NCBI GenBank assembly: GCA_040285825.1
Contig: JAUPSS010000003.1
Span: 2,418,001-2,482,000, forward strand
Reading direction: 5' to 3'
Source of the DNA: Eukaryota sp. TZLM1-RC
Lineage: Eukaryota; Protista; Metamonada: BaSk clade
Length of the DNA: 64,000 nt
Shown: piece after piece, positions 1 to 64,000 of the stretch
Layout of the letters: each line of letters opens with the position of its first letter
How positions within the stretch are numbered: position 1 is the first letter of the stretch
Notes under the pieces: model-generated
Told to the model about the DNA's origin: nothing
Databases searched by the model: none
Seen by the model: only the letters and a program-made list of their open reading frames with translations
Program-made: the position numbers and the translations under genes

Positions 1-8
1 CAAGAGAA

Positions 9-1205
9 GTGTCTGAACTAAGAAGGCAACTTGAGGAACGTTCTCGTCCTCCTGCCACTCCTCAATCCATTAGCAGAGAAAACCGGAACCTCCCTCTCGA
101 TCAGAGATATGGTAACCCCCTCCACGAGTGGGACCGATTCAGAGCTGCTGCTCAAGTCAACCCTCGTAGGATTGCCTCCTGTGTTACTCCAGAGTGCTTG
201 GCCGCTCTGAGAGCTCAAGGCAGGTTTTCGTCTATGTCTGATAGTATCTCAGCTATCGACAACATTAATGAGGAGCAAATATGGGAATCAATTTTACACC
301 TCAGCCAGTATAGTACATTAGAAACGGCGAGGAATCAGTTATATAGAGTCCAGATGAATTGGAATATTCAGGACTTTAGGAATCGCTGGGGCGACTTCAC
401 TGTGAGCTTAATGAGAACAGTTTCACGAAGTACTGCCATTTCTGACGTCAGGGCAAGCGACCGTGCCTTGTATGGTCAACATTTCCTACAGCGCATTCAA
501 AACTGGGAAATTGCAACCCATATGATTGATTCTGTTGGTATTCAGGCCATCAGCGACAATCTGAGAACTGTATGGTCCACACCCAATGTTTGGCAACACC
601 ATACATTAGAACAATTTGCTGACATCCTGGCTGCTGAATACATGAGTTGGTGTTCAGCAAGATCCTATGATGAGCAAAGGGCCAACATCAGTGACAGCTA
701 TCAACAACATATGGGTCACTATGTTAGAGTAAACCCAAAGGACGAGAAACGAATAGGCAAATTTAAGCCTGCGGGTTCCAGCGTCGCCCCTGCTCAACTT
801 AACAAAAGGAGCAAGTCGCAAATTAAGAAAAAAAAAGGTAAAGCTGGTCTCTGTAGATTCTGTGGTATTCCAGGCCACACTATTAACGAATGTCCCGACC
901 CTGATTGCCAGCGATCCAAGCAATGGCGAGATGCCAACCCAGATGCAGTTCAAGCATATTTGGCAAGAGGTAGTAGTAGTAGTAGTAGAGGCAGAGGTAG
1001 ACGTAGAGGAAGAGGCAAGGGCCCTTCCAGCAGTAATAAACGTTCACATAAATATCCACTGTTTACTATAGAGCAAGATAGCTCTCCAACAAGTAATACA
1101 CCAAAGCAACGTTCAAACAAATGTTCATTGTTTACTATAGAGCAAGACAGCTCTCCAACATGTAAAACACCAAACATAAAACAAACCTCAGTCTCCAACC
1201 AGTAG
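9..1205 (+). CDS. gag: Gag polyprotein (5'-partial) with CCHC zinc knuckle
   Basis: CRFCGIPGHTINEC knuckle with basic/RG-rich flanks; frame is open to the window edge; ends at a TAG in frame with pol. Confidence 0.85.
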   Translation: MSELRRQLEERSRPPATPQSISRENRNLPLDQRYGNPLHEWDRFRAAAQVNPRRIASCVTPECLAALRAQGRFSSMSDSISAIDNINEEQIWESILHLSQYSTLETARNQLYRVQMNWNIQDFRNRWGDFTVSLMRTVSRSTAISDVRASDRALYGQHFLQRIQNWEIATHMIDSVGIQAISDNLRTVWSTPNVWQHHTLEQFADILAAEYMSWCSARSYDEQRANISDSYQQHMGHYVRVNPKDEKRIGKFKPAGSSVAPAQLNKRSKSQIKKKKGKAGLCRFCGIPGHTINECPDPDCQRSKQWRDANPDAVQAYLARGSSSSSRGRGRRRGRGKGPSSSNKRSHKYPLFTIEQDSSPTSNTPKQRSNKCSLFTIEQDSSPTCKTPNIKQTSVSNQ

Positions 1206-4200
1206 ATTAAGTGTTTAACTAATCCTTTGACTACCCGGAATCTCAAAACAGCTACAACGATAGAAACACCAAATAAACCCTGTTTCAATCATGAGTTCGA
1301 CTCGAACCCAGTCTCAGAGTCCCACAGCGATATCTTCATGGTTCGCACCTCAGATGTCGCACGCAAAAATTTAAAATTGAAATTTTCAATAAATAACTGC
1401 GAAACAGAAGGGATCATCGACACTGGAGCTTCGATATCAGTCATCACTGTTGATTTAGCAGAGAGATGCAACATGGTTAAGACTAACCATTGCATAAACT
1501 TTAAGTCTGCAAACAACATCATGTCAAAGTCTTTAGGATCAGCAGAAGGCACACTGAGCTTCAGACTCGGTAGTGTAACCCAACTAGTTCATGTGAAACA
1601 TAGCTTGGCCATCATTCCTGGCAACAATATGTTGCTAATTGGTAGAGACCTGTTGCATCACCTAGGCTTATTGAACGATGAAGGCCTCTTCATCAAGATG
1701 GATGAGGAACATCGTACATTACTTCTGCCTGAGGCTGAATTCGACCATCGAATCTCCCAAGTCTCAGATGTCGTCAACGTCCCCAGACGTTGGTTGGAGC
1801 ACATACAGTCTTTTGGTTGTACTGATAACCTCGACTGTGATAACGACAAGAAGACCTTACTTCTAACCTTGAAAGAGTTCGAAGAGACATTCACCCTTAA
1901 GCCGCATGCTGATGGGATTGACTGTCCTCCAATGGAGATCAACTTTCATGATGAAAGTATTCGAGTCAGACGACCCCCTCGTAGGTTAAACCCCGAGAAG
2001 CAGAAAGTCCCCGAACAGATCTTCGATGAACTCGTCGAGTTTGGATTTTCTGTACCATCGAACCATGAGTTCAGCTTTCCAGTATGTCTTGTGGTATACC
2101 CTGATCATCGTTAGCCTCGCCTTACTGGTGATTACAGCGCAAGGACGGAGTCAACGCCAACACTGTTCCCGTTGAACCTAATCTCCCCAGAATATCCGAT
2201 GTGCTAGTCTTCCTTTCAGAAGCCAATTTCATCGGTACCCTTGACCTCCCCAAAGCCTTTTGGCAACTGAAAATTGCAGAAAAGGACTGGGAGAAGACTG
2301 CCTTAAGCATCCCTGGCAAAAGTATCATGTTTAAACGTGCTGCTTTCGGCCTCAAGAACGTTCCTGCAGTTTCTCAGAACGTTATGGCAGACATCTTCTC
2401 TGGAGACGGTGTATTCATCTATATAGATGACATTGTTATAGTAAATAGAACTTTCAACGAGTTCCTCGGACGTCTAAGACGTGTCCTTGAGATGGCTCGA
2501 ACCCGTAGAGTTAGCCTTGGACTGCCCAAGTGCCATTTTGTGTCCTCTAGACACCCAATAAAGATCCTTGGTAGCAGATTCCAACACAAAACCAGGAGCA
2601 TAGATCCTACACGCACAGAGTCTTTACTGAATCTTCCCAGACCTAAGACTGTGAAAGACGCCCGTAGCCTTATCGGCTCAGTCAACTTCATTAGGGAATG
2701 GCTTCCCCAGGTAACCAAGCATGTTGCCCCGATCATCAAATTAACACATGGCAAACCACGTCGCTTGCAGTGGAAAGACACTCACGACTACCATCTAGCC
2801 GAAATCAAACGTCTGATCGCGGAGCATATGCCTCTAAACATACCTCCGGTGGATAACCAAGTATTTATCAGTTGCGATGCCTCCGATATAGCAGTTGGCG
2901 GTGTGATTTGGGAACAAATAGAACCCACTAAGGACCCTGGTACTTCCTTATTCAATAGGAAATGTAGACCAATCAGCTTCTTCAGCAGATTGTTGACTAG
3001 CTCCCAGCAGAACTGGCCCACGGTACAGAAAAAGCTTTATGCTATTCTTCTCATGCTTACCGAAAGTGGCTTCGAGAACTACCTCAAAGGAAGGCGCCTG
3101 ATCATTTTCACAGATCACCAAAACCTTACTTACATGCTTACCGCTCCGAACAAAAACAGAATAGTCAGAAGGTGGCTTCCCATCTTTTCTGAGTTCCTAT
3201 TTGACATCGTTCATACAAAAGGGGAAGAGAACCATTGGGCAGACATGCTAATTAGGATAGTAACGCCCCAAGACAATCATACCATCAACCATTTGGTACA
3301 TTCTAATGACCAAGAGTTTCACCCTATCTACTACACAAATAGGATTGATGAAACTGAGTCAGAGAGATGCTTCGTTGAAGATCTCCATACATTCGAGAAG
3401 GTGCTTATCCTTCAAGATAAATGCTCCAATGACCTTCCACTCTTCCAGCCATCACATCATTCCCTCATCAGGTCCATTCAAATCAGGTCCGAACAAAGGC
3501 GAGCCCTCGCTAACCAGGACACCTCGTTTAACAACTGTACTTTGGATAGTCGTCTAGATCTTTATCTAACTCCAGAGCACAAGATCGTGATTCCTCAATC
3601 ACTGGTTAAGGATACGCTTAACCTCCTACATGGACTCCCACAAGATGGCCACCCGAGTAAGGCAGAAAGTCTCCTCAGACTCAAGAACAGTGACTACTGG
3701 TGGCCTAACATGCTTTCTGACATGACCAAGCACGTCCAGGAATGCCCCTCCTGTCAGAAGACAGCAGCAGTCCCCAAACTGCATGTCCCTACAACTGGTT
3801 CCTTGTGGGCTGACAGACCATTTGCAAGAGTTAACGTCGACGTCATTGGTCCTCTTCCAGAAGATCAAGACGGCCACAGATACATTCTTGTATTTGTGGA
3901 TAGCTTCACGAGGTTCACTATTATAGTTTTCTCTTAAAGAACTCAACGCCAACCTTACTGCTGACGCTCTCATATGGAAGGTATGTGCGATATTCGGGAT
4001 CCCGTTCATAGTTCATAGTGACAACGGTCCTGAGTTCTCTAAAGCTGTCTTCGACGCTCTATGTGAGTTTTTGGGCATAGAGGTCTCAAAGTCCGTCCCT
4101 CACTTCTCTCAGTTCAACGGTTTAGTCGAACGCCGTCACCGTGACATTTTGCAGAATTTGAGGAAGCTGCTCGTAGATTTTAACGCCTACGATGCATGGT

Positions 4201-4964
4201 CAGAGTACATACCCTATGTACTATTGTTAATCAACTCATCCAAGAGTTCGATTACAGGTTACTCTCCATACGAGCTCATGTTTGGTTCAGATTTTAGCCC
4301 CAGAGCTGGCCCCGGCAAAATCATAGAGACCCTCGAAAGCTCAACGTCTGAGTCAACATACATCAAGGACATTCAATCTAAATTTGCTAGATTGAAGAAG
4401 AAACAGGAGGAAGCAGAGCTCCGTCAAGCTTCCAAGGCTCCTCCTCGTGATTCCCAAATCGAAGCCAACCCTTTTTCTCCTGGCCAATTGGTCAAAAAAG
4501 CTTCGTCTTCCACTGCTAAGTTACATGGTAATTACAAAGGACCATTCTTAGTTATTGACACACCCTCTACCTCCACAGCTGACATCAAGAATCTGTGTAC
4601 TGGTATGGTTGTTAAAGCCAGTGTGAAGCACATCCAACCTTGGCATTCTAGTTTACCAGTAGATGATGAATTTCACTCCTGGGTTGCTGCTGGCGATGCA
4701 GAAGAGCACGTGATACAGAAAGTCCTCAGTCAGGATGGTGATTACTGTCAAGTCCAATGGCCTGGCAATCATATTACCACTGAGCTGGTTTCGACTGTTC
4801 AAAACACCTCTGCCTATAAAGAATTCTCCAAGTCTATTTCTAATACTCGCTCTCGTCCTTCACGCCGTAAACGTCGTTCCGATAATATTAACAATAATGT
4901 TAATCCAACTCATATCAGGCCTCGACGCTCGAAAAGAAGAAAGGGCAGTGTTAGCCTTGGATAA
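1206..4964 (+). pseudogene. pol: Pol polyprotein (aspartic protease, RT, RNase H, integrase, C-terminal chromodomain-like segment), disrupted
   Basis: IIDTGAS and LIGRD (PR); LDLPKAFWQ, FGLKN, YIDD (RT); CDASD, FTDH (RNase H); H..GH...CPSCQ, VDVIGP, HSDNGPEF, NGLVER (IN); stop at 2112-2114, frameshifts near 2140 and 3930. Confidence 0.93.
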
Positions 4965-5099
4965 TATTTATGATAGTTTATTCATAGTTTATTAATAGTT
5001 ATTGTTTTATTGCGCCCATGCGCTTAAGTTAAGGGAAATCCTCATTCCCTTGTAATAAATTACTCTACTTTTCATATAAGGTCATGTCCCGTCATAACA
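4949..5099 (+). repeat. 3' LTR (151 bp) of the Gypsy element
   Basis: Starts TGTTA just after PPT GAAAAGAAGAAAGGG(CAG), ends TAACA (5-bp inverted termini), AATAAA at 5054-5059; the partner LTR is not in the window. Confidence 0.75.
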
Positions 5100-5559
5100 C
5101 CCGCAGATCATCATTAAACAAAATTTAAAGTGCACTCAAAGCTATCCAGATTTCTTCATTGACCAAATTCTTCTTCACCACTAACATTATGCTATATCTT
5201 CTAATTCAATTTCACTATTGTCAATAAGTCCACTGTTTTCACGTAAGTTAGCTCTGGGACACAAACCAACACCTACATTCTTCCAGAAAGTGGCCAGCTG
5301 CTCTATACAAGTTTCCTGACAAGGCGTTGATACATTTGCGGTAGATGAGGCTGATTCTTTCACAACAATAGACAATAGTATTCGTTTAGTCAGAAACTCA
5401 ACAAAAACAAAGATTCTTTTTTTTTGACTACTTTTTGTTCAAATCAAATTTTGTGAACAAAATCATGAAATTCATGACTCAAGCACCACATTCTCAAAAT
5501 CTGCCCCCTTATTTCAAAACAACTCATCACCAAATATTCAGAAAATTTCTCAAAAGAAG

Positions 5560-5960
5560 AGAGTGAATCAAACATTCATTTCACCATTCCCTTAAAAGTA
5601 AATAATACAATGCTGTTTTGTCAGTTTACTCGATTGAAAATTCTTCCAGTTCTTTCCTTTACAACTACATCAAAATTCTCGAGAAAAGCCATAGCAGCCT
5701 TACCTAAAGATCCAAGCAAGGAAAAACAAAGGGACAAAAATTATATTGGGCATGAGAATATTCATTTACAGGGGAAATGGGTTTCGCGTATTTAGCAATT
5801 TTGTATTTTTCGCCAGCAAGAAGAAGATTATTGACATCTGAGTTAATGAAATGTTCGTTAGAAGAAAGACAAGGTTCTATGGACATGGCATTTAAAATAG
5901 TAAAACTACCATATAAGCCGGGAACAACCAAATCACCACTTGTCAGACCCATAAAAAGCT
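5560..5960 (-). mobile_element. 3' fragment of a CRE-like non-LTR retrotransposon (restriction-like endonuclease region), decayed; boundaries approximate
   Basis: GDLVVPGLYGSFTIL...AGEKYKIAKY...FCPFVF resembles the RLE segments at 8994-9191 and 18027-18554. Confidence 0.7.
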
Positions 5961-6714
5961 CTGTTGTAGCGCGTACCACTAAAATTGGGGTCATCATGAA
6001 TTATTTTATGCAATTACAAAAGAATTGTATGAAAAGTTGAACACAGTTGAGGAAAAAATTGATCATATGATGACTTTGGATTTACAAAAACACATCAAAT
6101 TAACTTTTATAAGACTGTGTTTTAGTTCCAACTTGAATCATATATTTCGATCTACAAATCCTCTTATCACTAGGCCTTTGGCCCAGAAATTCAATGAATT
6201 ACGTGCAAAAGTCTTGTTACACTTACTAGGATCTAACATATTCCAAATTCCAGACCATGCTTATCTTAGTCCACATTATGGCGGTTTACGTTTGGACGAA
6301 GGCTCCTAGTCTTACTTCGTGTGTTTTTATTGGTGGATGCAGAAGAGCAATTTTTGAGTTTTTTGGAAGATTTGACGATTGAGAAGATTTATGAATGTCA
6401 ACGCAAAATTCACTGTTTTTGCATCAAATGAAGAAATTTCCAAAATTGATGTAGAAAAATGGAGTCGATGCTATCCCCAATCATTCAATGGCAATATTCC
6501 AGAAAAGAATTTTTTAAATTTAAAAAAACGCTCTTCGAACATCACACAAACGATTGACTGGAAATTACGAAAATGATCTTTATGATAATATATGCAGTTC
6601 GACTGTTTAAAAACAAGATCTTCACTCATTGATATTAGAAAAGGGTGTTTCTGAAAACAAGTCATCTGATTTTTCACTTTTTGTAACCATTGTGCCACGA
6701 AGATTTGAATTGTC

Positions 6715-6809
6715 TGTTGGCGCCCTAAGGCTAATATGTTTTGATGAGAAAATAAATCACCTTTTCCTCATTCTCTTTATCTCAACCACTTTTGCAACCT
6801 AAGGCAACA
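6715..6809 (+). repeat. 5' LTR (95 bp)
   Basis: Direct repeat of 8077-8171; contains AATAAA. Confidence 0.92.
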
Positions 6810-8076
6810 ATAATTATTGGCCATTTAGGTTATAGGTATACCACTTTGATAACACACAGCTTTTCTACAGAGGATATCTTTAGCAGATATCATGTCAGTC
6901 CTTTTCAGCCAAAACACTGACACCGTTAAAACTAACATGCAGGAACATAACAGGTATGCAATAAGCATACAAACAGTAGTAGTAGGAAAAGTAGTAGAGA
7001 ATAGTAAAACGAAAACTCGGGCTCGAGACCACCCTCCGCCCCTCCTCAAAGAAAAACGATGGAAACAGGCACGGAACCACCTCCCGCCTCTTCCAAATCC
7101 AACCAAATGCCACAAAAGGTTTCAGGAACGGGACCACACCCCTCCTCACCAAAAACGCAAATGTTTGTTCAAGTCCTGAAACTTCGACAGTCCTTCAAGG
7201 ATATGAAAAACTTCAGTCCATTTTAGACGAACTGGATGACGAAGAGAAAGAACTTCGCCAACAAATCGTGAAGGATGCGGAGGCTCATCTCGAACCTACA
7301 GATTACTGTTTGTTTGAGCAGCTCCCTCCTTTATGGAAGCAAATTCCAAAGACAGGAAGATAACTCCAGTGATGAATTCTAGAAACTCCTAACAAGGACA
7401 CGGAGCCTTACCTCGAATCAATGGACTTTTATTCATTCGAGCAGCTCCGTTCCTTACGAAGCCAAACACGAGAAAAGTCGACCAAGTTCGAGGTTACGAG
7501 TAGAAACTCCACCTCCACTATTATTGTACTACAATGCAAAGATACGAATCCTTGCTTCTCTGATATTTTTAGTCGTAAAGCCCGTACTTTAACAACAAAA
7601 GACGCCACCTTCAGGTCTCTGAGGTTTGTTACTTTGTTTACTGTTGTTGTTAATCCAACATAGACCCTGCATAATCATCAACGAATCCATTCTTCGATTC
7701 CATGATACCTTTTCTAAACGACACTAGCACGTTCTTCGTTTACGAAAAAGGGAAAAAGCAGAGCTTCTTTAAGTAACGATTAAAACATTCACAACAAAGT
7801 ATTCAAACACACAGATCTTGGAACGAGGCCCTTTTCAGTTATTGCTTACTACCTTATTCTAACATTATTGTAGGAGTTATTGTACATCAATTGTCGATCT
7901 TAAAAATGTGAAACCCAGTGTTTGTGTGAATCCCAATCACTACAAAGATAATTGTAAACAATAGCAAACATTAGAATTTAGTAGTTAGTTTTAGTATTTA
8001 TAGTTATTTAGTTATCTGTTATAGTTTTGTTTCATACTCATATAAGCTGATTTATTTTGAAAAAGGGAAGAATCAG

Positions 8077-8171
8077 TGTTGGCGCCCTAAGGCTTATGTG
8101 TTATGATTAGAAAATAAATCACCTTTTCCTCATTCTCTTTATCTCAACCACTTTTGCAACCTAAGGCAACA
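8077..8171 (+). repeat. 3' LTR (95 bp)
   Basis: Direct repeat of 6715-6809, preceded by the PPT. Confidence 0.92.
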
Positions 8172-8389
8172 TGTGTGCTAATACTGAAGCGTTTGTAACA
8201 AAATTGACATTATATTTGAATATCCCCATTAATCAATTATTATCATCGGTTCCTCAATCGAATAAGAGAACCTTAAGCTAGACAGCAAGCAGATCCATAT
8301 TTTGTAAAGGAAATATTGGTTCAATGATAGTCGTCCCATTAGTTATGAACTAGTTCAATTGAGTGTGCATGTTCAATAAATATCAATTT

Positions 8390-9191
8390 GTCCTTAAACA
8401 TAGATCTCGTAAAAAAATGAATTTCACTTTTTTGTTAAATGATGTTGTTTTTTTGCATTTTCAAGTCTACTCCAACAATGATTTCTAAAGCTCTTTTAGC
8501 TATTGGTGTAGAATATGAACGAAAAGCTTTGAGTTATTTTAGTACCAGTGATGCTTGTTTGAAGGATATTGAATACTAGACAGAATTTTAGTTCAATAGA
8601 AATAGTAAAGGAAAAAAATTAGCTAATTTAAGGTATTTTGTAAAGAAGTATCAACAATAATTGACAGAAAAAGCCGCTTCTGCAAATTTTTGAGTGGATG
8701 TTTGTGATAGTTATGCCTCTTGCTTAATCAATCAAGTACCAAAAATTTATAGTTAACTTCAAAATGACCCCTGCTTTTCTTTATCTATGTGTCTTCGATT
8801 TTTAATTTGGCCTGATAATCTTCTCCATAGTTTTATTTGTCAATGTGGAAAGACTGTCTCTCCAACCCATTTATTTAATTTATTTAATTGTAATCGCTTC
8901 ATTACTTCTAGATCAAAAATGCATAATGCAGTCCGTGATCAGCACTATTGTATGTTTAAGCCCTATTTAATTTAAGAAACTTTACTTACAATTTTGGCTG
9001 ATGAAGCTGACAGAAATCCTTATGGTAATATCCGCGGTGATCTGCCAGTTCCCGGTCTTCATGGAGCAATGATCAATATTGGAGTCAGATCTACTGATGT
9101 ATCAAACAGCTCAAATGAAAAACAGGCACCATCGTATAATTCACCCTTGTGCAGAGCTGAAGAAACAAATGTTATCAAGTATGCTTGTTAG
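8390..9191 (+). mobile_element. Scrambled fragments of family-B-like CRE non-LTR elements (C-terminus, zinc knuckle, RLE)
   Basis: SKALLAIGVEYERKAL...CLKDIEY* resembles TKALLQLGIEYENRAL...CIEDIEF* (to 20572); CQCG...HLFN...C...HNAVRDQ; RGDL...AEE...KY. Confidence 0.75.
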
Positions 9192-9777
9192 CTAAGGCTA
9201 AACCCAACCTTCCCGTTTTGGAAAGTATGACGTGATGCATCGTCTTAAATTCATTTAGTTTATATTGTATGTTGATTTTCTTATTCCGTTTCATAAACAT
9301 CTGTTCTATTTAGTTTATGATTAATTGTGCACTGAAGCCAACATGCTGAAAAATCAATAATCAGAATTCCAATTCACATACTCAATACCTTCTTTGTCCT
9401 CTTGGTTTTTCTTTATTTGGAACCTTGAGTAAAACTGCGTTTTCTTTTATACACCATAGTTTTCTATTGTCAAAAAAAGAATTGGAGGAATATTTGACCG
9501 TACCTTTTGGCTAAATAGAATCGTATTTTCTATGTTTAAAGCAATTCAGAGTCTTATTTCTATTGTTCCGAAACAGGAACAAACAGAGATTGTAATTGGT
9601 GGTTCAACATTTGAACCCGTGAATTCACAATATTTTGCAGCAAAACCTATTCACTACAAAATCTTGAAACATTGTTTTAATCAAAGAATGTTAAGTGCAA
9701 ATTCAGAAAATGTTTTGAAAGAGATATCATGGGGATTACAATCAAATGACCTCAAATTTTTCATAGTACCTTCCCAT

Positions 9778-12700
9778 ATGAAGACAGTGCTGTTCTTTCT
9801 GGTGACGCTGGTACTATCGCTTGCCCACCCTACTCTCCCAGGTCTTGATCGTTATGTTTCTCTCCTGGATGCTGCAAATCAGGATGGAATGCTTAACCTC
9901 AACATTGAAGAAGATTACCTCATATTCAAAGTTTCTGCCAAAATTGCTGGAAGTGTTTGTCGCCTCACCGATCAAGAGCTTACCTCCTTGCTGAGAGATC
10001 CTATGTCTGTCCAAGATTCATCATATTACGTCAACAAGAACCACGTTTTCAAAAAAGTTTGTAACTCTGATCCATGTACTGTTGTTGAGATAGAGCCCCT
10101 CTCAGCGTTCTCCTATCTCAAGCTTTCCTACCAAAATACCGATCCAAAGTGGGCATTTGATTATAACTGGAACTACGACGACAGTAGCCAGGTTGCAGAA
10201 GAAGACTTCAACTTTGGCCGAATCACTCTTAAGGATACCTACTTTAGAGCCTCTTCCCAGCTCTTCCTGGAGTTTGATTTCAACTTTTTCTCCGGAGTGA
10301 AGAAATGTGAAGGACGCTTTGTGCAAGGTGTTGAAGCATCTATAGGCGTTGAAGCTGAAGGACATTTCCAGCGTCAGTTCAACCATCAATTTGAGCCAAA
10401 AGAGATTGCTGAATTCACAATTTCAATTTTGTTGATCCCAATAACTATTCGTTTAAGGCTTGGCGTTGGATTTACTGCTGATGTGGATAGCCAAATGAAT
10501 ATTGGTTCTACGTTTACCCTCTCAAACGACAATGCCGAACTTACCATGGGTTACAATGACTACAAAGGGTTCTACCATGACTATAGCTTTGGAAAAATGC
10601 ATACCACATTTGAGAGGAATATTGATGGCCAAGCAAATGTCAAGGTTGAACTAAATGTTACTCTCTCCATGGACTTCTTCTCAAACTCTATCATCTTCTA
10701 TGGGTCACTTATCCCAGCTCTTGATCTCACGGTTGCTACTGCTATTTGTCCTGAAGTTCTGCATTGGCTTGTTGACTTTCTTCTAGATGTGGACTTAGGA
10801 ATGTCTGATATTACTATTCATCTGTTTTCCCGTGATTTCAATTTTAATACTGCCACAGGTAGAAGATTTCCTCTCATTGAGCACAATATTATAAACAATT
10901 GTGCTGATAAAGTTCCTGTTGATGTTGTTGCTTCAACGATGGATGAAACGGCTCCTGAAGAGTTTATTTTGCAATTGGAACTTGAAAGAACGTCTGGTGG
11001 TGAAGACATCTCTAACTATTATTATCGTTATGGAAGAACATCCACTGCCTTATGTGGAGATCCTTGGCGTTGTAGCATTGATGATTTTCTTTTTGTTAGA
11101 CCCAACAATCAAATTGTTATCGAAATCTGGCGACGTCGTAGATTTTGGTTTGATTCCTACGTTGGCCGAATTCGCACAAGTTTTTCAGAAATTGGCCAAC
11201 GGACCTTCACTGGTACAGGACGTAGAACAACCATATTCGTCTCCAAAACCAAGGAAATCATGCCCAACACATTTATTTCGACTGATGTAGTCGCATCTGA
11301 AAGTCAGTTGTTCCAACTTGGTAAATACCCAGAACCAGATGAATGGTCCAAGAAACGCTTCATCTGGGGAGGATCAATTGTGCCACGAATGACGTCATTC
11401 ACTGCCCCTTCTATTCGTTCGGATTCCAGAGAACTCATTTATTCCGAAAGCAGAGGTGAAAACCTTTTTCAACCAACTTCAAGGATGGTAATTATCAGTT
11501 TCACCTGCACTCGACAATACTCTAACCTTGGTATACGTTTTAGCTCTCAAAATATTGACTGGAACGGAATAGATCAAAGTTCAGACTCGTTCACACTGTA
11601 TATAAGAAGACCATCATCGGGTACGATTCAACTTTATGAAAATCGTTGGTTTTCAAACCCAACTATCACTTCTGTTTGGTTGAGTCTACCGTTTGGTTAT
11701 CGTGCAGGTCATATAATCAGTGAAACCGGAAGTACCAGTGATTCTAGGTGTACTTTGACAGTTGAAGTTGAGTATCCACCATTTTTTGTTGAGTTGTCCA
11801 ATCCTGATGGATGGGTTAATACATACCCAGTAATCTTTATTCTTTCTGACGACCTTTCTGATGCTGGTTGCCAAAATGTCATTGCAGATGGATTTTACCA
11901 CATCGGCAGTGTTCCATCAGGAGAGTTTTACCATGTAACTGGTCGTTGGTATGATGTTGTTGATGAAGATAAGGTCTCAACTACATCACTTCTTGTTCAA
12001 AATCCAGCAATTATTATTTCAGTTGTTGAACAAAAAACCTGTCTCACTCGTTATACCTTTTCCTCAATTGGTGATTCATTCTTGGCCAAAAGAGTTGCCT
12101 TCATTGTGAATGTTCCCCGTCTCTGCACCACCTACGTTGAAATTCCCAGTGGTATGAAAGGTTCCTTCACTAGACTGCATGGTGAGTTCTGGCACTCTGA
12201 TATTGAGTTTGAAGCTCCTTCAGAAACCGAAAAGTTAGTTATTGAGAATCCTCAAGCCACAAACTTTGAAGCTGTCGTTATTTATGAATGTCAAAGTGCT
12301 GAATGCAGTGGCCCAATTGAACAACCCACACACGAAGTTGTGTTGTCCTCAGGTTCACCCTACCTTGCTGTCTCCCCTTATCAAACAGATTTTTCTACCA
12401 AGTCCTCATGTGATGAATGTAGAGTTGAATATGAACGGTATACAGATGAAGATGTACATATTATTACGGATGATGATTCTTTCACACTAACTCAAAGTGG
12501 GCACTTCATGTCTCCTCAATGTCAATTCCGTGTTCAGACAAATCCTTCAGTTGAAGGCTTTGCTACCTTCACCTCCACTTGTCACTTTGCGTCTGGTGAT
12601 GAGGTTACTGTCCCGGAGAACGGTAAAGCTAACATAGACCGTAGTATGGTGCAACTTTCCGATTCAAACACTGGATTCGTTGTGTTTCATAAACCTTGCT

Positions 12701-13386
12701 TGTACTGCAATATTGAAGGTTCAATCTATTCTGGGGATCATTCTGTTATTTTTGTAAAAGATTTCCAGTCTGTAGATTACTACACTGTTTTCTCCAATGG
12801 ACCAGCTTACACCAACAAGCTTTTGTTCAAGGAGTGGACTCCTGCCTCTATTGAATGTGAAACTGTTGGTTCTATTGTTGAATGTTCTTTATCTTCTCCC
12901 AATGTGTATGCTCCAGAAATTGAAGATGCTGAGTTTCAAAAGACTGCAATTAAGTTGACTAGAAATGGTCAAAATGTTGCTTTTATTAAAGCTCGATTGG
13001 AAACACCTTCCAAACTCCTAATTGAATTGTCAGAAGCTCAAAGAGCAACTATTGAAGTGGAGTTCTCTTCAGATACTGTTCTTTCGAATGAGAAGGTGAA
13101 AGGTACCAGCCATTATACCAATAGCTTTCCCATTTTGGTTTTGCTGACAGCAATTGTTGTTGTAGCAATTCTAGTCTCTGCATTGTTATGGTTGCTTCGA
13201 AAGGATAAAACCGAGGCAGATGCTGCTGAGATGACCAATGTTACGGCTCTTCCTTCAGTTTTTGATGTAATTTTTGATTTACAATCTTTATATCCAGTTG
13301 TAACAGGTGATGCTCCCAATATTACAGCTCCAAATTTTGCTGCGTCCTTTACTGATGTTGATGTTGATGCTGAAATAGCGGTTTGA
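9778..13386 (+). CDS. Large single-pass type I surface protein (1202 aa), paralog of 25062-28658
   Basis: Signal peptide MKTVLFFLVTLVLSLA (start chosen by alignment with the paralog); beta-rich Cys-containing ectodomain; TM PILVLLTAIVVVAILVSALLWLL followed by RK; short tail. Confidence 0.88.
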   Translation: MKTVLFFLVTLVLSLAHPTLPGLDRYVSLLDAANQDGMLNLNIEEDYLIFKVSAKIAGSVCRLTDQELTSLLRDPMSVQDSSYYVNKNHVFKKVCNSDPCTVVEIEPLSAFSYLKLSYQNTDPKWAFDYNWNYDDSSQVAEEDFNFGRITLKDTYFRASSQLFLEFDFNFFSGVKKCEGRFVQGVEASIGVEAEGHFQRQFNHQFEPKEIAEFTISILLIPITIRLRLGVGFTADVDSQMNIGSTFTLSNDNAELTMGYNDYKGFYHDYSFGKMHTTFERNIDGQANVKVELNVTLSMDFFSNSIIFYGSLIPALDLTVATAICPEVLHWLVDFLLDVDLGMSDITIHLFSRDFNFNTATGRRFPLIEHNIINNCADKVPVDVVASTMDETAPEEFILQLELERTSGGEDISNYYYRYGRTSTALCGDPWRCSIDDFLFVRPNNQIVIEIWRRRRFWFDSYVGRIRTSFSEIGQRTFTGTGRRTTIFVSKTKEIMPNTFISTDVVASESQLFQLGKYPEPDEWSKKRFIWGGSIVPRMTSFTAPSIRSDSRELIYSESRGENLFQPTSRMVIISFTCTRQYSNLGIRFSSQNIDWNGIDQSSDSFTLYIRRPSSGTIQLYENRWFSNPTITSVWLSLPFGYRAGHIISETGSTSDSRCTLTVEVEYPPFFVELSNPDGWVNTYPVIFILSDDLSDAGCQNVIADGFYHIGSVPSGEFYHVTGRWYDVVDEDKVSTTSLLVQNPAIIISVVEQKTCLTRYTFSSIGDSFLAKRVAFIVNVPRLCTTYVEIPSGMKGSFTRLHGEFWHSDIEFEAPSETEKLVIENPQATNFEAVVIYECQSAECSGPIEQPTHEVVLSSGSPYLAVSPYQTDFSTKSSCDECRVEYERYTDEDVHIITDDDSFTLTQSGHFMSPQCQFRVQTNPSVEGFATFTSTCHFASGDEVTVPENGKANIDRSMVQLSDSNTGFVVFHKPCLYCNIEGSIYSGDHSVIFVKDFQSVDYYTVFSNGPAYTNKLLFKEWTPASIECETVGSIVECSLSSPNVYAPEIEDAEFQKTAIKLTRNGQNVAFIKARLETPSKLLIELSEAQRATIEVEFSSDTVLSNEKVKGTSHYTNSFPILVLLTAIVVVAILVSALLWLLRKDKTEADAAEMTNVTALPSVFDVIFDLQSLYPVVTGDAPNITAPNFAASFTDVDVDAEIAV

Positions 13387-15027
13387 AATAGTGTTGGAAA
13401 ATAAAAATTAGTTAACGAAGCTAGATGACGTTTTGCTTACAATGTTTTCCAAATAGATAGAACTTCTGTTTTTTAATTTTTTCAAGGTTAAAAATGATAA
13501 TGGTTGTTGGTTAGTGCGTTCAGAGATTACATTTCTATTCTAAACATTCATTGTTCACAAACGACCAAGCGTTTATGGGACCATCTCTTATGTCGTCTCT
13601 TTGCTCACAGACCAGTAATTTCCCTTTCCTTAATATTGATAATTATTTAAAAAAAACAGCCTTACCCATTTCACTACAATAAACATCCCTTTTTGCCGCA
13701 TCTTCAATTTTTAAAACAGCAGTTTATAACGTGGCACGTGTAGTAGAGTAATTTTAATCAACACAATAACGGTCCTGTTTTCTGTGGACAGCTGTGATGG
13801 ATTGACATAAAGTCATGATCAACTCCAACATATGTTTTTCAGTGAACAATGGGTAAAATGCTAACAAATTCTTATGCTCGACAGACAGCGCAGTACAACC
13901 AGTCAATAATGATTATAAAAAAATATTGTTCAATGCCAATAGTTGACAAAAATTACTGTGAAGGGTAAACATTTTTATTAAATTTAAATTTTTTTCAATC
14001 AGTTATGTTGTTCCCTGTTGGGTGTTGAAATAAGTGGAAGTTTAAGTATCATTGAATTTTTGTCAATCCACTTGTAATACAAGGATCCATTTCACAAAAA
14101 TGAAAAGTCGAGCAGTTCGTCGTAAACAGTTCTGCACAATAATGATTTTATAAAAAAACACTGTTTTTTTCAAGTTGTTGGTTTGAATAAAATATCGACT
14201 TATGCTGAAGTAACACTTCAAAAAGAAACAAGTTTCCAGAATATAGTCAATAAGATTGTAGCAGACAGAAAATGTTGTTTCAACCGGCATCTGATGTTAT
14301 AATACTGCGAGGACGAGAAATAGAATGGAACAATTGTCCAATACCCTATATAACCAAACCAAGACGACAGATTTTCTAGGTTGAGGAGACCTCAAGGACC
14401 ACACATTATATGCAGAAGTTGTGTATTATTTCTGTGTAATCTAACCAAAAACTATTCAAAAACAATCATCATAATGAGAAATGCGAAAAAAATAATGTTG
14501 AACAACCAAACAGAAACTACTTACTTGATGTTGGTGAGATGAAAGGATAATACAAAAACTAATAACTGATACTAAAAAAACTAGCACTAAAATGTGTAGA
14601 CACTATGGCGATGGGATTGATGTTGGCAGTATAACTATTCATAAAATCCTATTTATTTAATATATAAGTGAATAAATTAATTTCAATTATTTTAATTGAA
14701 AGAAGATAAAACATTTGTTAAAATTTTAGTTTTACGTGTTAATACGTGTTAAGGATTTCACCAACCTGTTGACACTGTTGAACCGGAATATTTACTCACT
14801 ATGCTCCCAATTACTTCTTCCTGGTTAGATACATGGATAAAAATTCACGAATGATTAAAATCGTGAAAAATCAATCAATTCCCAGTGATTTCTATGAAAA
14901 AACAATCAGTTTCTATCAATCACCTTTGTAGATAAGATTTCCCAGAAGATGACTCTACTGGGTTCACTTAATTAAATTTAATTAATTTAAATTGTTCTTA
15001 TGGTCGCCAACTAAAAAACTCTCATTG

Positions 15028-15649
15028 TTACTTAGTGAAACCATCCATATTTTTGACACCCTTATAAGTCATAATAATACCAATGAACATGACAGACGCG
15101 ACACCAAGAAACATCAAAGTGATGACAAGGTATGAATTGAAAGTTGAAGGTTCTTTGCAAACCCAATCAGCGTTGAGATACCTAGAGTAAGATGACTGAA
15201 ACAACATACCAATCAAAGGTCCACAGAGTCTCTCTGTCTGTATAACATTCGGATTCGGGGAAGTCGGATCCTATTTGGACTCTACTGTCACCATATTTCA
15301 TGTCTTTATCACAGTAAAAAGTGATCTGAGTGGCATAACGTTCACCACTTATAATACCGCTATAGCATCGATCACCTTCAGTGATGAGGATGGTGGGATT
15401 GTTCTTGTCCAAAAGTCTGTCAATCCTACTACCAGTGTTATCAGTAGCCCAACGAGCACCGAAACGAGCACAAGCAACGCCGTCACCTTTACATTCATGA
15501 GGGAATGGGCCATCTGCACATGGTGTAAGCCAGAAAGTTCCAACCACATTGCCTTCTGAGACATCGAGTTCTACGGTTTCCATTTGACATAGATCATCAA
15601 AAGTAAATGCCCAGGTGACGCAAAATAGAAGAACAAAGATGTACAACAT
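15028..15649 (-). CDS. MRH (mannose-6-phosphate-receptor homology) domain type I membrane protein, ATG27/MPR-like; 197 aa, one 28-nt intron (15182-15209)
   Basis: Signal peptide MLYIFVLLFCVTWA; EGDRC...RYATQITFYC...ESEC...FDW...C pattern of MRH domains; splicing GTATGT...CTAG joins the TM exon. Confidence 0.75.
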
Positions 15650-16948
15650 AAAGATAGGGGTATCCTTCTGAGAAAATGAAATCATTCAATTGCAGATGCA
15701 GCTTTGCAATCCCTCTCTTCGTTACCCATAAATGATTATAATGCTGATCAAGAAATACCAGCAATAGTACCTATAAATTTATCCATTGATTCACCGAATA
15801 ATAAGTGTATATTTTGTACCAAAAATTTGGGCATGAATTCTTCTGGCCGACCATTACGTTTTTGCGTATCCTGTAAAGCTGTTGATTCCTTGAGGCCTCC
15901 AATACGTGTTCCATCACAAGTAAGTCCTCTTTCTTGCATCCCCTTTTCAATTAGTTTTCGAAAATTTACTATTAATTTAAAAAAAGGCATATGGGATGTA
16001 ACACCGCTATGGAAATTTTTTTTTGCTTAAAGAAAAAAAAATTATTGTCATCGAAATCAAAATTCCGTCCTTAAGTAATGAAGAAAGAAAAAATTGTTCG
16101 AAAATTAGCTTTAAAGGGACGCTATGGTTCCGCTAAGCAATGCCTGTTTTCCTCTGAACTTTCAGAATGTAATGAAAATACTATTGCTCAACTAAAGAGT
16201 CTCCATCCTGTTGAAAATTTTAAGTGAAGTTATTGGGAGCAAAATCCCGTAACTAATGATGAACTAATTAAATTGATTAACCACTTACCATCTGGAAAAG
16301 CGCCTGGTCCATCAATGATCACTTTTGACATGTTAAAATCCACGATAAACCAATGTCCTGAATGTATTGATGATTTGGTTTTCTGTTTCAACAAAATTTT
16401 AACATTAAAAATCAAGCTTCCATCTGAAATGACAAGTTCACGCTTAATTGCTTTAAAATGGAATGAATCAAAAATAAGGCCTATTGCAATTGGTGAATCT
16501 TTGTCTCGTATTCTTGCTTCAGCTGTGTTTGGCAGGATTGGTAAAAAAGCTAAAGATTTTTTTAGTCCTTTCCAATTTGGAATTAAAACAGTTGATGGTG
16601 CATCTTCTGCAGCACTCTCTTCTGATGTCTTTTTTAATTCCAATACTTCGAATTATATTTTTAATTTAGATTTTAAAAACGCTTTCAATGCAGTGAAGAG
16701 GTCGTCCATCTTGCCCTTGCTTCAAACTCATTTTCCAGAAGCTGAGTCGTTCTTTTACAATTTTTATGGCTCCAGTCGACTCTTGTTTATGAGGAATTCT
16801 ATCTAATATCATCATCTGGTGTCAAACAAGGTGATCCATTAGGTCTTTTCTTTTTCTGCCTTGCTATCCATCCTTTAATGTGTGAATAAAAACAAGAATT
16901 TCCAGATGTTCATATAACTGCTTATATGGATGACATATCAATAATTGG

Positions 16949-17253
16949 TCCAATTGATTCATTGAGAACAATTGCTGAAATTGTTCATCAGCGCTATTAT
17001 CAAATTGGTCTTTCTCTAAATATCTCCAAATGTTTATTGATTGGTAGAGAGCCTGCTGATCTCATTATTGATGATCAAAGTGTTCCTTTTATCAATTCCT
17101 TTTATCCAATTGATTCATTGAGAACAATTGCTGAAATTGTTCATCAGCGCTATTATTAAATTGGTCTTTCTCTAAATATCTCCAAATGTTTATTGATTGG
17201 TAGAGAGCCTGCTGATCTCATTATTGATGATCAAAGTGTTCCTTTTATCAATT
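16949..17253 (+). repeat. 156-bp in-frame tandem duplication inside the RT region of family B
   Basis: TCCAATTGATTCATTGAGAACAATTGC... starts at both 16949 and 17105. Confidence 0.9.
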
Positions 17254-18504
17254 TCTGAATCATGATTTCGTTTTTTAGGTTGTTATTTAGGCAACTTTGA
17301 TGAAATTCAAAATCAACTTTCCTCTCTTTTGGATAATTTTGAAGAAGAATTGATGGTTCTTTCAGATTTAAATATTGAAAAACATCTTAAATTTTTCTTC
17401 CTCAGAATTTGTTATTCAGGGAAATTTACTCATATTTTACGATCAACATCACCATCAATTTCTCTTGAATTTTGCAGAATTTTTAATGAATTAAGAACAA
17501 AATTTTTGGCTAATTTGCTTGATATTGATTCTTCTTTTTTACGTAGTCATGTTTTTTGTAGCACAGAATTGGGAGGCCTGGATTTTCACAAATCAAAATA
17601 TTTGTGTAAAGCCGCATTCATCGGTGGAGGAAAAAATTTCGTCTTTGAATGTTTGAAACGTTTTCCTGAAAACCAGCATTTAATAGAATGTTGTGTCAGT
17701 GACTATTTAGTGTCCTTGCAGAGTGAAATTGAATGCATCTCTCCTCACATATGGTCCAAATGCTTTCCTGCTGATATTCAAGAAATTCCACCCAGGAGTT
17801 TGATTTCCTTGAAATTTGCATATGCTAAATTGCAGAAAAAGATATTAAAAGTTTTTGAAAACTTGGATTTCACTGTTCGTCTTAGCTTGGCTAAAGAAAA
17901 GAATCCCGTTTTTGCAAACTTTTTAATTGACCTCAAGGATAGTAGCTCAAGTTGGCTTATTTCCCAGATTCCAAATGTATATGGTCTATTATTAAATGAC
18001 AACATCAATGGACAACTGCCTTCAGGATGAGGTGTTTCCTGTGGCCATGTAGTGTGCCAAATGATTTGATTTGTCGTTGTGGTCAGCTCATTAATCTGAA
18101 TCATTTGTTTAATTGCAAATTTAATATTACATATCGCTCAGTTGTTCACGATGCTGTTAGAGACCAACTATACGCTATGTGCAAAAGTCATCACATTGAA
18201 GCTTTTGTTGAACCACTTGTGCGAAGGTTGTCATCTGAAAATGAAGATGAAAATACTTTTGGGAAACGCTGTGCTGATTTAATTACCCCTGCGTCTGATG
18301 GTGTTATTAAAGTTGTTGATGTTGTCACTGTTGATGTTTGTAAAGACTCAGCAATTGACTTTGCTAAAAGAGATGAAACTCCACTTTGCTTTGCTGAAAA
18401 GAGCAAAATAAAAGAGTACAATGAACCCTTATCTCAGCTAGGACGTGTTGAACATGTCAAGTATCAGTTGGTTCCATTTGCTGTTTCTCTTTTTGGTAAC
18501 ATTG

Positions 18505-20333
18505 TAATCGTATTTATTGAATTTGCACACTTGATTAAATTAAATCATAACTAATGGGACGACTATCATTAAACCAAGATTTCCTCTACAAAATCTTGAT
18601 TTGCTTGCTGTCTAGCTAAAGCTTCTCTAATTCGATTGAAAAACCGCGGTAATCTATTAATAATGGCAAATTGAATCCGTGAACGCCATAAAAAAATATC
18701 AAATCTTTTCATTGTTTTTTCTTTCACCATTTTTTGGAAGTCATCCAAAAAAGTTTCTGCTTCAACTGATAATCTTCCATTTATCGAAAATGGGAAAGCA
18801 ATAAAAACCAGCTGTGTATTTCTATCGACATTTGCATCTTCAATTTCTTTATCATATTTTCTATGTTTTTCTTTTGCTTTAAAAATCCAGAGCAGCCACA
18901 GGATTAAGTTTTCTTCTGTGAACCAAAGTATCGTTTGCAACATTACATGAGACAAAGTCAACAATAGCTTCAGAATTATCAATCCAATCACAGTATACAT
19001 CACCTCTATCATCAGAACCAAAATTATTCAGAGAAAGTGTTTCCTTCAGCAGGGGCTCTTTGATACACGATATCCTTGCAGTTTGTGCCATATTGAAAAC
19101 AGTGTCTCTAACAGCATCATGTAATGAAGAACGATAAGTTATCAATTTAGAGCAATTTAGAGCATGGCGCAAAGTGAGTTGAGGTGAATTCGAACAAATA
19201 CATTTTTCTTTTGATAATAATTGGTTAATGGGGATGTTCAAATATAATCTCATTTTTGTTACAAATGCTTCATTAGTGGCACACAATCCAAATCTTCGTG
19301 GTACAATGGTTACAAAAAGTGAAGAATCTGACGCCTTGTTTTCACAAACACCCTTTTCCAATAACAATGAGTGAAGATCTTGATTTAAAACAGCCGAGCT
19401 GCAAATATTATTATAAAGATCTTTTCATACATTCCAGTCAATCTTTTCTGTAATGTTCGAAGAGTGTACTTCAAATTTAAAACATTTTTTTCTGGAATAT
19501 TGCCATTGAATGATTGGGGAAAACATCGACCCCATTTTTCTACATCAATTCTTGAAATTTCTTCATTTAATGCAAAAACAGTGGAACTTTGCGTTGTCAT
19601 CAATAAATCTTCCCAATCTGCAAATCTTTCGGAAAACTCAAAGATTGCATTTCTGCATCCACCAACAAAAGCACACGAGGTAAGAATAGAAGCCTTCGTC
19701 CACCCTAAACCACCATAATGTGGACTAAGGTAAGCATGATCTGGAATTTGAAACATTTTACAGCCCAGTAATTTAGACAGAACTTTTGCACGTAACTCAT
19801 TAAACTTTTGAGCCAAAGGTCTAGTGACGAGAGGATTTGTAGATCGAAATATATGATTAAAATTGGAACTAAAACACAGTCTTATAATGGAAAATTTGAT
19901 GTGTTTTTTTATATCTAAATTCATCATTCGGTCAATTTTGTCAGAAATTGAGTTCAACTTTTCAAACAATTTTTTGGTAATTTCATCATTATTTCCTAAA
20001 AACGAACCCAAATGACGAATAGCATCAATTGAATATAATTTGGCTTGAATTTCAATATCATCAATTATTGTGGAAACTGGAGAATTCGATAACAAAACAC
20101 ATTTAAGTAAATTAAGTCGGAGACCAATTTTGGCAAATAATTCTTTAAAACATACAGTTGCTTTTTTCACAATATTTAAATCACCAATAAGCACAACATC
20201 ATCCATATATGCAATCATTTTTAGTGAAGGAAACATCTCTTGAATTTGCAGTAGAATAGGATGAATGGCCAAACAAAACAAAAGAGGTCCCAACGGATCT
20301 CCTTGCTTTACGCCACTTGATGAACTCAAAATG
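18505..20333 (-). mobile_element. 5'-truncated CRE-like non-LTR retrotransposon family A, inserted antisense into family B
   Basis: GVKQGDPLGPLLFCLAIHP, AYMDD, CIC...HALNC, RGDVYCD...VDF, EK.RKY; 12-bp TSD TTGGTAACATTG at 18493-18504 and 20334-20345. Confidence 0.95.
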
Positions 20334-20859
20334 TTGGTAACATTGGAATATCCGGCATTAAATTTCTTGAAGGTTTCAAAAGTTCAATAAAAGAAAGAGC
20401 AGGAAAAGAATTGAACTTCAATTTCTGGCACAATAAAATTGTTTTTGGTATTCTTAAAGCAATTCCAGATATATTGACCAAAGCACTGTTACAATTAGGA
20501 ATAGAGTATGAAAATCGCGCGCTTAAAAGATTTGATGATGTTGATGCGTGTATTGAGGATATTGAGTTCTAGTTTTTTGTTTAATGTTTTGTTAGTGTTG
20601 AAAATCAATTTCAATTTATAAAAAAATACCTGCTTTATGGAACTTCTAGAGTTATTAGTGACTTCATTTTAGCCCAGTGTAACCAATGTGTATTTAAATT
20701 TTGTGGTCAACAAAGATAGAAATATCATGGGGAGAGGCTTAAATGTGTTGCAAGCTCAGTATGTCACGTTGATTGTTGATAGCAAAGATTTTTTCTTTGG
20801 TAAAAATACGAATTTTATACTGAAAAAACAACTAAACAGAACAAAAAAACCAAAAAACA

Positions 20860-22799
20860 TTATTCCTCTTTCTTTCCACTACACGCCTTTCTAATACTGA
20901 AGGAAGTAACAAAAGCGATCGCCAAAAGACCACTCATTATCACAAAGGCAAGGTGACCAAGATTAAAGTCGTCAAAAACAGCGTAGAGATTTGGTCCAAC
21001 CAAGCCTGCTATTCCAGAAGAAAGAAAAATCCAAGGGAAAACGGTAGAAAAATTCTCTTGACCCCAAATATCAACCAAACAAACCGGCATTGTGACATAC
21101 ATTGAGCCATATAATGAACTAATGAGGAAGGCACAAATCACTAAGGTGGCGGGATATGCTGCTAACCAAACAAATGACAAAATGAGGATGGATAGAGAGG
21201 CTAAGACTATGTTCATAGTGACTGCAGCACCAAAAACGTCCACAATACGCCCCAGAATGACTCTGCCTATACCATTTCCAATGTTAAAGGCGATGGAAGT
21301 GGCTAGGAAAGTGTATAGCTGAATCTCATCATCTGAATATCCCTGGTTTGAGAGACGTTCAATAGGGAATAAACGTAGAGATCCTAAAAACATAAAGCCT
21401 ACAGAGGTACCAAAAATCATTACAATAAAAGACTTCCAAAACAAAGTTTGCTTTAAAACATCAGATATGCTCAAAATTGCCCGCTTCTTCTCAACTTCTT
21501 CATCAACCTCTACTTCAACACCACCAGTATCAACAGCGAGTTCACTTAAATCGGAAAGAACGCTGATCGACCTCACCATGGATGATCTCCTGCTTGAAGG
21601 TAATAGATCGAGCTCCAAAACACTGCCTTTTCTGGAAGCTGAATGGGAACTGGGGTTGGGGTTGGGGTTGGATTTTTCGCCAACTTTTTGATCTATCTCT
21701 TCCTCATTAATAACATCTAAATTACTACTAAATCTTCTGACTTCTGTTGACGATGACGTGATTGGTGTAGGTGATGACGTGACAGGTTCGATATTTGGTA
21801 CCATGAATAAACCAGTCAAAAATATCGTAATTGGTGCTGTGAAGGAAAAAACAGAAAACACAAATCCAGGTTCGTTGGTCTTGATTAATTGTTCAGCAAT
21901 AGCAGACCAAACCAAACTTCCAGCACCGAATGTTCCTGTGATGAGTTGAAGAGAAGAAGAAAACAGAAGAAAAGAATAGTTGATTGAATATCACGAATTG
22001 AAAACCTTCATTATTGTTGAAACTTAAAAAACGGAAAAAAGTTTGAATTTCGCTCGAAATAATAAAATAATAATAATTGAAACACCAAAGACATAAATGA
22101 CTAAAATATCGAAGCAACCTATGGATGTACTGAAAAAATCAAGAAAATTGCCAAAGACCTCATGTGCTGAACAATTACCATAGACAGCTAAGCTAATACT
22201 CGATACAACCAAATTAATTAGCAACTAAATAAATAGCAGAAATATAAAATGAAGAAATAAAGAATTCGTGAAAATTTCTCCAACAACTGAGTCCAATCAA
22301 GAAACCAATCAAACATACCGACAGATACCCCAGTTATTAACCCTTTTGCTTCAGGAAAGTAGCTCATCGACACACGTAGGGCAACTATATAGGAAAAACC
22401 AATTGCAGCACTGACGAACAATCCCATTCCTGAAATAAATAATTAAAAGTAATGAATACCTATAGTGACAAGCCAGACATCTGTGCCTTGGTTAAAGGAA
22501 CATATGGTGAAGCCGAGAAACATGAAGATTGAGGTCATTGTGGTGAGGAAACGGTACGTGTAGCGACGGAGTGAGATACTGGCAAAGATTGGAAAGATTC
22601 CGACAACTAGGATGATACATGACCATACCCGTTGAGAGACAGCAGCTCTCCAACCATAGTCATTAACCAAATGAGGGATAAGTGTGGGGAATGAGTAGGA
22701 GATTCCGAGAGATAGTTGGAGGAAGATGAAAGCACTGACCACGACAGAACGATGTTTCTGAATAAGAGACCTTATGGAGTCTTGATGGAGGAGGTTCAT
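20860..22799 (-). CDS. MFS transporter, OFA/MCT-like (508 aa); exons 22799-22460, 22429-22319, 21935-20860
   Basis: About 12 hydrophobic helices; YFPEAKGLITG.SVG.FGAG, GRVILGRIVDVFG and WGQENFS motifs; GT-AG introns of 30 and 383 nt keep the frame. Confidence 0.88.
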
Positions 22800-22959
22800 A
22801 GCGGGATAGGCCGATCGATCGGAATTGATGTTGTGACAAAAGCAAAATTCAATGAGTTTTTTTTTCAAAATGTATTTTGTTACATTAAAAATGCTAAACA
22901 TAAAAATAAAAAATCTAAATCTTCATTTCCCAAACCATACAATAAAAATTAACCAGAAA

Positions 22960-24170
22960 ATTTTCCTTCATAAAAGTGACCAAGAAATAATAAAGCAGAA
23001 GACAATAACGGGACACAGCTTTAAAAATTGAAAATACAATTCAGTTCTACCAAAACGTTTTGTCAAAAACTCTTCCTGTACGTTGTTCTTCAATTTCAAC
23101 AAAATCATCCAAAAAAGATAAAGCAAGTAGTCCAAGCGTACCATGTAAGGAAAAAGCAAATGGACAAGGGACATAATGAGTATAAGATTCAGCATTCAAG
23201 AATACAAGCTTTGCTTTATATTTATCATTTTATGAATTTTTGGCAACAGACAGCGGATTCTTGTGTTTTTACTGAGCTATTTGTTAGAAATAATTATTAC
23301 ACACATCAGCGGATCTCACATCAATAGTTATAGTGGTCCCATCATGTCCTTCAAGCATGAAATCACCTCTGTTACAACCCAAAGAATTCAAGGTGTCCAC
23401 ATCAATTGAAGGAGAAAGTCATGGTTCCAAATAAGTGACAATTTTGTGTGACTTAGACATACAATAGAGTTGATCTGTAACTGCATCAAGGACGAAAAGT
23501 AATCAAATGTTTACAGGTAAACAAATGATTTGGAGAAATTTTTCGATCTATATTTGCAAACCAAAATATGAGGCACGTTATTGGGTTGAATCAAAGATCG
23601 AAGACGCATTTGTACAAGGAAAAGTGGTATCATCTAAAAAAAGAACAATAAATTTGAGGAATTTGAGAAATTAAACAAGATGAAGAACTATTTTGTGCAT
23701 CTAACAAAAAATTTGCGTAAGCGAGATTAGCTTTTTTGACCGAGCCAAAACGAACAGTAAAATCCAAGCCTTGACAAATTATTCTATATTTTTGTTGCAA
23801 TTGTTTAACACACTACCACAAATTAACTAGTGTTCCAGGTAGTATTTCCTGCACATTATCGAAAAAGCATTTACTCCAGATTTCAGGGGACAATTCAATG
23901 AGAGATCGGCATATTTTCCCGCCATGACTTCTCTGATTCATTTTGGCAATTATGGTTATCTATTCGTTAGTTATCAAGATTTTGAACAAGCATAATTGGT
24001 TTGAATAGTACTTAGTCATTTGTCATATGTAAATACATTCTCACCTTTTTGAAAGAACAGATAATCCTTTCAAAAATTATTTTGTATTCGCCATGCACCC
24101 TTCATTAAATCAACTCATCACTAATGGGACGAAATTCATTGAACAAAGATTTCTTCTACATAATGTTGAC
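22960..24170 (-). mobile_element. Decayed family-B-like CRE fragment, with a short family-A 3' end at ~24080-24170
   Basis: Minus-strand remnants such as PEIWSKCF, VRFGS.KANLAYA and PY..RL; 24100-24160 matches the family A 3' UTR (CGTCCCATTAG). Confidence 0.7.
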
Positions 24171-24352
24171 CAAGATTTAAGATAGATAATCTTTGAGTAG
24201 TAATTAATCATTTTTTCCGATGTAAAAATCTGTCACAAAACACAAATGTAATTTCTGCATTCAAAAAACGAGAAGACAGAAGTGAATCTCTAATTCAAAT
24301 TGAAGTACGTTAAAGTTATTTTATATAACCGTGGTTCAGAAAATATGATAAT

Positions 24353-24715
24353 TAGGACTGTTCAAGAATCGGTTCGGTTCAAGTTCAGGTTCAGGTTCAT
24401 AATTTTGGAGGTTCAGGTTTTGTCTCTTGTTGAAACTATAAAATTAACTCGTTGTACATTCTGCATTGCTGGTGAAAAATATAATACGAGCACATAAAAG
24501 GAGGAAGTATTTTATTGAAAAACAATGATGTAATGCAGTAGTTGGATACTTAGGATATTAAGTTTTTATTGGTATTTGTTGAACAAAGGAGGGAATATGA
24601 AAAAAGAATTGAATCATTAAAGCTTAATTAATTTATAGGTTCACAGATCAGTAGGTTCAGGTTCAAAGATCACTGGGTTCGGTTTTTGAACCAGACCGAA
24701 CCTTGAACAGTCCTA
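24353..24715. mobile_element. hAT-type MITE (363 bp)
   Basis: ~30-bp imperfect TIR TAGGACTGTTCAAG.../...CTTGAACAGTCCTA; multiple subterminal GGTTC/CGGTT motifs; flanking 8-mers ATGATAAT and GTAATGAT differ only by A/G transitions. Confidence 0.75.
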
Positions 24716-25061
24716 GTAATGATGTTCATTCTATTGAATTTCAAAACATCTTTGCTGACAATTCATTGAACTGCTAAGGTAAAAAGTTCAGAAGATATGC
24801 TGTCTGAATCCAGGTCTTTTTAACTTCACTAAAATCGTCAATTGAGATCGAAAATTAAGACTTGTGGATTCGATACATTTTATTGATCACTGCAGGGATT
24901 TCGTCCTGCAGTTTCATGACATATGACTAATGATAACCTATGAATTTCAACACTTGGTGTGTAGCAATTTGGACATGCTGATTGACACACAAAACAAGAA
25001 CTGGGTTTATAATTTCACTAAATGTGGTGCTACTATCAATAAAATTTCACCTTGCCATTAG

Positions 25062-28000
25062 CTAAACTACAGTACCTGGAACACTTTCCATATCTTGAAC
25101 AAAAGGTGTATTAGTCTCGAAAGCTGGATAAACCGGTGGCGCGTTGAAAACTGGAGGAAGAGTGGTGACACTGGTCATTTCAGTCGCATCTGGCGCATGT
25201 TTGTTTTTTCGAAGGCACCAAAACAGCCCAATGAATAGCACAACAACAGCAATAGCCGTAAGCACCAGGAACATAGACTGATTATTGTCGGGATCAGTTG
25301 GGTCAATGGGGTCGCTGGGGTCCTTATAGTGACTGGTACCTGTTGCCTCTTCGTCTGAAAGAAGGGTATCTGAAGAGAACTCCACTTCAATAGTTGCTTC
25401 TTGAGCTTCTGACAATTCAATTAGGAGTTTGGAAGGTGTTTCCAATCGAGCTTCAATGAAAGCAACATTTTGACCATTGCTAGTCAACTTAATTGCAGTC
25501 TTTTGAAACTCAGCATCTTCAATTTCAGGAGCATACACATTGGGAGAAGATAAAGAACATTCAATAACAGATCCTACAGTTTCACATTCAATAGAGGCAG
25601 GTGTCCACTGCTTGAACAAAAGCTTGTTGGTGTAAGCTGGTCCATTGGAGAAAACAGTGTAGTAATCTACAGACTGGAAATCTTTAACAAAAATAACAGA
25701 ATAATCCCCAGAATAGATTGAACCTTCAATATTGCAGTACAAGCAAGGTTTATGAAACACAACGAATCCAGTGTTTGAATCGGAAAGTTGCACCATACTA
25801 CGGTCTATGTTAGCTTTACCGTTCTCAGGGACAGTAACCTCATCACCAGACGCAAAGTGACAAGTGGAGGTGAAGGTAACAAAGCCTTCAACTGAAGGAT
25901 TTGTGTGAACACGGAATTGACATTGAGGAGACATGAAGTGCCCACTTTGAGTTAGTGTGAAAGAATCATCATTCGTAATAATATGTACATCTTCATCTGT
26001 ATACCGTTCATATTCAACTCTACATTCATCACATGAGGATTTGGTAGAAAAGTCTGTTTGATAAGGGGAGACAGCAAGGTAGGGTGAACCTGAGGACAAC
26101 ACAACTTCGTGTGTGGGTTGTTCAATTGTGCCACTGCATTCAGCACTTTGACATTCATAAATAACGACAGCTTCAAAGTTTGTGGCTTTAGGATTCTCAA
26201 TAACTAACTTTCCGGTTTCTGCAGGAGCTTCAAACTCAATATCAGAGTGCCAGAATTCACCTTGCAGTCTAGTGAAGGAACCTTTCATACCACTGGGAAT
26301 TTCAACGTAGGTGGTGGAGAGACGGGGAACATTCAAAATGAAGGCAACCCTTTTGGCAGAAAATGAATCACCAATTGAGGCAAAAGTATAACGAGTGAGA
26401 CAGGTTTCTTGTTCAACAACTGAAACAATAATTGCTGGATTTTGAACAAGAAGTGATGTAGTGGAGACCTTATCTTCATCAACAACATCATACCAACGAC
26501 CAGTTACGTAGTAAAACTCTCCTGATGGAACACTGCTGATGTGGTAAAAACCATCTGCAATGACACTTTGGCAACCAGCATCGGAAAGGTCGTCAGAAAG
26601 AATAAAGACCACTGGGTATGTACCAGTAAAGCCATCATTATACAATTCTACAAAAACTGGAGGATACTGAACTTCAACTCTCAATGTACAACTAGAATCA
26701 CTGGTACTTCCGGTTTGACTGAATACATTACCTACACGATGTCCAGGATATAAACTCAACCAAACAGAAGTGATAATTGGGCTTGAAAAAAAACCATTTT
26801 CATAAAGCTCAATGGTACCTGATGATGGTCTTTTTATGTATTGTGTGAATGAGTGTGAGCTTTGATCTATGTCATTGAAGTCAATGTCCTGAGAGCTAAA
26901 ACGTATACCAAGGTCACGGTATTGTCGAGTGCAGGTGAAACTGATGTTCAGCATTCTGGAAAATGGTTGGAAAAGGTTTCTACCTCTGCTTTCTTCCAAC
27001 ATAACTTCGCTAGAGTCGGCGCGAACAGAAGGGGCAGCAAATGACTTCATCGTTGGAAACCATGATCCTCCCCAAATAAAGCGTTTCTTGGCCCATTCAT
27101 CTGGTTCTGGGTATTCACCAAGCTGGAACAACTGACTTTCAGATGCGACTACATCAGTCGAAATAAATGTGTTGGGCATGATTTCCTTGGTTTTGGAGAC
27201 GAATATGGTTGTTCTACGTCCTGTACCAGTGAAGGTCCGTTGGCCAATTTCCGAAAAACTTGTGCGAATTCGGCCAACGTAGGAATCAAACCACAATCTA
27301 CGACGTCGCCAAATTTCGATAACAATTTCAGTGTTGGGTCTAACGAAAAGAAAATCATCAATGCTACAACGCCAAGGATCTCCACATAAGGCAGTGGATG
27401 TTCTTCCATAATGATAATAGTAGTTAGAGATGTCGTCACCATCAGACGTTCTTTCAAGTTCCAATTGCAAAATAAACTCTTCAGGGGCTGTTTCATCCAT
27501 CGTTGAAGCAACAACATCAACAGGAACTTTATCGGCACAATTGTTTATAATATTGTGCTCAATGAGAGGAAATCTTCTACTTGTGGCAGTTTCAAAGTTG
27601 AATTTACGGACATAGACATCAATATTAATATCAGACATTCCAAAGTCTACATCTAGAAGGAAGTCAACAAGCCAATGTAGAACTTCAGGACAAACAGCAG
27701 TAGCAACCGTGAGATCAAGAGCAGGAAGAAGTGACCCATGGAAGATGAGAGAATCTGAGTAGAGATCCATAAACAGAGTAACATTTAGTTCAACCTTGGC
27801 ATCTGCTTGGCCATCAATATTCCTCTCAAATGAGGTATGCATTTTTCCAAAGCTATAGTCATGGTAGAACCCATTGTAGTCATTGTAACCCATGGTAAGT
27901 TCAGCATTGTCGTTTGAGAGGGTAAACGTAGAATCAATGTTCATTTGGCTATCCACATCAGCAGAAAACTCAATACCAAGTCTTAGACGAATATTGACTG

Positions 28001-28658
28001 GGATCAACAAAATGGAAATGGTGAATTCAGCGATCTCTTTTGGCTCAAATTGATGGTTGAACTGATCTTGGAAAGGTTCTACTTCAACACCTATTGATGC
28101 GTCAATTCCTTGAAGGAAGCGTCCTTCACATTTCTTCACTCCTGAGAAAGTGTTGAAATCAAACTCCAGGAAGAGCTGGGAAGAGGCTCTAAAGTAAGTA
28201 TCCTTAACAGTGATTGGCCCGAAGTTGAAGTCTTTTTCTGCACCTTGGCTACTGTCGTCATAGTTCCAGTTATAATCAAATGCCCACTTTGGATCGGTAT
28301 TTTGGTAGGAAAGCTTGAGGTAAGAAAACGCTGAGAGGGGTTCTACCTCAACAACAGTACATGGATTAGAGTTACAAACCTTTTTGAAAACGTGATCCTT
28401 ATTCACGTAATAAAATGCATCTTGGACAGACGCAGGATCTCTCAGCAAGGAGGTAAGCTCTTGATCTGTGAGGCGACGAACACTTCCAGCCACTTTGGCA
28501 GAAACTTTGAATTTGAGGTATTCCTCTTCAATGTTGAGGCTAAGACTACCGTCCTGATTTGCAGCATCGAGCAGAGAAACATAGCTTTCAAGACCAGGAA
28601 GGGTAGGGTTGGCAAGCGATAAGGCCAGAAGCACCAGTAAAAAGAGCACCGTATTCAT
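25062..28658 (-). CDS. Large single-pass type I surface protein (1198 aa), paralog of 9778-13386
   Basis: Signal peptide MNTVLFLLVLLALSLA; colinear with the paralog; DPSDPIDPTDPD stalk; TM FLVLTAIAVVVLFIGLFWCL. Confidence 0.88.
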   Translation of the reverse strand: MNTVLFLLVLLALSLANPTLPGLESYVSLLDAANQDGSLSLNIEEEYLKFKVSAKVAGSVRRLTDQELTSLLRDPASVQDAFYYVNKDHVFKKVCNSNPCTVVEVEPLSAFSYLKLSYQNTDPKWAFDYNWNYDDSSQGAEKDFNFGPITVKDTYFRASSQLFLEFDFNTFSGVKKCEGRFLQGIDASIGVEVEPFQDQFNHQFEPKEIAEFTISILLIPVNIRLRLGIEFSADVDSQMNIDSTFTLSNDNAELTMGYNDYNGFYHDYSFGKMHTSFERNIDGQADAKVELNVTLFMDLYSDSLIFHGSLLPALDLTVATAVCPEVLHWLVDFLLDVDFGMSDINIDVYVRKFNFETATSRRFPLIEHNIINNCADKVPVDVVASTMDETAPEEFILQLELERTSDGDDISNYYYHYGRTSTALCGDPWRCSIDDFLFVRPNTEIVIEIWRRRRLWFDSYVGRIRTSFSEIGQRTFTGTGRRTTIFVSKTKEIMPNTFISTDVVASESQLFQLGEYPEPDEWAKKRFIWGGSWFPTMKSFAAPSVRADSSEVMLEESRGRNLFQPFSRMLNISFTCTRQYRDLGIRFSSQDIDFNDIDQSSHSFTQYIKRPSSGTIELYENGFFSSPIITSVWLSLYPGHRVGNVFSQTGSTSDSSCTLRVEVQYPPVFVELYNDGFTGTYPVVFILSDDLSDAGCQSVIADGFYHISSVPSGEFYYVTGRWYDVVDEDKVSTTSLLVQNPAIIVSVVEQETCLTRYTFASIGDSFSAKRVAFILNVPRLSTTYVEIPSGMKGSFTRLQGEFWHSDIEFEAPAETGKLVIENPKATNFEAVVIYECQSAECSGTIEQPTHEVVLSSGSPYLAVSPYQTDFSTKSSCDECRVEYERYTDEDVHIITNDDSFTLTQSGHFMSPQCQFRVHTNPSVEGFVTFTSTCHFASGDEVTVPENGKANIDRSMVQLSDSNTGFVVFHKPCLYCNIEGSIYSGDYSVIFVKDFQSVDYYTVFSNGPAYTNKLLFKQWTPASIECETVGSVIECSLSSPNVYAPEIEDAEFQKTAIKLTSNGQNVAFIEARLETPSKLLIELSEAQEATIEVEFSSDTLLSDEEATGTSHYKDPSDPIDPTDPDNNQSMFLVLTAIAVVVLFIGLFWCLRKNKHAPDATEMTSVTTLPPVFNAPPVYPAFETNTPFVQDMESVPGTVV

Positions 28659-29049
28659 ACAGGTCAGTAGAGAATACACAAGTAAAATTTTCCAAAATAA
28701 TGTTGAATTCCCTCCACGTCACCACTGTACACAAGGTATCCCTCACTGACTGTAAACATCTGAAAACTCAGCAGGAAGAAGTTGTTCCAATCTTAGGTGT
28801 GTGCTGGTCCTTCTGAACTGTGCTGTTTGAACGGGTCACGAATCAACATTGGATTTTATACAACATTGATTTATCTGCTGATTGTGAAAATTTTGGTTTT
28901 GGTATTGCATTTTTCTCCTTTGTGGATTGAATTATTTTTGAAGATCCCTTGTCCTGTCTTTTGAAGAAAGAATTATTTGTCTAAAAGAATGTCATCTCAA
29001 GATCGGGAACAAGGAGAAGCGTACTAACAAAATTAATTATTATGAAATT

Positions 29050-30100
29050 GTTCTTCCATTAAACATTTCGAAATTTTTATTGATTGGTAGACACCCTGCT
29101 GAACTCGTTATTGATGATCTAACTGTTCCTTTCATCAACTATTGTGGATCAAAAATTAAGATTTTAAGGTCGTTATCTAGGATATTTTGATGAAATTCGA
29201 AATCAACTTTCATCTCTTTTAGCAAATTTTGAACAGGAATTCGCTTGTTCTTTCACATTTAAATAAAGAAACACATCTCAAATTCTTCTTTCTCAGAATT
29301 TGTCATTCAGGTAAATTTACTCATATCCTGCGATCAATCACACCAATAATATCTCTTGAATTTTGCAGAATTTTCAACGAATTAAGAGCAAAGTTTTTGG
29401 CTAATTTGCTTAATACTGTTTCTTCTTTTTGACGTAGTCATATTTTTTGTAGCACAAAAATAGGAGGCCTAGATTTTCACAAATCTAAATGTTTGTGTAA
29501 AGCTGCATTTATTGGTGGAGGCAAAAATTTCATTGTTGAAATTTTGAAACGTTTTCCTGAAAACCAACATTTAATAGAACATTGAAATTTTGAAACGTTT
29601 TCCTGAAAACCAACATTTAATAGAACATTGTGTTAGTGATTATTTGGTGTCTTTGCAGAATGCAATTGAATGCCTCTCTCCTCAATTATGGTCCAAATGC
29701 TTTCCTACCGATATTCAAGAAGTTCCACCCAGAAACTTGATTTCTTTAAGATTTGCATACGCCCAGTTGCAGAAAAAAATACCAAAAGTTTTTGAAAAAT
29801 GGGAATTTACTGTACGTCTTAGCTTAGCTAAGGAAAAGAGTCCCGTTTGTGCCAACATTTTAATTGATCTTTAGGAAAGTAGCTCCAGTTGTCTCATTTT
29901 ACAAAATTTAAATGTCTATGGTCTATTGTTAAATGACCATCAATGGACAACTGCCTTAAGAAAGAGGTGAAAATATTTTTGTGAAACGCCGTGCTGATCT
30001 AATTACCCTTGGGTCTGATGGTGTAATCAAAGTGGTTGATCTTGTCACTGCTGATGTTTGAAAGGATTCACCAATTGATTAAGCAAAATTAAATGTCCCA
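29050..30100 (+). mobile_element. Second decayed copy of CRE-like family B (internal fragment); boundaries approximate
   Basis: LKFFFLRICHSGKFTHILRS and KRFPENQHLIE match 17329-18030; 47-bp internal tandem duplication near 29535-29630. Confidence 0.88.
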
Positions 30101-30289
30101 TTGGTGATTGAACAATATTTGATCTCTGCATTTGCTTCGAGTGATCTAATTACCCTTGGGTCTGATGGTGTGATCAAAGTGGTTGATCTTGTCACTGCTG
30201 ATGTTTGAAAGGATTCACCAATTGATTAAGCAAAATTAACTGTCCCATTGGTGATTGAACAATATTTGATCTCTGCATTTGCTTCGAGT
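29995..30289 (+). repeat. 147-bp tandem duplication at the end of the family B relic
   Basis: TGATCTAATTACCCTTGGGTCTGATGG... starts at both 29995 and 30142. Confidence 0.9.
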
Positions 30290-31219
30290 CACGCTAGTTG
30301 AAGAATTGCAAAACTAATGCCTCTTGATTTTTTTTTAAATTTGAGGTGTATCGCATGTCAGTTTCCACAAATCCTCAATTTCTTTATGACACGACAGGTT
30401 ACTCGACAGGTTTTGATTACTCCACATTGAAGACAAAATTTGTGTCTTTTTGATGAATTATCAGGCATGTCTATCGACAGGGCTTGAGATAAAATCAAAA
30501 ATCACATCAAGCTTTCTAACTTTCATCTTGTAATGGTAGGTACATTGTTGGATTTTACAATCCTTTTTTTTTACAATCTTACATTGTGATTTTTGTGCAA
30601 GTATAACAAAGACACTTTATGTCCAAGATATGTCCAAGTTTCACCAAAATGACACATTGACAGAACCATAATTGGGTCAAGCTCAAGACATTCTATCCAA
30701 GAACAACAAAGTTGATCTGAAATGACCCAGAGTTTTAAAGTTGTGCAACGAAATACATTGCTATACCGTTGAAGTAGAAAAATTGATTCACTGTCTTCAT
30801 GACACATTTATTACTTCTCTTGTCTTTATCTTGACCATGGTTGAAGTGTACTGGTCTTCAAGATCATTATTGAAATGAAACTTTTGTGTCCACATTTTAA
30901 GAGAAGATGAGTTTCACGACGGATTTAATGAAATGAAAGGGCAAAATTGCTTTAATATCAACCAGCAGCGTTAACATTAAACCAATGTTAAGTGAGATCA
31001 ACGATGACAGATCGTCTCAACTCGAATTCCCGATTACCCGAAAAATGAATGTTCTTGTACTGTGGGGTAAAATGAATCATATAAAAGCTAAAAGGTATGG
31101 TAGGTATGGTAAAAACTAAGCGCGGAATATTCTCAAAAATCTAAAATCATCATTCAAAGGATTGATGTACTGAAACAGCAATAACGAAAACGAGTAAAGA
31201 TATGTACAGTGCAAAGCAT

Positions 31220-31981
31220 TTATTCTATCCTCGAAAGAACCTCAGCAACTTCATCAGGACTATATAAATGAAACTTACCAGAATCTACCCTTACAGAACC
31301 AATATCTATATTAATATTGGTTACCTTTTCTTCCATGACCTCTTTGAGCACGGATAGTGCCAGTTCTTCAGCTTCAGCAAAAGACATTCCTTTGAAATAA
31401 CGTTCCTCTAGCTGACTCTGGGCAGACTCACTGGCTTGGCCAATCACTTTGGCGTCCCATTCAATGACCGTTCCACTGGGGTCCATGTGGAATAGAGAGG
31501 TTTTACCCCCATCAACGCCGGCAAAAAGGAGGGCAACACCAAAAGGACGGGACATTATACGTTCTTCGGCATCTTCATCTGCAAAGTTAATGGCCAAGTC
31601 TCCTACAGATTCAGCGAGAGATTTGGTTGGCATCGTCTCGTTAAAAGAGAACCAATGGTTTTGTGCTTCTACTCTTGCGTGATCGGTAAGTGTCCTCGCA
31701 TCAGCGGTGAGACCAGAAGAGGCAAGTCCGATGTGTCGATCGATTTCCACTACTTTCTGAACTGATGTGGGCTCGAGCAGAGAAGAAGCTATGCGTTTTT
31801 CCACAACCAAGACAACTCCCTCGTCAGTTTTAATCCCGATAGCGGTAGAACCAAGCTGAAGTCACAAAAGGTGCAGGGAGCAAACCTTAATTGCTTCTAT
31901 GGCATATTCAACTTGGAACAGACGTCCCTCTGGAGAGAAAGTGTTGACACCATGGTCATATTCAGATTGAGAAAGAAACAT
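31220..31981 (-). CDS. PSMA5: 20S proteasome subunit alpha type-5 (243 aa), 30-nt intron at 31856-31885
   Basis: [32 protein letters not shown]|LGSTAIGI...[13 protein letters not shown]...HMDPSG; intron GTTTGC...TTCAG contains an in-frame TGA. Confidence 0.97.
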
Positions 31982-32052
31982 GTGAAAGAGATGGGGTAAA
32001 GTGACTTAATAAGGGATAAGACTTAATTGATTCCATCCTCACCTATAGTCAA

Positions 32053-32241
32053 ATGAACCCAACAGTTTCTCCTATTGACGGCATACCTGAACTCTCACAG
32101 TATTTAGCTTCCTCTGTTACATCACTTCCTACTATTGTTCCTTGCGATGACATTATAGAACATTGGATGTCTGTCTTACAAGCACCTGCTGGCGAATCAA
32201 CCCAGTGTAAACGTATATGGAACCACTACAAAAAGGATTAA
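32053..32241 (+). CDS. Putative small protein (62 aa), unknown function
   Basis: ATG-initiated, coding-like composition, head-to-head with PSMA5 (71 bp between ATGs). Confidence 0.4.
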   Translation: MNPTVSPIDGIPELSQYLASSVTSLPTIVPCDDIIEHWMSVLQAPAGESTQCKRIWNHYKKD

Positions 32242-32267
32242 TTGTACTTTATTTCCATTTCTTTTTC

Positions 32268-32555
32268 CTAGGTTGCATGTCCCTGAGACTGCTTGTCCTT
32301 AGCAGCAGAACCTTTATTAGACGATTGTTTTCGTGATGTAGACTTTGCTAATAAACTTGGTTTTGATTCTGTTTTTACTTCTCGCGACTCTAGAATATCC
32401 CTATTTGCATATGGGTCTTGTATGTCCAGACTATGTTCTGATTCTATCTCAGGTGGTCTAGCATAGTGTATTTTTTCTCGTTCTGCATCCTCTGCCAGTG
32501 AAGCCCACGCCTTGCGAGCACGTTCCTTTGAGCTTGATGATTTGTTGGGATCCAT
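32268..32555 (-). CDS. Putative small hydrophilic protein (95 aa), unknown function
   Basis: ATG-initiated, charged/Ser-rich; converges on the 62-aa ORF with a 26-bp gap. Confidence 0.5.
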   Translation of the reverse strand: MDPNKSSSSKERARKAWASLAEDAEREKIHYARPPEIESEHSLDIQDPYANRDILESREVKTESKPSLLAKSTSRKQSSNKGSAAKDKQSQGHAT

Positions 32556-33252
32556 GATAAGGAAGCCAAAAGTAGAGATATCGCGTAACTCAACTCTGGT
32601 TAGTAGGAATCAAAATCGAGCAAATAATGAGCCTTTGTGTGCATAATGCCCAATGAAACACTCTCAACAGGTGGAATTTGGATTTGGGGTTTGTGGTTTA
32701 TTTAGAATCATTAATTTTGGTTCATTAAATTAAAAACAAACAGTTTCATCGGTGCAGTGTTTCAAATATCTTAAGATCTGACAGCAGTCACATAGTTGAG
32801 CATTTCGGAGGAGCACTGGTCATGTGTAGCATCAGATGTTGGGGATTTGGTTGAAACCGACTTTTAATGGTTCACGGTTTAGATTTATAATAAGAATTAG
32901 ATTCATCAACTTCATTTTTTCTCGTTGAATGTTCTCTCAAAGAAGATTGCTTCATGGTTTGTTGTAATTTAATTTAATCAAAACTAAGCATTCATTGCTG
33001 ATGATAGTCAAAATGGACATCACCAGTATTAAAGCTATTTTTATCTCACAAACTCGATTTAGAGTGATCTCAAACTATATACTCTGATTTGAGAGAACAA
33101 TTTATACCACCATCTCGTCATATGAATTCAATGATGAAGAATTGTTACAGCGAATGCCTTGTGATAGTAAACAGATGGAATTTTTGATACGTGAAAGGCA
33201 GAATTAAATTTTATTGATGAAAAAGGAAATTTGTTTGTTCCAAGAATAATTT

Positions 33253-36200
33253 TTACTTTCTATAAACAATCAAGTAAATAAATGAAAAAATAAGCCCAAA
33301 AGCTGTAGGTATCACATTCAAAAAACTTCGTAGAAAGAACAGAATAAGAAATGTAACTGTTTGAAATGCTGAATATATTATAAATGGAGTTGATGTGAGT
33401 GGCAAAAGGATCAAAATAGCAAATGTTGAAAATAACTCCTCCAAATGTCTTTGTTGGTTCATTATGAGTATTGATACAAATACCAGCAAGGGAATCAGCA
33501 TGATGACTTCAATGTCAAAGATGCCTCTGTTCAGTTTACTGATCAGACCAGTAAAGCCAGAGATTAAACATGTATTTGCAAAAAATGATCTTCTAAAGTC
33601 TGCATTATGATATAGACTGAGTTTCCACTTCAATAAATGAAAAACCGCAATGATCAATAAACAAAACAAAAGAAAGCCAATATAGTGGCCAAACAAGGAT
33701 GCTGCAAAAGACAACGGTAGGGTTACCAAAACTATATTTCCATTGAATAGAATGGATAAAATCATAACAATTCTGAAGGGACAGGTTAAGGGAATGAGAT
33801 ATCTTATTCTTTTTGCAAGATAATCCGGATGTATTGAACTCATAGACCGATTTAATTTGGATCTGATTTTCGCCTTTCTTTTAGTTGCTTGGTTTACCAG
33901 AAGTTGACTAACTGACAGCAGTGAAATCACAAAAACTAATGATACCAACGACAAAAGAACATATCCAAAGTCGTTTCCAACGCAAACATAACCAAATAGA
34001 ATTGTACCAGGGAGACACTCAGAACAGTATGGCCCTTGAGTGTTGAACCTACATTCATTGTTTTTACATGAATATCGAAAAGGACAGGAAACTGATCCGA
34101 ATTCTGGAGTAAACCTAAACCCATTTGAGAAAGATAGAAAGTTTCCAAAAGAACATGTTCCATATTTGGGACATTCAATACATGCATCACCACTATCAAA
34201 GCGTGATTCTTCACAAACACATAAGCTAGAATTGGTCGCTCCAGGTCGCCGTGTAACTCTGCCAATAGGACAATTAATACAATCATCTGATAATGGGATA
34301 CTACGAAAAGAATTCAAAGGGCATTCTTGACAAGCACCAAAAGATGAAAGATAGGTTCCTAATTTACAATAACAAGCATAATTAAAATGAGCTCTTGTTG
34401 AGTCACAATTGAATAATTGGACTTCAAAAGAAGTGGAGACGTTGTGAAAGTGGAATAAAATTTCAAAAACATATAAAGGTGGTCCAACAACTTCCAAAGA
34501 TTCCCCATTCAAAACAGAGAAGATGATGTCTTCAGGAACTGAAACATCCACTTGGGAGAGAGAAATAGAATTATGTTCTATAGAAAATAAATTCCTAGTT
34601 ACAAGAATTAAATCAAAATGAATCATTTTGCATGTGGCGTAAAAGACATTGTCACGATCACATTTGAGCTCTCTCAATGAATTAATCACAAATTCCTGAT
34701 GATACTCAAAGTACAATGTAAACTCAAAACAAACAGAATCGACAATATTCAAGCATATGGAGTGATCACCAGATTCAACTTTGGAATGAAACAACATGTT
34801 GGTGTCATACAAGGTAAAATTATTATGAGAAAAACTACTTTCAGTAATTAAATTAGATTGATCAAAAACATTAGGGAAGCAACTTACTCGTAGAAAATTC
34901 GAATCTGTACATTCAAACCTCAAGATGAATGTATCAGATGGGGAAATGGAAATATTTCTATCAATCAAGGAGATGTTCTGTGCAGATGAAGGTTCAATTG
35001 TCTTAGAAAAAAATGAGTCCGGGTAATAACAATCATCTGATACAAATTGATAACTTAAAACGACAGAATCAGTAAGGATACCTGCAGAAAGATAATTTTG
35101 AATAAAAAACTGAGCGAAATAATTCAATGACGCAAACTCAAATTCTTGAAATCTGAATTTTCCATCTATTTCAACTTCACTTTCCAGGACAGTTACTCCA
35201 ACGAAATCATTAATTGGTTTCAAACATTTTGTGACTTTGTAACCATAAACTTCAATCTCATAAATTTGAACAGATTCGAATGCGAGAAACACAAGTTCGC
35301 CAACATTTACCAAATTTACCTCAGCGGAACACACAACGGCATCTTCGAAACCATTCAAAAAGGATTGACACATCCAAGATCCTGCAGAGACGTTTGCGAT
35401 AGAGATTGGAGAAAAATTCATCAACGCTGCACAAGACGAATTTGTTGAAACACGAAGCAAATGTATAACGTGATTCTCCTTCAAACTAACTCTAAGTACC
35501 CCGCCCTGACCAAGCTCTGTGAAACACTGTTGAGTAGCAGTTGAGCAACATCTAACTGTGTCAAATAGCGCAGGAGATTGTCCACTTGATAAAGAAATGT
35601 CTACCAACTTTAATAAAGAAACATGTTCTTCAACAAAGCACATCTCCCCAAAGACAGGTTCAACAGGAACATTCACTGTTCCAAGTATCGTGTCATGCAA
35701 CTTTATGGAGAGGAGTGTAAATGGGGAATATTTCGTAATATGAACATCATTGCAAATAATAAAATCTGCTCCAATTATTGAATCAAAAACAAAATCTTCT
35801 ACTGTACAAACGCTATTGCTTGGCAATATTGTGTCAGTGAAGACAATAACATTGTGTGGTTCCAAAATTGAAACTGTTGAGTCTCGTATTTCGAACGTTA
35901 TGTCAAAGATTGCTATCGATGAGACGAAAATTTCACCAAAAACTGGAAATTTGCAGTAGAGATAAACTATATGAATTGGTTCCTCCACTTCATTGACTTC
36001 AAGGACAACATCAACTTTCATGAAACAACGATCATCACGATCTTCTATGATGGTGAAATTCTGAGTAATAGAAAATCCATCCACACCAAGTTGAAAAGAA
36101 GTTTTAGTGCAAGAGAGTTCAAAGTCAATCAAGAGAGTGGTCCTGACCTGCTCCGTAATAACGAAATTAGTTTTGGAAGTAACAACAATTGCGGGATTAT

Positions 36201-39200
36201 CCACTACAGGAACTTCTAGTCGCTTAACAAGCTCCGAATGGGAATGTGTAAGTTTTAATTCAAAAACACACGTTTCGATTGAAACACCAACGGCACTTAT
36301 ATTTAAAAAACGTCCATGTAGATTGCAATAAACATGACAATCTGAAAGAGAGTGCAATGATGCATTGAAAATGTTACCATCAGTTTCCAAGTCAATTGAA
36401 AACTCAAATGGAACATTCAAACCAACAAAATTTGGAACATAATCAGAAGTTATTGGACGTGCAATAATATGGGAATATAGGGTCATGGCAGGTACGTTCG
36501 AGCCAACAAAAACTGAAGTGAAACCCGGATCAATCAAGACTAATTGGCTGCCCAAATACAGGGGTAACGAGAAAAAATTCAATCCAGAGTGCACTTTCAA
36601 CTGAGAATTTTGGAAAAAAACTGGAGGCGCGGTCAGAAAATCATCACAAGAAACATGGAAATGGTTCTCACATTTCCCAAATGAGCATATAGTAAATGGA
36701 AAGATGCCTTTGTGATCGAAGATGACTTCAAATGACAGGGAAGTATCTGACATTGTGTCAGGTAGGAGATCAATGGAATGATTGTTGAAACATAATGTCC
36801 GTTTCCAATCATTTTGGTGAAAATTGGCGAAATTTTGGCCCTCAAGAGTCAAAACGGCTTGAGTCTTCCCGAATCTCCACTGAACCAAAAGTGGAGTTAA
36901 ATGATCAACATTGACAATATCTGGCAAACCAGCCGGAGATGAGCAAATATGAACACTGCATAGCTGTAAGTCATAAATCGCTGCTTGATTTTCTACCTCG
37001 AAAAAAATCTCAATACATTTATCATTAGAATACAAGTAATTTAAGATGTGTAAAAAAGAACTTCCCATGGGAACATAGCGTGAGATCTCCATGTGTTCAA
37101 ACTCAACACAAACAGACAAAGTACAAGTCATCTTTGTAAAGCAAATGTCTTGGAGTGGTGAAACAATGAAATCTATGACTGGAACAGAAATGTGACCAAC
37201 AAATTCTTCAGACAGCTGAACAAGCAATTTCAAAGTATAGATTCCAGACAAATCAAAAGAAAGAATGAAAATATTGGGGTCTTCCACATACCAATCTAGA
37301 TCTACATTACTTGCTATTGTCACTGCATTGCATTTTGATAAAATTGACAGGGGAATGGAAGTATTCAGAGATAATTCCATGTTTGATACACTTGGATTGA
37401 TCTCCATAGGTTTGGTTGAATACTCTGGGAAAAGAATAGGTATAGTAAATGAATTTGAGTTCATATGCCCATTGGATACTGAGACCTGAAGCCCAGTGAA
37501 AGAAATATTACACAAATTGTAAATTTCCACTTCAATCATTGAATAATTCATTTGAACTATATTAAGAGAAACTTCTAAATCAAAATTGAGATTCAAAAAC
37601 TCAATTCTTGGGAAAATATTTCGACCAAAAATAAATATCGTGTCTTGAAATTGATAGACACTAGGAACTGTCTGCTCGATGAAAGGACTGCATATCAGGA
37701 GAAACTTCGATTCAAGAAAATTGACTCCTGGAGCACTGAATTGAAGAGATAGGAGACTGCTTGATTGGTCTAAGGGATAGATATCCCGTAAAACCAAAAT
37801 AAATTGGTTTTCCGCTAGAATGAATTCATAATCCAATGAATGAGCGACCTGAATGTCCACAAAGTAGTCAATTAATTCTGCATTGAAAAAATCAAATTTG
37901 ATAGAATATTCATCTACATCAATACAATCCTCGCTGATGTCGTTAACATGTTCCTTGAGCCAATACATATTCAGATACTGGGCCGGACCATCCACACTAC
38001 TTAATGAATCCAACTGAAGAGATCCAAATAGAACCGGAAGGGATGTATTGAGCGCTAAATTGGACTGAACAAGGTATAAGGAGGTTATTGTTAGTGGTGT
38101 AAGCAAATGAGAAAACGTAATATTGGAATATTCAAAAAATAATTGTGATATCGATATTGTGGAAAAATTGGAAAAATTAATAAATGAATTGAAAACTCTA
38201 ATGTCTCCTGTTATATATATTTCTGGCGATGACTCGGCAGAACCTGAAAAAGTGAAATTTGAATTAATGAAATCCACATCAAAATGAGCTTCATTATAAT
38301 CGCCTTCAAACAAGTAAATAGTGCCGACGTTCCCCATCCGTTCATAGATTTTGCTAAAGGAGGAACAAGGCATTGCGTAAGTCCCACAGCAATCTTCATT
38401 AGTGCCCAATGGAGATAGATAAGAGACCTGGCCTAAATAAGGAAGAACTTGGTGAAGTGTTTCAACCTCCAGATAAGCTGAAGTGATTTCAATATCAAAA
38501 AAGGAAGAACATATGACGTCAAACAATATTCCTGAATGTGAAGAAAAAGAATTGTATAAAAATGGTTGAATTTTAAAATTTGGTGGTAAAAATAGATCAG
38601 AATAATCGATTGAGATGAAACCATTTGCTGTAACATCACCATTAACGACTAATTTTACAGTTTCACTTCTCCTACTAACTAGGCTTAATTCAGAAGAATC
38701 AGTGAGTAATAGATCACCAGTGATTTGCAGCACTTGGCTTTTCGGTTGAAGTAATCCTCTAATTTGTAAATCAGATGAGATCTTTCCGAATCCAGTAAGT
38801 TTAGCATTTGCCTCAACAACTACCTCATTATCCGAACTTAAAAGACCACCAATGAGGTCTAACAAACTTTGGACAACAACCTGAGCTGTTCCTGTTGATG
38901 TAATTATTCCGGAATTTAAGATGTGACTTTTCAAAAGCAATAAACCAGAATTTGACTCAAATTCACCATCAGAACTAATCACAACGTCGGCCTCCAATTC
39001 AACATCATTATCATAATTATTACGCATGACGCCATCGACCAGAATGGACGAGTTACCAGTCTTGTAAACTGCTGGAGGCCTTGGTGATCGCATGAAGAAA
39101 TGGTAATCCCCTGTATCAATTGTTGCAACTCTCTCCTGGCTTAGTTCTGGATCCAAGGTAACTGAACTTGAACCAACATCCCAGCTATAAACTTGGTTAT

Positions 39201-40593
39201 TCATGTCAATAACAAATGCTTGATAGCGACCTCCTGCGATGAATCTTATATTGACAAGATCAGAAATGTGACCAGGGGTTTCTTTGGGAGTACTGGAAGA
39301 TCTCCCAAGTACATTTCCGCAGCTATAAACATCACCTTGTTGGGTGAGAAACACGGAGTAATCTTGACCACAACTTGCTTGAATGACAGTAAAAGATTCG
39401 TAATTAAAGATTGGCTCAACTGAACCACGTTGAGATGGCTCCAAGTACCCTGAGCAAAGCTTTCCCTCCTTGTTGTCTCCTACGGATAAAAGACCTCCCT
39501 GTTGAGTGATGAAGAGGGCATGATACTGACACCCAATCGCACGCAGGACTGGTTCATCAATGGGAACTAAAACTGGACTGAGATTGGAACCTTCCCCTCC
39601 ATCTCCCTGCTGACAGAACTGGTTTGATCCCCAAACTTGTACCGATCCATTACCAAGTGTAGCCAAGCCAGCATCTCCCCCTGCACTGATGTCGACAACA
39701 TCGTAAAGTTCTGAAATGCGTTTCGGGAAAGATTGAGGATATTCATCTCCGTGACCAAGCCTTCCTGCAGCCCCTAATCCCCATGAGTAAACAGTCCCAT
39801 TTCGTGTTCTAGCAAGACTGTATTCCCAGTTAGCAGCCACCTGAACAACGTCAGACAAATCAACAAGTGTAGGTGAAAAAGAATCATCATCTACAACACG
39901 CCCAAGCTGACCATGCTCATTGCTTCCCCACGAGTACAACCTACCATCGCAAGTAACGCCAAGTGAATGGTGACTACCTCCAGTTATGTGACAAAAAGCA
40001 TGGCTAGAGTCCAAAAGTTCAGGTGAATGTGATGAATCTTCCCTCCCTATACCAGTTCGACCATCAGAACCAACACCCCATGCCTTGATGTCACCTGAAG
40101 GAGAAGAACCCTCTTGAATAATAAGTTCAGAGCCAGAAACAAGTTGCAATGAAGAGGAAGTCAGATGTATAACAGTCGATAATCTGCACATTTGCAAAAC
40201 AGAGATGTTGGTGCATAGATGAGTAGATCCATCTACATTTAGATTGGAGAAAGAAACACTGCTTTGTTCAGTATTTGACTCAATAATGACATTATCCAGA
40301 GTTACTGTACCAGAAAGTTGTACATCTTTATGAAAGACAATTTCAAAGCGTATAGTAACATTGGAAGCATAGATAGAGTAAAACTGTGGAATGACATCAA
40401 CCACGATGACCGGACTTCGTTCTCTACCCATCAAAAAGAGACAAGATAAAGGAGTTGGAGGAGATGTCCATGAACTGTTCTGAGACCAAAAAAAGACCTG
40501 CTTGTCATATAAAGGTGGAGTGAGATAGATGTTTTCGCATGAAGCAAGACATAAAAAAGCCAAGAACAAGGATAGTAATGGCAGATTGATCAT
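33253..40593 (-). CDS. Giant intronless surface protein (2446 aa): signal peptide, RCC1-like beta-propeller, beta-helix-like region, Ig/IPT-like repeats, Cys-rich repeats, multi-pass TM C-terminus
   Basis: MINLPLLSLFLAFLCLASC; repeats such as GRLYSWGSNEHGQLG, GTVYSWGLGAAGRLG, GSVQVWGSNQFCQQG; YLSPLG..DCCG...PC; C..CP...F.....C..CP; several C-terminal hydrophobic helices. Confidence 0.88.
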   Translation of the reverse strand: MINLPLLSLFLAFLCLASCENIYLTPPLYDKQVFFWSQNSSWTSPPTPLSCLFLMGRERSPVIVVDVIPQFYSIYASNVTIRFEIVFHKDVQLSGTVTLDNVIIESNTEQSSVSFSNLNVDGSTHLCTNISVLQMCRLSTVIHLTSSSLQLVSGSELIIQEGSSPSGDIKAWGVGSDGRTGIGREDSSHSPELLDSSHAFCHITGGSHHSLGVTCDGRLYSWGSNEHGQLGRVVDDDSFSPTLVDLSDVVQVAANWEYSLARTRNGTVYSWGLGAAGRLGHGDEYPQSFPKRISELYDVVDISAGGDAGLATLGNGSVQVWGSNQFCQQGDGGEGSNLSPVLVPIDEPVLRAIGCQYHALFITQQGGLLSVGDNKEGKLCSGYLEPSQRGSVEPIFNYESFTVIQASCGQDYSVFLTQQGDVYSCGNVLGRSSSTPKETPGHISDLVNIRFIAGGRYQAFVIDMNNQVYSWDVGSSSVTLDPELSQERVATIDTGDYHFFMRSPRPPAVYKTGNSSILVDGVMRNNYDNDVELEADVVISSDGEFESNSGLLLLKSHILNSGIITSTGTAQVVVQSLLDLIGGLLSSDNEVVVEANAKLTGFGKISSDLQIRGLLQPKSQVLQITGDLLLTDSSELSLVSRRSETVKLVVNGDVTANGFISIDYSDLFLPPNFKIQPFLYNSFSSHSGILFDVICSSFFDIEITSAYLEVETLHQVLPYLGQVSYLSPLGTNEDCCGTYAMPCSSFSKIYERMGNVGTIYLFEGDYNEAHFDVDFINSNFTFSGSAESSPEIYITGDIRVFNSFINFSNFSTISISQLFFEYSNITFSHLLTPLTITSLYLVQSNLALNTSLPVLFGSLQLDSLSSVDGPAQYLNMYWLKEHVNDISEDCIDVDEYSIKFDFFNAELIDYFVDIQVAHSLDYEFILAENQFILVLRDIYPLDQSSSLLSLQFSAPGVNFLESKFLLICSPFIEQTVPSVYQFQDTIFIFGRNIFPRIEFLNLNFDLEVSLNIVQMNYSMIEVEIYNLCNISFTGLQVSVSNGHMNSNSFTIPILFPEYSTKPMEINPSVSNMELSLNTSIPLSILSKCNAVTIASNVDLDWYVEDPNIFILSFDLSGIYTLKLLVQLSEEFVGHISVPVIDFIVSPLQDICFTKMTCTLSVCVEFEHMEISRYVPMGSSFLHILNYLYSNDKCIEIFFEVENQAAIYDLQLCSVHICSSPAGLPDIVNVDHLTPLLVQWRFGKTQAVLTLEGQNFANFHQNDWKRTLCFNNHSIDLLPDTMSDTSLSFEVIFDHKGIFPFTICSFGKCENHFHVSCDDFLTAPPVFFQNSQLKVHSGLNFFSLPLYLGSQLVLIDPGFTSVFVGSNVPAMTLYSHIIARPITSDYVPNFVGLNVPFEFSIDLETDGNIFNASLHSLSDCHVYCNLHGRFLNISAVGVSIETCVFELKLTHSHSELVKRLEVPVVDNPAIVVTSKTNFVITEQVRTTLLIDFELSCTKTSFQLGVDGFSITQNFTIIEDRDDRCFMKVDVVLEVNEVEEPIHIVYLYCKFPVFGEIFVSSIAIFDITFEIRDSTVSILEPHNVIVFTDTILPSNSVCTVEDFVFDSIIGADFIICNDVHITKYSPFTLLSIKLHDTILGTVNVPVEPVFGEMCFVEEHVSLLKLVDISLSSGQSPALFDTVRCCSTATQQCFTELGQGGVLRVSLKENHVIHLLRVSTNSSCAALMNFSPISIANVSAGSWMCQSFLNGFEDAVVCSAEVNLVNVGELVFLAFESVQIYEIEVYGYKVTKCLKPINDFVGVTVLESEVEIDGKFRFQEFEFASLNYFAQFFIQNYLSAGILTDSVVLSYQFVSDDCYYPDSFFSKTIEPSSAQNISLIDRNISISPSDTFILRFECTDSNFLRVSCFPNVFDQSNLITESSFSHNNFTLYDTNMLFHSKVESGDHSICLNIVDSVCFEFTLYFEYHQEFVINSLRELKCDRDNVFYATCKMIHFDLILVTRNLFSIEHNSISLSQVDVSVPEDIIFSVLNGESLEVVGPPLYVFEILFHFHNVSTSFEVQLFNCDSTRAHFNYACYCKLGTYLSSFGACQECPLNSFRSIPLSDDCINCPIGRVTRRPGATNSSLCVCEESRFDSGDACIECPKYGTCSFGNFLSFSNGFRFTPEFGSVSCPFRYSCKNNECRFNTQGPYCSECLPGTILFGYVCVGNDFGYVLLSLVSLVFVISLLSVSQLLVNQATKRKAKIRSKLNRSMSSIHPDYLAKRIRYLIPLTCPFRIVMILSILFNGNIVLVTLPLSFAASLFGHYIGFLLFCLLIIAVFHLLKWKLSLYHNADFRRSFFANTCLISGFTGLISKLNRGIFDIEVIMLIPLLVFVSILIMNQQRHLEELFSTFAILILLPLTSTPFIIYSAFQTVTFLILFFLRSFLNVIPTAFGLIFSFIYLIVYRK

Positions 40594-40811
40594 CTCAATC
40601 ACATTGAAATCATTATTATTGTGATTGCTGGAATCTATTTGAGAGGTTTCTTTTTCAACAGGAGCACAACCAACTTCCTCTCACACTTTCCCATCTAATT
40701 CACAGACCTTCAACCTTCTGAAAGATGTCTGACATACCCCAGACATCTTTTTGTCGTTTACAGCGCTGTTGCTGCTTGCTGTTTGGTGTGCCTGTGACGC
40801 ACAACAATTAT

Positions 40812-40990
40812 TGTAGCCGTTAGGCATTATGCTAGCTGTGTATATATATGGGTTAGTTAAGGCGGGTTAAGATAAAGATAATTTTATTTAATGTTATTTT
40901 ATATACTTAGGTACTCACTAGTGAGATACCTACAAATACTCTCATTCTCTCGTATTTTAGGGATCACACAGGTCACTATGCTCGGCTAAG
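40812..40990 (+). repeat. Possible degenerate solo LTR
   Basis: TGTAGCCG...CGGCTA(AG) inverted ends; TATA-like run, internal palindrome and a CTCATTCTCT motif shared with the 95-bp LTR; no TSD. Confidence 0.3.
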
Positions 40991-42044
40991 GGAACTTTAT
41001 CCATCGCAGATTCTTTACCAAATACACAATCAACAAGTTCCTGTGAAATGAACTCAATTACAACTTTCTCTCAAGGAACAATGAATATGTGTTTCTTAAT
41101 TTGCTTTATTTACATGTTTTCATTGTCTTTTCTTTCAAAAGCAAAAAAACAACAGTGAAGATTTCACAAAGAGATTGAAAAAGATAATAGATGTAGACAA
41201 GTTTGTATCAAGTGTTTGATTTGCAAAGGGAAGACTATCAGTTCAAGTAGGAAATTTTGTGACACATTTTAAAGATTAAATCGTTTGTTTTGTGTTTTAT
41301 TAATTGTTTTGTTTGATTTTGAAAAATAGATAATTTTAAATAAGAAATACTTGATGTCTTTCTATAAAGCACCGGAATTCAATTAGCCATAATGATTGAA
41401 TTGCCGCATTTTTTCCATCGAATCAAACAGTTAGTATTACGTGCGTGATATGTGAATAGAAATCAGATTGAATAAAAGCCCATTTCATAAGGGCAATTTA
41501 TAGTCGAAGATCTCCAGTCTTTGTTCATCGTGGAACCTTGTTTGAAGAGTTTATTGTTGTTTCTGATATCAACATAATAGAGATGAAATGATCACTGATT
41601 TCCTTTTCGGCATAAAAAATCAATTGAAAGAATTTCAATTAGTTAGATTCACACAGTTTCAGACTTCAAAAACTATGTGATTATGGAAAAAAGGTTGTAA
41701 CAAAGCTCATTGTTAATTCAATAAAATAATAAATTTCTGTTTGGTTTATCCTAAGCAGTTTCCAATACTTGAAAAAAATTTCTAACAGCTGTTAAACAGG
41801 TTTAATTTCGTTTACTGTTCAGCAGTTATGACCAGCTCAGCGTAAAAGTCATTATAAATTTAAGTTTTATTTCCATTCATTAATCACTAGAACATTCAAC
41901 AATGTTAAATCGCAACATCTCTCCCAAAAACAAGCATTTGGTTCAAAAATACAGCAGAAAATTCAAGAATATATTCATAATAAAGTTTATTTACTAAATT
42001 ACCATTACATCAACAAAACAAAAATCAATCCCAATTATTAACCA

Positions 42045-43910
42045 CTAATAATCTACAATTGAGTATTCACTACCCTTATGATAAGCCCATATACCAAATA
42101 CAGTTCCAGAAGGAATTGGTTTGGTATCACTCCTTCCATTTAAACTAAAAGTAGCTTCATTGTTTTCAATATTGACGTAAAGAATGTCTCCTTGGTTCAT
42201 TTTAGGGAGGGAGAAGTAACCACCACTACCAACCCAACCATCAGTAACATACATAGCACCACTAACGGACTTACCCTTCCTAATATTATCCATTGTCCAA
42301 AACCCAATAAGTTCAGTATCATTCACCTTCCTCCTTTGAATTGCAATTTTGAACTTTTTAGGATTGAAATCTATTGCTGCAAAATTACAATGCTTCCAAC
42401 CATTACAACAATTATTTAAAACCCTTCTATTACCTTCTGAGAACACCATCCCAGAACCACTTTGATTTGTATTAAACCTGACTTTAGGTTCCCTACCCAA
42501 TAAATTTTGACATAGTTGATTAATAATGTCAAATGAACAATTATTAACAATAACCCCTTCCAACCATTCTTCCTTGTTCTTATTAATTGAATTAGAAAGA
42601 TTTAGGTTTAATAATAAATCACCTGAAATTGTAAAAACTTCTGGAATTGAACCAAATTCATAATGATCAATAGCCTTGCCTAATAACCAAGAATTTGAAT
42701 ATTTAATTGCAGAGTTAATTAGAGTTTTGAATTGATTACTATTCAAGGTGCTGAATCGGATTTTCGAAAGTAATGATTGGAATTCATTATCAGAAAATAA
42801 ATTGGGTTGGAGGTTTAAAAGTTGAGCAAAATCATTTGAACTAATGGAGGTAGAATTATTAACAAAATTATTCACCAATTTCTTTTTTAAATCTTGGTCA
42901 ATATTCAAAGGAAGAGTTTCACTTAATTGTTCAATTGAAGGAAGGTATTCTGGGTCGATTTGAACAGTAAAAAGCACTTCTTGAGCTCTTTTCGAAATAT
43001 TCAGCTTAGTGACATCAACTAAATCTTTTCCAAGTAATTCTGATAAAAGATTAATTTGATAAGAATTCAAACTAGTTTCAACATCTTGGAAACAATCATT
43101 TAAAATTCTTTTAAATTCTTGAAGTGAATTAATAGCGTTGGAAATCTGTTTTTCGGCTTGGACTTGGGCATTTCTATCAAACTTGATTGATTCCACTACA
43201 GAAGAACAAGAATCAATCTGTTGAATTTTGGACTGAGACTGCTGAATCAAATCACCAATCAAATCATGAATGAATGATTGAGTTCCTTCAATGGTTTCCT
43301 TTACCACATTTGAGACATTATCTCCAGCTTCAACCAAAGGCAAGGTAGTTGTAGCTAGTGACTCTTGTAACTGATTTGATTGCTGGGAAAGTATCTCCTT
43401 TGCTTTTGCAAATGGTACAAGGCATTCTGGATGGAGAGAATGTCCATCTACCAAACCACAAGAATCACAAAGAGCGACCTTGCATTTGGTGCAGTAATGG
43501 TCAAGCTGCTTACCCTTATGATGAGGGCATTTAGGGAGTGAGACAGAGGATCTTTGGGAGAGGGGCACGATGGTGTGGGACTGAAACAGTTTGAGAGTAT
43601 GTGCTTGATCCGAGCAGTTCTTGCAAAAGGAGAGCTCACAATCAGAGCAAAAGAGGGTGGCAGGAGCTTCACCGCAGCCTTTACAGGGTTCGGAGGGAGG
43701 AGAGTGTTGAAAGAAGCCTTCAATGATATCACGTATGGTTATGTTTATTCGGTGACACATTGGAGGTATCTCTTCACGGCATTGAGGACAGGTAGAGTTG
43801 TTCTTCTTCCAGGGTAAGAGACATCGATCGCGACAGTAGCTGTGCCCACAAGGGAGACTGGTTGGCTGATCCATGACTTGGAGACAAATTCCACATTCCA
43901 GATGAGACAT
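42045..43910 (-). CDS. TRIM/RBCC-like protein (621 aa): RING, two B-boxes, coiled coil, C-terminal SPRY-like beta domain
   Basis: CGIC...LPCGHSYCRDRC...CPQCR; CKGC...FCSDC..SFC..C..H; CPHH...HYC..C..ALC..C...H..H; heptad region; beta-rich C-terminus beginning SGMVFSEGNRRV. Confidence 0.85.
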   Translation of the reverse strand: MSHLECGICLQVMDQPTSLPCGHSYCRDRCLLPWKKNNSTCPQCREEIPPMCHRINITIRDIIEGFFQHSPPSEPCKGCGEAPATLFCSDCELSFCKNCSDQAHTLKLFQSHTIVPLSQRSSVSLPKCPHHKGKQLDHYCTKCKVALCDSCGLVDGHSLHPECLVPFAKAKEILSQQSNQLQESLATTTLPLVEAGDNVSNVVKETIEGTQSFIHDLIGDLIQQSQSKIQQIDSCSSVVESIKFDRNAQVQAEKQISNAINSLQEFKRILNDCFQDVETSLNSYQINLLSELLGKDLVDVTKLNISKRAQEVLFTVQIDPEYLPSIEQLSETLPLNIDQDLKKKLVNNFVNNSTSISSNDFAQLLNLQPNLFSDNEFQSLLSKIRFSTLNSNQFKTLINSAIKYSNSWLLGKAIDHYEFGSIPEVFTISGDLLLNLNLSNSINKNKEEWLEGVIVNNCSFDIINQLCQNLLGREPKVRFNTNQSGSGMVFSEGNRRVLNNCCNGWKHCNFAAIDFNPKKFKIAIQRRKVNDTELIGFWTMDNIRKGKSVSGAMYVTDGWVGSGGYFSLPKMNQGDILYVNIENNEATFSLNGRSDTKPIPSGTVFGIWAYHKGSEYSIVDY

Positions 43911-44925
43911 TGGATACGTGTAAGGCGAAAAAATGATTCCAGAATATTTGAATCGACTCATTAAGGACTTCACTAGTGAAACCTTGCTTTTGCACAAACA
44001 GTTTATAAAAGGTAACTACTAGTACCAACTATTCTCATTCTTAAATCTAAATCCAGCGCCACTGAAATCAACGGCAGAAATCCTCAATGAGAAGATATCT
44101 GAAGTCAGTCGAAGCAGGGAATTTCTGTCAAATATTGAAATAATAATTGAAAAAGTTTACTCAGTAAGTCACTGCAGGCATATGTTCAATGGCACTGATG
44201 GTGATGAAGTTTTCATAGTACAGTAAGTGATTTGTTATGACAACGTGTTTGTTTATAGAACTTTAGTTTTCAAGACCATTCGGACCAGAGTTGGACCGGA
44301 AAAGTAGAGTTTCTTCCATTTTTTTTCATTATGACTGGATATTTTGATGTTTATGTCTTCAGCAGGAAATGAACAACCTCAAAACTGTTGAAAGTTCAGT
44401 GTATTTGATTGATTATTGATAGGAAAAGTGTTTTTCTATTATTAGATTATTAATAGATTTTTTATTAGTATTATATATTACATTTTCAATTATCAATTAT
44501 TCTATTTCTATTATCATTTTGGATACATTATTTCTTCAGTATTGAAATCTGAAAAGTCCGACCAGATGTATGGTCTAACCATCCGTCCAACCATTCATTA
44601 CAATGTTTAGTGAACCATTTCAAACCTCCTTATTCAAAATCACGGTGACCAACCACCCATCTGGTTGATCAGACGTATTGTCTTAGTTCGGCCGATCTAG
44701 TTGATTTAATCCAATATTGACTGAAGTTATTTTTTAAAACCAATATCTGGAGACAACGCTTTTTTATTTTATTTTATTCTTATTTAAAAATTTCAGTTTC
44801 ATCTTGTGTTGAAACTGGCGACAGCACAATAGTGTGTGGTAATGAAAGGCCTCAGTATCTGTGTAGTAGATAGTTTTGGTAATTATTCCACACGAAAATT
44901 GATCGTGTATTTATGGAAATTTCCC

Positions 44926-47361
44926 ATGAACATCCAATGCTTTGAATGTAACTCTAGAAAGTCTCTTGTTGCCATAAACGACTCTTATCTTGCTTTGAGC
45001 TATGGTCACTCCATCATCATACACTCACATGTCTCAGACGATACCTTCACCATTGACCTCGCCTCTCCGGCTCTACAGATTGTCTTTTCTTCGCCAAATA
45101 CTCTCTTTACTCTTACTTCCACACATGTCCTTTCCCACACCATCTCCTCCTCTGAAATAACCCCCAACCACTCTATCCTACTGTCCACTATCTTTGCTGC
45201 CCTCCATCCCACCCCCAACCCTTTCTCTTTCAACATCTTCCCTTCACATCCTTCACTACTCTTCCTTTACTCAGACTCTACCATTATCATTATAGATCTC
45301 ATTCACCCTGTACGTATTGCCTCTATTCTCGACTCTCAAACTAATTCGTTTATTACTTCATCTAATCTAATTTTGGATCAAAATCTTTTAATTACTTCTC
45401 ATTCTGACGAGTCTATTTTGATTTGGGACATTTCAAAACCCTGTTTGTTATTTAATTATTTGTTTCCAAAGCCAATTATTTCAGTTAGTTTTGGTTGTAA
45501 TGACAGGTTTTTTGTTTTGACAAATGAAGGAAAAATTCGAATTTTTGAAATTTTAGCTGACAGAGTAGAGCTCACATCAACTGTAGATCTGAATATTTTG
45601 GCAATGGATCATGAAAAGCTCACCGACAAGTTGTCACCCTCAGTTGACATCCCTGTAGCTCTTGCAAAACCTTGGAAAGCTGCTACCACAATAGCTCAAA
45701 ATGATCACGCGATAGATCAAAATGATGACGTGTCATTTGGGAAAATAGAAGACTCTGTTCTCGATTTTCTTTGTATTAATAATTTTATTCCAAATCATTT
45801 TATCGTAATTTATTCCAATTATTTTTATTTATTAAATATTTTGTCAATGTCTATTGTTGATAAAGTAGAATTTCCGTCACAAGTCGTCCCCATTTCTTTT
45901 TTCAAATGTTATTTAAAAGAAAATTATTTAATTATAGCGTCTATTTCAATGACAAAAAGAGATTTGATTGATTTGTTCAAGGTTGATCTTGACATCTGTC
46001 AGTCAAAAATTTCAAATACATCAGCGCGTGTCACGAAATTTTCACCAAATGAATTGAGCTCAACTACATCATTACTTTCGATTACCCCACCACCCTTAAA
46101 ACAAATATCTCAACCTCCACGACCTATGCCACGTCATCGCCTCATAAATGCAGTTCAAAATGCTGGAAGAGTGAGCTCTTCGCGTCGAAATGAGAAGAGC
46201 TCACAGCCTCAAAATTTCCCAGTTGCCTTGAGAACAGGGAAAGTTAAAAGCAGCGGTTATGCTCAGCCTATCACCAAAAATAAGGTCAAAAATAAGGTCA
46301 AAAATAAGGTCAAAAATGTCGAGTCTTTCAAGGACCGGATTACCTATTCAGATGTAGATCATGGAGAATTTATTTTTTTGTATAATTTACCAGATTCCAG
46401 TAGTTATTTAAGAATTTTACCCTTTTCTGGAAATTCAAACTTGATTTCGTTATTATCTGATGGTTCAATCAATTTTAATTGTTTGAGAAAAAAGGAAAGT
46501 AATTGCCAATCATTTGTAGTTAATCAATCAATTTTGACTGACATGACGACACGTGTTGATCCTCAGAGTCCTGATTTGTCTTGTTTCAACTCTGAAATTT
46601 TAGGTTCCTGTTTAAACGGAAAATTTCATTTATTTGAACTGGACCAAAATTCCACGTCATCAGTCAAGAATTCTATGAAAATTTCTTCTCCATCTGTCAA
46701 ATTTTCCATGAGCTCGTTTATTAGCTCAAACGTTGTTGCTTTGGGCTCAACCAATATTTTAAATTTTTATTCTTTTTCTTTGGGATCTTGGGTTTCTGAC
46801 TTAAATAAGTTGGTTAACAGAAGCAATTCGCGAAATATTCATGAAACCAAATTTTCTTCAAATATTTCAGCTATTGCCACGTGGCCACGCCTCCAATCAA
46901 ATATGATGGTCATAGCAAACACTAATAAAGAACTAACTCTTTTTGATCTTCACACCTGTCAACACGTGTCAACGATCCCTTCTTGTCACTCACGAAATGT
47001 TTGCTCTATTTCCATCAATGACGGATATGGGAACTCTTGCCAACCAAATATCTTTGCAACCTCTGCCCCTGATTCATCCATCCGGTTATTCGACATTCGA
47101 ACCAATCAATGTAACCTTTTCCTCAATGCTCATCGTGCTAAAACTGGCTCTCCTCAAGTTAGCCTTGATCCTCTACATAGATTCATTTGCGTGGGGGGTG
47201 ATGATGCAGCTTGTGTTTATGATGTAAGAAATGGAAAAAAGGTTTTGAATCTACGAGCTAATAGACAACCAACTGTATTGACCAGTGCTTGTTGTTTTGG
47301 ACTTGGTGGTTCTTTGGTGTGTTCCGGTTCAGATAGTTTAAATGTATTTGGATTTAAGTAA
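44926..47361 (+). CDS. WDR27: WD40-repeat protein, WDR27-like (811 aa)
   Basis: Two WD40 blocks; linker PV...GKVKSSGYA and C-terminal FATSAPDSSIRLFDIRT..C...AH...P..RFICVG.DD..CVYD recall WDR27. Confidence 0.72.
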   Translation: MNIQCFECNSRKSLVAINDSYLALSYGHSIIIHSHVSDDTFTIDLASPALQIVFSSPNTLFTLTSTHVLSHTISSSEITPNHSILLSTIFAALHPTPNPFSFNIFPSHPSLLFLYSDSTIIIIDLIHPVRIASILDSQTNSFITSSNLILDQNLLITSHSDESILIWDISKPCLLFNYLFPKPIISVSFGCNDRFFVLTNEGKIRIFEILADRVELTSTVDLNILAMDHEKLTDKLSPSVDIPVALAKPWKAATTIAQNDHAIDQNDDVSFGKIEDSVLDFLCINNFIPNHFIVIYSNYFYLLNILSMSIVDKVEFPSQVVPISFFKCYLKENYLIIASISMTKRDLIDLFKVDLDICQSKISNTSARVTKFSPNELSSTTSLLSITPPPLKQISQPPRPMPRHRLINAVQNAGRVSSSRRNEKSSQPQNFPVALRTGKVKSSGYAQPITKNKVKNKVKNKVKNVESFKDRITYSDVDHGEFIFLYNLPDSSSYLRILPFSGNSNLISLLSDGSINFNCLRKKESNCQSFVVNQSILTDMTTRVDPQSPDLSCFNSEILGSCLNGKFHLFELDQNSTSSVKNSMKISSPSVKFSMSSFISSNVVALGSTNILNFYSFSLGSWVSDLNKLVNRSNSRNIHETKFSSNISAIATWPRLQSNMMVIANTNKELTLFDLHTCQHVSTIPSCHSRNVCSISINDGYGNSCQPNIFATSAPDSSIRLFDIRTNQCNLFLNAHRAKTGSPQVSLDPLHRFICVGGDDAACVYDVRNGKKVLNLRANRQPTVLTSACCFGLGGSLVCSGSDSLNVFGFK

Positions 47362-47630
47362 GTTTTTGGGTTTATTTGGTATATTCTTTTAGGAATTTCT
47401 TTCATTCGAAAATTCTTTCTTAACTTTTTCTCATCAATTTATTTCTGTTGTCAATTTAAGCAAGAAATTTTCATCTTTGAAATTTTCATCTTTGACTGTT
47501 GGTCAGTTAAGATAAGATAAGTCTAACTTCTTTTTAACTATTTTTTGATTTTTACGTGATTCAATTATATCAAGAATAGACCGGGAATTTTTGCCCAAAA
47601 TGAATAAAAACTACATATGTTACTTATGCG

Positions 47631-48150
47631 TATTATCTCGTGTTACATAGGTACATTATCTCGTGTTACATAGGTACATTATCACGTGTTACTCGTTTTG
47701 TCCAGCTAGATTTCATTAAGTAGATTTCATTATCACGTGTTACTCCTTTTGTCCAACTAGATTTCATTAAGTAGATTTCATTATCACGTTTTGTCCAACT
47801 AGGTTTCATTAAGTAGATTTCATTATCACGTGTTACCTAGCTAGATTTCAATTAACTAGATTTCAATAAAGTAGGTTTCAATTAACTAGATTTCTATAAA
47901 GTAGGTTTCAACGTTTCCCAAAAATGAGAAAAGTAGGTTTCAATGAATTTCAAAATTAAAAAGTAGGTTCCAATGAATTTCAAATTTAAGAAGTAGGTTT
48001 CAATGAACTTCAGATGAATTAACAGATTTTAATTTTGACTTTATGATAATAGTTAGTTAGATTTCAATGAACTTCGACTGAATTAACAGATTTTAATTTT
48101 GACTTTATGATAATAGTTAGTTAGATTTCAATTAACAGATTTCAATGAAT
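47631..48150. repeat. Complex tandem repeat array built around a TAG(A/G)TTTCA core
   Basis: At least 15 core copies embedded in successive 23-, ~51-, 14-, ~30- and ~60-bp units; ATCACGTG motifs in the left part. Confidence 0.9.
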
Positions 48151-48182
48151 TTCATCAAATGTAATTAATTTAGTTTTAATAA

Positions 48183-48695
48183 ATGAGTTTTACTAAAATC
48201 ACTGTCAAAGCGATTAGAAAAAAGATTGGTCTTAGTAGACAATGTACTATGCAGAATTTTTTCGAAAACAATCCAGAAGGAACCTATCAAATAGAAGGAT
48301 TAGAATTTATTCGAATTAAAAAGGGGAATAAAGTAAATTATTTATATCGAACTATTACGGATGAACCTCAAGATTATCCACAGGAAGTTGAAGTTGAAAT
48401 TGATTATCAACAAGAACTAAAAGAATATGATGAAGAAAATATTAGACTGCATAAAGAAAATGAGAGTTTGAGAGAAGACTTAAAGAAAAGTCTAGCATTA
48501 AAACCAAAGACTGTTGAAGTTGAAAAGATAGTTGAAAAAGAAGTTCCAGTCGAAGACGAAAAGATAGTTGAAAAAGAAGTTGAAGTCGAAAAGATAGTTG
48601 AAGTTCCAGTCGAAAAGATAGTTGAAGTTGAAAAGATAGTTTATATAAATCGTTCAGATTTTTCATATCAACCACTTATTTTTGAAGAAGATTAG
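48183..48695 (+). CDS. Element-encoded orphan protein with coiled coil and VEKIVE(V/K) repeats; probably originally extended to 48787
   Basis: 170-aa ORF; GAAGAAGATTA repeated twice at the stop shifts off a frame reading YDVHYGSDRTYREKETVIEDFGDFIRF*. Confidence 0.7.
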   Translation: MSFTKITVKAIRKKIGLSRQCTMQNFFENNPEGTYQIEGLEFIRIKKGNKVNYLYRTITDEPQDYPQEVEVEIDYQQELKEYDEENIRLHKENESLREDLKKSLALKPKTVEVEKIVEKEVPVEDEKIVEKEVEVEKIVEVPVEKIVEVEKIVYINRSDFSYQPLIFEED

Positions 48696-48884
48696 AAGAA
48701 GATTATGATGTACATTATGGTTCAGATAGAACTTACCGAGAAAAAGAAACTGTGATAGAAGATTTCGGTGATTTTATTAGATTTTAAAGTATTAAAGGTA
48801 GAATTCAACATCAGTTTGACCAAATGTAATAAAGGTAGAATTCATCATCAATTTGACCAAATGTAATAAAATTAGGTATTAAAA

Positions 48885-49325
48885 ATGCCTTATCAATCAG
48901 GAATATTTGAACAGAAAAACTTTATCATTGCTAATGTCAATTATCTTGGAACGAGAATTAAAGCATCAGACATTGTGAAACAATATGGTCAATCAGCCTA
49001 TAATAAGATTAACAAAAATTTTGAAAATATTTATTCTTTAGGAACGATTTATCGTTTCGGTTCCTCAATCTTTACTGCCATTCCATCAGGAGTGAAAACA
49101 AGAGAGAAAATTTATTATGTTTTAGAGGAAGGTGAAGAGATTGATAGTGAGGAAGCTACTTATGCTGAACGATATGAATTTATTAAAGAACAAATGGAAA
49201 AGACAATTGAATTTCTTCATTTCTTGAAAAAGGTGTCAAAAGAAAAAGAGATTGACTTAATTGATGGACATTTGAATGAATTTAAAAGAACTATTAGAAA
49301 TATTCCAAAGCTTCCCAAAAAATGA
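48885..49325 (+). CDS. Element-encoded orphan protein (146 aa)
   Basis: ATG-initiated ORF sharing an upstream motif with 48183; converges on the PolB 3' end. Confidence 0.7.
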   Translation: MPYQSGIFEQKNFIIANVNYLGTRIKASDIVKQYGQSAYNKINKNFENIYSLGTIYRFGSSIFTAIPSGVKTREKIYYVLEEGEEIDSEEATYAERYEFIKEQMEKTIEFLHFLKKVSKEKEIDLIDGHLNEFKRTIRNIPKLPKK

Positions 49326-49429
49326 AATTTTTCATCAAAAATGATTTCTCCAAAAATGAATTTTTTTCTCCAAAGAATGAAATTTTCAACAAAAAATAAT
49401 TTTTATTCATTATTTATTTTTTTAATTTT

Positions 49430-51453
49430 TCAAATTTTTACTTTTCTAATGATATGTTTGTTGGTAGATACTTCATATTTTTCATATTTAAAATTACCAG
49501 ATAAATCAAATTCAATCTCTTTTCCATCATAAAGCGAATTCCATAATTGATAAAATCCTAATTTGTTAATTTTTATTTCTCTAGCTTTTTCAGATATTCC
49601 TTTCAACCGTTGATGTTGTTCTTCATTTTCATCTTCAATCACATAATAACCATTAATAGTTTCAATGTTGGGAAGTCCCTCCTCATCTTTTCCTAATGAT
49701 TTCATTCCGACTAGAACATCAGTGTAAATTTTCTTTCCTAAAATAATTGATGTGATGGCTCCAGCCTCACCTTTTCCACTATATTTGAAATCAGTATGAA
49801 ACTGTCCCATTTCTTTTCCAACTAATTTTCTTTTATAAGTTTCTTGATATTTTTTAGTTAGTTGTGAAAACTTAATATGCATACTATCAGTGTCAAGATA
49901 AGTAGGATAAATTCCTAAATCATCAGCCAAGCAAATGACTTCATTCATTATTCTTTTAGACATTGATAAGATATGAACTCCACAATGAGCAGAATTTTGA
50001 TGAGAGAAAGTACCATCTCTTATTTTGAATAATGTTCTTGGAATTTTTTCTCCTTTATCATCTTTTAAATCTGATGACATTTCTTGCCAACTAACAATCC
50101 TTCCATAATTTTCAGTTAAGAATTCATCAAAATCTCCATCAAAAATGAGATTATGTTTATCATTTGGTTTTAGAATAGTCTTTCCATAAGCAGCATTCAT
50201 CAATAATTTATAGACTTGTTCAAGAGGATTTTCATCTTTCTTCTTTTCCTTTCTAGTCTCAAACATCTTATTAACAATTTCACAAACTTTATCATTATAT
50301 CCATTCCAGTAAACACCTCTAATGAATTCAAATTCAATTTCGTGATACTTAATGAAATCTTCAAGAGCAATTTTATCAACAGTCACTGTGATTGAGTTTT
50401 CTAATTCAGAAGAACCAACCCACTCTCTATTTACATTATTTTTCTTAACAGCAATTAAAGGATGAGCTCTAGTCTTGTTAATTTTAGTAATCTTAATCTC
50501 AGCAATAAAGTATAAATGACCTTTAAGAATATCATTCAATTCATCTTTAGAATTAATGAAACTAGCCAAACCTGTTGGATAACCATTCACTCTAACAATA
50601 GCAGAGGGATATAAAGAAACTGCATCAAAATCACTAATGAAATCATTGATAATTTTTTTGTTATCGATATCTTTTTTTGTTGCTTGGAAATAATGTTTCT
50701 CATTTAGAAGAGATAATACTCTTCCACCTACAATAGCTTGAGAATAAAACTCTCTTAAAGAACCGTGAACTTTAGAAACCTTATCAAAAGCTCCAAACTT
50801 ATCCATAATTCTATGAGATAAAGATGAAATAGTTAATGAATTCCATATTTCTATTTCCATTTTCTATTATTTAAAATTTCGTTATTGAATATGTTAAGTC
50901 CATCTTCTAAAACAGTAACATCTCTATTATTATAATAACGACAATAATCCTTTGCATTGAAAGTTCTACCGAAATTATAGTTTTGAATAAATTCTCTTCT
51001 TTTATTTTCAGGAACAAAATTAGCTACATAATTCAAATCGTTTGAAATCGTTTCATCTTGAAATAATAGATTATAATATTCATAAGGGTAAATTTCTTTT
51101 GCTTCTTTTAATCCAAACATTTTAGGAAACTTTCGAAGAGGTTCTGGTATCATTTTATAACTGTCGCTAAATTCAATTCTTCTTCCTCTATTTACTCCAC
51201 GAATGGAATAAACTTGACCATCTTTTTCAACTAATTCGACATATTTTAAATGGTTCAGTAAGAAGCTAATATCATATTTAAGATTATGGAAATAAACCAC
51301 TAATTTGGTTTTATGTTTCGGAAGTAATGATAATTTCTTTAAGAAGACATCAACACACTGTCTTCCAAAATACAAAGAAATACAAGAAATACACTTGTCT
51401 GCTGTACATAATAAACTATGTTTTATTTTTTCAAAGTTGTCTTTGGGATGCAT
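49430..51453 (-). pseudogene. polB: Protein-primed family B DNA polymerase, frameshifted near 50855 and 5'-truncated
   Basis: ExoII YFHNLKYD, DSYKMIP..L..FP..FGL, ExoIII Y...DV.VL, motif A DFDAVSLYPSA, motif B KLLMNAAYGK, motif C YLDTDS, KKIY, KG. Confidence 0.93.
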
Positions 51454-51789
51454 AAAACAATGACTCTTTTTCCAACAATCACTGCTGTTAATAGGCTCTA
51501 GTCTAATCTTCTGAACTAAATCGTCACAGTTTCGAAATATTATCGCAACTTTATTTGATATATTATTGATTTATAAAACAAGCTTCTGCAAAGAAGTTTT
51601 AAAACAATAGAATATTTTTGGTGGATAATCACAACCAATTTCCCTTTTTTATATTTGACAGACCAGTTACCATTGTACAATTATGAATTTCAAGGTACCT
51701 TTCATAACATTAAAGAAACAACGAATCTTTGTGAAACAAATATAAAATTGTATTCTTCGACTGTAGTGAAAGCAGATGACAATGTTGGA

Positions 51790-51837
51790 GGAGGTAGACC
51801 AGGGTGGAGGTAGACCAGGGTGGAGGTAGACCAGGGT
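51790..51837. repeat. Perfect 16-bp x3 tandem repeat GGAGGTAGACCAGGGT
   Basis: Three identical units read directly from the sequence. Confidence 0.95.
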
Positions 51838-52263
51838 ATTTGTTTAAATGCACAAGATAGGTTTAGAAGAAGAGGAACAAAAACATCTAAAGCTGAATTA
51901 GTTGATTAAATAGTCGTTTTCTTCCAGTCTTCACAAACAAAGCCCAAAATATATCTTGAAGTAAAACGAAGAACTCTCCTTTACACTAGGGTTACAACTA
52001 TAGTAAGTAAGAACACACTATTAGGACACAATTAGGAACAATAATCACCAGAATGCAAACCAACAAAATCAATATTCCAGACGTAATTGTAAAAGCAAAG
52101 TAAGAACATAGATTAACCCAGTGTTATGTAATAAGTCTGTTTGTAATCCCCCTTTTACTCTTTACTGTGGTGATAAAGTAGTTTTAAAGACAAATCCAAT
52201 GAATTTGCTTAAATAATATCCTCAAAACACTTTGTCTCACGTTTCACATTTCCCGTTCTTTTA

Positions 52264-55200
52264 ATGTCCAGGCCGCTCCTCTTCAAGGACCCTGTTGAAC
52301 TTCCACTTCCACCTCAACGTGCGCCTTCTTTGTTATGGAAACTCCTTCTTTTCTTTCTTAACCTCTTTCTTCTTCCTTTGTCCTTTCTACGTTCACCAAA
52401 ACGTACTCAACAGCGTCACTTCTTCTCAACCTCCTCTGGACTCTTCTATCATTTTCACAAGTCTATCCATACCATTACTTCTTCATCACCTACCATTACC
52501 TTCTCCTCTCCCGTTCTCTCTCTATGTGTACACAACAACTACGTTTTTGTTGTCACAAAGTCATTTATCTTTTGTTTACACCAATCAGATTTCTCTATCA
52601 AATACAAGGTCAAAACTCCGAGAAAACTCAAGACCTGCCAGCAAGTGATGACGTGGCGTGACGACAGAATTGTTATTTTTACCTCCAACAACATTGGATT
52701 CTTTCAAGTGACTGAAGACGATCTTTTATTATCAAACATCATCAAACTTTCACATGTGGCGGTCACGTTTACAACTGACTGTGATCACGTCATGGCAGTC
52801 GGACCTTCCTTTTGTGATTCAATCCATCATTTTAATTTGACCATCATTGACTATGATTATAATCAAAAAACAATGTCCACGTGTCAAGATTTATGCAGAC
52901 GGTCAAAAACCCTCGTGCTTCCATCAAAATTGATTAGTTTCCAAAATTTTATAGTTTTATTTTTTTCAAATGGTAATTCTATTAAAATTGAAATTGAAAA
53001 TGATCTACTCCTCACCCACTCGATTCCTGTTCAACTGACCTCAATGGATCATTTGGAGGACCATGTCATTTGCGGTCTCCAAAAGTCAAGCAATCAGGTC
53101 ATCCTTTTTGACCTTCAATCAAATTTGATTGTTGATAAGTTTGATGATTGTTATGAGCAAGTGAGGGTTTTGTGCTTGCCGAGCTCTACTGTTGAGAGAC
53201 AATCAATTTTGATAGTTTCCGATGATCATAGTCCAATCATTTTTGACCGTGTTGACGAATCTGAAGCTGTCAAACAGGCAGTTTCCGAAGATAATTTCAA
53301 TTTGGCTTACCAAATATGTGAATCCTTTGAGTTGACCATGCTTCGACAGTGGGTCATTATTCAAGAGTTTTTTGATCTTGTGACACGTCATCAATACAGA
53401 AATTTGGAAGAGTTGATCTCTGTTCACTTGTCACGAAATGTTGACACTGCTGAGATTGTAAAAGAGATCAATCTCGAAAAATTTCACACAATTGACGAAA
53501 TTTTGATATTTTTGAAATTTTTGTCTGATCGTCTTGCCTCTGATGATGACGTTACCGACAGTCAAGTACCCTTTCCTCTCAATCAAGAAGTCAATCTATT
53601 TGATTGGGTTGGACATGTTATCACGAGAGCTGAAATTTTTAATGATCTCTATTCTGACGATTACACATTTGAAACATTCAAATCTTTTTGTCAGGTTTCA
53701 GAGTCTGAGCTTTTTTCCAAAATTTCAGCGAATTTTTCATTACCCTCCATTGAAATATTCATCAAAAGTTTCAATTTTACTACACAAATGAGGAAAGAGT
53801 TGTTAACTTCCTTTTCAGCTCATATTGATGACGTGTCAGCTGACGTTTTTGACCGACTTTTGACCCTTATTGACTCTCCAATGAATTTTGTCCATGATTT
53901 ATTAAATTCAAATTCAAGTCAATTTTTGAAAAAAATACTAGACATTCTTCCAAATTTTTGTAAAGAAGACGAACAACTTCAATCGAAAATTGTGTCACTT
54001 AATGAATATTTCGACCTTTTGCCCAACTCTGAGCTCTTTTTTTCTGATTTTTGTCGTTTCTCCGTGCAAGAAAAGATAAAATTAGCTTTTCAACAACAGT
54101 CTGTTGATTTTTTGATTGATTACATTGATTTTGACCAATTAAAGTCACTTGTTCCTTCCTATTTGAGCCAAGAAATTCAATCTGTCAATAAGGAAGAATT
54201 TTTCGAAATATTGAAGTATTTCTCTACTACAAAAATTTTTGTTCATTTTTCGACAGAAGTTACTGATCTCGTCAATGAAATTCTTGATTTTTGGTCCAAT
54301 CAAATTGACGATGTTATGATTGATTGTTTAATTACCGTATTAAGCAAGATTGAATCCAAAAGGACTACGATGTTGATGGAAAATCTATCACTCTGTGAGC
54401 TCTTTGTGTTAAATAATGTCAAATTTTCCTATGTGGACATCCTCAATATTTCAAAACGATCCCAATTGATTCGTACTACCTTGAATTGCGTTGACTCTCC
54501 AACAGTTTTATTGTCCTGGGTTGTTTCTTTAAATAATGGAAGATTATTGAATATTATTTTAAATGATTTAATCTTTATCTTTATTACTAAAGGATGGGGT
54601 AGTTTTCTACTGGAAAATGGAAAAATTTTGGAAGATGCTTTAGCTGATACCAAAACGAGCTCTTCTTGTAAAGTTGATATTCTGACACGTGTACATGAGC
54701 TGTTCGTGACCTCTATTTATGAACTATGCTCTTCTACCAAATTTTCATTGACACCGTCTCAAATTGAACTCTTTTCGACCATTGAAACTGATATATCTGA
54801 AATATTCAAATGTTCAAATCTGACCAAAGAATCTCTGTTTTTGTCATTTGTCCGATCACATCAATCAGATTTGATTGATTGGGAAAAGTGTCAAAACGAG
54901 TTGACTTTAAGCGACCTTCGCCAAGATTCTACCTTGCTATGTTCCTTTTGTTGCCACTTGGTTTTGAAAAAATCCAATCGAAATTTTGATCGCTCTTTTT
55001 CTAATAAAATGCTGAAATTCTTGACTGATATCTCCTTGTCAATCACTTTTCCAATCATTTTTGATCATTTTGCATGTACACTTTTACCACCATTACTTTA
55101 TAACAAAAAGCCTGAAATTTTTGCCGATGCTTGGGAATATTTCATGACTTGTAGTCTTTCAAAGTCTGATGACGTTGACAGATGTCAAATTTGTTATGTC

Positions 55201-57816
55201 AATGAACTCTTTTGGGATAAGAAGGGATCACTGTTTGAAATATTGGTCGACAGTCTGGAAATAATCACAGACCCAGACCTTGTCGAGGCAATTATCAAAA
55301 ATTTCTTTAAATCACATCATCATTTTCAGCTATCACGTGATAATTATGACCTTTTAGAGTCAAAACTTTTCGAAGTTTCACTCTGTAGATTTACTAATTC
55401 TGAACTGTCAAGCTCAAAAACTCTGATGGAAATCAATCAAAGTTCATTGACTTTGATTGACCAACTTTCTCCTTTCCCATCACCAGATCTGGCCAATTTC
55501 TTTTCGGACATGATTTTTTCAAATATTTTGAATTCTGATGTGGAATTGATGTCGATTCCACAAACAGTGGAATTAAGTTCAGAACAAATTTTCAAGTTAT
55601 TCCCTTTGTTGAATCCTTGTCTCATTCAACTGAAAATTTTGTTAAACAATCAAAATTTTGGTAGTGATCTCTTTACAATTTTGGTCTCTACTCTGGCCAA
55701 ATATTCCAAAATTTTGTCAATTGATGCATACAAGCTCAAAAAACACACTCTAACAGCTCATTTGACCAGCCTTGATTATTTCATCTCCAAATTTTTGTCA
55801 AATTTTCCTGCTGTTGTAACTGAAATTTTGGAAATGGCTCGAACTTTTTTCAATTCTTTATTAGACACCAAGTCCAACAAATCACTAAATTTGTTTTTAA
55901 AATCCAATCCGAAATTTTCGTCATGTCAGTTAATCAATCTATTCCAAAACAATCAAATTTCCAATCAATTCAGGACCATTCTCACGTCATCAGCTTGTCC
56001 ATGTTTTGTGTTTGCTTCGTATTTTAAGCCTGAAAATTTGGATTCAATCATTGTTGATTGGAAAAATAACGTGATTGAGGATGAAGTTGCTGTCAAAAAA
56101 TTGGTCGTATCATGTTATGTCACTCTTGAGCTCGAATCTGAATTACGTGTTGTCAGGGACTTTAGTAGAGATCAGTCAAAAAATTTATCAAAAATTTCAT
56201 CTCCACAGAAAAATTCCTTAAATTCATTGGCATTACTAGCACTGGATTACCCCAATAGCCACCTATTTGAATTTTTGAAGAGTCTGCTTCATCAGGTCAA
56301 AAATGAAGGTCAAAATGATGATGTGTCAGTAGTCTCCGTTAGTCAAGATCATTTGATTAATCTGTTAAATCATGATGTTTGGGCTAATTTAATTTTTGGC
56401 TCTGAAGAATCCAGCTGGCTACAGTTGGTTGATGTTGTGCTAAATTTTGATCAATCAAATGTGATTCCTTTAGTAGAGCTCATGACAAGTGTCACTGAGC
56501 TGGACAATGCACCTCAGTTACCAAGTGTCAAAATTTTGTTATTGAAATGTTTGGAAAAACTCACAGAAGTCGATATGATTGAATTTTTGATTGAAACTGT
56601 TTTTGACCGTTTGACTAGTGACGACTGGTCTTCTGTTGTCAATCAAATCACGTCATGTTCAAAATTTTCGCCATCTGTAGTCCAATTTATTATTCAATTT
56701 TTGCAAACCAGTATCAGTGACTCTGACAACCTCAAAATTTCCTTGAATGAGCTTGAGTTGATCTCTTCTTGGGCTTTTGAGTGGGATAAAATTTTGCAGA
56801 ATTTCAATGAATTCTATTTCAACGCTTTATCTCGCAAATTTTCATTATGTGAGCTCATTTATGATCTCTTGAGTAGTTTTGCAATCAATTCTGATGACGT
56901 TCTTGAACTTATTGCCTCAAATCCATTCGACACTGTGGATTCTGTTGAGGAATTTTTGATGGATTTGTTGGAGACGAAAATTTCAACAGGTTGTGACCAG
57001 CTCACCCAAAATTTCATTCAAAATTTGGCTAATTTCTCGTTTCTTCATGAAAATTTGGTTCAAATCGCTCGAACCGCTCACTATCCTATGGCTCTACGTA
57101 AAATGGTGTTCTCAGAACTTCAAAATCAATCAAATTCTCAGTCAGTTTTGACCCATGGTGACGTCAGCATGATCCAGGAATTGGAACTATTAGAAAAATT
57201 TGACACTCATCCACTACGTGAGTTTTTGTTACCATCAGTTGTAGAAAAATGGGCTTCTGAACCTCAAATTTTTGTTAATCTGTCAGAAAAGCTCAATTTG
57301 ATCACATCATATTCTGAACTTTCGCCGATCTTAATCACCTATCAATCAGTTTTTGATGACATACTTGATCAACATGTGGAAGTTTTTACCAAAATTTTCG
57401 ATGTGTTTTTTGAAATTTTCGACGATCCCACTACTATTACAGATATACTATCTTTCCAAATTTTTGAATGTGGGAAAATTTCTTTGCCAAAACTTAAAGA
57501 ATTGGAATCTTATCAGAAAATACCAGATGAAATTAAATTTTTTGTTTGTGTTTTCTTTGACAAAGTAGAGCTCACACTGGCAAAGAGAACAGAATTATTT
57601 GAAAATTTGTTTGTTTCGTTCTTGAAAAAGGGTTTTGCCAACAAATTTTGTGGACACTTGTTTAGTTTGATGTTGCAGATAACCTCAAAATTTGAAATAT
57701 TCGATGTTGTGATTGAAAATTTGGATAGGGGTATTGAAAAGTCAATGATGGTTATGGCTCAAAAGAGATCACGTTCAGAAATATCCCGAAATATGTGTTG
57801 TGTTGACAATCTCTAA
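52264..57816 (+). CDS. Large beta-propeller + alpha-solenoid protein (1850 aa), NBAS/Sec39 (or Rod/KNTC1)-like
   Basis: Beta-rich N-terminal ~330 aa, then AVSEDNFNLAYQICESFEL and RAEIF...Y.FETFKSF...IEIF motifs resembling the NBAS/Rod junction; long helical remainder. Confidence 0.55.
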   Translation: MSRPLLFKDPVELPLPPQRAPSLLWKLLLFFLNLFLLPLSFLRSPKRTQQRHFFSTSSGLFYHFHKSIHTITSSSPTITFSSPVLSLCVHNNYVFVVTKSFIFCLHQSDFSIKYKVKTPRKLKTCQQVMTWRDDRIVIFTSNNIGFFQVTEDDLLLSNIIKLSHVAVTFTTDCDHVMAVGPSFCDSIHHFNLTIIDYDYNQKTMSTCQDLCRRSKTLVLPSKLISFQNFIVLFFSNGNSIKIEIENDLLLTHSIPVQLTSMDHLEDHVICGLQKSSNQVILFDLQSNLIVDKFDDCYEQVRVLCLPSSTVERQSILIVSDDHSPIIFDRVDESEAVKQAVSEDNFNLAYQICESFELTMLRQWVIIQEFFDLVTRHQYRNLEELISVHLSRNVDTAEIVKEINLEKFHTIDEILIFLKFLSDRLASDDDVTDSQVPFPLNQEVNLFDWVGHVITRAEIFNDLYSDDYTFETFKSFCQVSESELFSKISANFSLPSIEIFIKSFNFTTQMRKELLTSFSAHIDDVSADVFDRLLTLIDSPMNFVHDLLNSNSSQFLKKILDILPNFCKEDEQLQSKIVSLNEYFDLLPNSELFFSDFCRFSVQEKIKLAFQQQSVDFLIDYIDFDQLKSLVPSYLSQEIQSVNKEEFFEILKYFSTTKIFVHFSTEVTDLVNEILDFWSNQIDDVMIDCLITVLSKIESKRTTMLMENLSLCELFVLNNVKFSYVDILNISKRSQLIRTTLNCVDSPTVLLSWVVSLNNGRLLNIILNDLIFIFITKGWGSFLLENGKILEDALADTKTSSSCKVDILTRVHELFVTSIYELCSSTKFSLTPSQIELFSTIETDISEIFKCSNLTKESLFLSFVRSHQSDLIDWEKCQNELTLSDLRQDSTLLCSFCCHLVLKKSNRNFDRSFSNKMLKFLTDISLSITFPIIFDHFACTLLPPLLYNKKPEIFADAWEYFMTCSLSKSDDVDRCQICYVNELFWDKKGSLFEILVDSLEIITDPDLVEAIIKNFFKSHHHFQLSRDNYDLLESKLFEVSLCRFTNSELSSSKTLMEINQSSLTLIDQLSPFPSPDLANFFSDMIFSNILNSDVELMSIPQTVELSSEQIFKLFPLLNPCLIQLKILLNNQNFGSDLFTILVSTLAKYSKILSIDAYKLKKHTLTAHLTSLDYFISKFLSNFPAVVTEILEMARTFFNSLLDTKSNKSLNLFLKSNPKFSSCQLINLFQNNQISNQFRTILTSSACPCFVFASYFKPENLDSIIVDWKNNVIEDEVAVKKLVVSCYVTLELESELRVVRDFSRDQSKNLSKISSPQKNSLNSLALLALDYPNSHLFEFLKSLLHQVKNEGQNDDVSVVSVSQDHLINLLNHDVWANLIFGSEESSWLQLVDVVLNFDQSNVIPLVELMTSVTELDNAPQLPSVKILLLKCLEKLTEVDMIEFLIETVFDRLTSDDWSSVVNQITSCSKFSPSVVQFIIQFLQTSISDSDNLKISLNELELISSWAFEWDKILQNFNEFYFNALSRKFSLCELIYDLLSSFAINSDDVLELIASNPFDTVDSVEEFLMDLLETKISTGCDQLTQNFIQNLANFSFLHENLVQIARTAHYPMALRKMVFSELQNQSNSQSVLTHGDVSMIQELELLEKFDTHPLREFLLPSVVEKWASEPQIFVNLSEKLNLITSYSELSPILITYQSVFDDILDQHVEVFTKIFDVFFEIFDDPTTITDILSFQIFECGKISLPKLKELESYQKIPDEIKFFVCVFFDKVELTLAKRTELFENLFVSFLKKGFANKFCGHLFSLMLQITSKFEIFDVVIENLDRGIEKSMMVMAQKRSRSEISRNMCCVDNL

Positions 57817-59325
57817 TTCATTCAATCAATACTTTAATTTGTGATATTGTATTTAGTATTTTTTGGTTCTCCCATAAATATCTTTTTTTGAATAAATAAT
57901 TGTTTTGAATAAATAATTAATAATATGATAGATATATAAATCATAGCCTGATTTCTACCTTTATTGTTCATTGAGCTCAATGTTGTTCCAAACCAACCCA
58001 CATATCTCTGAAGCAACTATATCAATTTATTTAGTGACAAAATCAGTTATTTTTCATCAACATTAATTAATAAATTGACTAAGAAAAGCTGAACTTGGTG
58101 AGCCCAAAAAGAACAATTTTTCAGTAAAATCCACCCACTTCTAATTTTTGCCCAACAAAACTGGTAACGATCGAAAGTCTGCTGAGATCAAGACAGAAAA
58201 AACCAAAACTCAAACTTCATTTGACCAAAAGAATTCCAAAAAACGCAGAGGAATTGTTGTCAAAAACACAACAGAAATTTCAACACATTGTTTTGGCAAA
58301 ATAGAATTGTGTTTTCTATTTTTAAGGGGATGTTGAAGATTGTTTCTGACATTTTGCTTTCTTTTGGATCTCACTATAAGAGAGTTGCATCAAGTTGTTC
58401 TGTCTTGGGAGAGATGGATTATTTAGATATTGAATTATAAGATTTCTAATAAATAAATATATTTCAAAAAACAGATTTAACTACTGGAATTGAAGATGAG
58501 AACGTAGACGGCTTTTAGCTACGATTATATTGTAATACTTCCCGTGTTCGTGGTTAAATTGCTTGTAAAATTACGAATAACTCTCCGTGTATGGTAGTCA
58601 AATGCATCTATACTTTTCAAGGTGTTGTGTTTCGTATTGGATAACATCCGATCACGTGTGATGACGTGACAGTACTTTAAATTCAGTTTTTGTAATTTGA
58701 TAAAGCTCTTCTCTTGGTCACAACAGTGGAGACCAACAGCTGCTTGATGAAGGCATAATGTATAGTTGCAGAAGAATTTTTAGGCATCTATCTGATATTC
58801 GTTCAAATTATCTTATCCTGTTTAAACGGGTGCGATGAATGTGTCACACTGTATTTGCTTAGTAACTTCTAGAAAAATTTCTTCAACATAGCACTTTTGT
58901 TCTTTCAAAAAACGCTTATTTATCATACAAAACGCACTTTGTACATACGGTGTTGATTATGATATCAGAAAATCAATGATTCTGTAGTTATTTCAAAAAT
59001 CACTAGCTCTTTCACTAATCCAATGAGGTTACTTGCTTTTACAATAAATATTCTTAGAGACGGAATGTATTGTGCTCAATTATTTACATCTGAGATAAAA
59101 CATATCAAAAACGCAGCTCTGATGAAACAGAGATTTGGTAACGAACACTGTCAAATGGGAATGCATTTCTGCAGCAGTAGCTGTTTTCATCAACGTAGTT
59201 CCAATGTGTAGAGGGTAAACTGACCCCTGGTGCTGAGAAGTTTACATCAGTGTTGGCAATGTTTATTCAATATCCATTTGATGTGGAATTCTCAGTGGGG
59301 AACAAGTCTCAATTTCTTTATCAAA

Positions 59326-60552
59326 ATGCTTTCAGCTCTTGTCCTTCTTATTCTTGCAGTACTTGCGGCTTGTTCTACCTCCAACACTATTCTTTTTTCA
59401 GATCCGTATATCGTTGAACCACTCTTGGAGGGAATTCACTCATCGCGGGCTCTACACATACTAGTTACCAACATTGATGATAATCATCACCCCGATGCCA
59501 TCGTTATTTATCTCACAAATACTGGTACTATTAGCGGCAACAACTACGCACGCTACTCTTATAAGGTTCTCTACGACATTGCGGTAGGTCATAAAGACTG
59601 GCATGGGAAGCATGGTTTTTACCCCAACCGAGTCATTGGCCATTCACCTTCTTACTCACCATGGGCCATCAGAATGCGTGCTGCCGAGAGCTCTACTTCG
59701 TTCAGTTGTAATGGTATAACAAGAAACAGAGAAGAGACAAATAACTACCACCATGGTGTTTCTTTTGCCACGGCGGATCTTGATGGTAATGGTAGACCAG
59801 AAATAATTACTGTTGGTGCCATAACTGGAGTCCATGCAGATAGTTACTACTGTTATTCGTGGAGAAGTTGCACAACTGATGAGGATGGTGAAGAGGAGTG
59901 TGTGAGGTTATACAGTATAAGAAATCGATCTCACATTGCTTTACGATTACAAATTGTTTGGAATTTAGGTTTTGATGGAAGTTCTGCTAGTCAAACAGGC
60001 AGTGCTAGTAGTGTTCGTTATTTCCAAGTTAATTCTGTTAATAATGGACATCTTAACGACAACACCCGTCCTTCTGCCATCAAAGTAGTACCTAATGGGT
60101 GTGATGACAATGAAGATTATGATCATTTATTGTATTTGTATATCGCAAATGTTAGAGCTTCATTTTGCTTCAATAATAACCTTGGAATTGAACTTTCTTC
60201 AGTGTCTTCAAGTAGAACATCTCCTGGAACCTCACACCAGTATTCTGCCTCTACATTACTTGGTATTAACGGTATTGATTACATCCTTTCATTTGGAGTG
60301 TCCTCCACTAAAAACAGATGGTCAATCACCGGTGGTTCTTCGAGTGGAAGCTATTCTTCCACTGCTTCTGCACTAAGTGATGAGTATGTAGGGGTTGGTA
60401 GTTATGATTTTGATGGTGATGGTGTTGATGACGTGATTACTTTGCAATGTTCTTCAAGTGATCATTGCGAGCTACGACATGGTTTAGTTTTCATTCCTGA
60501 AACTGGTGCTGATTCTGCTCATGATGCAGATTTTGGTTATGATTTTTTATAG
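59326..60552 (+). CDS. Secreted FG-GAP/VCBS-like repeat protein (408 aa)
   Basis: Signal MLSALVLLILAVLAAC; Ca-binding-type loops TNIDDNHHPDAI, ADLDGNGRPEII, YDFDGDGVDDVI; no TM anchor. Confidence 0.75.
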   Translation: MLSALVLLILAVLAACSTSNTILFSDPYIVEPLLEGIHSSRALHILVTNIDDNHHPDAIVIYLTNTGTISGNNYARYSYKVLYDIAVGHKDWHGKHGFYPNRVIGHSPSYSPWAIRMRAAESSTSFSCNGITRNREETNNYHHGVSFATADLDGNGRPEIITVGAITGVHADSYYCYSWRSCTTDEDGEEECVRLYSIRNRSHIALRLQIVWNLGFDGSSASQTGSASSVRYFQVNSVNNGHLNDNTRPSAIKVVPNGCDDNEDYDHLLYLYIANVRASFCFNNNLGIELSSVSSSRTSPGTSHQYSASTLLGINGIDYILSFGVSSTKNRWSITGGSSSGSYSSTASALSDEYVGVGSYDFDGDGVDDVITLQCSSSDHCELRHGLVFIPETGADSAHDADFGYDFL

Positions 60553-62026
60553 AATTCAAGAAGTTTTTATAGAGTTTTTTGTACATATTTGTTAAGTTTT
60601 AATAAATTATTGGTCTTTGTTTATGGATAACGATTTAGGACTCAATAATACACAATTGCTGCTACAAGTCTTTGCCAGCTGATGGAGGTTGTACCTCTAT
60701 GAGTGAGAAGAAAGCTTTAGTGGTTAATTCATTCATTTTACATAAATTTCCACAGACTTGCATCAGTTGCCAAAATTAGTTACTTTATAGAAAAAGCTGC
60801 ACCAACAACATTCAATACAATTGTAATAGCGCATCATGAGATACTCGGATTATTAAAAGTTGATGGATAGGGTCTAAGCATATTTGAAGTTGACGAGAAG
60901 AAATCATTCCGAAGGGATTTCGATGACTGACATTCAAAACATGAGTTTAGTAGAACAACATTTACTTTGGTCTTATTTTTTGAATTTAAGAAGACCATTT
61001 AAACTGATGGTTGTGCAGCTTGTTTAGAGTTTATGACAGAGGATTGTATAGGCATAAGCTTTAATCTTTACACTGCACATTTTTAATGATTTTCGATAGA
61101 ATATATATAATATAGTAATATATGGATTGATCGCGGTGAAAGTGATTCAGAAAACTAAAAACCACAAAGAGCTCAATTTTGACGTCAAAAAGCAATTCAG
61201 AAAAGATAACCAGTCTGAGTATGCGTGCCTGTCATGACAAGAATTTCAGTGGATTGGGGTAGTCCTGGCATAAGTTGGCAATGGATGAATGGGTCGGACC
61301 CGAATTCCATATTCATTTCAATTTCAGTTCTCAGTAACCATGTCCATTCAATAGTCGTTCGATATGACCATAACACATTACTATCAAAAACCCAAATTTC
61401 ATTTAAATCGAAAGGTGAACCAAACAACTCTCTTTCTCTCTGGTTTTGTTTATTTTCAAAATAGGTTAATAAAATACTTTTACTCAAACTTGACGTCTGC
61501 TATCAGAAACCTACACTATCAATAACAACAAAGCAGAAACCAGTTTTCTGGTTGAATATTCAATATTCATTATGTTTTTGGAAATTGTTATTAGGTGGAT
61601 AATGGGGAAATCTTGGTGAAACGACAAGAACAGGTATTTCTTTGAAAAAGAAAAAAAGAAAAAAAAAAGCATTTCTTTGCCTAACCACTGAGTGAATCTC
61701 TGAACTATAATTTTATTTATAACACGTATGTTGTCAACTTCAGAATTCATGTTTTCTCTCGGATTTGCGCCAGAAAAACGCAAAATCAACTGTTTTGGAG
61801 AAGGTGTATTAATCATTTATTCTTATTTTTAAATTTACTATTGTTTTTTTATTCTTATTTGTAACTTTACTATTGTTTTTTTTCTGTTTCTATTTGCGTT
61901 CTAACAAACTACTAAATTAATCATTATTTTTAAAATCTTTAAAAAAAGATGAATCAATATTTATTCTATACAAGAAAGCCCCCCGTAGTAATTTTAAATC
62001 TATTTTAAGCTCAAAAAAGAAATCAT

Positions 62027-63457
62027 TCACTGATATCTTTCAGAAAACTTTTGTCTAGCAAAATCTCGCATTTGTTGCATTCTTTGCTCTAAACTTGACT
62101 GTCGTTGACTCGCATCCTCATGAAATTGACTACTAAAGACTGCCACGTCATCACCACGTATCGCCACGTCATCACTCCTAACTTCTGTTGATTCAACACT
62201 TGACTCAGAGCTAGACCTAGAGCTGGCATTAGGGTTAGGGTTAGGGTCGGGGTTAGGATTGCTAGGTTCAGGACTCGATGAATTCATGACCAATAGCAAA
62301 TCAATAGCTTCTTGGACACTATTTGAAGAGTGAAGAGTTTCAATTAAATCACTTCTACTTACCCTAGGGAACATTTCAACCATTCTAGCAATTACATTTG
62401 GGTCAATCGATCGATCCAAATGGAAATTACAGATTGGACAGGTTCTACGACTTCTAGACATTTGAATAAAACAAGATTTATGCAAGAAATGTTGGCAAGG
62501 TAGCTTGACAACTTGCTGTGACGAGAGAGGATCACGGCACAGAACACACACGTCATCACTAGCGAATGACGATGTGTCAACACGTGTAACTGACTGTAAA
62601 AGCTGTCGATTGATTGTGACAGAAGTCAGAATATTTCTTATTGCTTTTTGACTTTGTTTGGACAATGGAAAAATGTTGAACAGGAAATAGCAAATATTGA
62701 CAATAATGACCAATTCTTTTAAGGCAGATGGTTTAAAAAATAGAAAAGCAAAATAAATTGTAGAAATTTGAATTAGTATCAGAGTAGTAAAGTCCATGAA
62801 AAGAAACAATTTTTGCCGGAATTCAGCAAAAATGTGCGAAAATCGGGAAAATGCAAAACCAAATTCACCTAAAATGTACAAAAATCGAACGATATAAACT
62901 CCTGATAAAAAAAGATCAAAAATCAAATGACCAATCAAAGATGACGTGATCCAGGGCGAGTTTAAAACTAGACCAGCAAGGTTGTAGTACCTAAAAATAG
63001 TAACAATAGCTGCTAATAAAATTGAAGGTGTTTTATGAAGGTAAGAGGCGTGCTGAGATAAATCATCAAAATGAAAAGTAAATAAAGACGGTATAAGGGA
63101 AAGAAAGAAGAGATTAACAGAGATTGAAGAGGCAAACAGCTTGGCTTGTAGAGGGAGGTCCTTCAGTGAGAGATAAAGAACGACACGGAAGAGGAGGGGA
63201 AGAAGGAGAGACTGAGGACGGGATTGGAGAGGGATGTCTTTCAGAGAGAAGAAGATGAGCGGAGATATGTGTATGGCTTGTACTATGCAGTAGCGGATGA
63301 AACGGGGGAGATGGAGAGGGTCTTGCCATGATTCAGGTTGAAGAAAGAATAGATTGAATGGAGAAACTCCATATGAGATTAGAGAGGTGGAAAGGACAAA
63401 GAGAAGGACAGTAGTGGTACAGAAGAAGGTTCGGCTGATGGTTATTCGAAGTACCAT
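62027..63457 (-). CDS. Multi-pass membrane RING-H2 + CUE E3 ubiquitin ligase, gp78/AMFR/RIN2-like (476 aa)
   Basis: Hydrophobic N-terminal ~270 aa; CVLC...LPCQHFLHKSC...CPIC; CUE-like MVEMFP...L...SVQEAIDLLL; C-terminal RQ..L..R.QQM...AR.KF. Confidence 0.85.
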   Translation of the reverse strand: MVLRITISRTFFCTTTVLLFVLSTSLISYGVSPFNLFFLQPESWQDPLHLPRFIRYCIVQAIHISPLIFFSLKDIPLQSRPQSLLLPLLFRVVLYLSLKDLPLQAKLFASSISVNLFFLSLIPSLFTFHFDDLSQHASYLHKTPSILLAAIVTIFRYYNLAGLVLNSPWITSSLIGHLIFDLFLSGVYIVRFLYILGEFGFAFSRFSHIFAEFRQKLFLFMDFTTLILIQISTIYFAFLFFKPSALKELVIIVNICYFLFNIFPLSKQSQKAIRNILTSVTINRQLLQSVTRVDTSSFASDDVCVLCRDPLSSQQVVKLPCQHFLHKSCFIQMSRSRRTCPICNFHLDRSIDPNVIARMVEMFPRVSRSDLIETLHSSNSVQEAIDLLLVMNSSSPEPSNPNPDPNPNPNASSRSSSESSVESTEVRSDDVAIRGDDVAVFSSQFHEDASQRQSSLEQRMQQMRDFARQKFSERYQ

Positions 63458-64000
63458 TGGATGTTGATCTTCCTCAGTGATCACTAAATTGAAATCTTTG
63501 TGCCGTAATAGAAAAGTAATTGATTGTATATGGTATAGAAAACATTCTTACATAATAGAGATGTTATGTTTAAATCTGAGGGTTTATTGTGAATTAAAGA
63601 ATCTGCTCAAAAGATTTGATGAAAAAAATGATAAATAGATGCTGAAATATTCTCTACAAAGTAGTTACCTTAGTTTCACATGACATAATGCTCTAATTCC
63701 AATTTCTATTTTACTGCCTTTATTTTGAAATCATTAAGTGGAATTAAACAAGGAGATTCCTCAGTGTTGGTTTTCGTGCACCAAACATAAACAATAAATA
63801 CAGAAGTTTATGTACGGAATATAAGAAATCAGCAAAGGAAAAGAAAAGCTAGAATTTAAATACATGATGACTTGATTATTTTCCTCAAGAGGCAAGTCAC
63901 GTTTAGCTACAGCTAACATCAGGACCTCTTTTATTCTGTCTGGCATTTCAATCCAATCTTATCACAAATTCAAGCAATGTTTCCTTGATTAAAGATGATT

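What the first reader, a model, noticed from the sequence alone, without database searches (positions are those of the whole stretch)
47630..51460. Endogenous Polinton/virus-like cassette: protein-primed PolB, orphan ORFs and a repeat array between two host genes
Seen: a PolB with exonuclease II/III and polymerase A/B/C motifs, two intronless orphan ORFs and a repeat block, lying between the WDR27-like and NBAS-like genes. Known: protein-primed PolBs belong to Polintons/Mavericks, Polinton-like viruses, adenoviruses and linear plasmids, not to host replication. Inference: this is one arm of an integrated, possibly undescribed protist DNA virus or linear element. Only one frameshift (in an A-run) is evident in the retained PolB, so intact relatives may exist in this genome.
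Basis: partly seen in the sequence, partly recalled or inferred. Interest (0 to 1): 0.8.

Follow-up and report, generated by a model that had tools for sequence, protein, structure and literature searches.

The report
Fossil end of a protist virus
Between two host genes lies a 3.8-kb stretch with a broken protein-primed DNA polymerase, two orphan genes and a repeat block, likely the dead end-piece of a small linear DNA virus (virophage or Polinton-like) stuck in a protist chromosome: a known kind of relic, from a distant lineage.

Summary
Observation largely confirmed. The polymerase is a true protein-primed PolB (PF03175; best solved fold phi29) in two ORFs split by one frame switch. About 420 N-terminal residues (terminal-protein and vOTU region) are missing, and so is the Exo I DxE motif, which 225 of 225 relatives keep. 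It could not self-prime.

Nearest relatives (33-44% identity) are metagenomic 12-26 kb linear viruses. Of 27 whole records, 18 carry a Sputnik-type capsid, 9 are classed as having inverted terminal repeats and 0 carry rve integrase; 1 of 26 carries a tyrosine recombinase. In 44 of 47 such contigs PolB lies within 2.5 kb of an end, which fits the layout repeat block - ORF1 - ORF2 - PolB as one genome end.

ORF1 and ORF2 are orphans with virus-like codon use and a shared 41-nt upstream motif. The window holds no capsid, ATPase, integrase, second terminal repeat or credible target duplication. No close second copy was found in the protein collection.

Verdict: a recent-looking, dead terminal fragment of a virophage/PLV-type virus, not a classical Polinton. 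New member of a known kind; modest interest.

The parts
44833..47361 (+). Left host flank: intronless WD40-repeat gene (WDR27 label unverified); not part of the element
   Evidence: GC3 0.32
47632..48136 (+). Nested tandem repeat block (units of 23, 51/42, 15/30 and 64 nt) sharing a TAGRTTTCAWT core; likely the inner part of the virus's terminal repeat or origin (inferred)
   Evidence: analogue: tandem subrepeats inside the 691-bp TIR of L037
48145..48185 (+). Upstream motif copy 1, ending in the ATG of ORF1; putative viral promoter or leader (inferred)
   Evidence: 78% identical to copy 2 over 41 nt; local score 44 against a maximum of 33 in 416 background comparisons
48183..48695 (+). ORF1, 170 aa orphan: possible N-terminal helix-turn-helix plus beta-sheet (weak leads), coiled coil at about 75-104, EKIVEV-type repeats at the C-terminus
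   Evidence: leads below cut-off: HipB E 0.036, DUF6262 E 0.007, Atlas 0.84; virus-like coding signal
48789..48870 (+). 37-nt tandem repeat upstream of ORF2, with a core related to the terminal block
48847..48887 (+). Upstream motif copy 2, ending in the ATG of ORF2
48885..49325 (+). ORF2, 146 aa orphan; not a detectable terminal-protein domain
   Evidence: only itself among 1.84 billion representatives; 2.6 bits against the TP/vOTU profile, reached by 53 of 200 shuffles; virus-like coding signal
49318..49395 (.). 19-20 nt AT-rich repeats in the convergent gap between ORF2 and PolB
49430..50863 (-). pPolB C-terminal piece (477 aa stop to stop): palm, fingers and thumb with Pol A/B/C motifs, phi29-like fold
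50851..51570 (-). pPolB exonuclease remnant: Exo II and III intact, homology from about 51414 down to 50869, Exo I DxE absent, no terminal-protein or vOTU region
51415..52263 (.). Unassigned stretch holding the right breakpoint (likely near 51430-51500); includes a 16-nt x3 repeat at 51790-51837; no PolB homology
52264..57816 (+). Right host flank: intronless gene of about 1850 aa, weak N-terminal beta-propeller hint (NBAS label unverified); not part of the element
   Evidence: GC3 0.34

Best explanation
The stretch 47630-51460 is likely one end of a small linear, terminal-repeat-bounded DNA virus of protists (a pPolB-encoding virophage or Polinton-like virus), likely pasted into the host chromosome by DNA-break repair rather than by its own integrase, and it is now a dead relic. 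Shown: the PolB is protein-primed, split by a frame switch, and lacks its N-terminal ~420 residues and Exo I; its nearest kin are capsid-encoding linear viruses that nearly all lack a detectable integrase and keep PolB at a genome end. Inferred for the free virus: the fused terminal-protein domain primed replication at the terminal repeats, the vOTU domain released it, and ORF1/ORF2 were small terminal genes under one shared viral promoter, ORF1 perhaps binding the repeated TAGRTTTCA sites. Inferred for the relic: during infection one genome end was ligated into an intergenic break, cutting PolB near Exo I. Without terminal protein, capsid, packaging ATPase or a second end it cannot replicate, excise or make particles. 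The open frames suggest a recent event.
For: pPolB identity.

Kin: 70 IMG/VR loci; 67 have PolB ORFs of 976-1632 aa, median 1114. Sputnik-type MCP in 18 of 70 fetched loci and in 18 of 27 whole records. A32 ATPases occur in others. 9 of 27 records are classed as ITR. The window PolB sits inside an SH-aLRT 99 clade of virophage and PLV PolBs.

Integrases rare in kin: rve 0 of 27, PF00589 0 of 27, OLV11-type recombinase 1 of 26, which is the query's own record.

End position: PolB within 2.5 kb of a contig end in 44 of 47 contigs of 12 kb or more, 28 with the 3' end outward as here.

Foreign composition: GC3 0.17-0.22 against 0.29-0.39 in 8 host genes. Virus-trained coding model scores ORF1 up to +28 and ORF2 up to +17 bits per 150 nt; intergenic maximum 5.8 of 105 windows.

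Fragment: no TIR pair; no capsid, penton, ATPase, protease or recombinase in 64 kb; intergenic gap 4.9 kb against 0.9-1.5 kb for four other gaps.

Recent: conserved columns missed 5 of 73 and 1 of 19, within the range of relatives. No stops in 2937 coding nt bounds neutral change at about 1.6% or less.
Against: - No read evidence for either junction or for the frame switch. Stops and frameshifts in protist EVEs are often assembly artefacts (PMC10120064, PMC8547959, passages).
- No empty-site allele, so neither boundary nor TSD is known, and repair capture is inferred only from absence.
- PF00589 missed the one recombinase found by motif, so divergent integrases may be undercounted; 23 of the 50 records sent were not held.
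- PolB moves between capsid lineages (10.64898/2026.10.13.758929), so kin of PolB need not be kin of the whole element.
- The narrower subclade has weak support (SH-aLRT 74) and the sister changes between trees.
- ORF1 and ORF2 match nothing in 202 related loci, so their viral origin rests on composition and position. RSCU correlation did not separate host from virus.
- The intergenic background was also the training set, which flatters that contrast.
- Contig ends may be assembly breaks.
Confidence: 0.55

Rival explanations
1. A whole provirus (Polinton- or EMALE-like) was inserted by an integrase, its own divergent one or one supplied in trans, and most of it was later deleted, leaving the left arm.
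For: Integrase-mediated EVEs are common in protists and some are truncated (PMC10120064, PMC8547959 passages). Pfam misses OLV11-type recombinases (PMC5636890 passage). The window holds a gypsy element with an rve integrase. In-trans integration is not excluded for RVP (PMC4409740 passage).
Against: No right TIR or TSD remnant: 1 shared 9-mer, against about 3 expected by my estimate from base composition. Integrases are nearly absent in PolB kin. The truncated EMALEs in PMC8547959 still had TIRs at both ends. Little decay in the kept part leaves little time for a second event.
Confidence: 0.25
2. Assembly artefact: a multi-copy or free viral genome was collapsed or chimerically joined into the host contig, or the frame switch and truncation are consensus errors hiding an intact element.
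For: Known for protist EVEs (PMC10120064, PMC8547959 passages). Reads could not be checked here. The kept PolB is nearly uneroded.
Against: The contig is 3.72 Mb. About 28 kb of host ORFs in the window run without a break. Loss of about 1.3 kb of coding sequence is not a polishing error. No other close copy is in the protein collection.
Confidence: 0.1
3. A small capsid-less pPolB mobile element (transpoviron- or linear-plasmid-like) whose PolB is naturally short, with ORF1 or ORF2 acting as a separate terminal protein.
For: A clade of natural ~700-aa pPolBs starting at Exo I exists. Capsid-less pPolB elements are described (PMC13215967 passages; 10.64898/2026.10.13.758929).
Against: The short-form clade is far from this PolB (patristic distance 2.65-2.9 against 2.1; outside the SH-aLRT 99 clade) and keeps Exo I DxE. 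ORF1 and ORF2 do not score as TP/vOTU (11 and 53 of 200 shuffles reach them). No second end.
Confidence: 0.07
4. The host keeps the cassette for a function, for example ORF1/ORF2 as domesticated DNA-binding or antiviral proteins.
For: Both ORFs are open with intact starts and a shared upstream motif, while PolB is broken.
Against: Composition is not ameliorated to the host. Open frames are explained by recency. No orthologue found anywhere.
Confidence: 0.03

Closest known systems
pPolB-encoding linear virophages: rumen virophages (RVP; PMC4409740) and freshwater PolB virophages (PMC5636890)
   Same: Polinton-type pPolB with an exonuclease domain. RVPs are linear with TIRs and have no detectable integrase (passages), as do most PolB kin here.
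   Different: No capsid, ATPase or protease at this locus; PolB truncated; sits in a nuclear contig. No named RVP sequence was in my trees, so direct kinship was not tested.
Polinton-like viruses with pPolB (Gossevirus and other PLV groups; 10.64898/2026.06.19.733378; PMC10120064)
   Same: Same PolB clade includes loci with A32 ATPase and non-Sputnik capsid-like genes; endogenous copies are common in protists; AT-shifted composition.
   Different: Typical EVEs are 15-30 kb with MCP, integrase or recombinase and often TIRs. Here 3.8 kb, one end, none of these genes.
Polintons/Mavericks (Polintoviricetes; Trichomonas Mavericks)
   Same: pPolB; terminal repeat region; residence in a eukaryote chromosome.
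   Different: No rve integrase, TIR pair, TSD or capsid module. Adintovirus PolBs are only 14-17% identical. Most sampled gut-MAG PolBs (probably gut-protist elements, untested) fall outside its clade. No sign of multiple copies.
Mavirus / EMALEs and other palm-only pPolB elements (pMVREs; PMC13215967)
   Same: Endogenous virophage-related DNA with pPolB; shared upstream motifs before genes (PMC8547959).
   Different: Mavirus-type PolB has lost most of its exonuclease; this one keeps Exo II and III and its kin keep all three. Mavirus ranks 35th in the fold search (TM 0.44, 14% identity).

Membership tests
[quoted passage not shown] | PF03175 match and phi29-like palm fold rather than RNA-primed PolB | tested here: met
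   66.7 and 35.3 bits against a cut-off of 25.8; model pLDDT 87; phi29 ranks 1-9 in PDB, TM up to 0.60, RNA-primed PolBs 0.38 or less. TPR1/TPR2 were not delimited residue by residue.
[quoted passage not shown] | Pol A, B, C and Exo II, III motifs | tested here: met
[quoted passage not shown] | Exo I DxE and fused N-terminal terminal-protein + vOTU region (10.1101/2024.03.18.585575) | tested here: not met
   DxE in 225 of 225 relatives, absent here; N-terminal profile at most 1.7 bits against 78-152 for 5 held-out relatives
Polinton/Maverick | rve integrase in the element | tested here: not met
   No rve hit in the four element ORFs; 0 of 27 kin records
Polinton/Maverick | Pair of terminal inverted repeats | tested here: not met
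   No inverted pair above 39 nt at 72% complementarity in 40000-64000
Polinton/Maverick | 5-6 bp target-site duplication | tested here: inconclusive
   Ends unknown; shared k-mers at chance level
Polinton/Maverick | MCP, penton, A32 ATPase, cysteine protease | tested here: not met
   20 profiles built from kin gave no hit better than E 0.099 in six frames of the window; no profile of named Polinton capsids was available
Virophage (Virophaviricetes) | Sputnik-type MCP, penton, ATPase, protease | tested here: not met
   Absent from the window. Present in kin (MCP in 18 of 27 records). The fragment is therefore not filed as a member.
Virophage (Virophaviricetes) | Dependence on a giant virus | not testable with these tools
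   Needs culture or co-infection data
Polinton-like virus | PLV-type MCP, minor capsid, A32 ATPase | tested here: not met
   Absent from the window; present in some kin
Mavirus-type palm-only pPolB elements (pMVRE) | Exonuclease domain largely lost | tested here: not met
   Exo II and III present; definition from PMC13215967 passages
Eukaryotic linear plasmids | PolB nested among plasmid PolBs; plasmid RNA polymerase or capping genes | not tested
   No named plasmid PolB was in the trees
Endogenous viral element (general) | Viral genes physically joined to host genes | tested here: inconclusive
   Contiguous in a 3.72-Mb contig between eukaryote-type genes; no read support obtained

The most novel reading that the evidence does not exclude
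This is a chromosomal fossil of an integrase-free, pPolB-replicating linear virophage lineage otherwise seen only in metagenomes, captured by host DNA repair. It would tie that virophage group, and by implication a giant virus, to this intron-poor protist. ORF1 and ORF2 would be a duplicated pair of undescribed terminal DNA-binding proteins under one viral promoter, recognising the TAGRTTTCA array.
Probability: 0.3. Interest if true: 0.55.

Novelty: new member of a known kind. Interest (0 to 1): 0.3.

Why it matters
Endogenous virophage and PLV pieces are common in protist genomes, so the kind of object is ordinary. Its value is as a host record. The PolB lies on a long branch (no relative above 44% identity in the collections searched) among viruses that mostly lack integrases and have no known host. 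A recent capture would show that such viruses infect this host lineage and can enter nuclear genomes without an integrase. The two orphan genes and the repeat array give probes for finding the live virus.

Tried and rejected
- Whole-genome search: no genome held.
- Reads: one DNA run held a small share (0.06) of the words; no RNA holder listed.
- Degenerate PolB N-terminus upstream of 51415: a resemblance seen by eye was rejected. Frameshift-tolerant profile score 12.6 against shuffles 13.6 +/- 1.6; anchored score 2.0, reached by 3 of 60 shuffles; the clade profile found nothing. An 'LFYA' in a neighbouring frame just before the homologous part may be the start of Exo I, but has no statistical support.
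- ORF1 or ORF2 as a separate terminal protein: rejected.
- ORF1/ORF2 paralogy: not established (131-177 of 5000 full shuffles and 394-713 of 5000 local shuffles reach the score; BLASTP E 0.53).
- Orphan searches were blank: PHROGs, Pfam, NCBIfam, PDB, viral contigs (83), related loci (22, 59, 60, 95), Atlas for ORF2 (29). The ORF1 model had pLDDT 44 and its fold search returned only coiled-coil matches, Z 4.2 or less.
- A DNA match of ORF1 to L003 is only a Glu/Lys/Val repeat.
- The upstream motif is not found exactly in viral contigs.
- No Rfam family in 47300-52300; no tRNA in the window. The repeat block folds worse than all 20 shuffles.
- Single-protein scan of viral contigs found nothing. 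The first Exo I count used a mis-set column window and was redone.
- WDR27 and NBAS labels could not be confirmed.
- Earlier scan findings: three look-ups, none returned anything.
Full report
What is there. The window is eukaryotic, gene-dense and intron-poor, with ORFs of 650-2475 aa. It holds a proteasome alpha-5 gene closest to animal and plant entries in PDB, then trypanosomatid, trichomonad and yeast (organism names recalled from the entry codes). I read the host as a protist (inference) and did not place it further. No whole genome is held. Between a WD40 gene (stop 47361) and a gene of about 1850 aa (ATG 52264) lies a 4.9-kb gap, against 0.9-1.5 kb for four other gaps. It holds, left to right: a nested tandem-repeat block (47632-48136), ORF1 (48183-48695 +), a 37-nt repeat, ORF2 (48885-49325 +), and a convergent PolB in two ORFs (49430-50863 and 50851-51570, minus). 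GC falls to 0.27-0.28 over 48-51 kb. GC3 is 0.17-0.22 against 0.29-0.39 in 8 host genes; RSCU correlation did not discriminate.

The polymerase. Both pieces pass PF03175. A profile of 51 homologues hits phi29 polymerase (E 7.7e-7) ahead of E. coli Pol II (0.025). The AlphaFold model of the C-terminal piece (pLDDT 87) matches phi29 first in PDB and protein-primed viral PolBs first in BFVD, all at under 20% identity, with Mavirus 35th. Against a profile of 67 full-length relatives the pieces cover positions 437-619 and 621-1066 of 1096: one frame switch, at a run of only four bases. Exo II, Exo III and Pol A/B/C are intact.

What the polymerase has lost. Positions 1-436 are missing. Exo I DxE is present in 225 of 225 relatives that cover it and in no frame here. 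A profile of the N-terminal region scores 78-152 bits on 5 held-out relatives but at most 1.7 on six frames of 51415-52260. Frameshift-tolerant alignments were at chance level. Krupovic et al. (10.1101/2024.03.18.585575, parts 2 and 3 of 5 read) assign this region to a PRD1-like terminal protein and a vOTU protease. Mapping my missing region onto those domains is an inference from position and from Cys and His motifs in the profile. A gene so cut could not prime its own replication. The kept part is not eroded: it misses 5 of 73 and 1 of 19 highly conserved columns, where 77 of 419 and 114 of 341 relatives miss as many. No in-frame stop in 2937 coding nt bounds neutral change at roughly 1.6%. 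The long branch (0.8-1.05) thus reflects a distant lineage, not decay.

Relatives. Protein searches gave 250 and 1332 hits among about 8000 scored candidates each; the 240 listed are 32-44% identical apart from the window's own protein, and none of the others lies on a contig above 23 kb. PolB, ORF1 and ORF2 are each single-member clusters on one 3.72-Mb contig. This argues against intact close copies in this assembly, but only as far as the collection holds its other contigs, and assemblies often lose multi-copy EVEs. Scans gave 70 IMG/VR loci (7 more), the best 80 of 537 metagenome loci and 52 prokaryote-MAG loci (probably misbinned). Uncut PolB ORFs were 847-1632 aa, and 125 of 127 were above 970. 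Eighteen of the 70 fetched loci carry a Sputnik-type MCP; others carry A32 ATPases and unnamed capsid-like clusters.

Integrases and genome ends in the relatives. Of 50 records sent, 27 were held. Sputnik MCP was found in 18, rve in 0 and PF00589 in 0; 9 are classed as ITR. PF00589 missed a tyrosine recombinase that I found by motif in L019, of the OLV11 type by my reading of PMC5636890 (passages). Used as a query it found only itself in 26 records and nothing else in the held loci. PolB lies within 2.5 kb of a contig end in 44 of 47 contigs of 12 kb or more, 28 with its 3' end outward. Of 12 wholly held contigs 2 had TIRs; that of L037 is 691 bp with tandem subrepeats in its inner half. The window's order - repeat block, two small genes, PolB 3' end 1.8 kb from the repeat start - fits one such end.

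Trees. All used the C-terminal piece only, 443 columns, with no named references. FastTree on 305 of 307 and on 432 of 439 sequences placed it in a subclade (0.99, then 0.92) mixing virophage and PLV PolBs. IQ-TREE on 72 of 432 gave that subclade only SH-aLRT 74, and a broader virophage+PLV clade 99 that excludes the ~700-aa short forms and 8 of 12 MAG loci. The sister differed among trees. Since replicases move between capsid lineages (10.64898/2026.10.13.758929, parts 1-4 of 5 read), the PolB cannot decide virophage against PLV. I put virophage at about 55%, PLV at 35% and other at 10% (judgement).

The orphans and repeats. ORF2 found only itself among 1.84 billion representatives. ORF1 residues 1-105 found only itself among 9 candidates. 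Both score as virus-like coding sequence under a periodic model trained on 199 low-GC viral ORFs (ORF1 windows up to +28, ORF2 up to +17 bits per 150 nt; intergenic maximum 5.8 of 105, though that background was also the training set). The same test shows PolB's coding signal fading above about 51275 and gone above 51500. Both ATGs end a shared 41-nt motif (78% identity; score 44 against a maximum of 33 in 416 background pairs; no third copy within 6 mismatches). That suggests one viral promoter, as in EMALEs (PMC8547959 passages). ORF1 has three sub-threshold helix-turn-helix leads and a predicted coiled coil, so DNA binding is a guess. Paralogy of the two is not established, and neither is a terminal protein. 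The repeat core is strongly enriched, unstructured and not an Rfam family.

What is missing. No TIR pair. No capsid, penton, ATPase, protease or recombinase in the 64 kb. No credible TSD. Read support could not be obtained, so junctions and frame switch are unverified. Bellas et al. (PMC10120064, passages) and Hackl et al. warn that EVE lesions are often assembly errors. Against that, about 28 kb of host ORFs here are unbroken, and a 1.3-kb loss is not a polishing error.

Reading. Most likely one end of a linear virophage/PLV genome was ligated into an intergenic break during infection and cut near Exo I (0.55). Whole integration followed by deletion (0.25), artefact (0.10), a capsid-less element (0.07) and domestication (0.03) are the rivals. 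The virus would have worked like the integrase-free linear RVP virophages (PMC4409740, passages) or pPolB-bearing PLVs (10.64898/2026.06.19.733378, outline and first third of Results). It is not a member of Polintons (integrase, TIR pair and capsid module not met), nor of palm-only Mavirus-type elements (PMC13215967, abstract and passages), and it cannot be filed as a virophage without a capsid gene. PMC9952930 passages were uninformative. Nine literature searches listed no paper evidently about this locus, but I read no supplements, and genome-wide EVE lists there may include it.

Verdict. A real, ordinary kind of relic from a distant, unnamed virus lineage. Interest 0.3.

Noticed in passing
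proteins P0063, P0074, P0076, P0086, P0092 and relatives: A supported clade (15 tips, 0.94) of pPolBs of about 690-710 aa that start with Met a few residues before Exo I. Many cluster members have exactly the same length (695 or 702 aa), so they look like natural forms without the terminal-protein/vOTU region, which the 2024 preprint says all eukaryotic pPolBs have. Their genomic context was not examined.
   Followed up: partly
window 3-4964: Gypsy-type LTR retrotransposon (gag zinc knuckle, protease, RT, RNase H, integrase) broken into four ORFs; GC about 0.45.
   Followed up: partly
window 16228-20383: Two fragmented non-LTR-like reverse transcriptase relics on opposite strands, with a 156-nt tandem duplication at 16949-17253.
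   Followed up: no
window 9460-13386 (+) and 25062-28718 (-): Two closely similar paralogous proteins of 1200-1300 aa with a hydrophobic N-terminus and a C-terminal membrane-like segment; the first has no Pfam family.
   Followed up: no
window 33253-40680 (-): 2475-aa intronless protein with RCC1 repeats, an ephrin-receptor-like Cys-rich domain and hydrophobic C-terminal segments.
   Followed up: no
window 62027-63547 (-): RING plus CUE domain protein, likely an ERAD-type ubiquitin ligase.
   Followed up: no
L019:1900-2778: Tyrosine-recombinase-like gene in a pPolB virophage that Pfam PF00589 does not detect.
   Followed up: partly
L151-L202: 52 loci in prokaryote MAGs carry eukaryotic-virus-type pPolB, up to 8 in one gut MAG; probably misbinned protist virus or Maverick DNA.
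   Followed up: partly
L037:1-691: Perfect 691-bp terminal inverted repeat starting AGTAGT, with tandem CACGTG-rich subrepeats in its inner half; the window's repeat block also contains CACGTG units.
   Followed up: partly
window 51577-51910 (+): Short open frame interrupted by a 16-nt x3 repeat, with a faint coding signal; possibly another decayed gene, no homologue found.
   Followed up: partly

What the first reader, a model, noticed from the sequence alone, without database searches (positions are those of the whole stretch)
48156..48887. Shared position-fixed upstream motif in both orphan ORFs of the PolB element (candidate viral promoter)
Seen: CAAATGTAAT ends exactly 17 nt before the ATG of both ORFs (48156-48165 to ATG 48183; 48858-48867 to ATG 48885). 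The spacers also align (TAATTTAGTTTTAATAA vs AAAATTAGGTATTAAAA, shared TTAG), although the two proteins look unrelated. Before ORF2 the motif sits in a 37-bp tandem duplication. Known: virophage genes carry conserved upstream motifs read by a giant-virus transcription apparatus. Inference: an element-specific promoter, possibly helper-virus dependent, which also supports both ORFs being real genes.
Basis: partly seen in the sequence, partly recalled or inferred. Interest (0 to 1): 0.75.

Follow-up and report, generated by a model that had tools for sequence, protein, structure and literature searches.

The report
Duplicated promoter block in decayed provirus
Two small neighbouring genes in a broken virus-like insertion in a eukaryote's genome share the same stretch of about 55 bases just before their start codons, likely a copied promoter, and nothing found here ties it to a giant helper virus.

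Summary
CAAATGTAAT ends 17 nt before both ATGs; the ATG-anchored 38 nt are 29/38 identical, against at most 23/38 for 2,398 other ATGs. The shared piece is really a ~55-nt block (AGAWTTCA, 11-13 nt, CAAATGTAAT, AT-rich leader) that stops at the ATG and fills nearly the whole ORF1-ORF2 spacer. Its first element is repeated 15 times in a terminal repeat array. The locus is a ~4-kb remnant of a Polinton-like virus or virophage: two orphan ORFs and a split, 5'-truncated protein-primed PolB, with no capsid gene. The two ORFs may be distant paralogues (p 0.002-0.22), so the two copies are not independent evidence. Helper-virus dependence is unsupported: no known giant-virus motif matches, and the TCTA signal enriched in PolB relatives is absent. 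TTTCA, the array's core, is the top 5-mer upstream of host genes (8 of 10, family-wise p 0.007), which points weakly to host RNA polymerase II. One unrelated virophage has ATGTAA before 8 of 13 ORFs, which keeps the helper reading alive. No other copy and no RNA data were available. New member of a known kind; modest interest.

The parts
47632..48144 (+). Tandem-repeat array at the left end of the element (periods 15, 23, 30, 42, 51, 64), with 15 AGRWTTCA units and 18 sense-strand TTTCA, none antisense; likely a terminal (inverted) repeat whose partner is lost
   Evidence: no inverted partner found; terminal arrays also seen in relatives L082, L083, L059, L048, L146
48131..48185 (+). Shared upstream block, ORF1 copy: AGATTTCA at -46, TTTCA at -33, CAAATGTAAT at -27, 17-nt AT-rich leader, ATG
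48156..48165 (+). CAAATGTAAT, copy 1; holds an ATG-TAA at -24, in frame with the ORF
48183..48695 (+). ORF1, 170 aa orphan: N-terminal alpha/beta part, coiled coil, VEKIVE repeats; its stop follows an 11-bp tandem repeat and another frame stays open to 48787, so this copy looks interrupted
48789..48870 (+). 37-bp tandem duplication (34/37 alike) that copies AGAATTCA and CAAATGTAAT (extra copy 48821-48830)
48828..48887 (+). Shared upstream block, ORF2 copy: AGAATTCA at -48, CAAATGTAAT at -27 (48858-48867), 17-nt leader, ATG
48885..49325 (+). ORF2, 146 aa intact orphan, possibly a distant paralogue of ORF1's N-terminal part
49430..50860 (-). Protein-primed PolB, polymerase part (PF03175, E 3e-18), convergent with ORF2
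50851..51453 (-). Protein-primed PolB, exonuclease part in another frame (PF03175, E 5e-9); the first ~400 residues of full-length relatives and the gene's upstream region are missing
44842..47361 (+). Flanking host gene, WD40 repeats
52264..57816 (+). Flanking host gene, 1850 aa, host-like GC3 (not scanned against Pfam)

Best explanation
The motif is the middle of a ~55-base block that lies in front of both small genes of a broken virus-like insertion, likely copied once from the inner end of its terminal repeat array and likely kept as a promoter read by the host's RNA polymerase II. Shown: the block (AGAWTTCA, 11-13 nt, CAAATGTAAT, 17-nt AT-rich leader), its end at the ATG, its 15-fold repeated first element, the broken PolB. 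Inferred: one duplication of promoter plus gene (or promoter alone) made ORF1 and ORF2; the coding parts diverged while the block stayed ~76% alike; the TTTCA-type element is the host's initiator-like signal and CAAATGTAAT an element-specific neighbour. The copy is a relic and may no longer be transcribed.
For: Similarity ends at the ATG: 29/38 before, 10/30 after. Upstream identity 76% against 47% over the 87 aligned codons. The spacer between ORF1's longer frame and ORF2 is 97 nt, 60 without the duplication, and the block fills it. Among 2,990 gene pairs in 93 related elements only 3 score above this pair: a terminal-repeat copy, a paralogue pair and an adjacent non-homologous pair with 37/38 identity, so such blocks arise by copying. 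TTTCA is the commonest 5-mer within 60 nt of 10 host starts: 8 of 10, antisense 1 of 10, shuffle mean 3.0, family-wise p 0.007; the full AGRWTTCA is at 2 of 9 host starts, p 0.002. Protist initiators have a CA core near the ATG (Trichomonas HCAHW, PMC7370421 passages; oomycete YCAYTYY, PMC3599244 passages). A nuclear-replicating lytic PLV is on record (10.64898/2026.06.19.733378 passages).
Against: Only two genes, adjacent and perhaps paralogous. ORF2's block has AATTCA, no exact TTTCA. The host test has n = 10, four starts were re-chosen by hand, the four alone are not significant (3 of 4, p 0.11), and TTTCA is also 100-160 nt upstream in 4 of 10; the motif was shortened after looking at host sequences. 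A start at the AGAWTTCA would put an ATG-TAA in the leader, which is awkward for a plain promoter. Mismatches are not shown to avoid the 10-mer (p 0.41). PolB relatives mostly carry giant-virus-like TCTA/TATATA signals, and one virophage has ATGTAA before 8 of 13 ORFs.
Confidence: 0.4

Rival explanations
1. Helper-virus promoter: AAATGTAAT is a promoter read by a giant virus's transcription apparatus, with the start site in the AT-rich 17 nt, as for virophages.
For: PolB relatives include virophages (10 loci with Sputnik-type capsid) and PLVs (15 dereplicated loci). Their upstream regions have TCTA at -28..-12 in 123 of 726 ORFs (7.7% of 34,687 non-start ATGs), peaking at -21..-16, close to where TGTA sits here (-23). 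Virophage L059/L174 has ATGTAAT before 4 of 10 ORFs (expected 0.25; 0 of 2,000 shuffles; 71 elements tested) and ATGTAA before 8 of 13 in the full contig. EMALE types other than type 4 carry other putative motifs (PMC8547959 passages).
Against: AAAATTGA, the mimivirus late pattern (each with up to 1 mismatch), AT-flanked TCTA and TATATA are absent from the 100 nt before both ORFs. CAAATGTAAT precedes 0 of 726 relatives' ORFs; TGTAAT 13 of 726 against 1.15% background. In L174 the position varies from -20 to -66 and its PolB is not close to this one (rank 48 of 142). 41 IMG/VR matches to the full pattern hit an ORF start once (base rate 3.7%). No capsid gene to say virophage.
Confidence: 0.25
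2. Neutral relic: a local duplication of gene plus upstream DNA left two similar stretches, and the 10-mer has no special role.
For: A 10-base run is expected 41% of the time at this identity. Local tandem duplications are common here: 34 in the window, in host and element DNA alike. The ORFs may be paralogues. The copy is decayed.
Against: Neutral decay would not leave non-coding DNA at 76% while coding DNA falls to 47%, nor end the similarity at the ATG, although the proteins' aligned parts are offset by 19 residues.
Confidence: 0.2
3. Translation gate: transcription starts at the AGAWTTCA element and the ATG-TAA inside CAAATGTAAT is a start-stop element 24 nt before the main ATG that damps translation.
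For: ATG-TAA at -24, in frame, in both genes. Start-stop elements are described as repressive 5' UTR elements in human transcripts (PMC13338717, search listing and start of abstract only).
Against: Two cases only; ATGTAA is below expectation before relatives' ORFs (28 of 726, 39.9 expected); no start site is known.
Confidence: 0.1
4. Chance match in AT-rich DNA.
For: The region is 72% AT; the 10-mer alone is not enriched in the window.
Against: 0 of 200,000 shuffles and 0 of 2,398 other ATGs reach 29/38; the AGAWTTCA-gap-CAAATGTAAT pattern, with mismatches allowed, has 5 hits in the window, 3 of them these sites.
Confidence: 0.02

Closest known systems
Endogenous mavirus-like elements (EMALEs) of Cafeteria burkhardae and their type-specific upstream motifs (PMC8547959, passages)
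   Same: Low-GC viral insertion in a eukaryote genome, a conserved motif within 100 nt of start codons, decay by truncation
   Different: No TCTA, no capsid, ATPase or integrase gene, no inverted-repeat pair; motif seen before two genes only; the other EMALE motifs are in a figure supplement that I could not see
PLV Gezel/PgVV-14T with the mimiviral early motif AAAATTGA (10.1101/2022.07.28.501842, passages)
   Same: Small DNA virus genes with own short upstream signals; motif has a TG core after A's
   Different: AAAATTGA is absent even with 1 mismatch, and WWWWWTGW is not met at the motif; helper dependence was shown for PgVV, not here
Uncultured pPolB-bearing PLVs and virophages L042-L173
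   Same: PolB mostly 30-40% identical; terminal tandem arrays; copied upstream blocks before neighbouring genes (L088, L122)
   Different: Their signal is TTTCTA/TCTA plus TATATA; this PolB is a long branch (0.95) without a supported sister group (0.36); ORF1 and ORF2 have no match in them
Protist initiator elements (Trichomonas HCAHW, oomycete YCAYTYY, passages)
   Same: TCA core on the sense strand within tens of bases of the ATG, in host genes and in the element
   Different: No start site mapped; host lineage not determined; multimerised 15-18 times in the array

Membership tests
Polinton-like virus / virophage (Polisuviricotina) remnant | Protein-primed family B polymerase related to those of PLVs and virophages | tested here: met
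   PF03175 in two pieces; 52 + 80 related loci, some with A32 ATPase or Sputnik-type capsid
Virophage | Virophage-type major capsid protein | tested here: not met
   Profile from 10 relatives' capsid proteins finds nothing in the window at E <= 1; the element is truncated, so this speaks for this copy only
Polinton-like virus | PLV-type major capsid protein and A32 packaging ATPase | tested here: not met
   Profile from 19 putative PLV capsid proteins finds nothing; tblastn of all relatives' proteins hits only the PolB region
Polinton-like virus / virophage | Terminal inverted repeats, 15-30 kb length | tested here: inconclusive
   About 4 kb, one repeat array, no inverted partner within 47000-53000 or elsewhere in the window; truncation explains this
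CroV-late / mavirus promoter | TCTA flanked by AT-rich DNA upstream of the start | tested here: not met
   Absent from 100 nt before both ORFs
Mimiviral early promoter | AAAATTGA upstream of the start | tested here: not met
   Absent with up to 1 mismatch; one WWWWWTGW match at -88 of ORF1 only
Mimivirus late / asfarvirus-like late promoter | [AT]8T[AC]TN4[AT]5[AG]TA[TG]A or TATATA | tested here: not met
   Absent (patterns)
Giant-virus-dependent element | Expression only on co-infection | not testable with these tools
   Needs infection experiments
Host polymerase II initiator | TCA-core motif enriched near host starts and at the transcription start | tested here: inconclusive
   TTTCA 8 of 10 host starts, family-wise p 0.007; start sites not mapped; ORF2 has only AATTCA

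The most novel reading that the evidence does not exclude
A long-endogenous lineage of PolB-bearing viruses that gave up giant-virus promoters, built its terminal repeat from a multimer of the host's own initiator-like motif, and placed a fixed, in-frame AUG-UAA start-stop gate 24 nt before each gene.
Probability: 0.08. Interest if true: 0.6.

Novelty: new member of a known kind. Interest (0 to 1): 0.25.

Why it matters
How most Polinton-like viruses are transcribed, by the host or by a giant helper virus, is open (10.64898/2026.07.28.741278, start of abstract). An upstream block that joins a host-like motif to an element-specific one gives a clear either/or test by mapping 5' ends. But this is one decayed copy with two genes, and conserved upstream motifs in such elements are already described, so alone it settles nothing.

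Tried and rejected
Other copies: none in the window; ORF2 finds only itself among 5.8 billion proteins of 80-256 aa and 1.84 billion representatives, ORF1 residues 1-112 only itself; the 120 best full-length PolB hits listed, of 1,332, are 34-41% identical; these cover annotated proteins only. Related-locus scans with PolB alone and with ORF2 found none. Sequencing runs: no RNA holder listed, one DNA run with share 0.08; its contigs gave only short scattered pieces on 44000-49400, no evidence either way; the right part of the element was not examined with reads. IMG/VR pattern scans: 41 and 6 stretches, chance-like. ORF1/ORF2 as pieces of the PolB N-terminus: profile of 211 N-termini scores 0.3 bits, rejected. 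Structure: single-sequence models of low confidence (pLDDT 60 and 56); no Foldseek match with E <= 0.001 in BFVD, best VIA Z 3.2; Atlas hits under 0.9, some helix-turn-helix clusters, a lead only. PolB tree does not place the element. More virophages for an ATGTAA test: L059's capsid found only its own contig, and the 8-sequence capsid alignment was too divergent to search with. Per-element motif search: 7 of 71 relatives at p < 0.05, little above chance. Linear-plasmid ATNTGA (recalled motif): before ORF2 only and also before 2 of 9 host genes. Literature: 0 papers hold 'virophage', 'promoter' and 'TGTAAT' together; motifs printed only as logos in figures would be missed.

Full report
Setting. 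The window is eukaryotic: WD40, RING/B-box, RCC1 and MFS genes, an LTR retrotransposon at 1-5000, and a proteasome alpha gene with a 30-nt GT-AG intron. The host lineage was not determined. Between a WD40 gene (ends 47361) and a 1850-aa gene (starts 52264) lies a low-GC stretch of about 4 kb: a tandem-repeat array (47632-48144), ORF1 (48183-48695), ORF2 (48885-49325) and, on the other strand, a protein-primed PolB in two frames (49430-50860, 50851-51453; PF03175). Eight full-length relatives align only from residue ~405 on, so the PolB start and its upstream region are gone. All four coding pieces have GC3 0.17-0.22, six host genes 0.30-0.34.

The observation. CAAATGTAAT is at 48156 and 48858, 17 nt before each ATG, with a third copy at 48821 in the 37-bp duplication. 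ATG-anchored identity is 29/38; the best of 2,398 other ATGs is 23/38 and 0 of 200,000 shuffles reach it. The 10-mer alone is not enriched in the window (15 matches with up to 1 mismatch, 13.2 expected). A gapped alignment extends the shared piece to about 55 nt: AGAWTTCA at -46/-48, an 11-13-nt gap, CAAATGTAAT at -27, the AT-rich 17 nt, ATG; after the ATG identity is 10/30. At 29/38 identity a perfect 10-base run occurs 41% of the time, so the data define a block, not a 10-mer. ORF1's stop follows an 11-bp tandem repeat and another frame stays open to 48787; the spacer before ORF2 is then 97 nt, or 60 without the duplication, and the block fills it. The 37-bp duplication is not special: 34 adjacent duplications of 10 nt or more lie in the window.

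Are the two genes independent? BLASTP says unrelated (E 0.53). A local alignment runs colinearly over 87 residues with 24 identities and an offset of 19; shuffle p 0.035 (0.14 with local shuffles), and unrelated proteins among 748 controls score up to 68 against 46. Semi-global alignment gives p 0.002-0.12 with full shuffles and 0.006-0.22 with local shuffles, best for a length of 90 chosen after looking; 1-4 of 1,480 real controls reach that score. Low-confidence models agree on three helices and disagree on a sheet. Paralogy is about even odds. If true, the block is a copied promoter, and its 76% identity against 47% in the aligned codons argues for constraint. Among 2,990 gene pairs in 93 related elements only three outscore this pair: a terminal-repeat copy (L082), paralogues (L088) and adjacent non-homologous ORFs with 37/38 identity (L122).

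Relatives. An alignment of 45 PolB proteins found 52 viral and 80 metagenomic loci; 109 of 132 remained after removing near-duplicates. Ten carry a Sputnik-type capsid protein and 15 a putative PLV capsid protein (the PLV seeds were chosen by size and position beside an A32 ATPase, not by a Pfam hit). Neither profile hits the window, and all relatives' proteins hit only its PolB. In a tree of 142 sequences this PolB is a long branch (0.95) with sister support 0.36, and replication modules switch often among PLVs (10.64898/2026.06.19.733378, passages), so virophage versus PLV is open. Before relatives' ORFs, TTTTCT (68 of 540, 14.7 expected) and TATATA (174, 77.8 expected) are enriched, and TCTA peaks at -21..-16 (123 of 726), like the CroV late/mavirus motif (PMC5294985 and PMC8547959, passages). 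CAAATGTAAT precedes 0 of 726. One virophage, L059/L174, has ATGTAAT before 4 of 10 ORFs (0.25 expected, 0 of 2,000 shuffles, 71 elements tested) and ATGTAA before 8 of 13 at -20 to -66. This is the only support for a viral ATGTAA promoter class, and it is a short AT-rich match in an element that is not a close relative.

Known giant-virus motifs. AAAATTGA, the mimivirus late pattern, AT-flanked TCTA and TATATA (from; passages) are absent from the 100 nt before both ORFs. The full pattern matched 41 stretches in IMG/VR, 1 at an ORF start, against a base rate of 3.7%.

A host-like element. AGRWTTCA occurs 15 times in the 607 nt before ORF1, twice in the spacer, 0 times in ORF1 and 17 times on both strands of the 47.6 kb to the left; TTTCA 18 times sense, 0 antisense in the array. 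The same AGRWTTCA precedes 2 of 9 host ORFs (p 0.002) and RTTTCA 5 of 9 (six patterns tried). With 10 starts, four of them re-chosen for a signal peptide or a conserved N-terminus and one uncertain MFS start dropped, TTTCA is the top 5-mer (8 of 10; antisense 1; 100-160 nt upstream 4; family-wise p 0.007), but the four new starts alone give 3 of 4, p 0.11. TGTAAT precedes 0 of 9 host ORFs. ORF1's last 60 nt have three RTTTCA, ORF2's only AATTCA. Protist initiators have such a CA core (passages). This is suggestive, small-sample evidence that host polymerase II reads the block. The motif itself holds ATG-TAA at -24, in frame, in both genes: if transcription starts at the upstream element the leader has a start-stop element; if it starts in the AT-rich 17 nt, CAAATGTAAT is promoter DNA. 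One 5'-end experiment separates these.

Verdict. Real, non-random, and best read as a copied promoter/leader block of a decayed PLV- or virophage-type insertion. Cis-regulatory role about 0.75; host polymerase II 0.4, giant helper 0.25, neutral relic 0.2, start-stop gate 0.1. No second copy, no whole genome and no RNA data could be examined. Conserved upstream motifs in endogenous virophages and PLVs are described (passages); the other EMALE motifs and the Halocafeteria motifs are in figure supplements that I did not see and could include this one. New member of a known kind; interest 0.25.

Noticed in passing
L174 (= L059), whole 14,485-bp contig: Virophage with Sputnik-type capsid protein has ATGTAA, mostly followed by an AT-rich AAATAAAA-like run, before 8 of 13 ORFs including PolB; a candidate promoter class not matching TCTA or AAAATTGA.
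   Followed up: partly
L042-L173: TTTCTA/TCTA at -21..-16 plus TATATA is a common upstream signature across these uncultured pPolB elements, strongest in PLV-type ones (40 of 167 ORFs against 5 of 87 in virophage-type; 8 of 10 in L078, 8 of 11 in L062).
   Followed up: partly
window, host gene starts (e.g. 31981, 40593, 43961, 52264, 63457): TTTCA on the sense strand within 60 nt of 8 of 10 host starts; candidate host initiator.
   Followed up: partly
window 1-5000: LTR retrotransposon: gag with zinc knuckle, protease, RT-RNase H, integrase zinc domain, split over several ORFs.
   Followed up: no
window 9777-13117 and 25325-28659: Two inverted paralogues, 91% identical over 3.3 kb, of a ~1200-aa protein with a signal-peptide-like start and no Pfam match.
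   Followed up: no
window 6000-8400, 16300-20300, 29000-30300: Several decayed copies of a reverse-transcriptase-bearing repeat (weak RVT_1 hits), with near-perfect internal tandem duplications of 147 and 156 bp.
   Followed up: no
window 51787-51837: Three copies of a 16-bp GC-rich unit near the likely right edge of the element, where GC rises to host level.
   Followed up: no
window 47680-47835 and L082:438-600: CACGTG (E-box-like) occurs three times in the outer part of the array, and CACGTG-rich repeats also fill the terminal repeat of relative L082.
   Followed up: no
L122:7335-7999: Two adjacent small non-homologous ORFs with 37/38 identical upstream bases, a second case of a copied upstream block.
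   Followed up: partly
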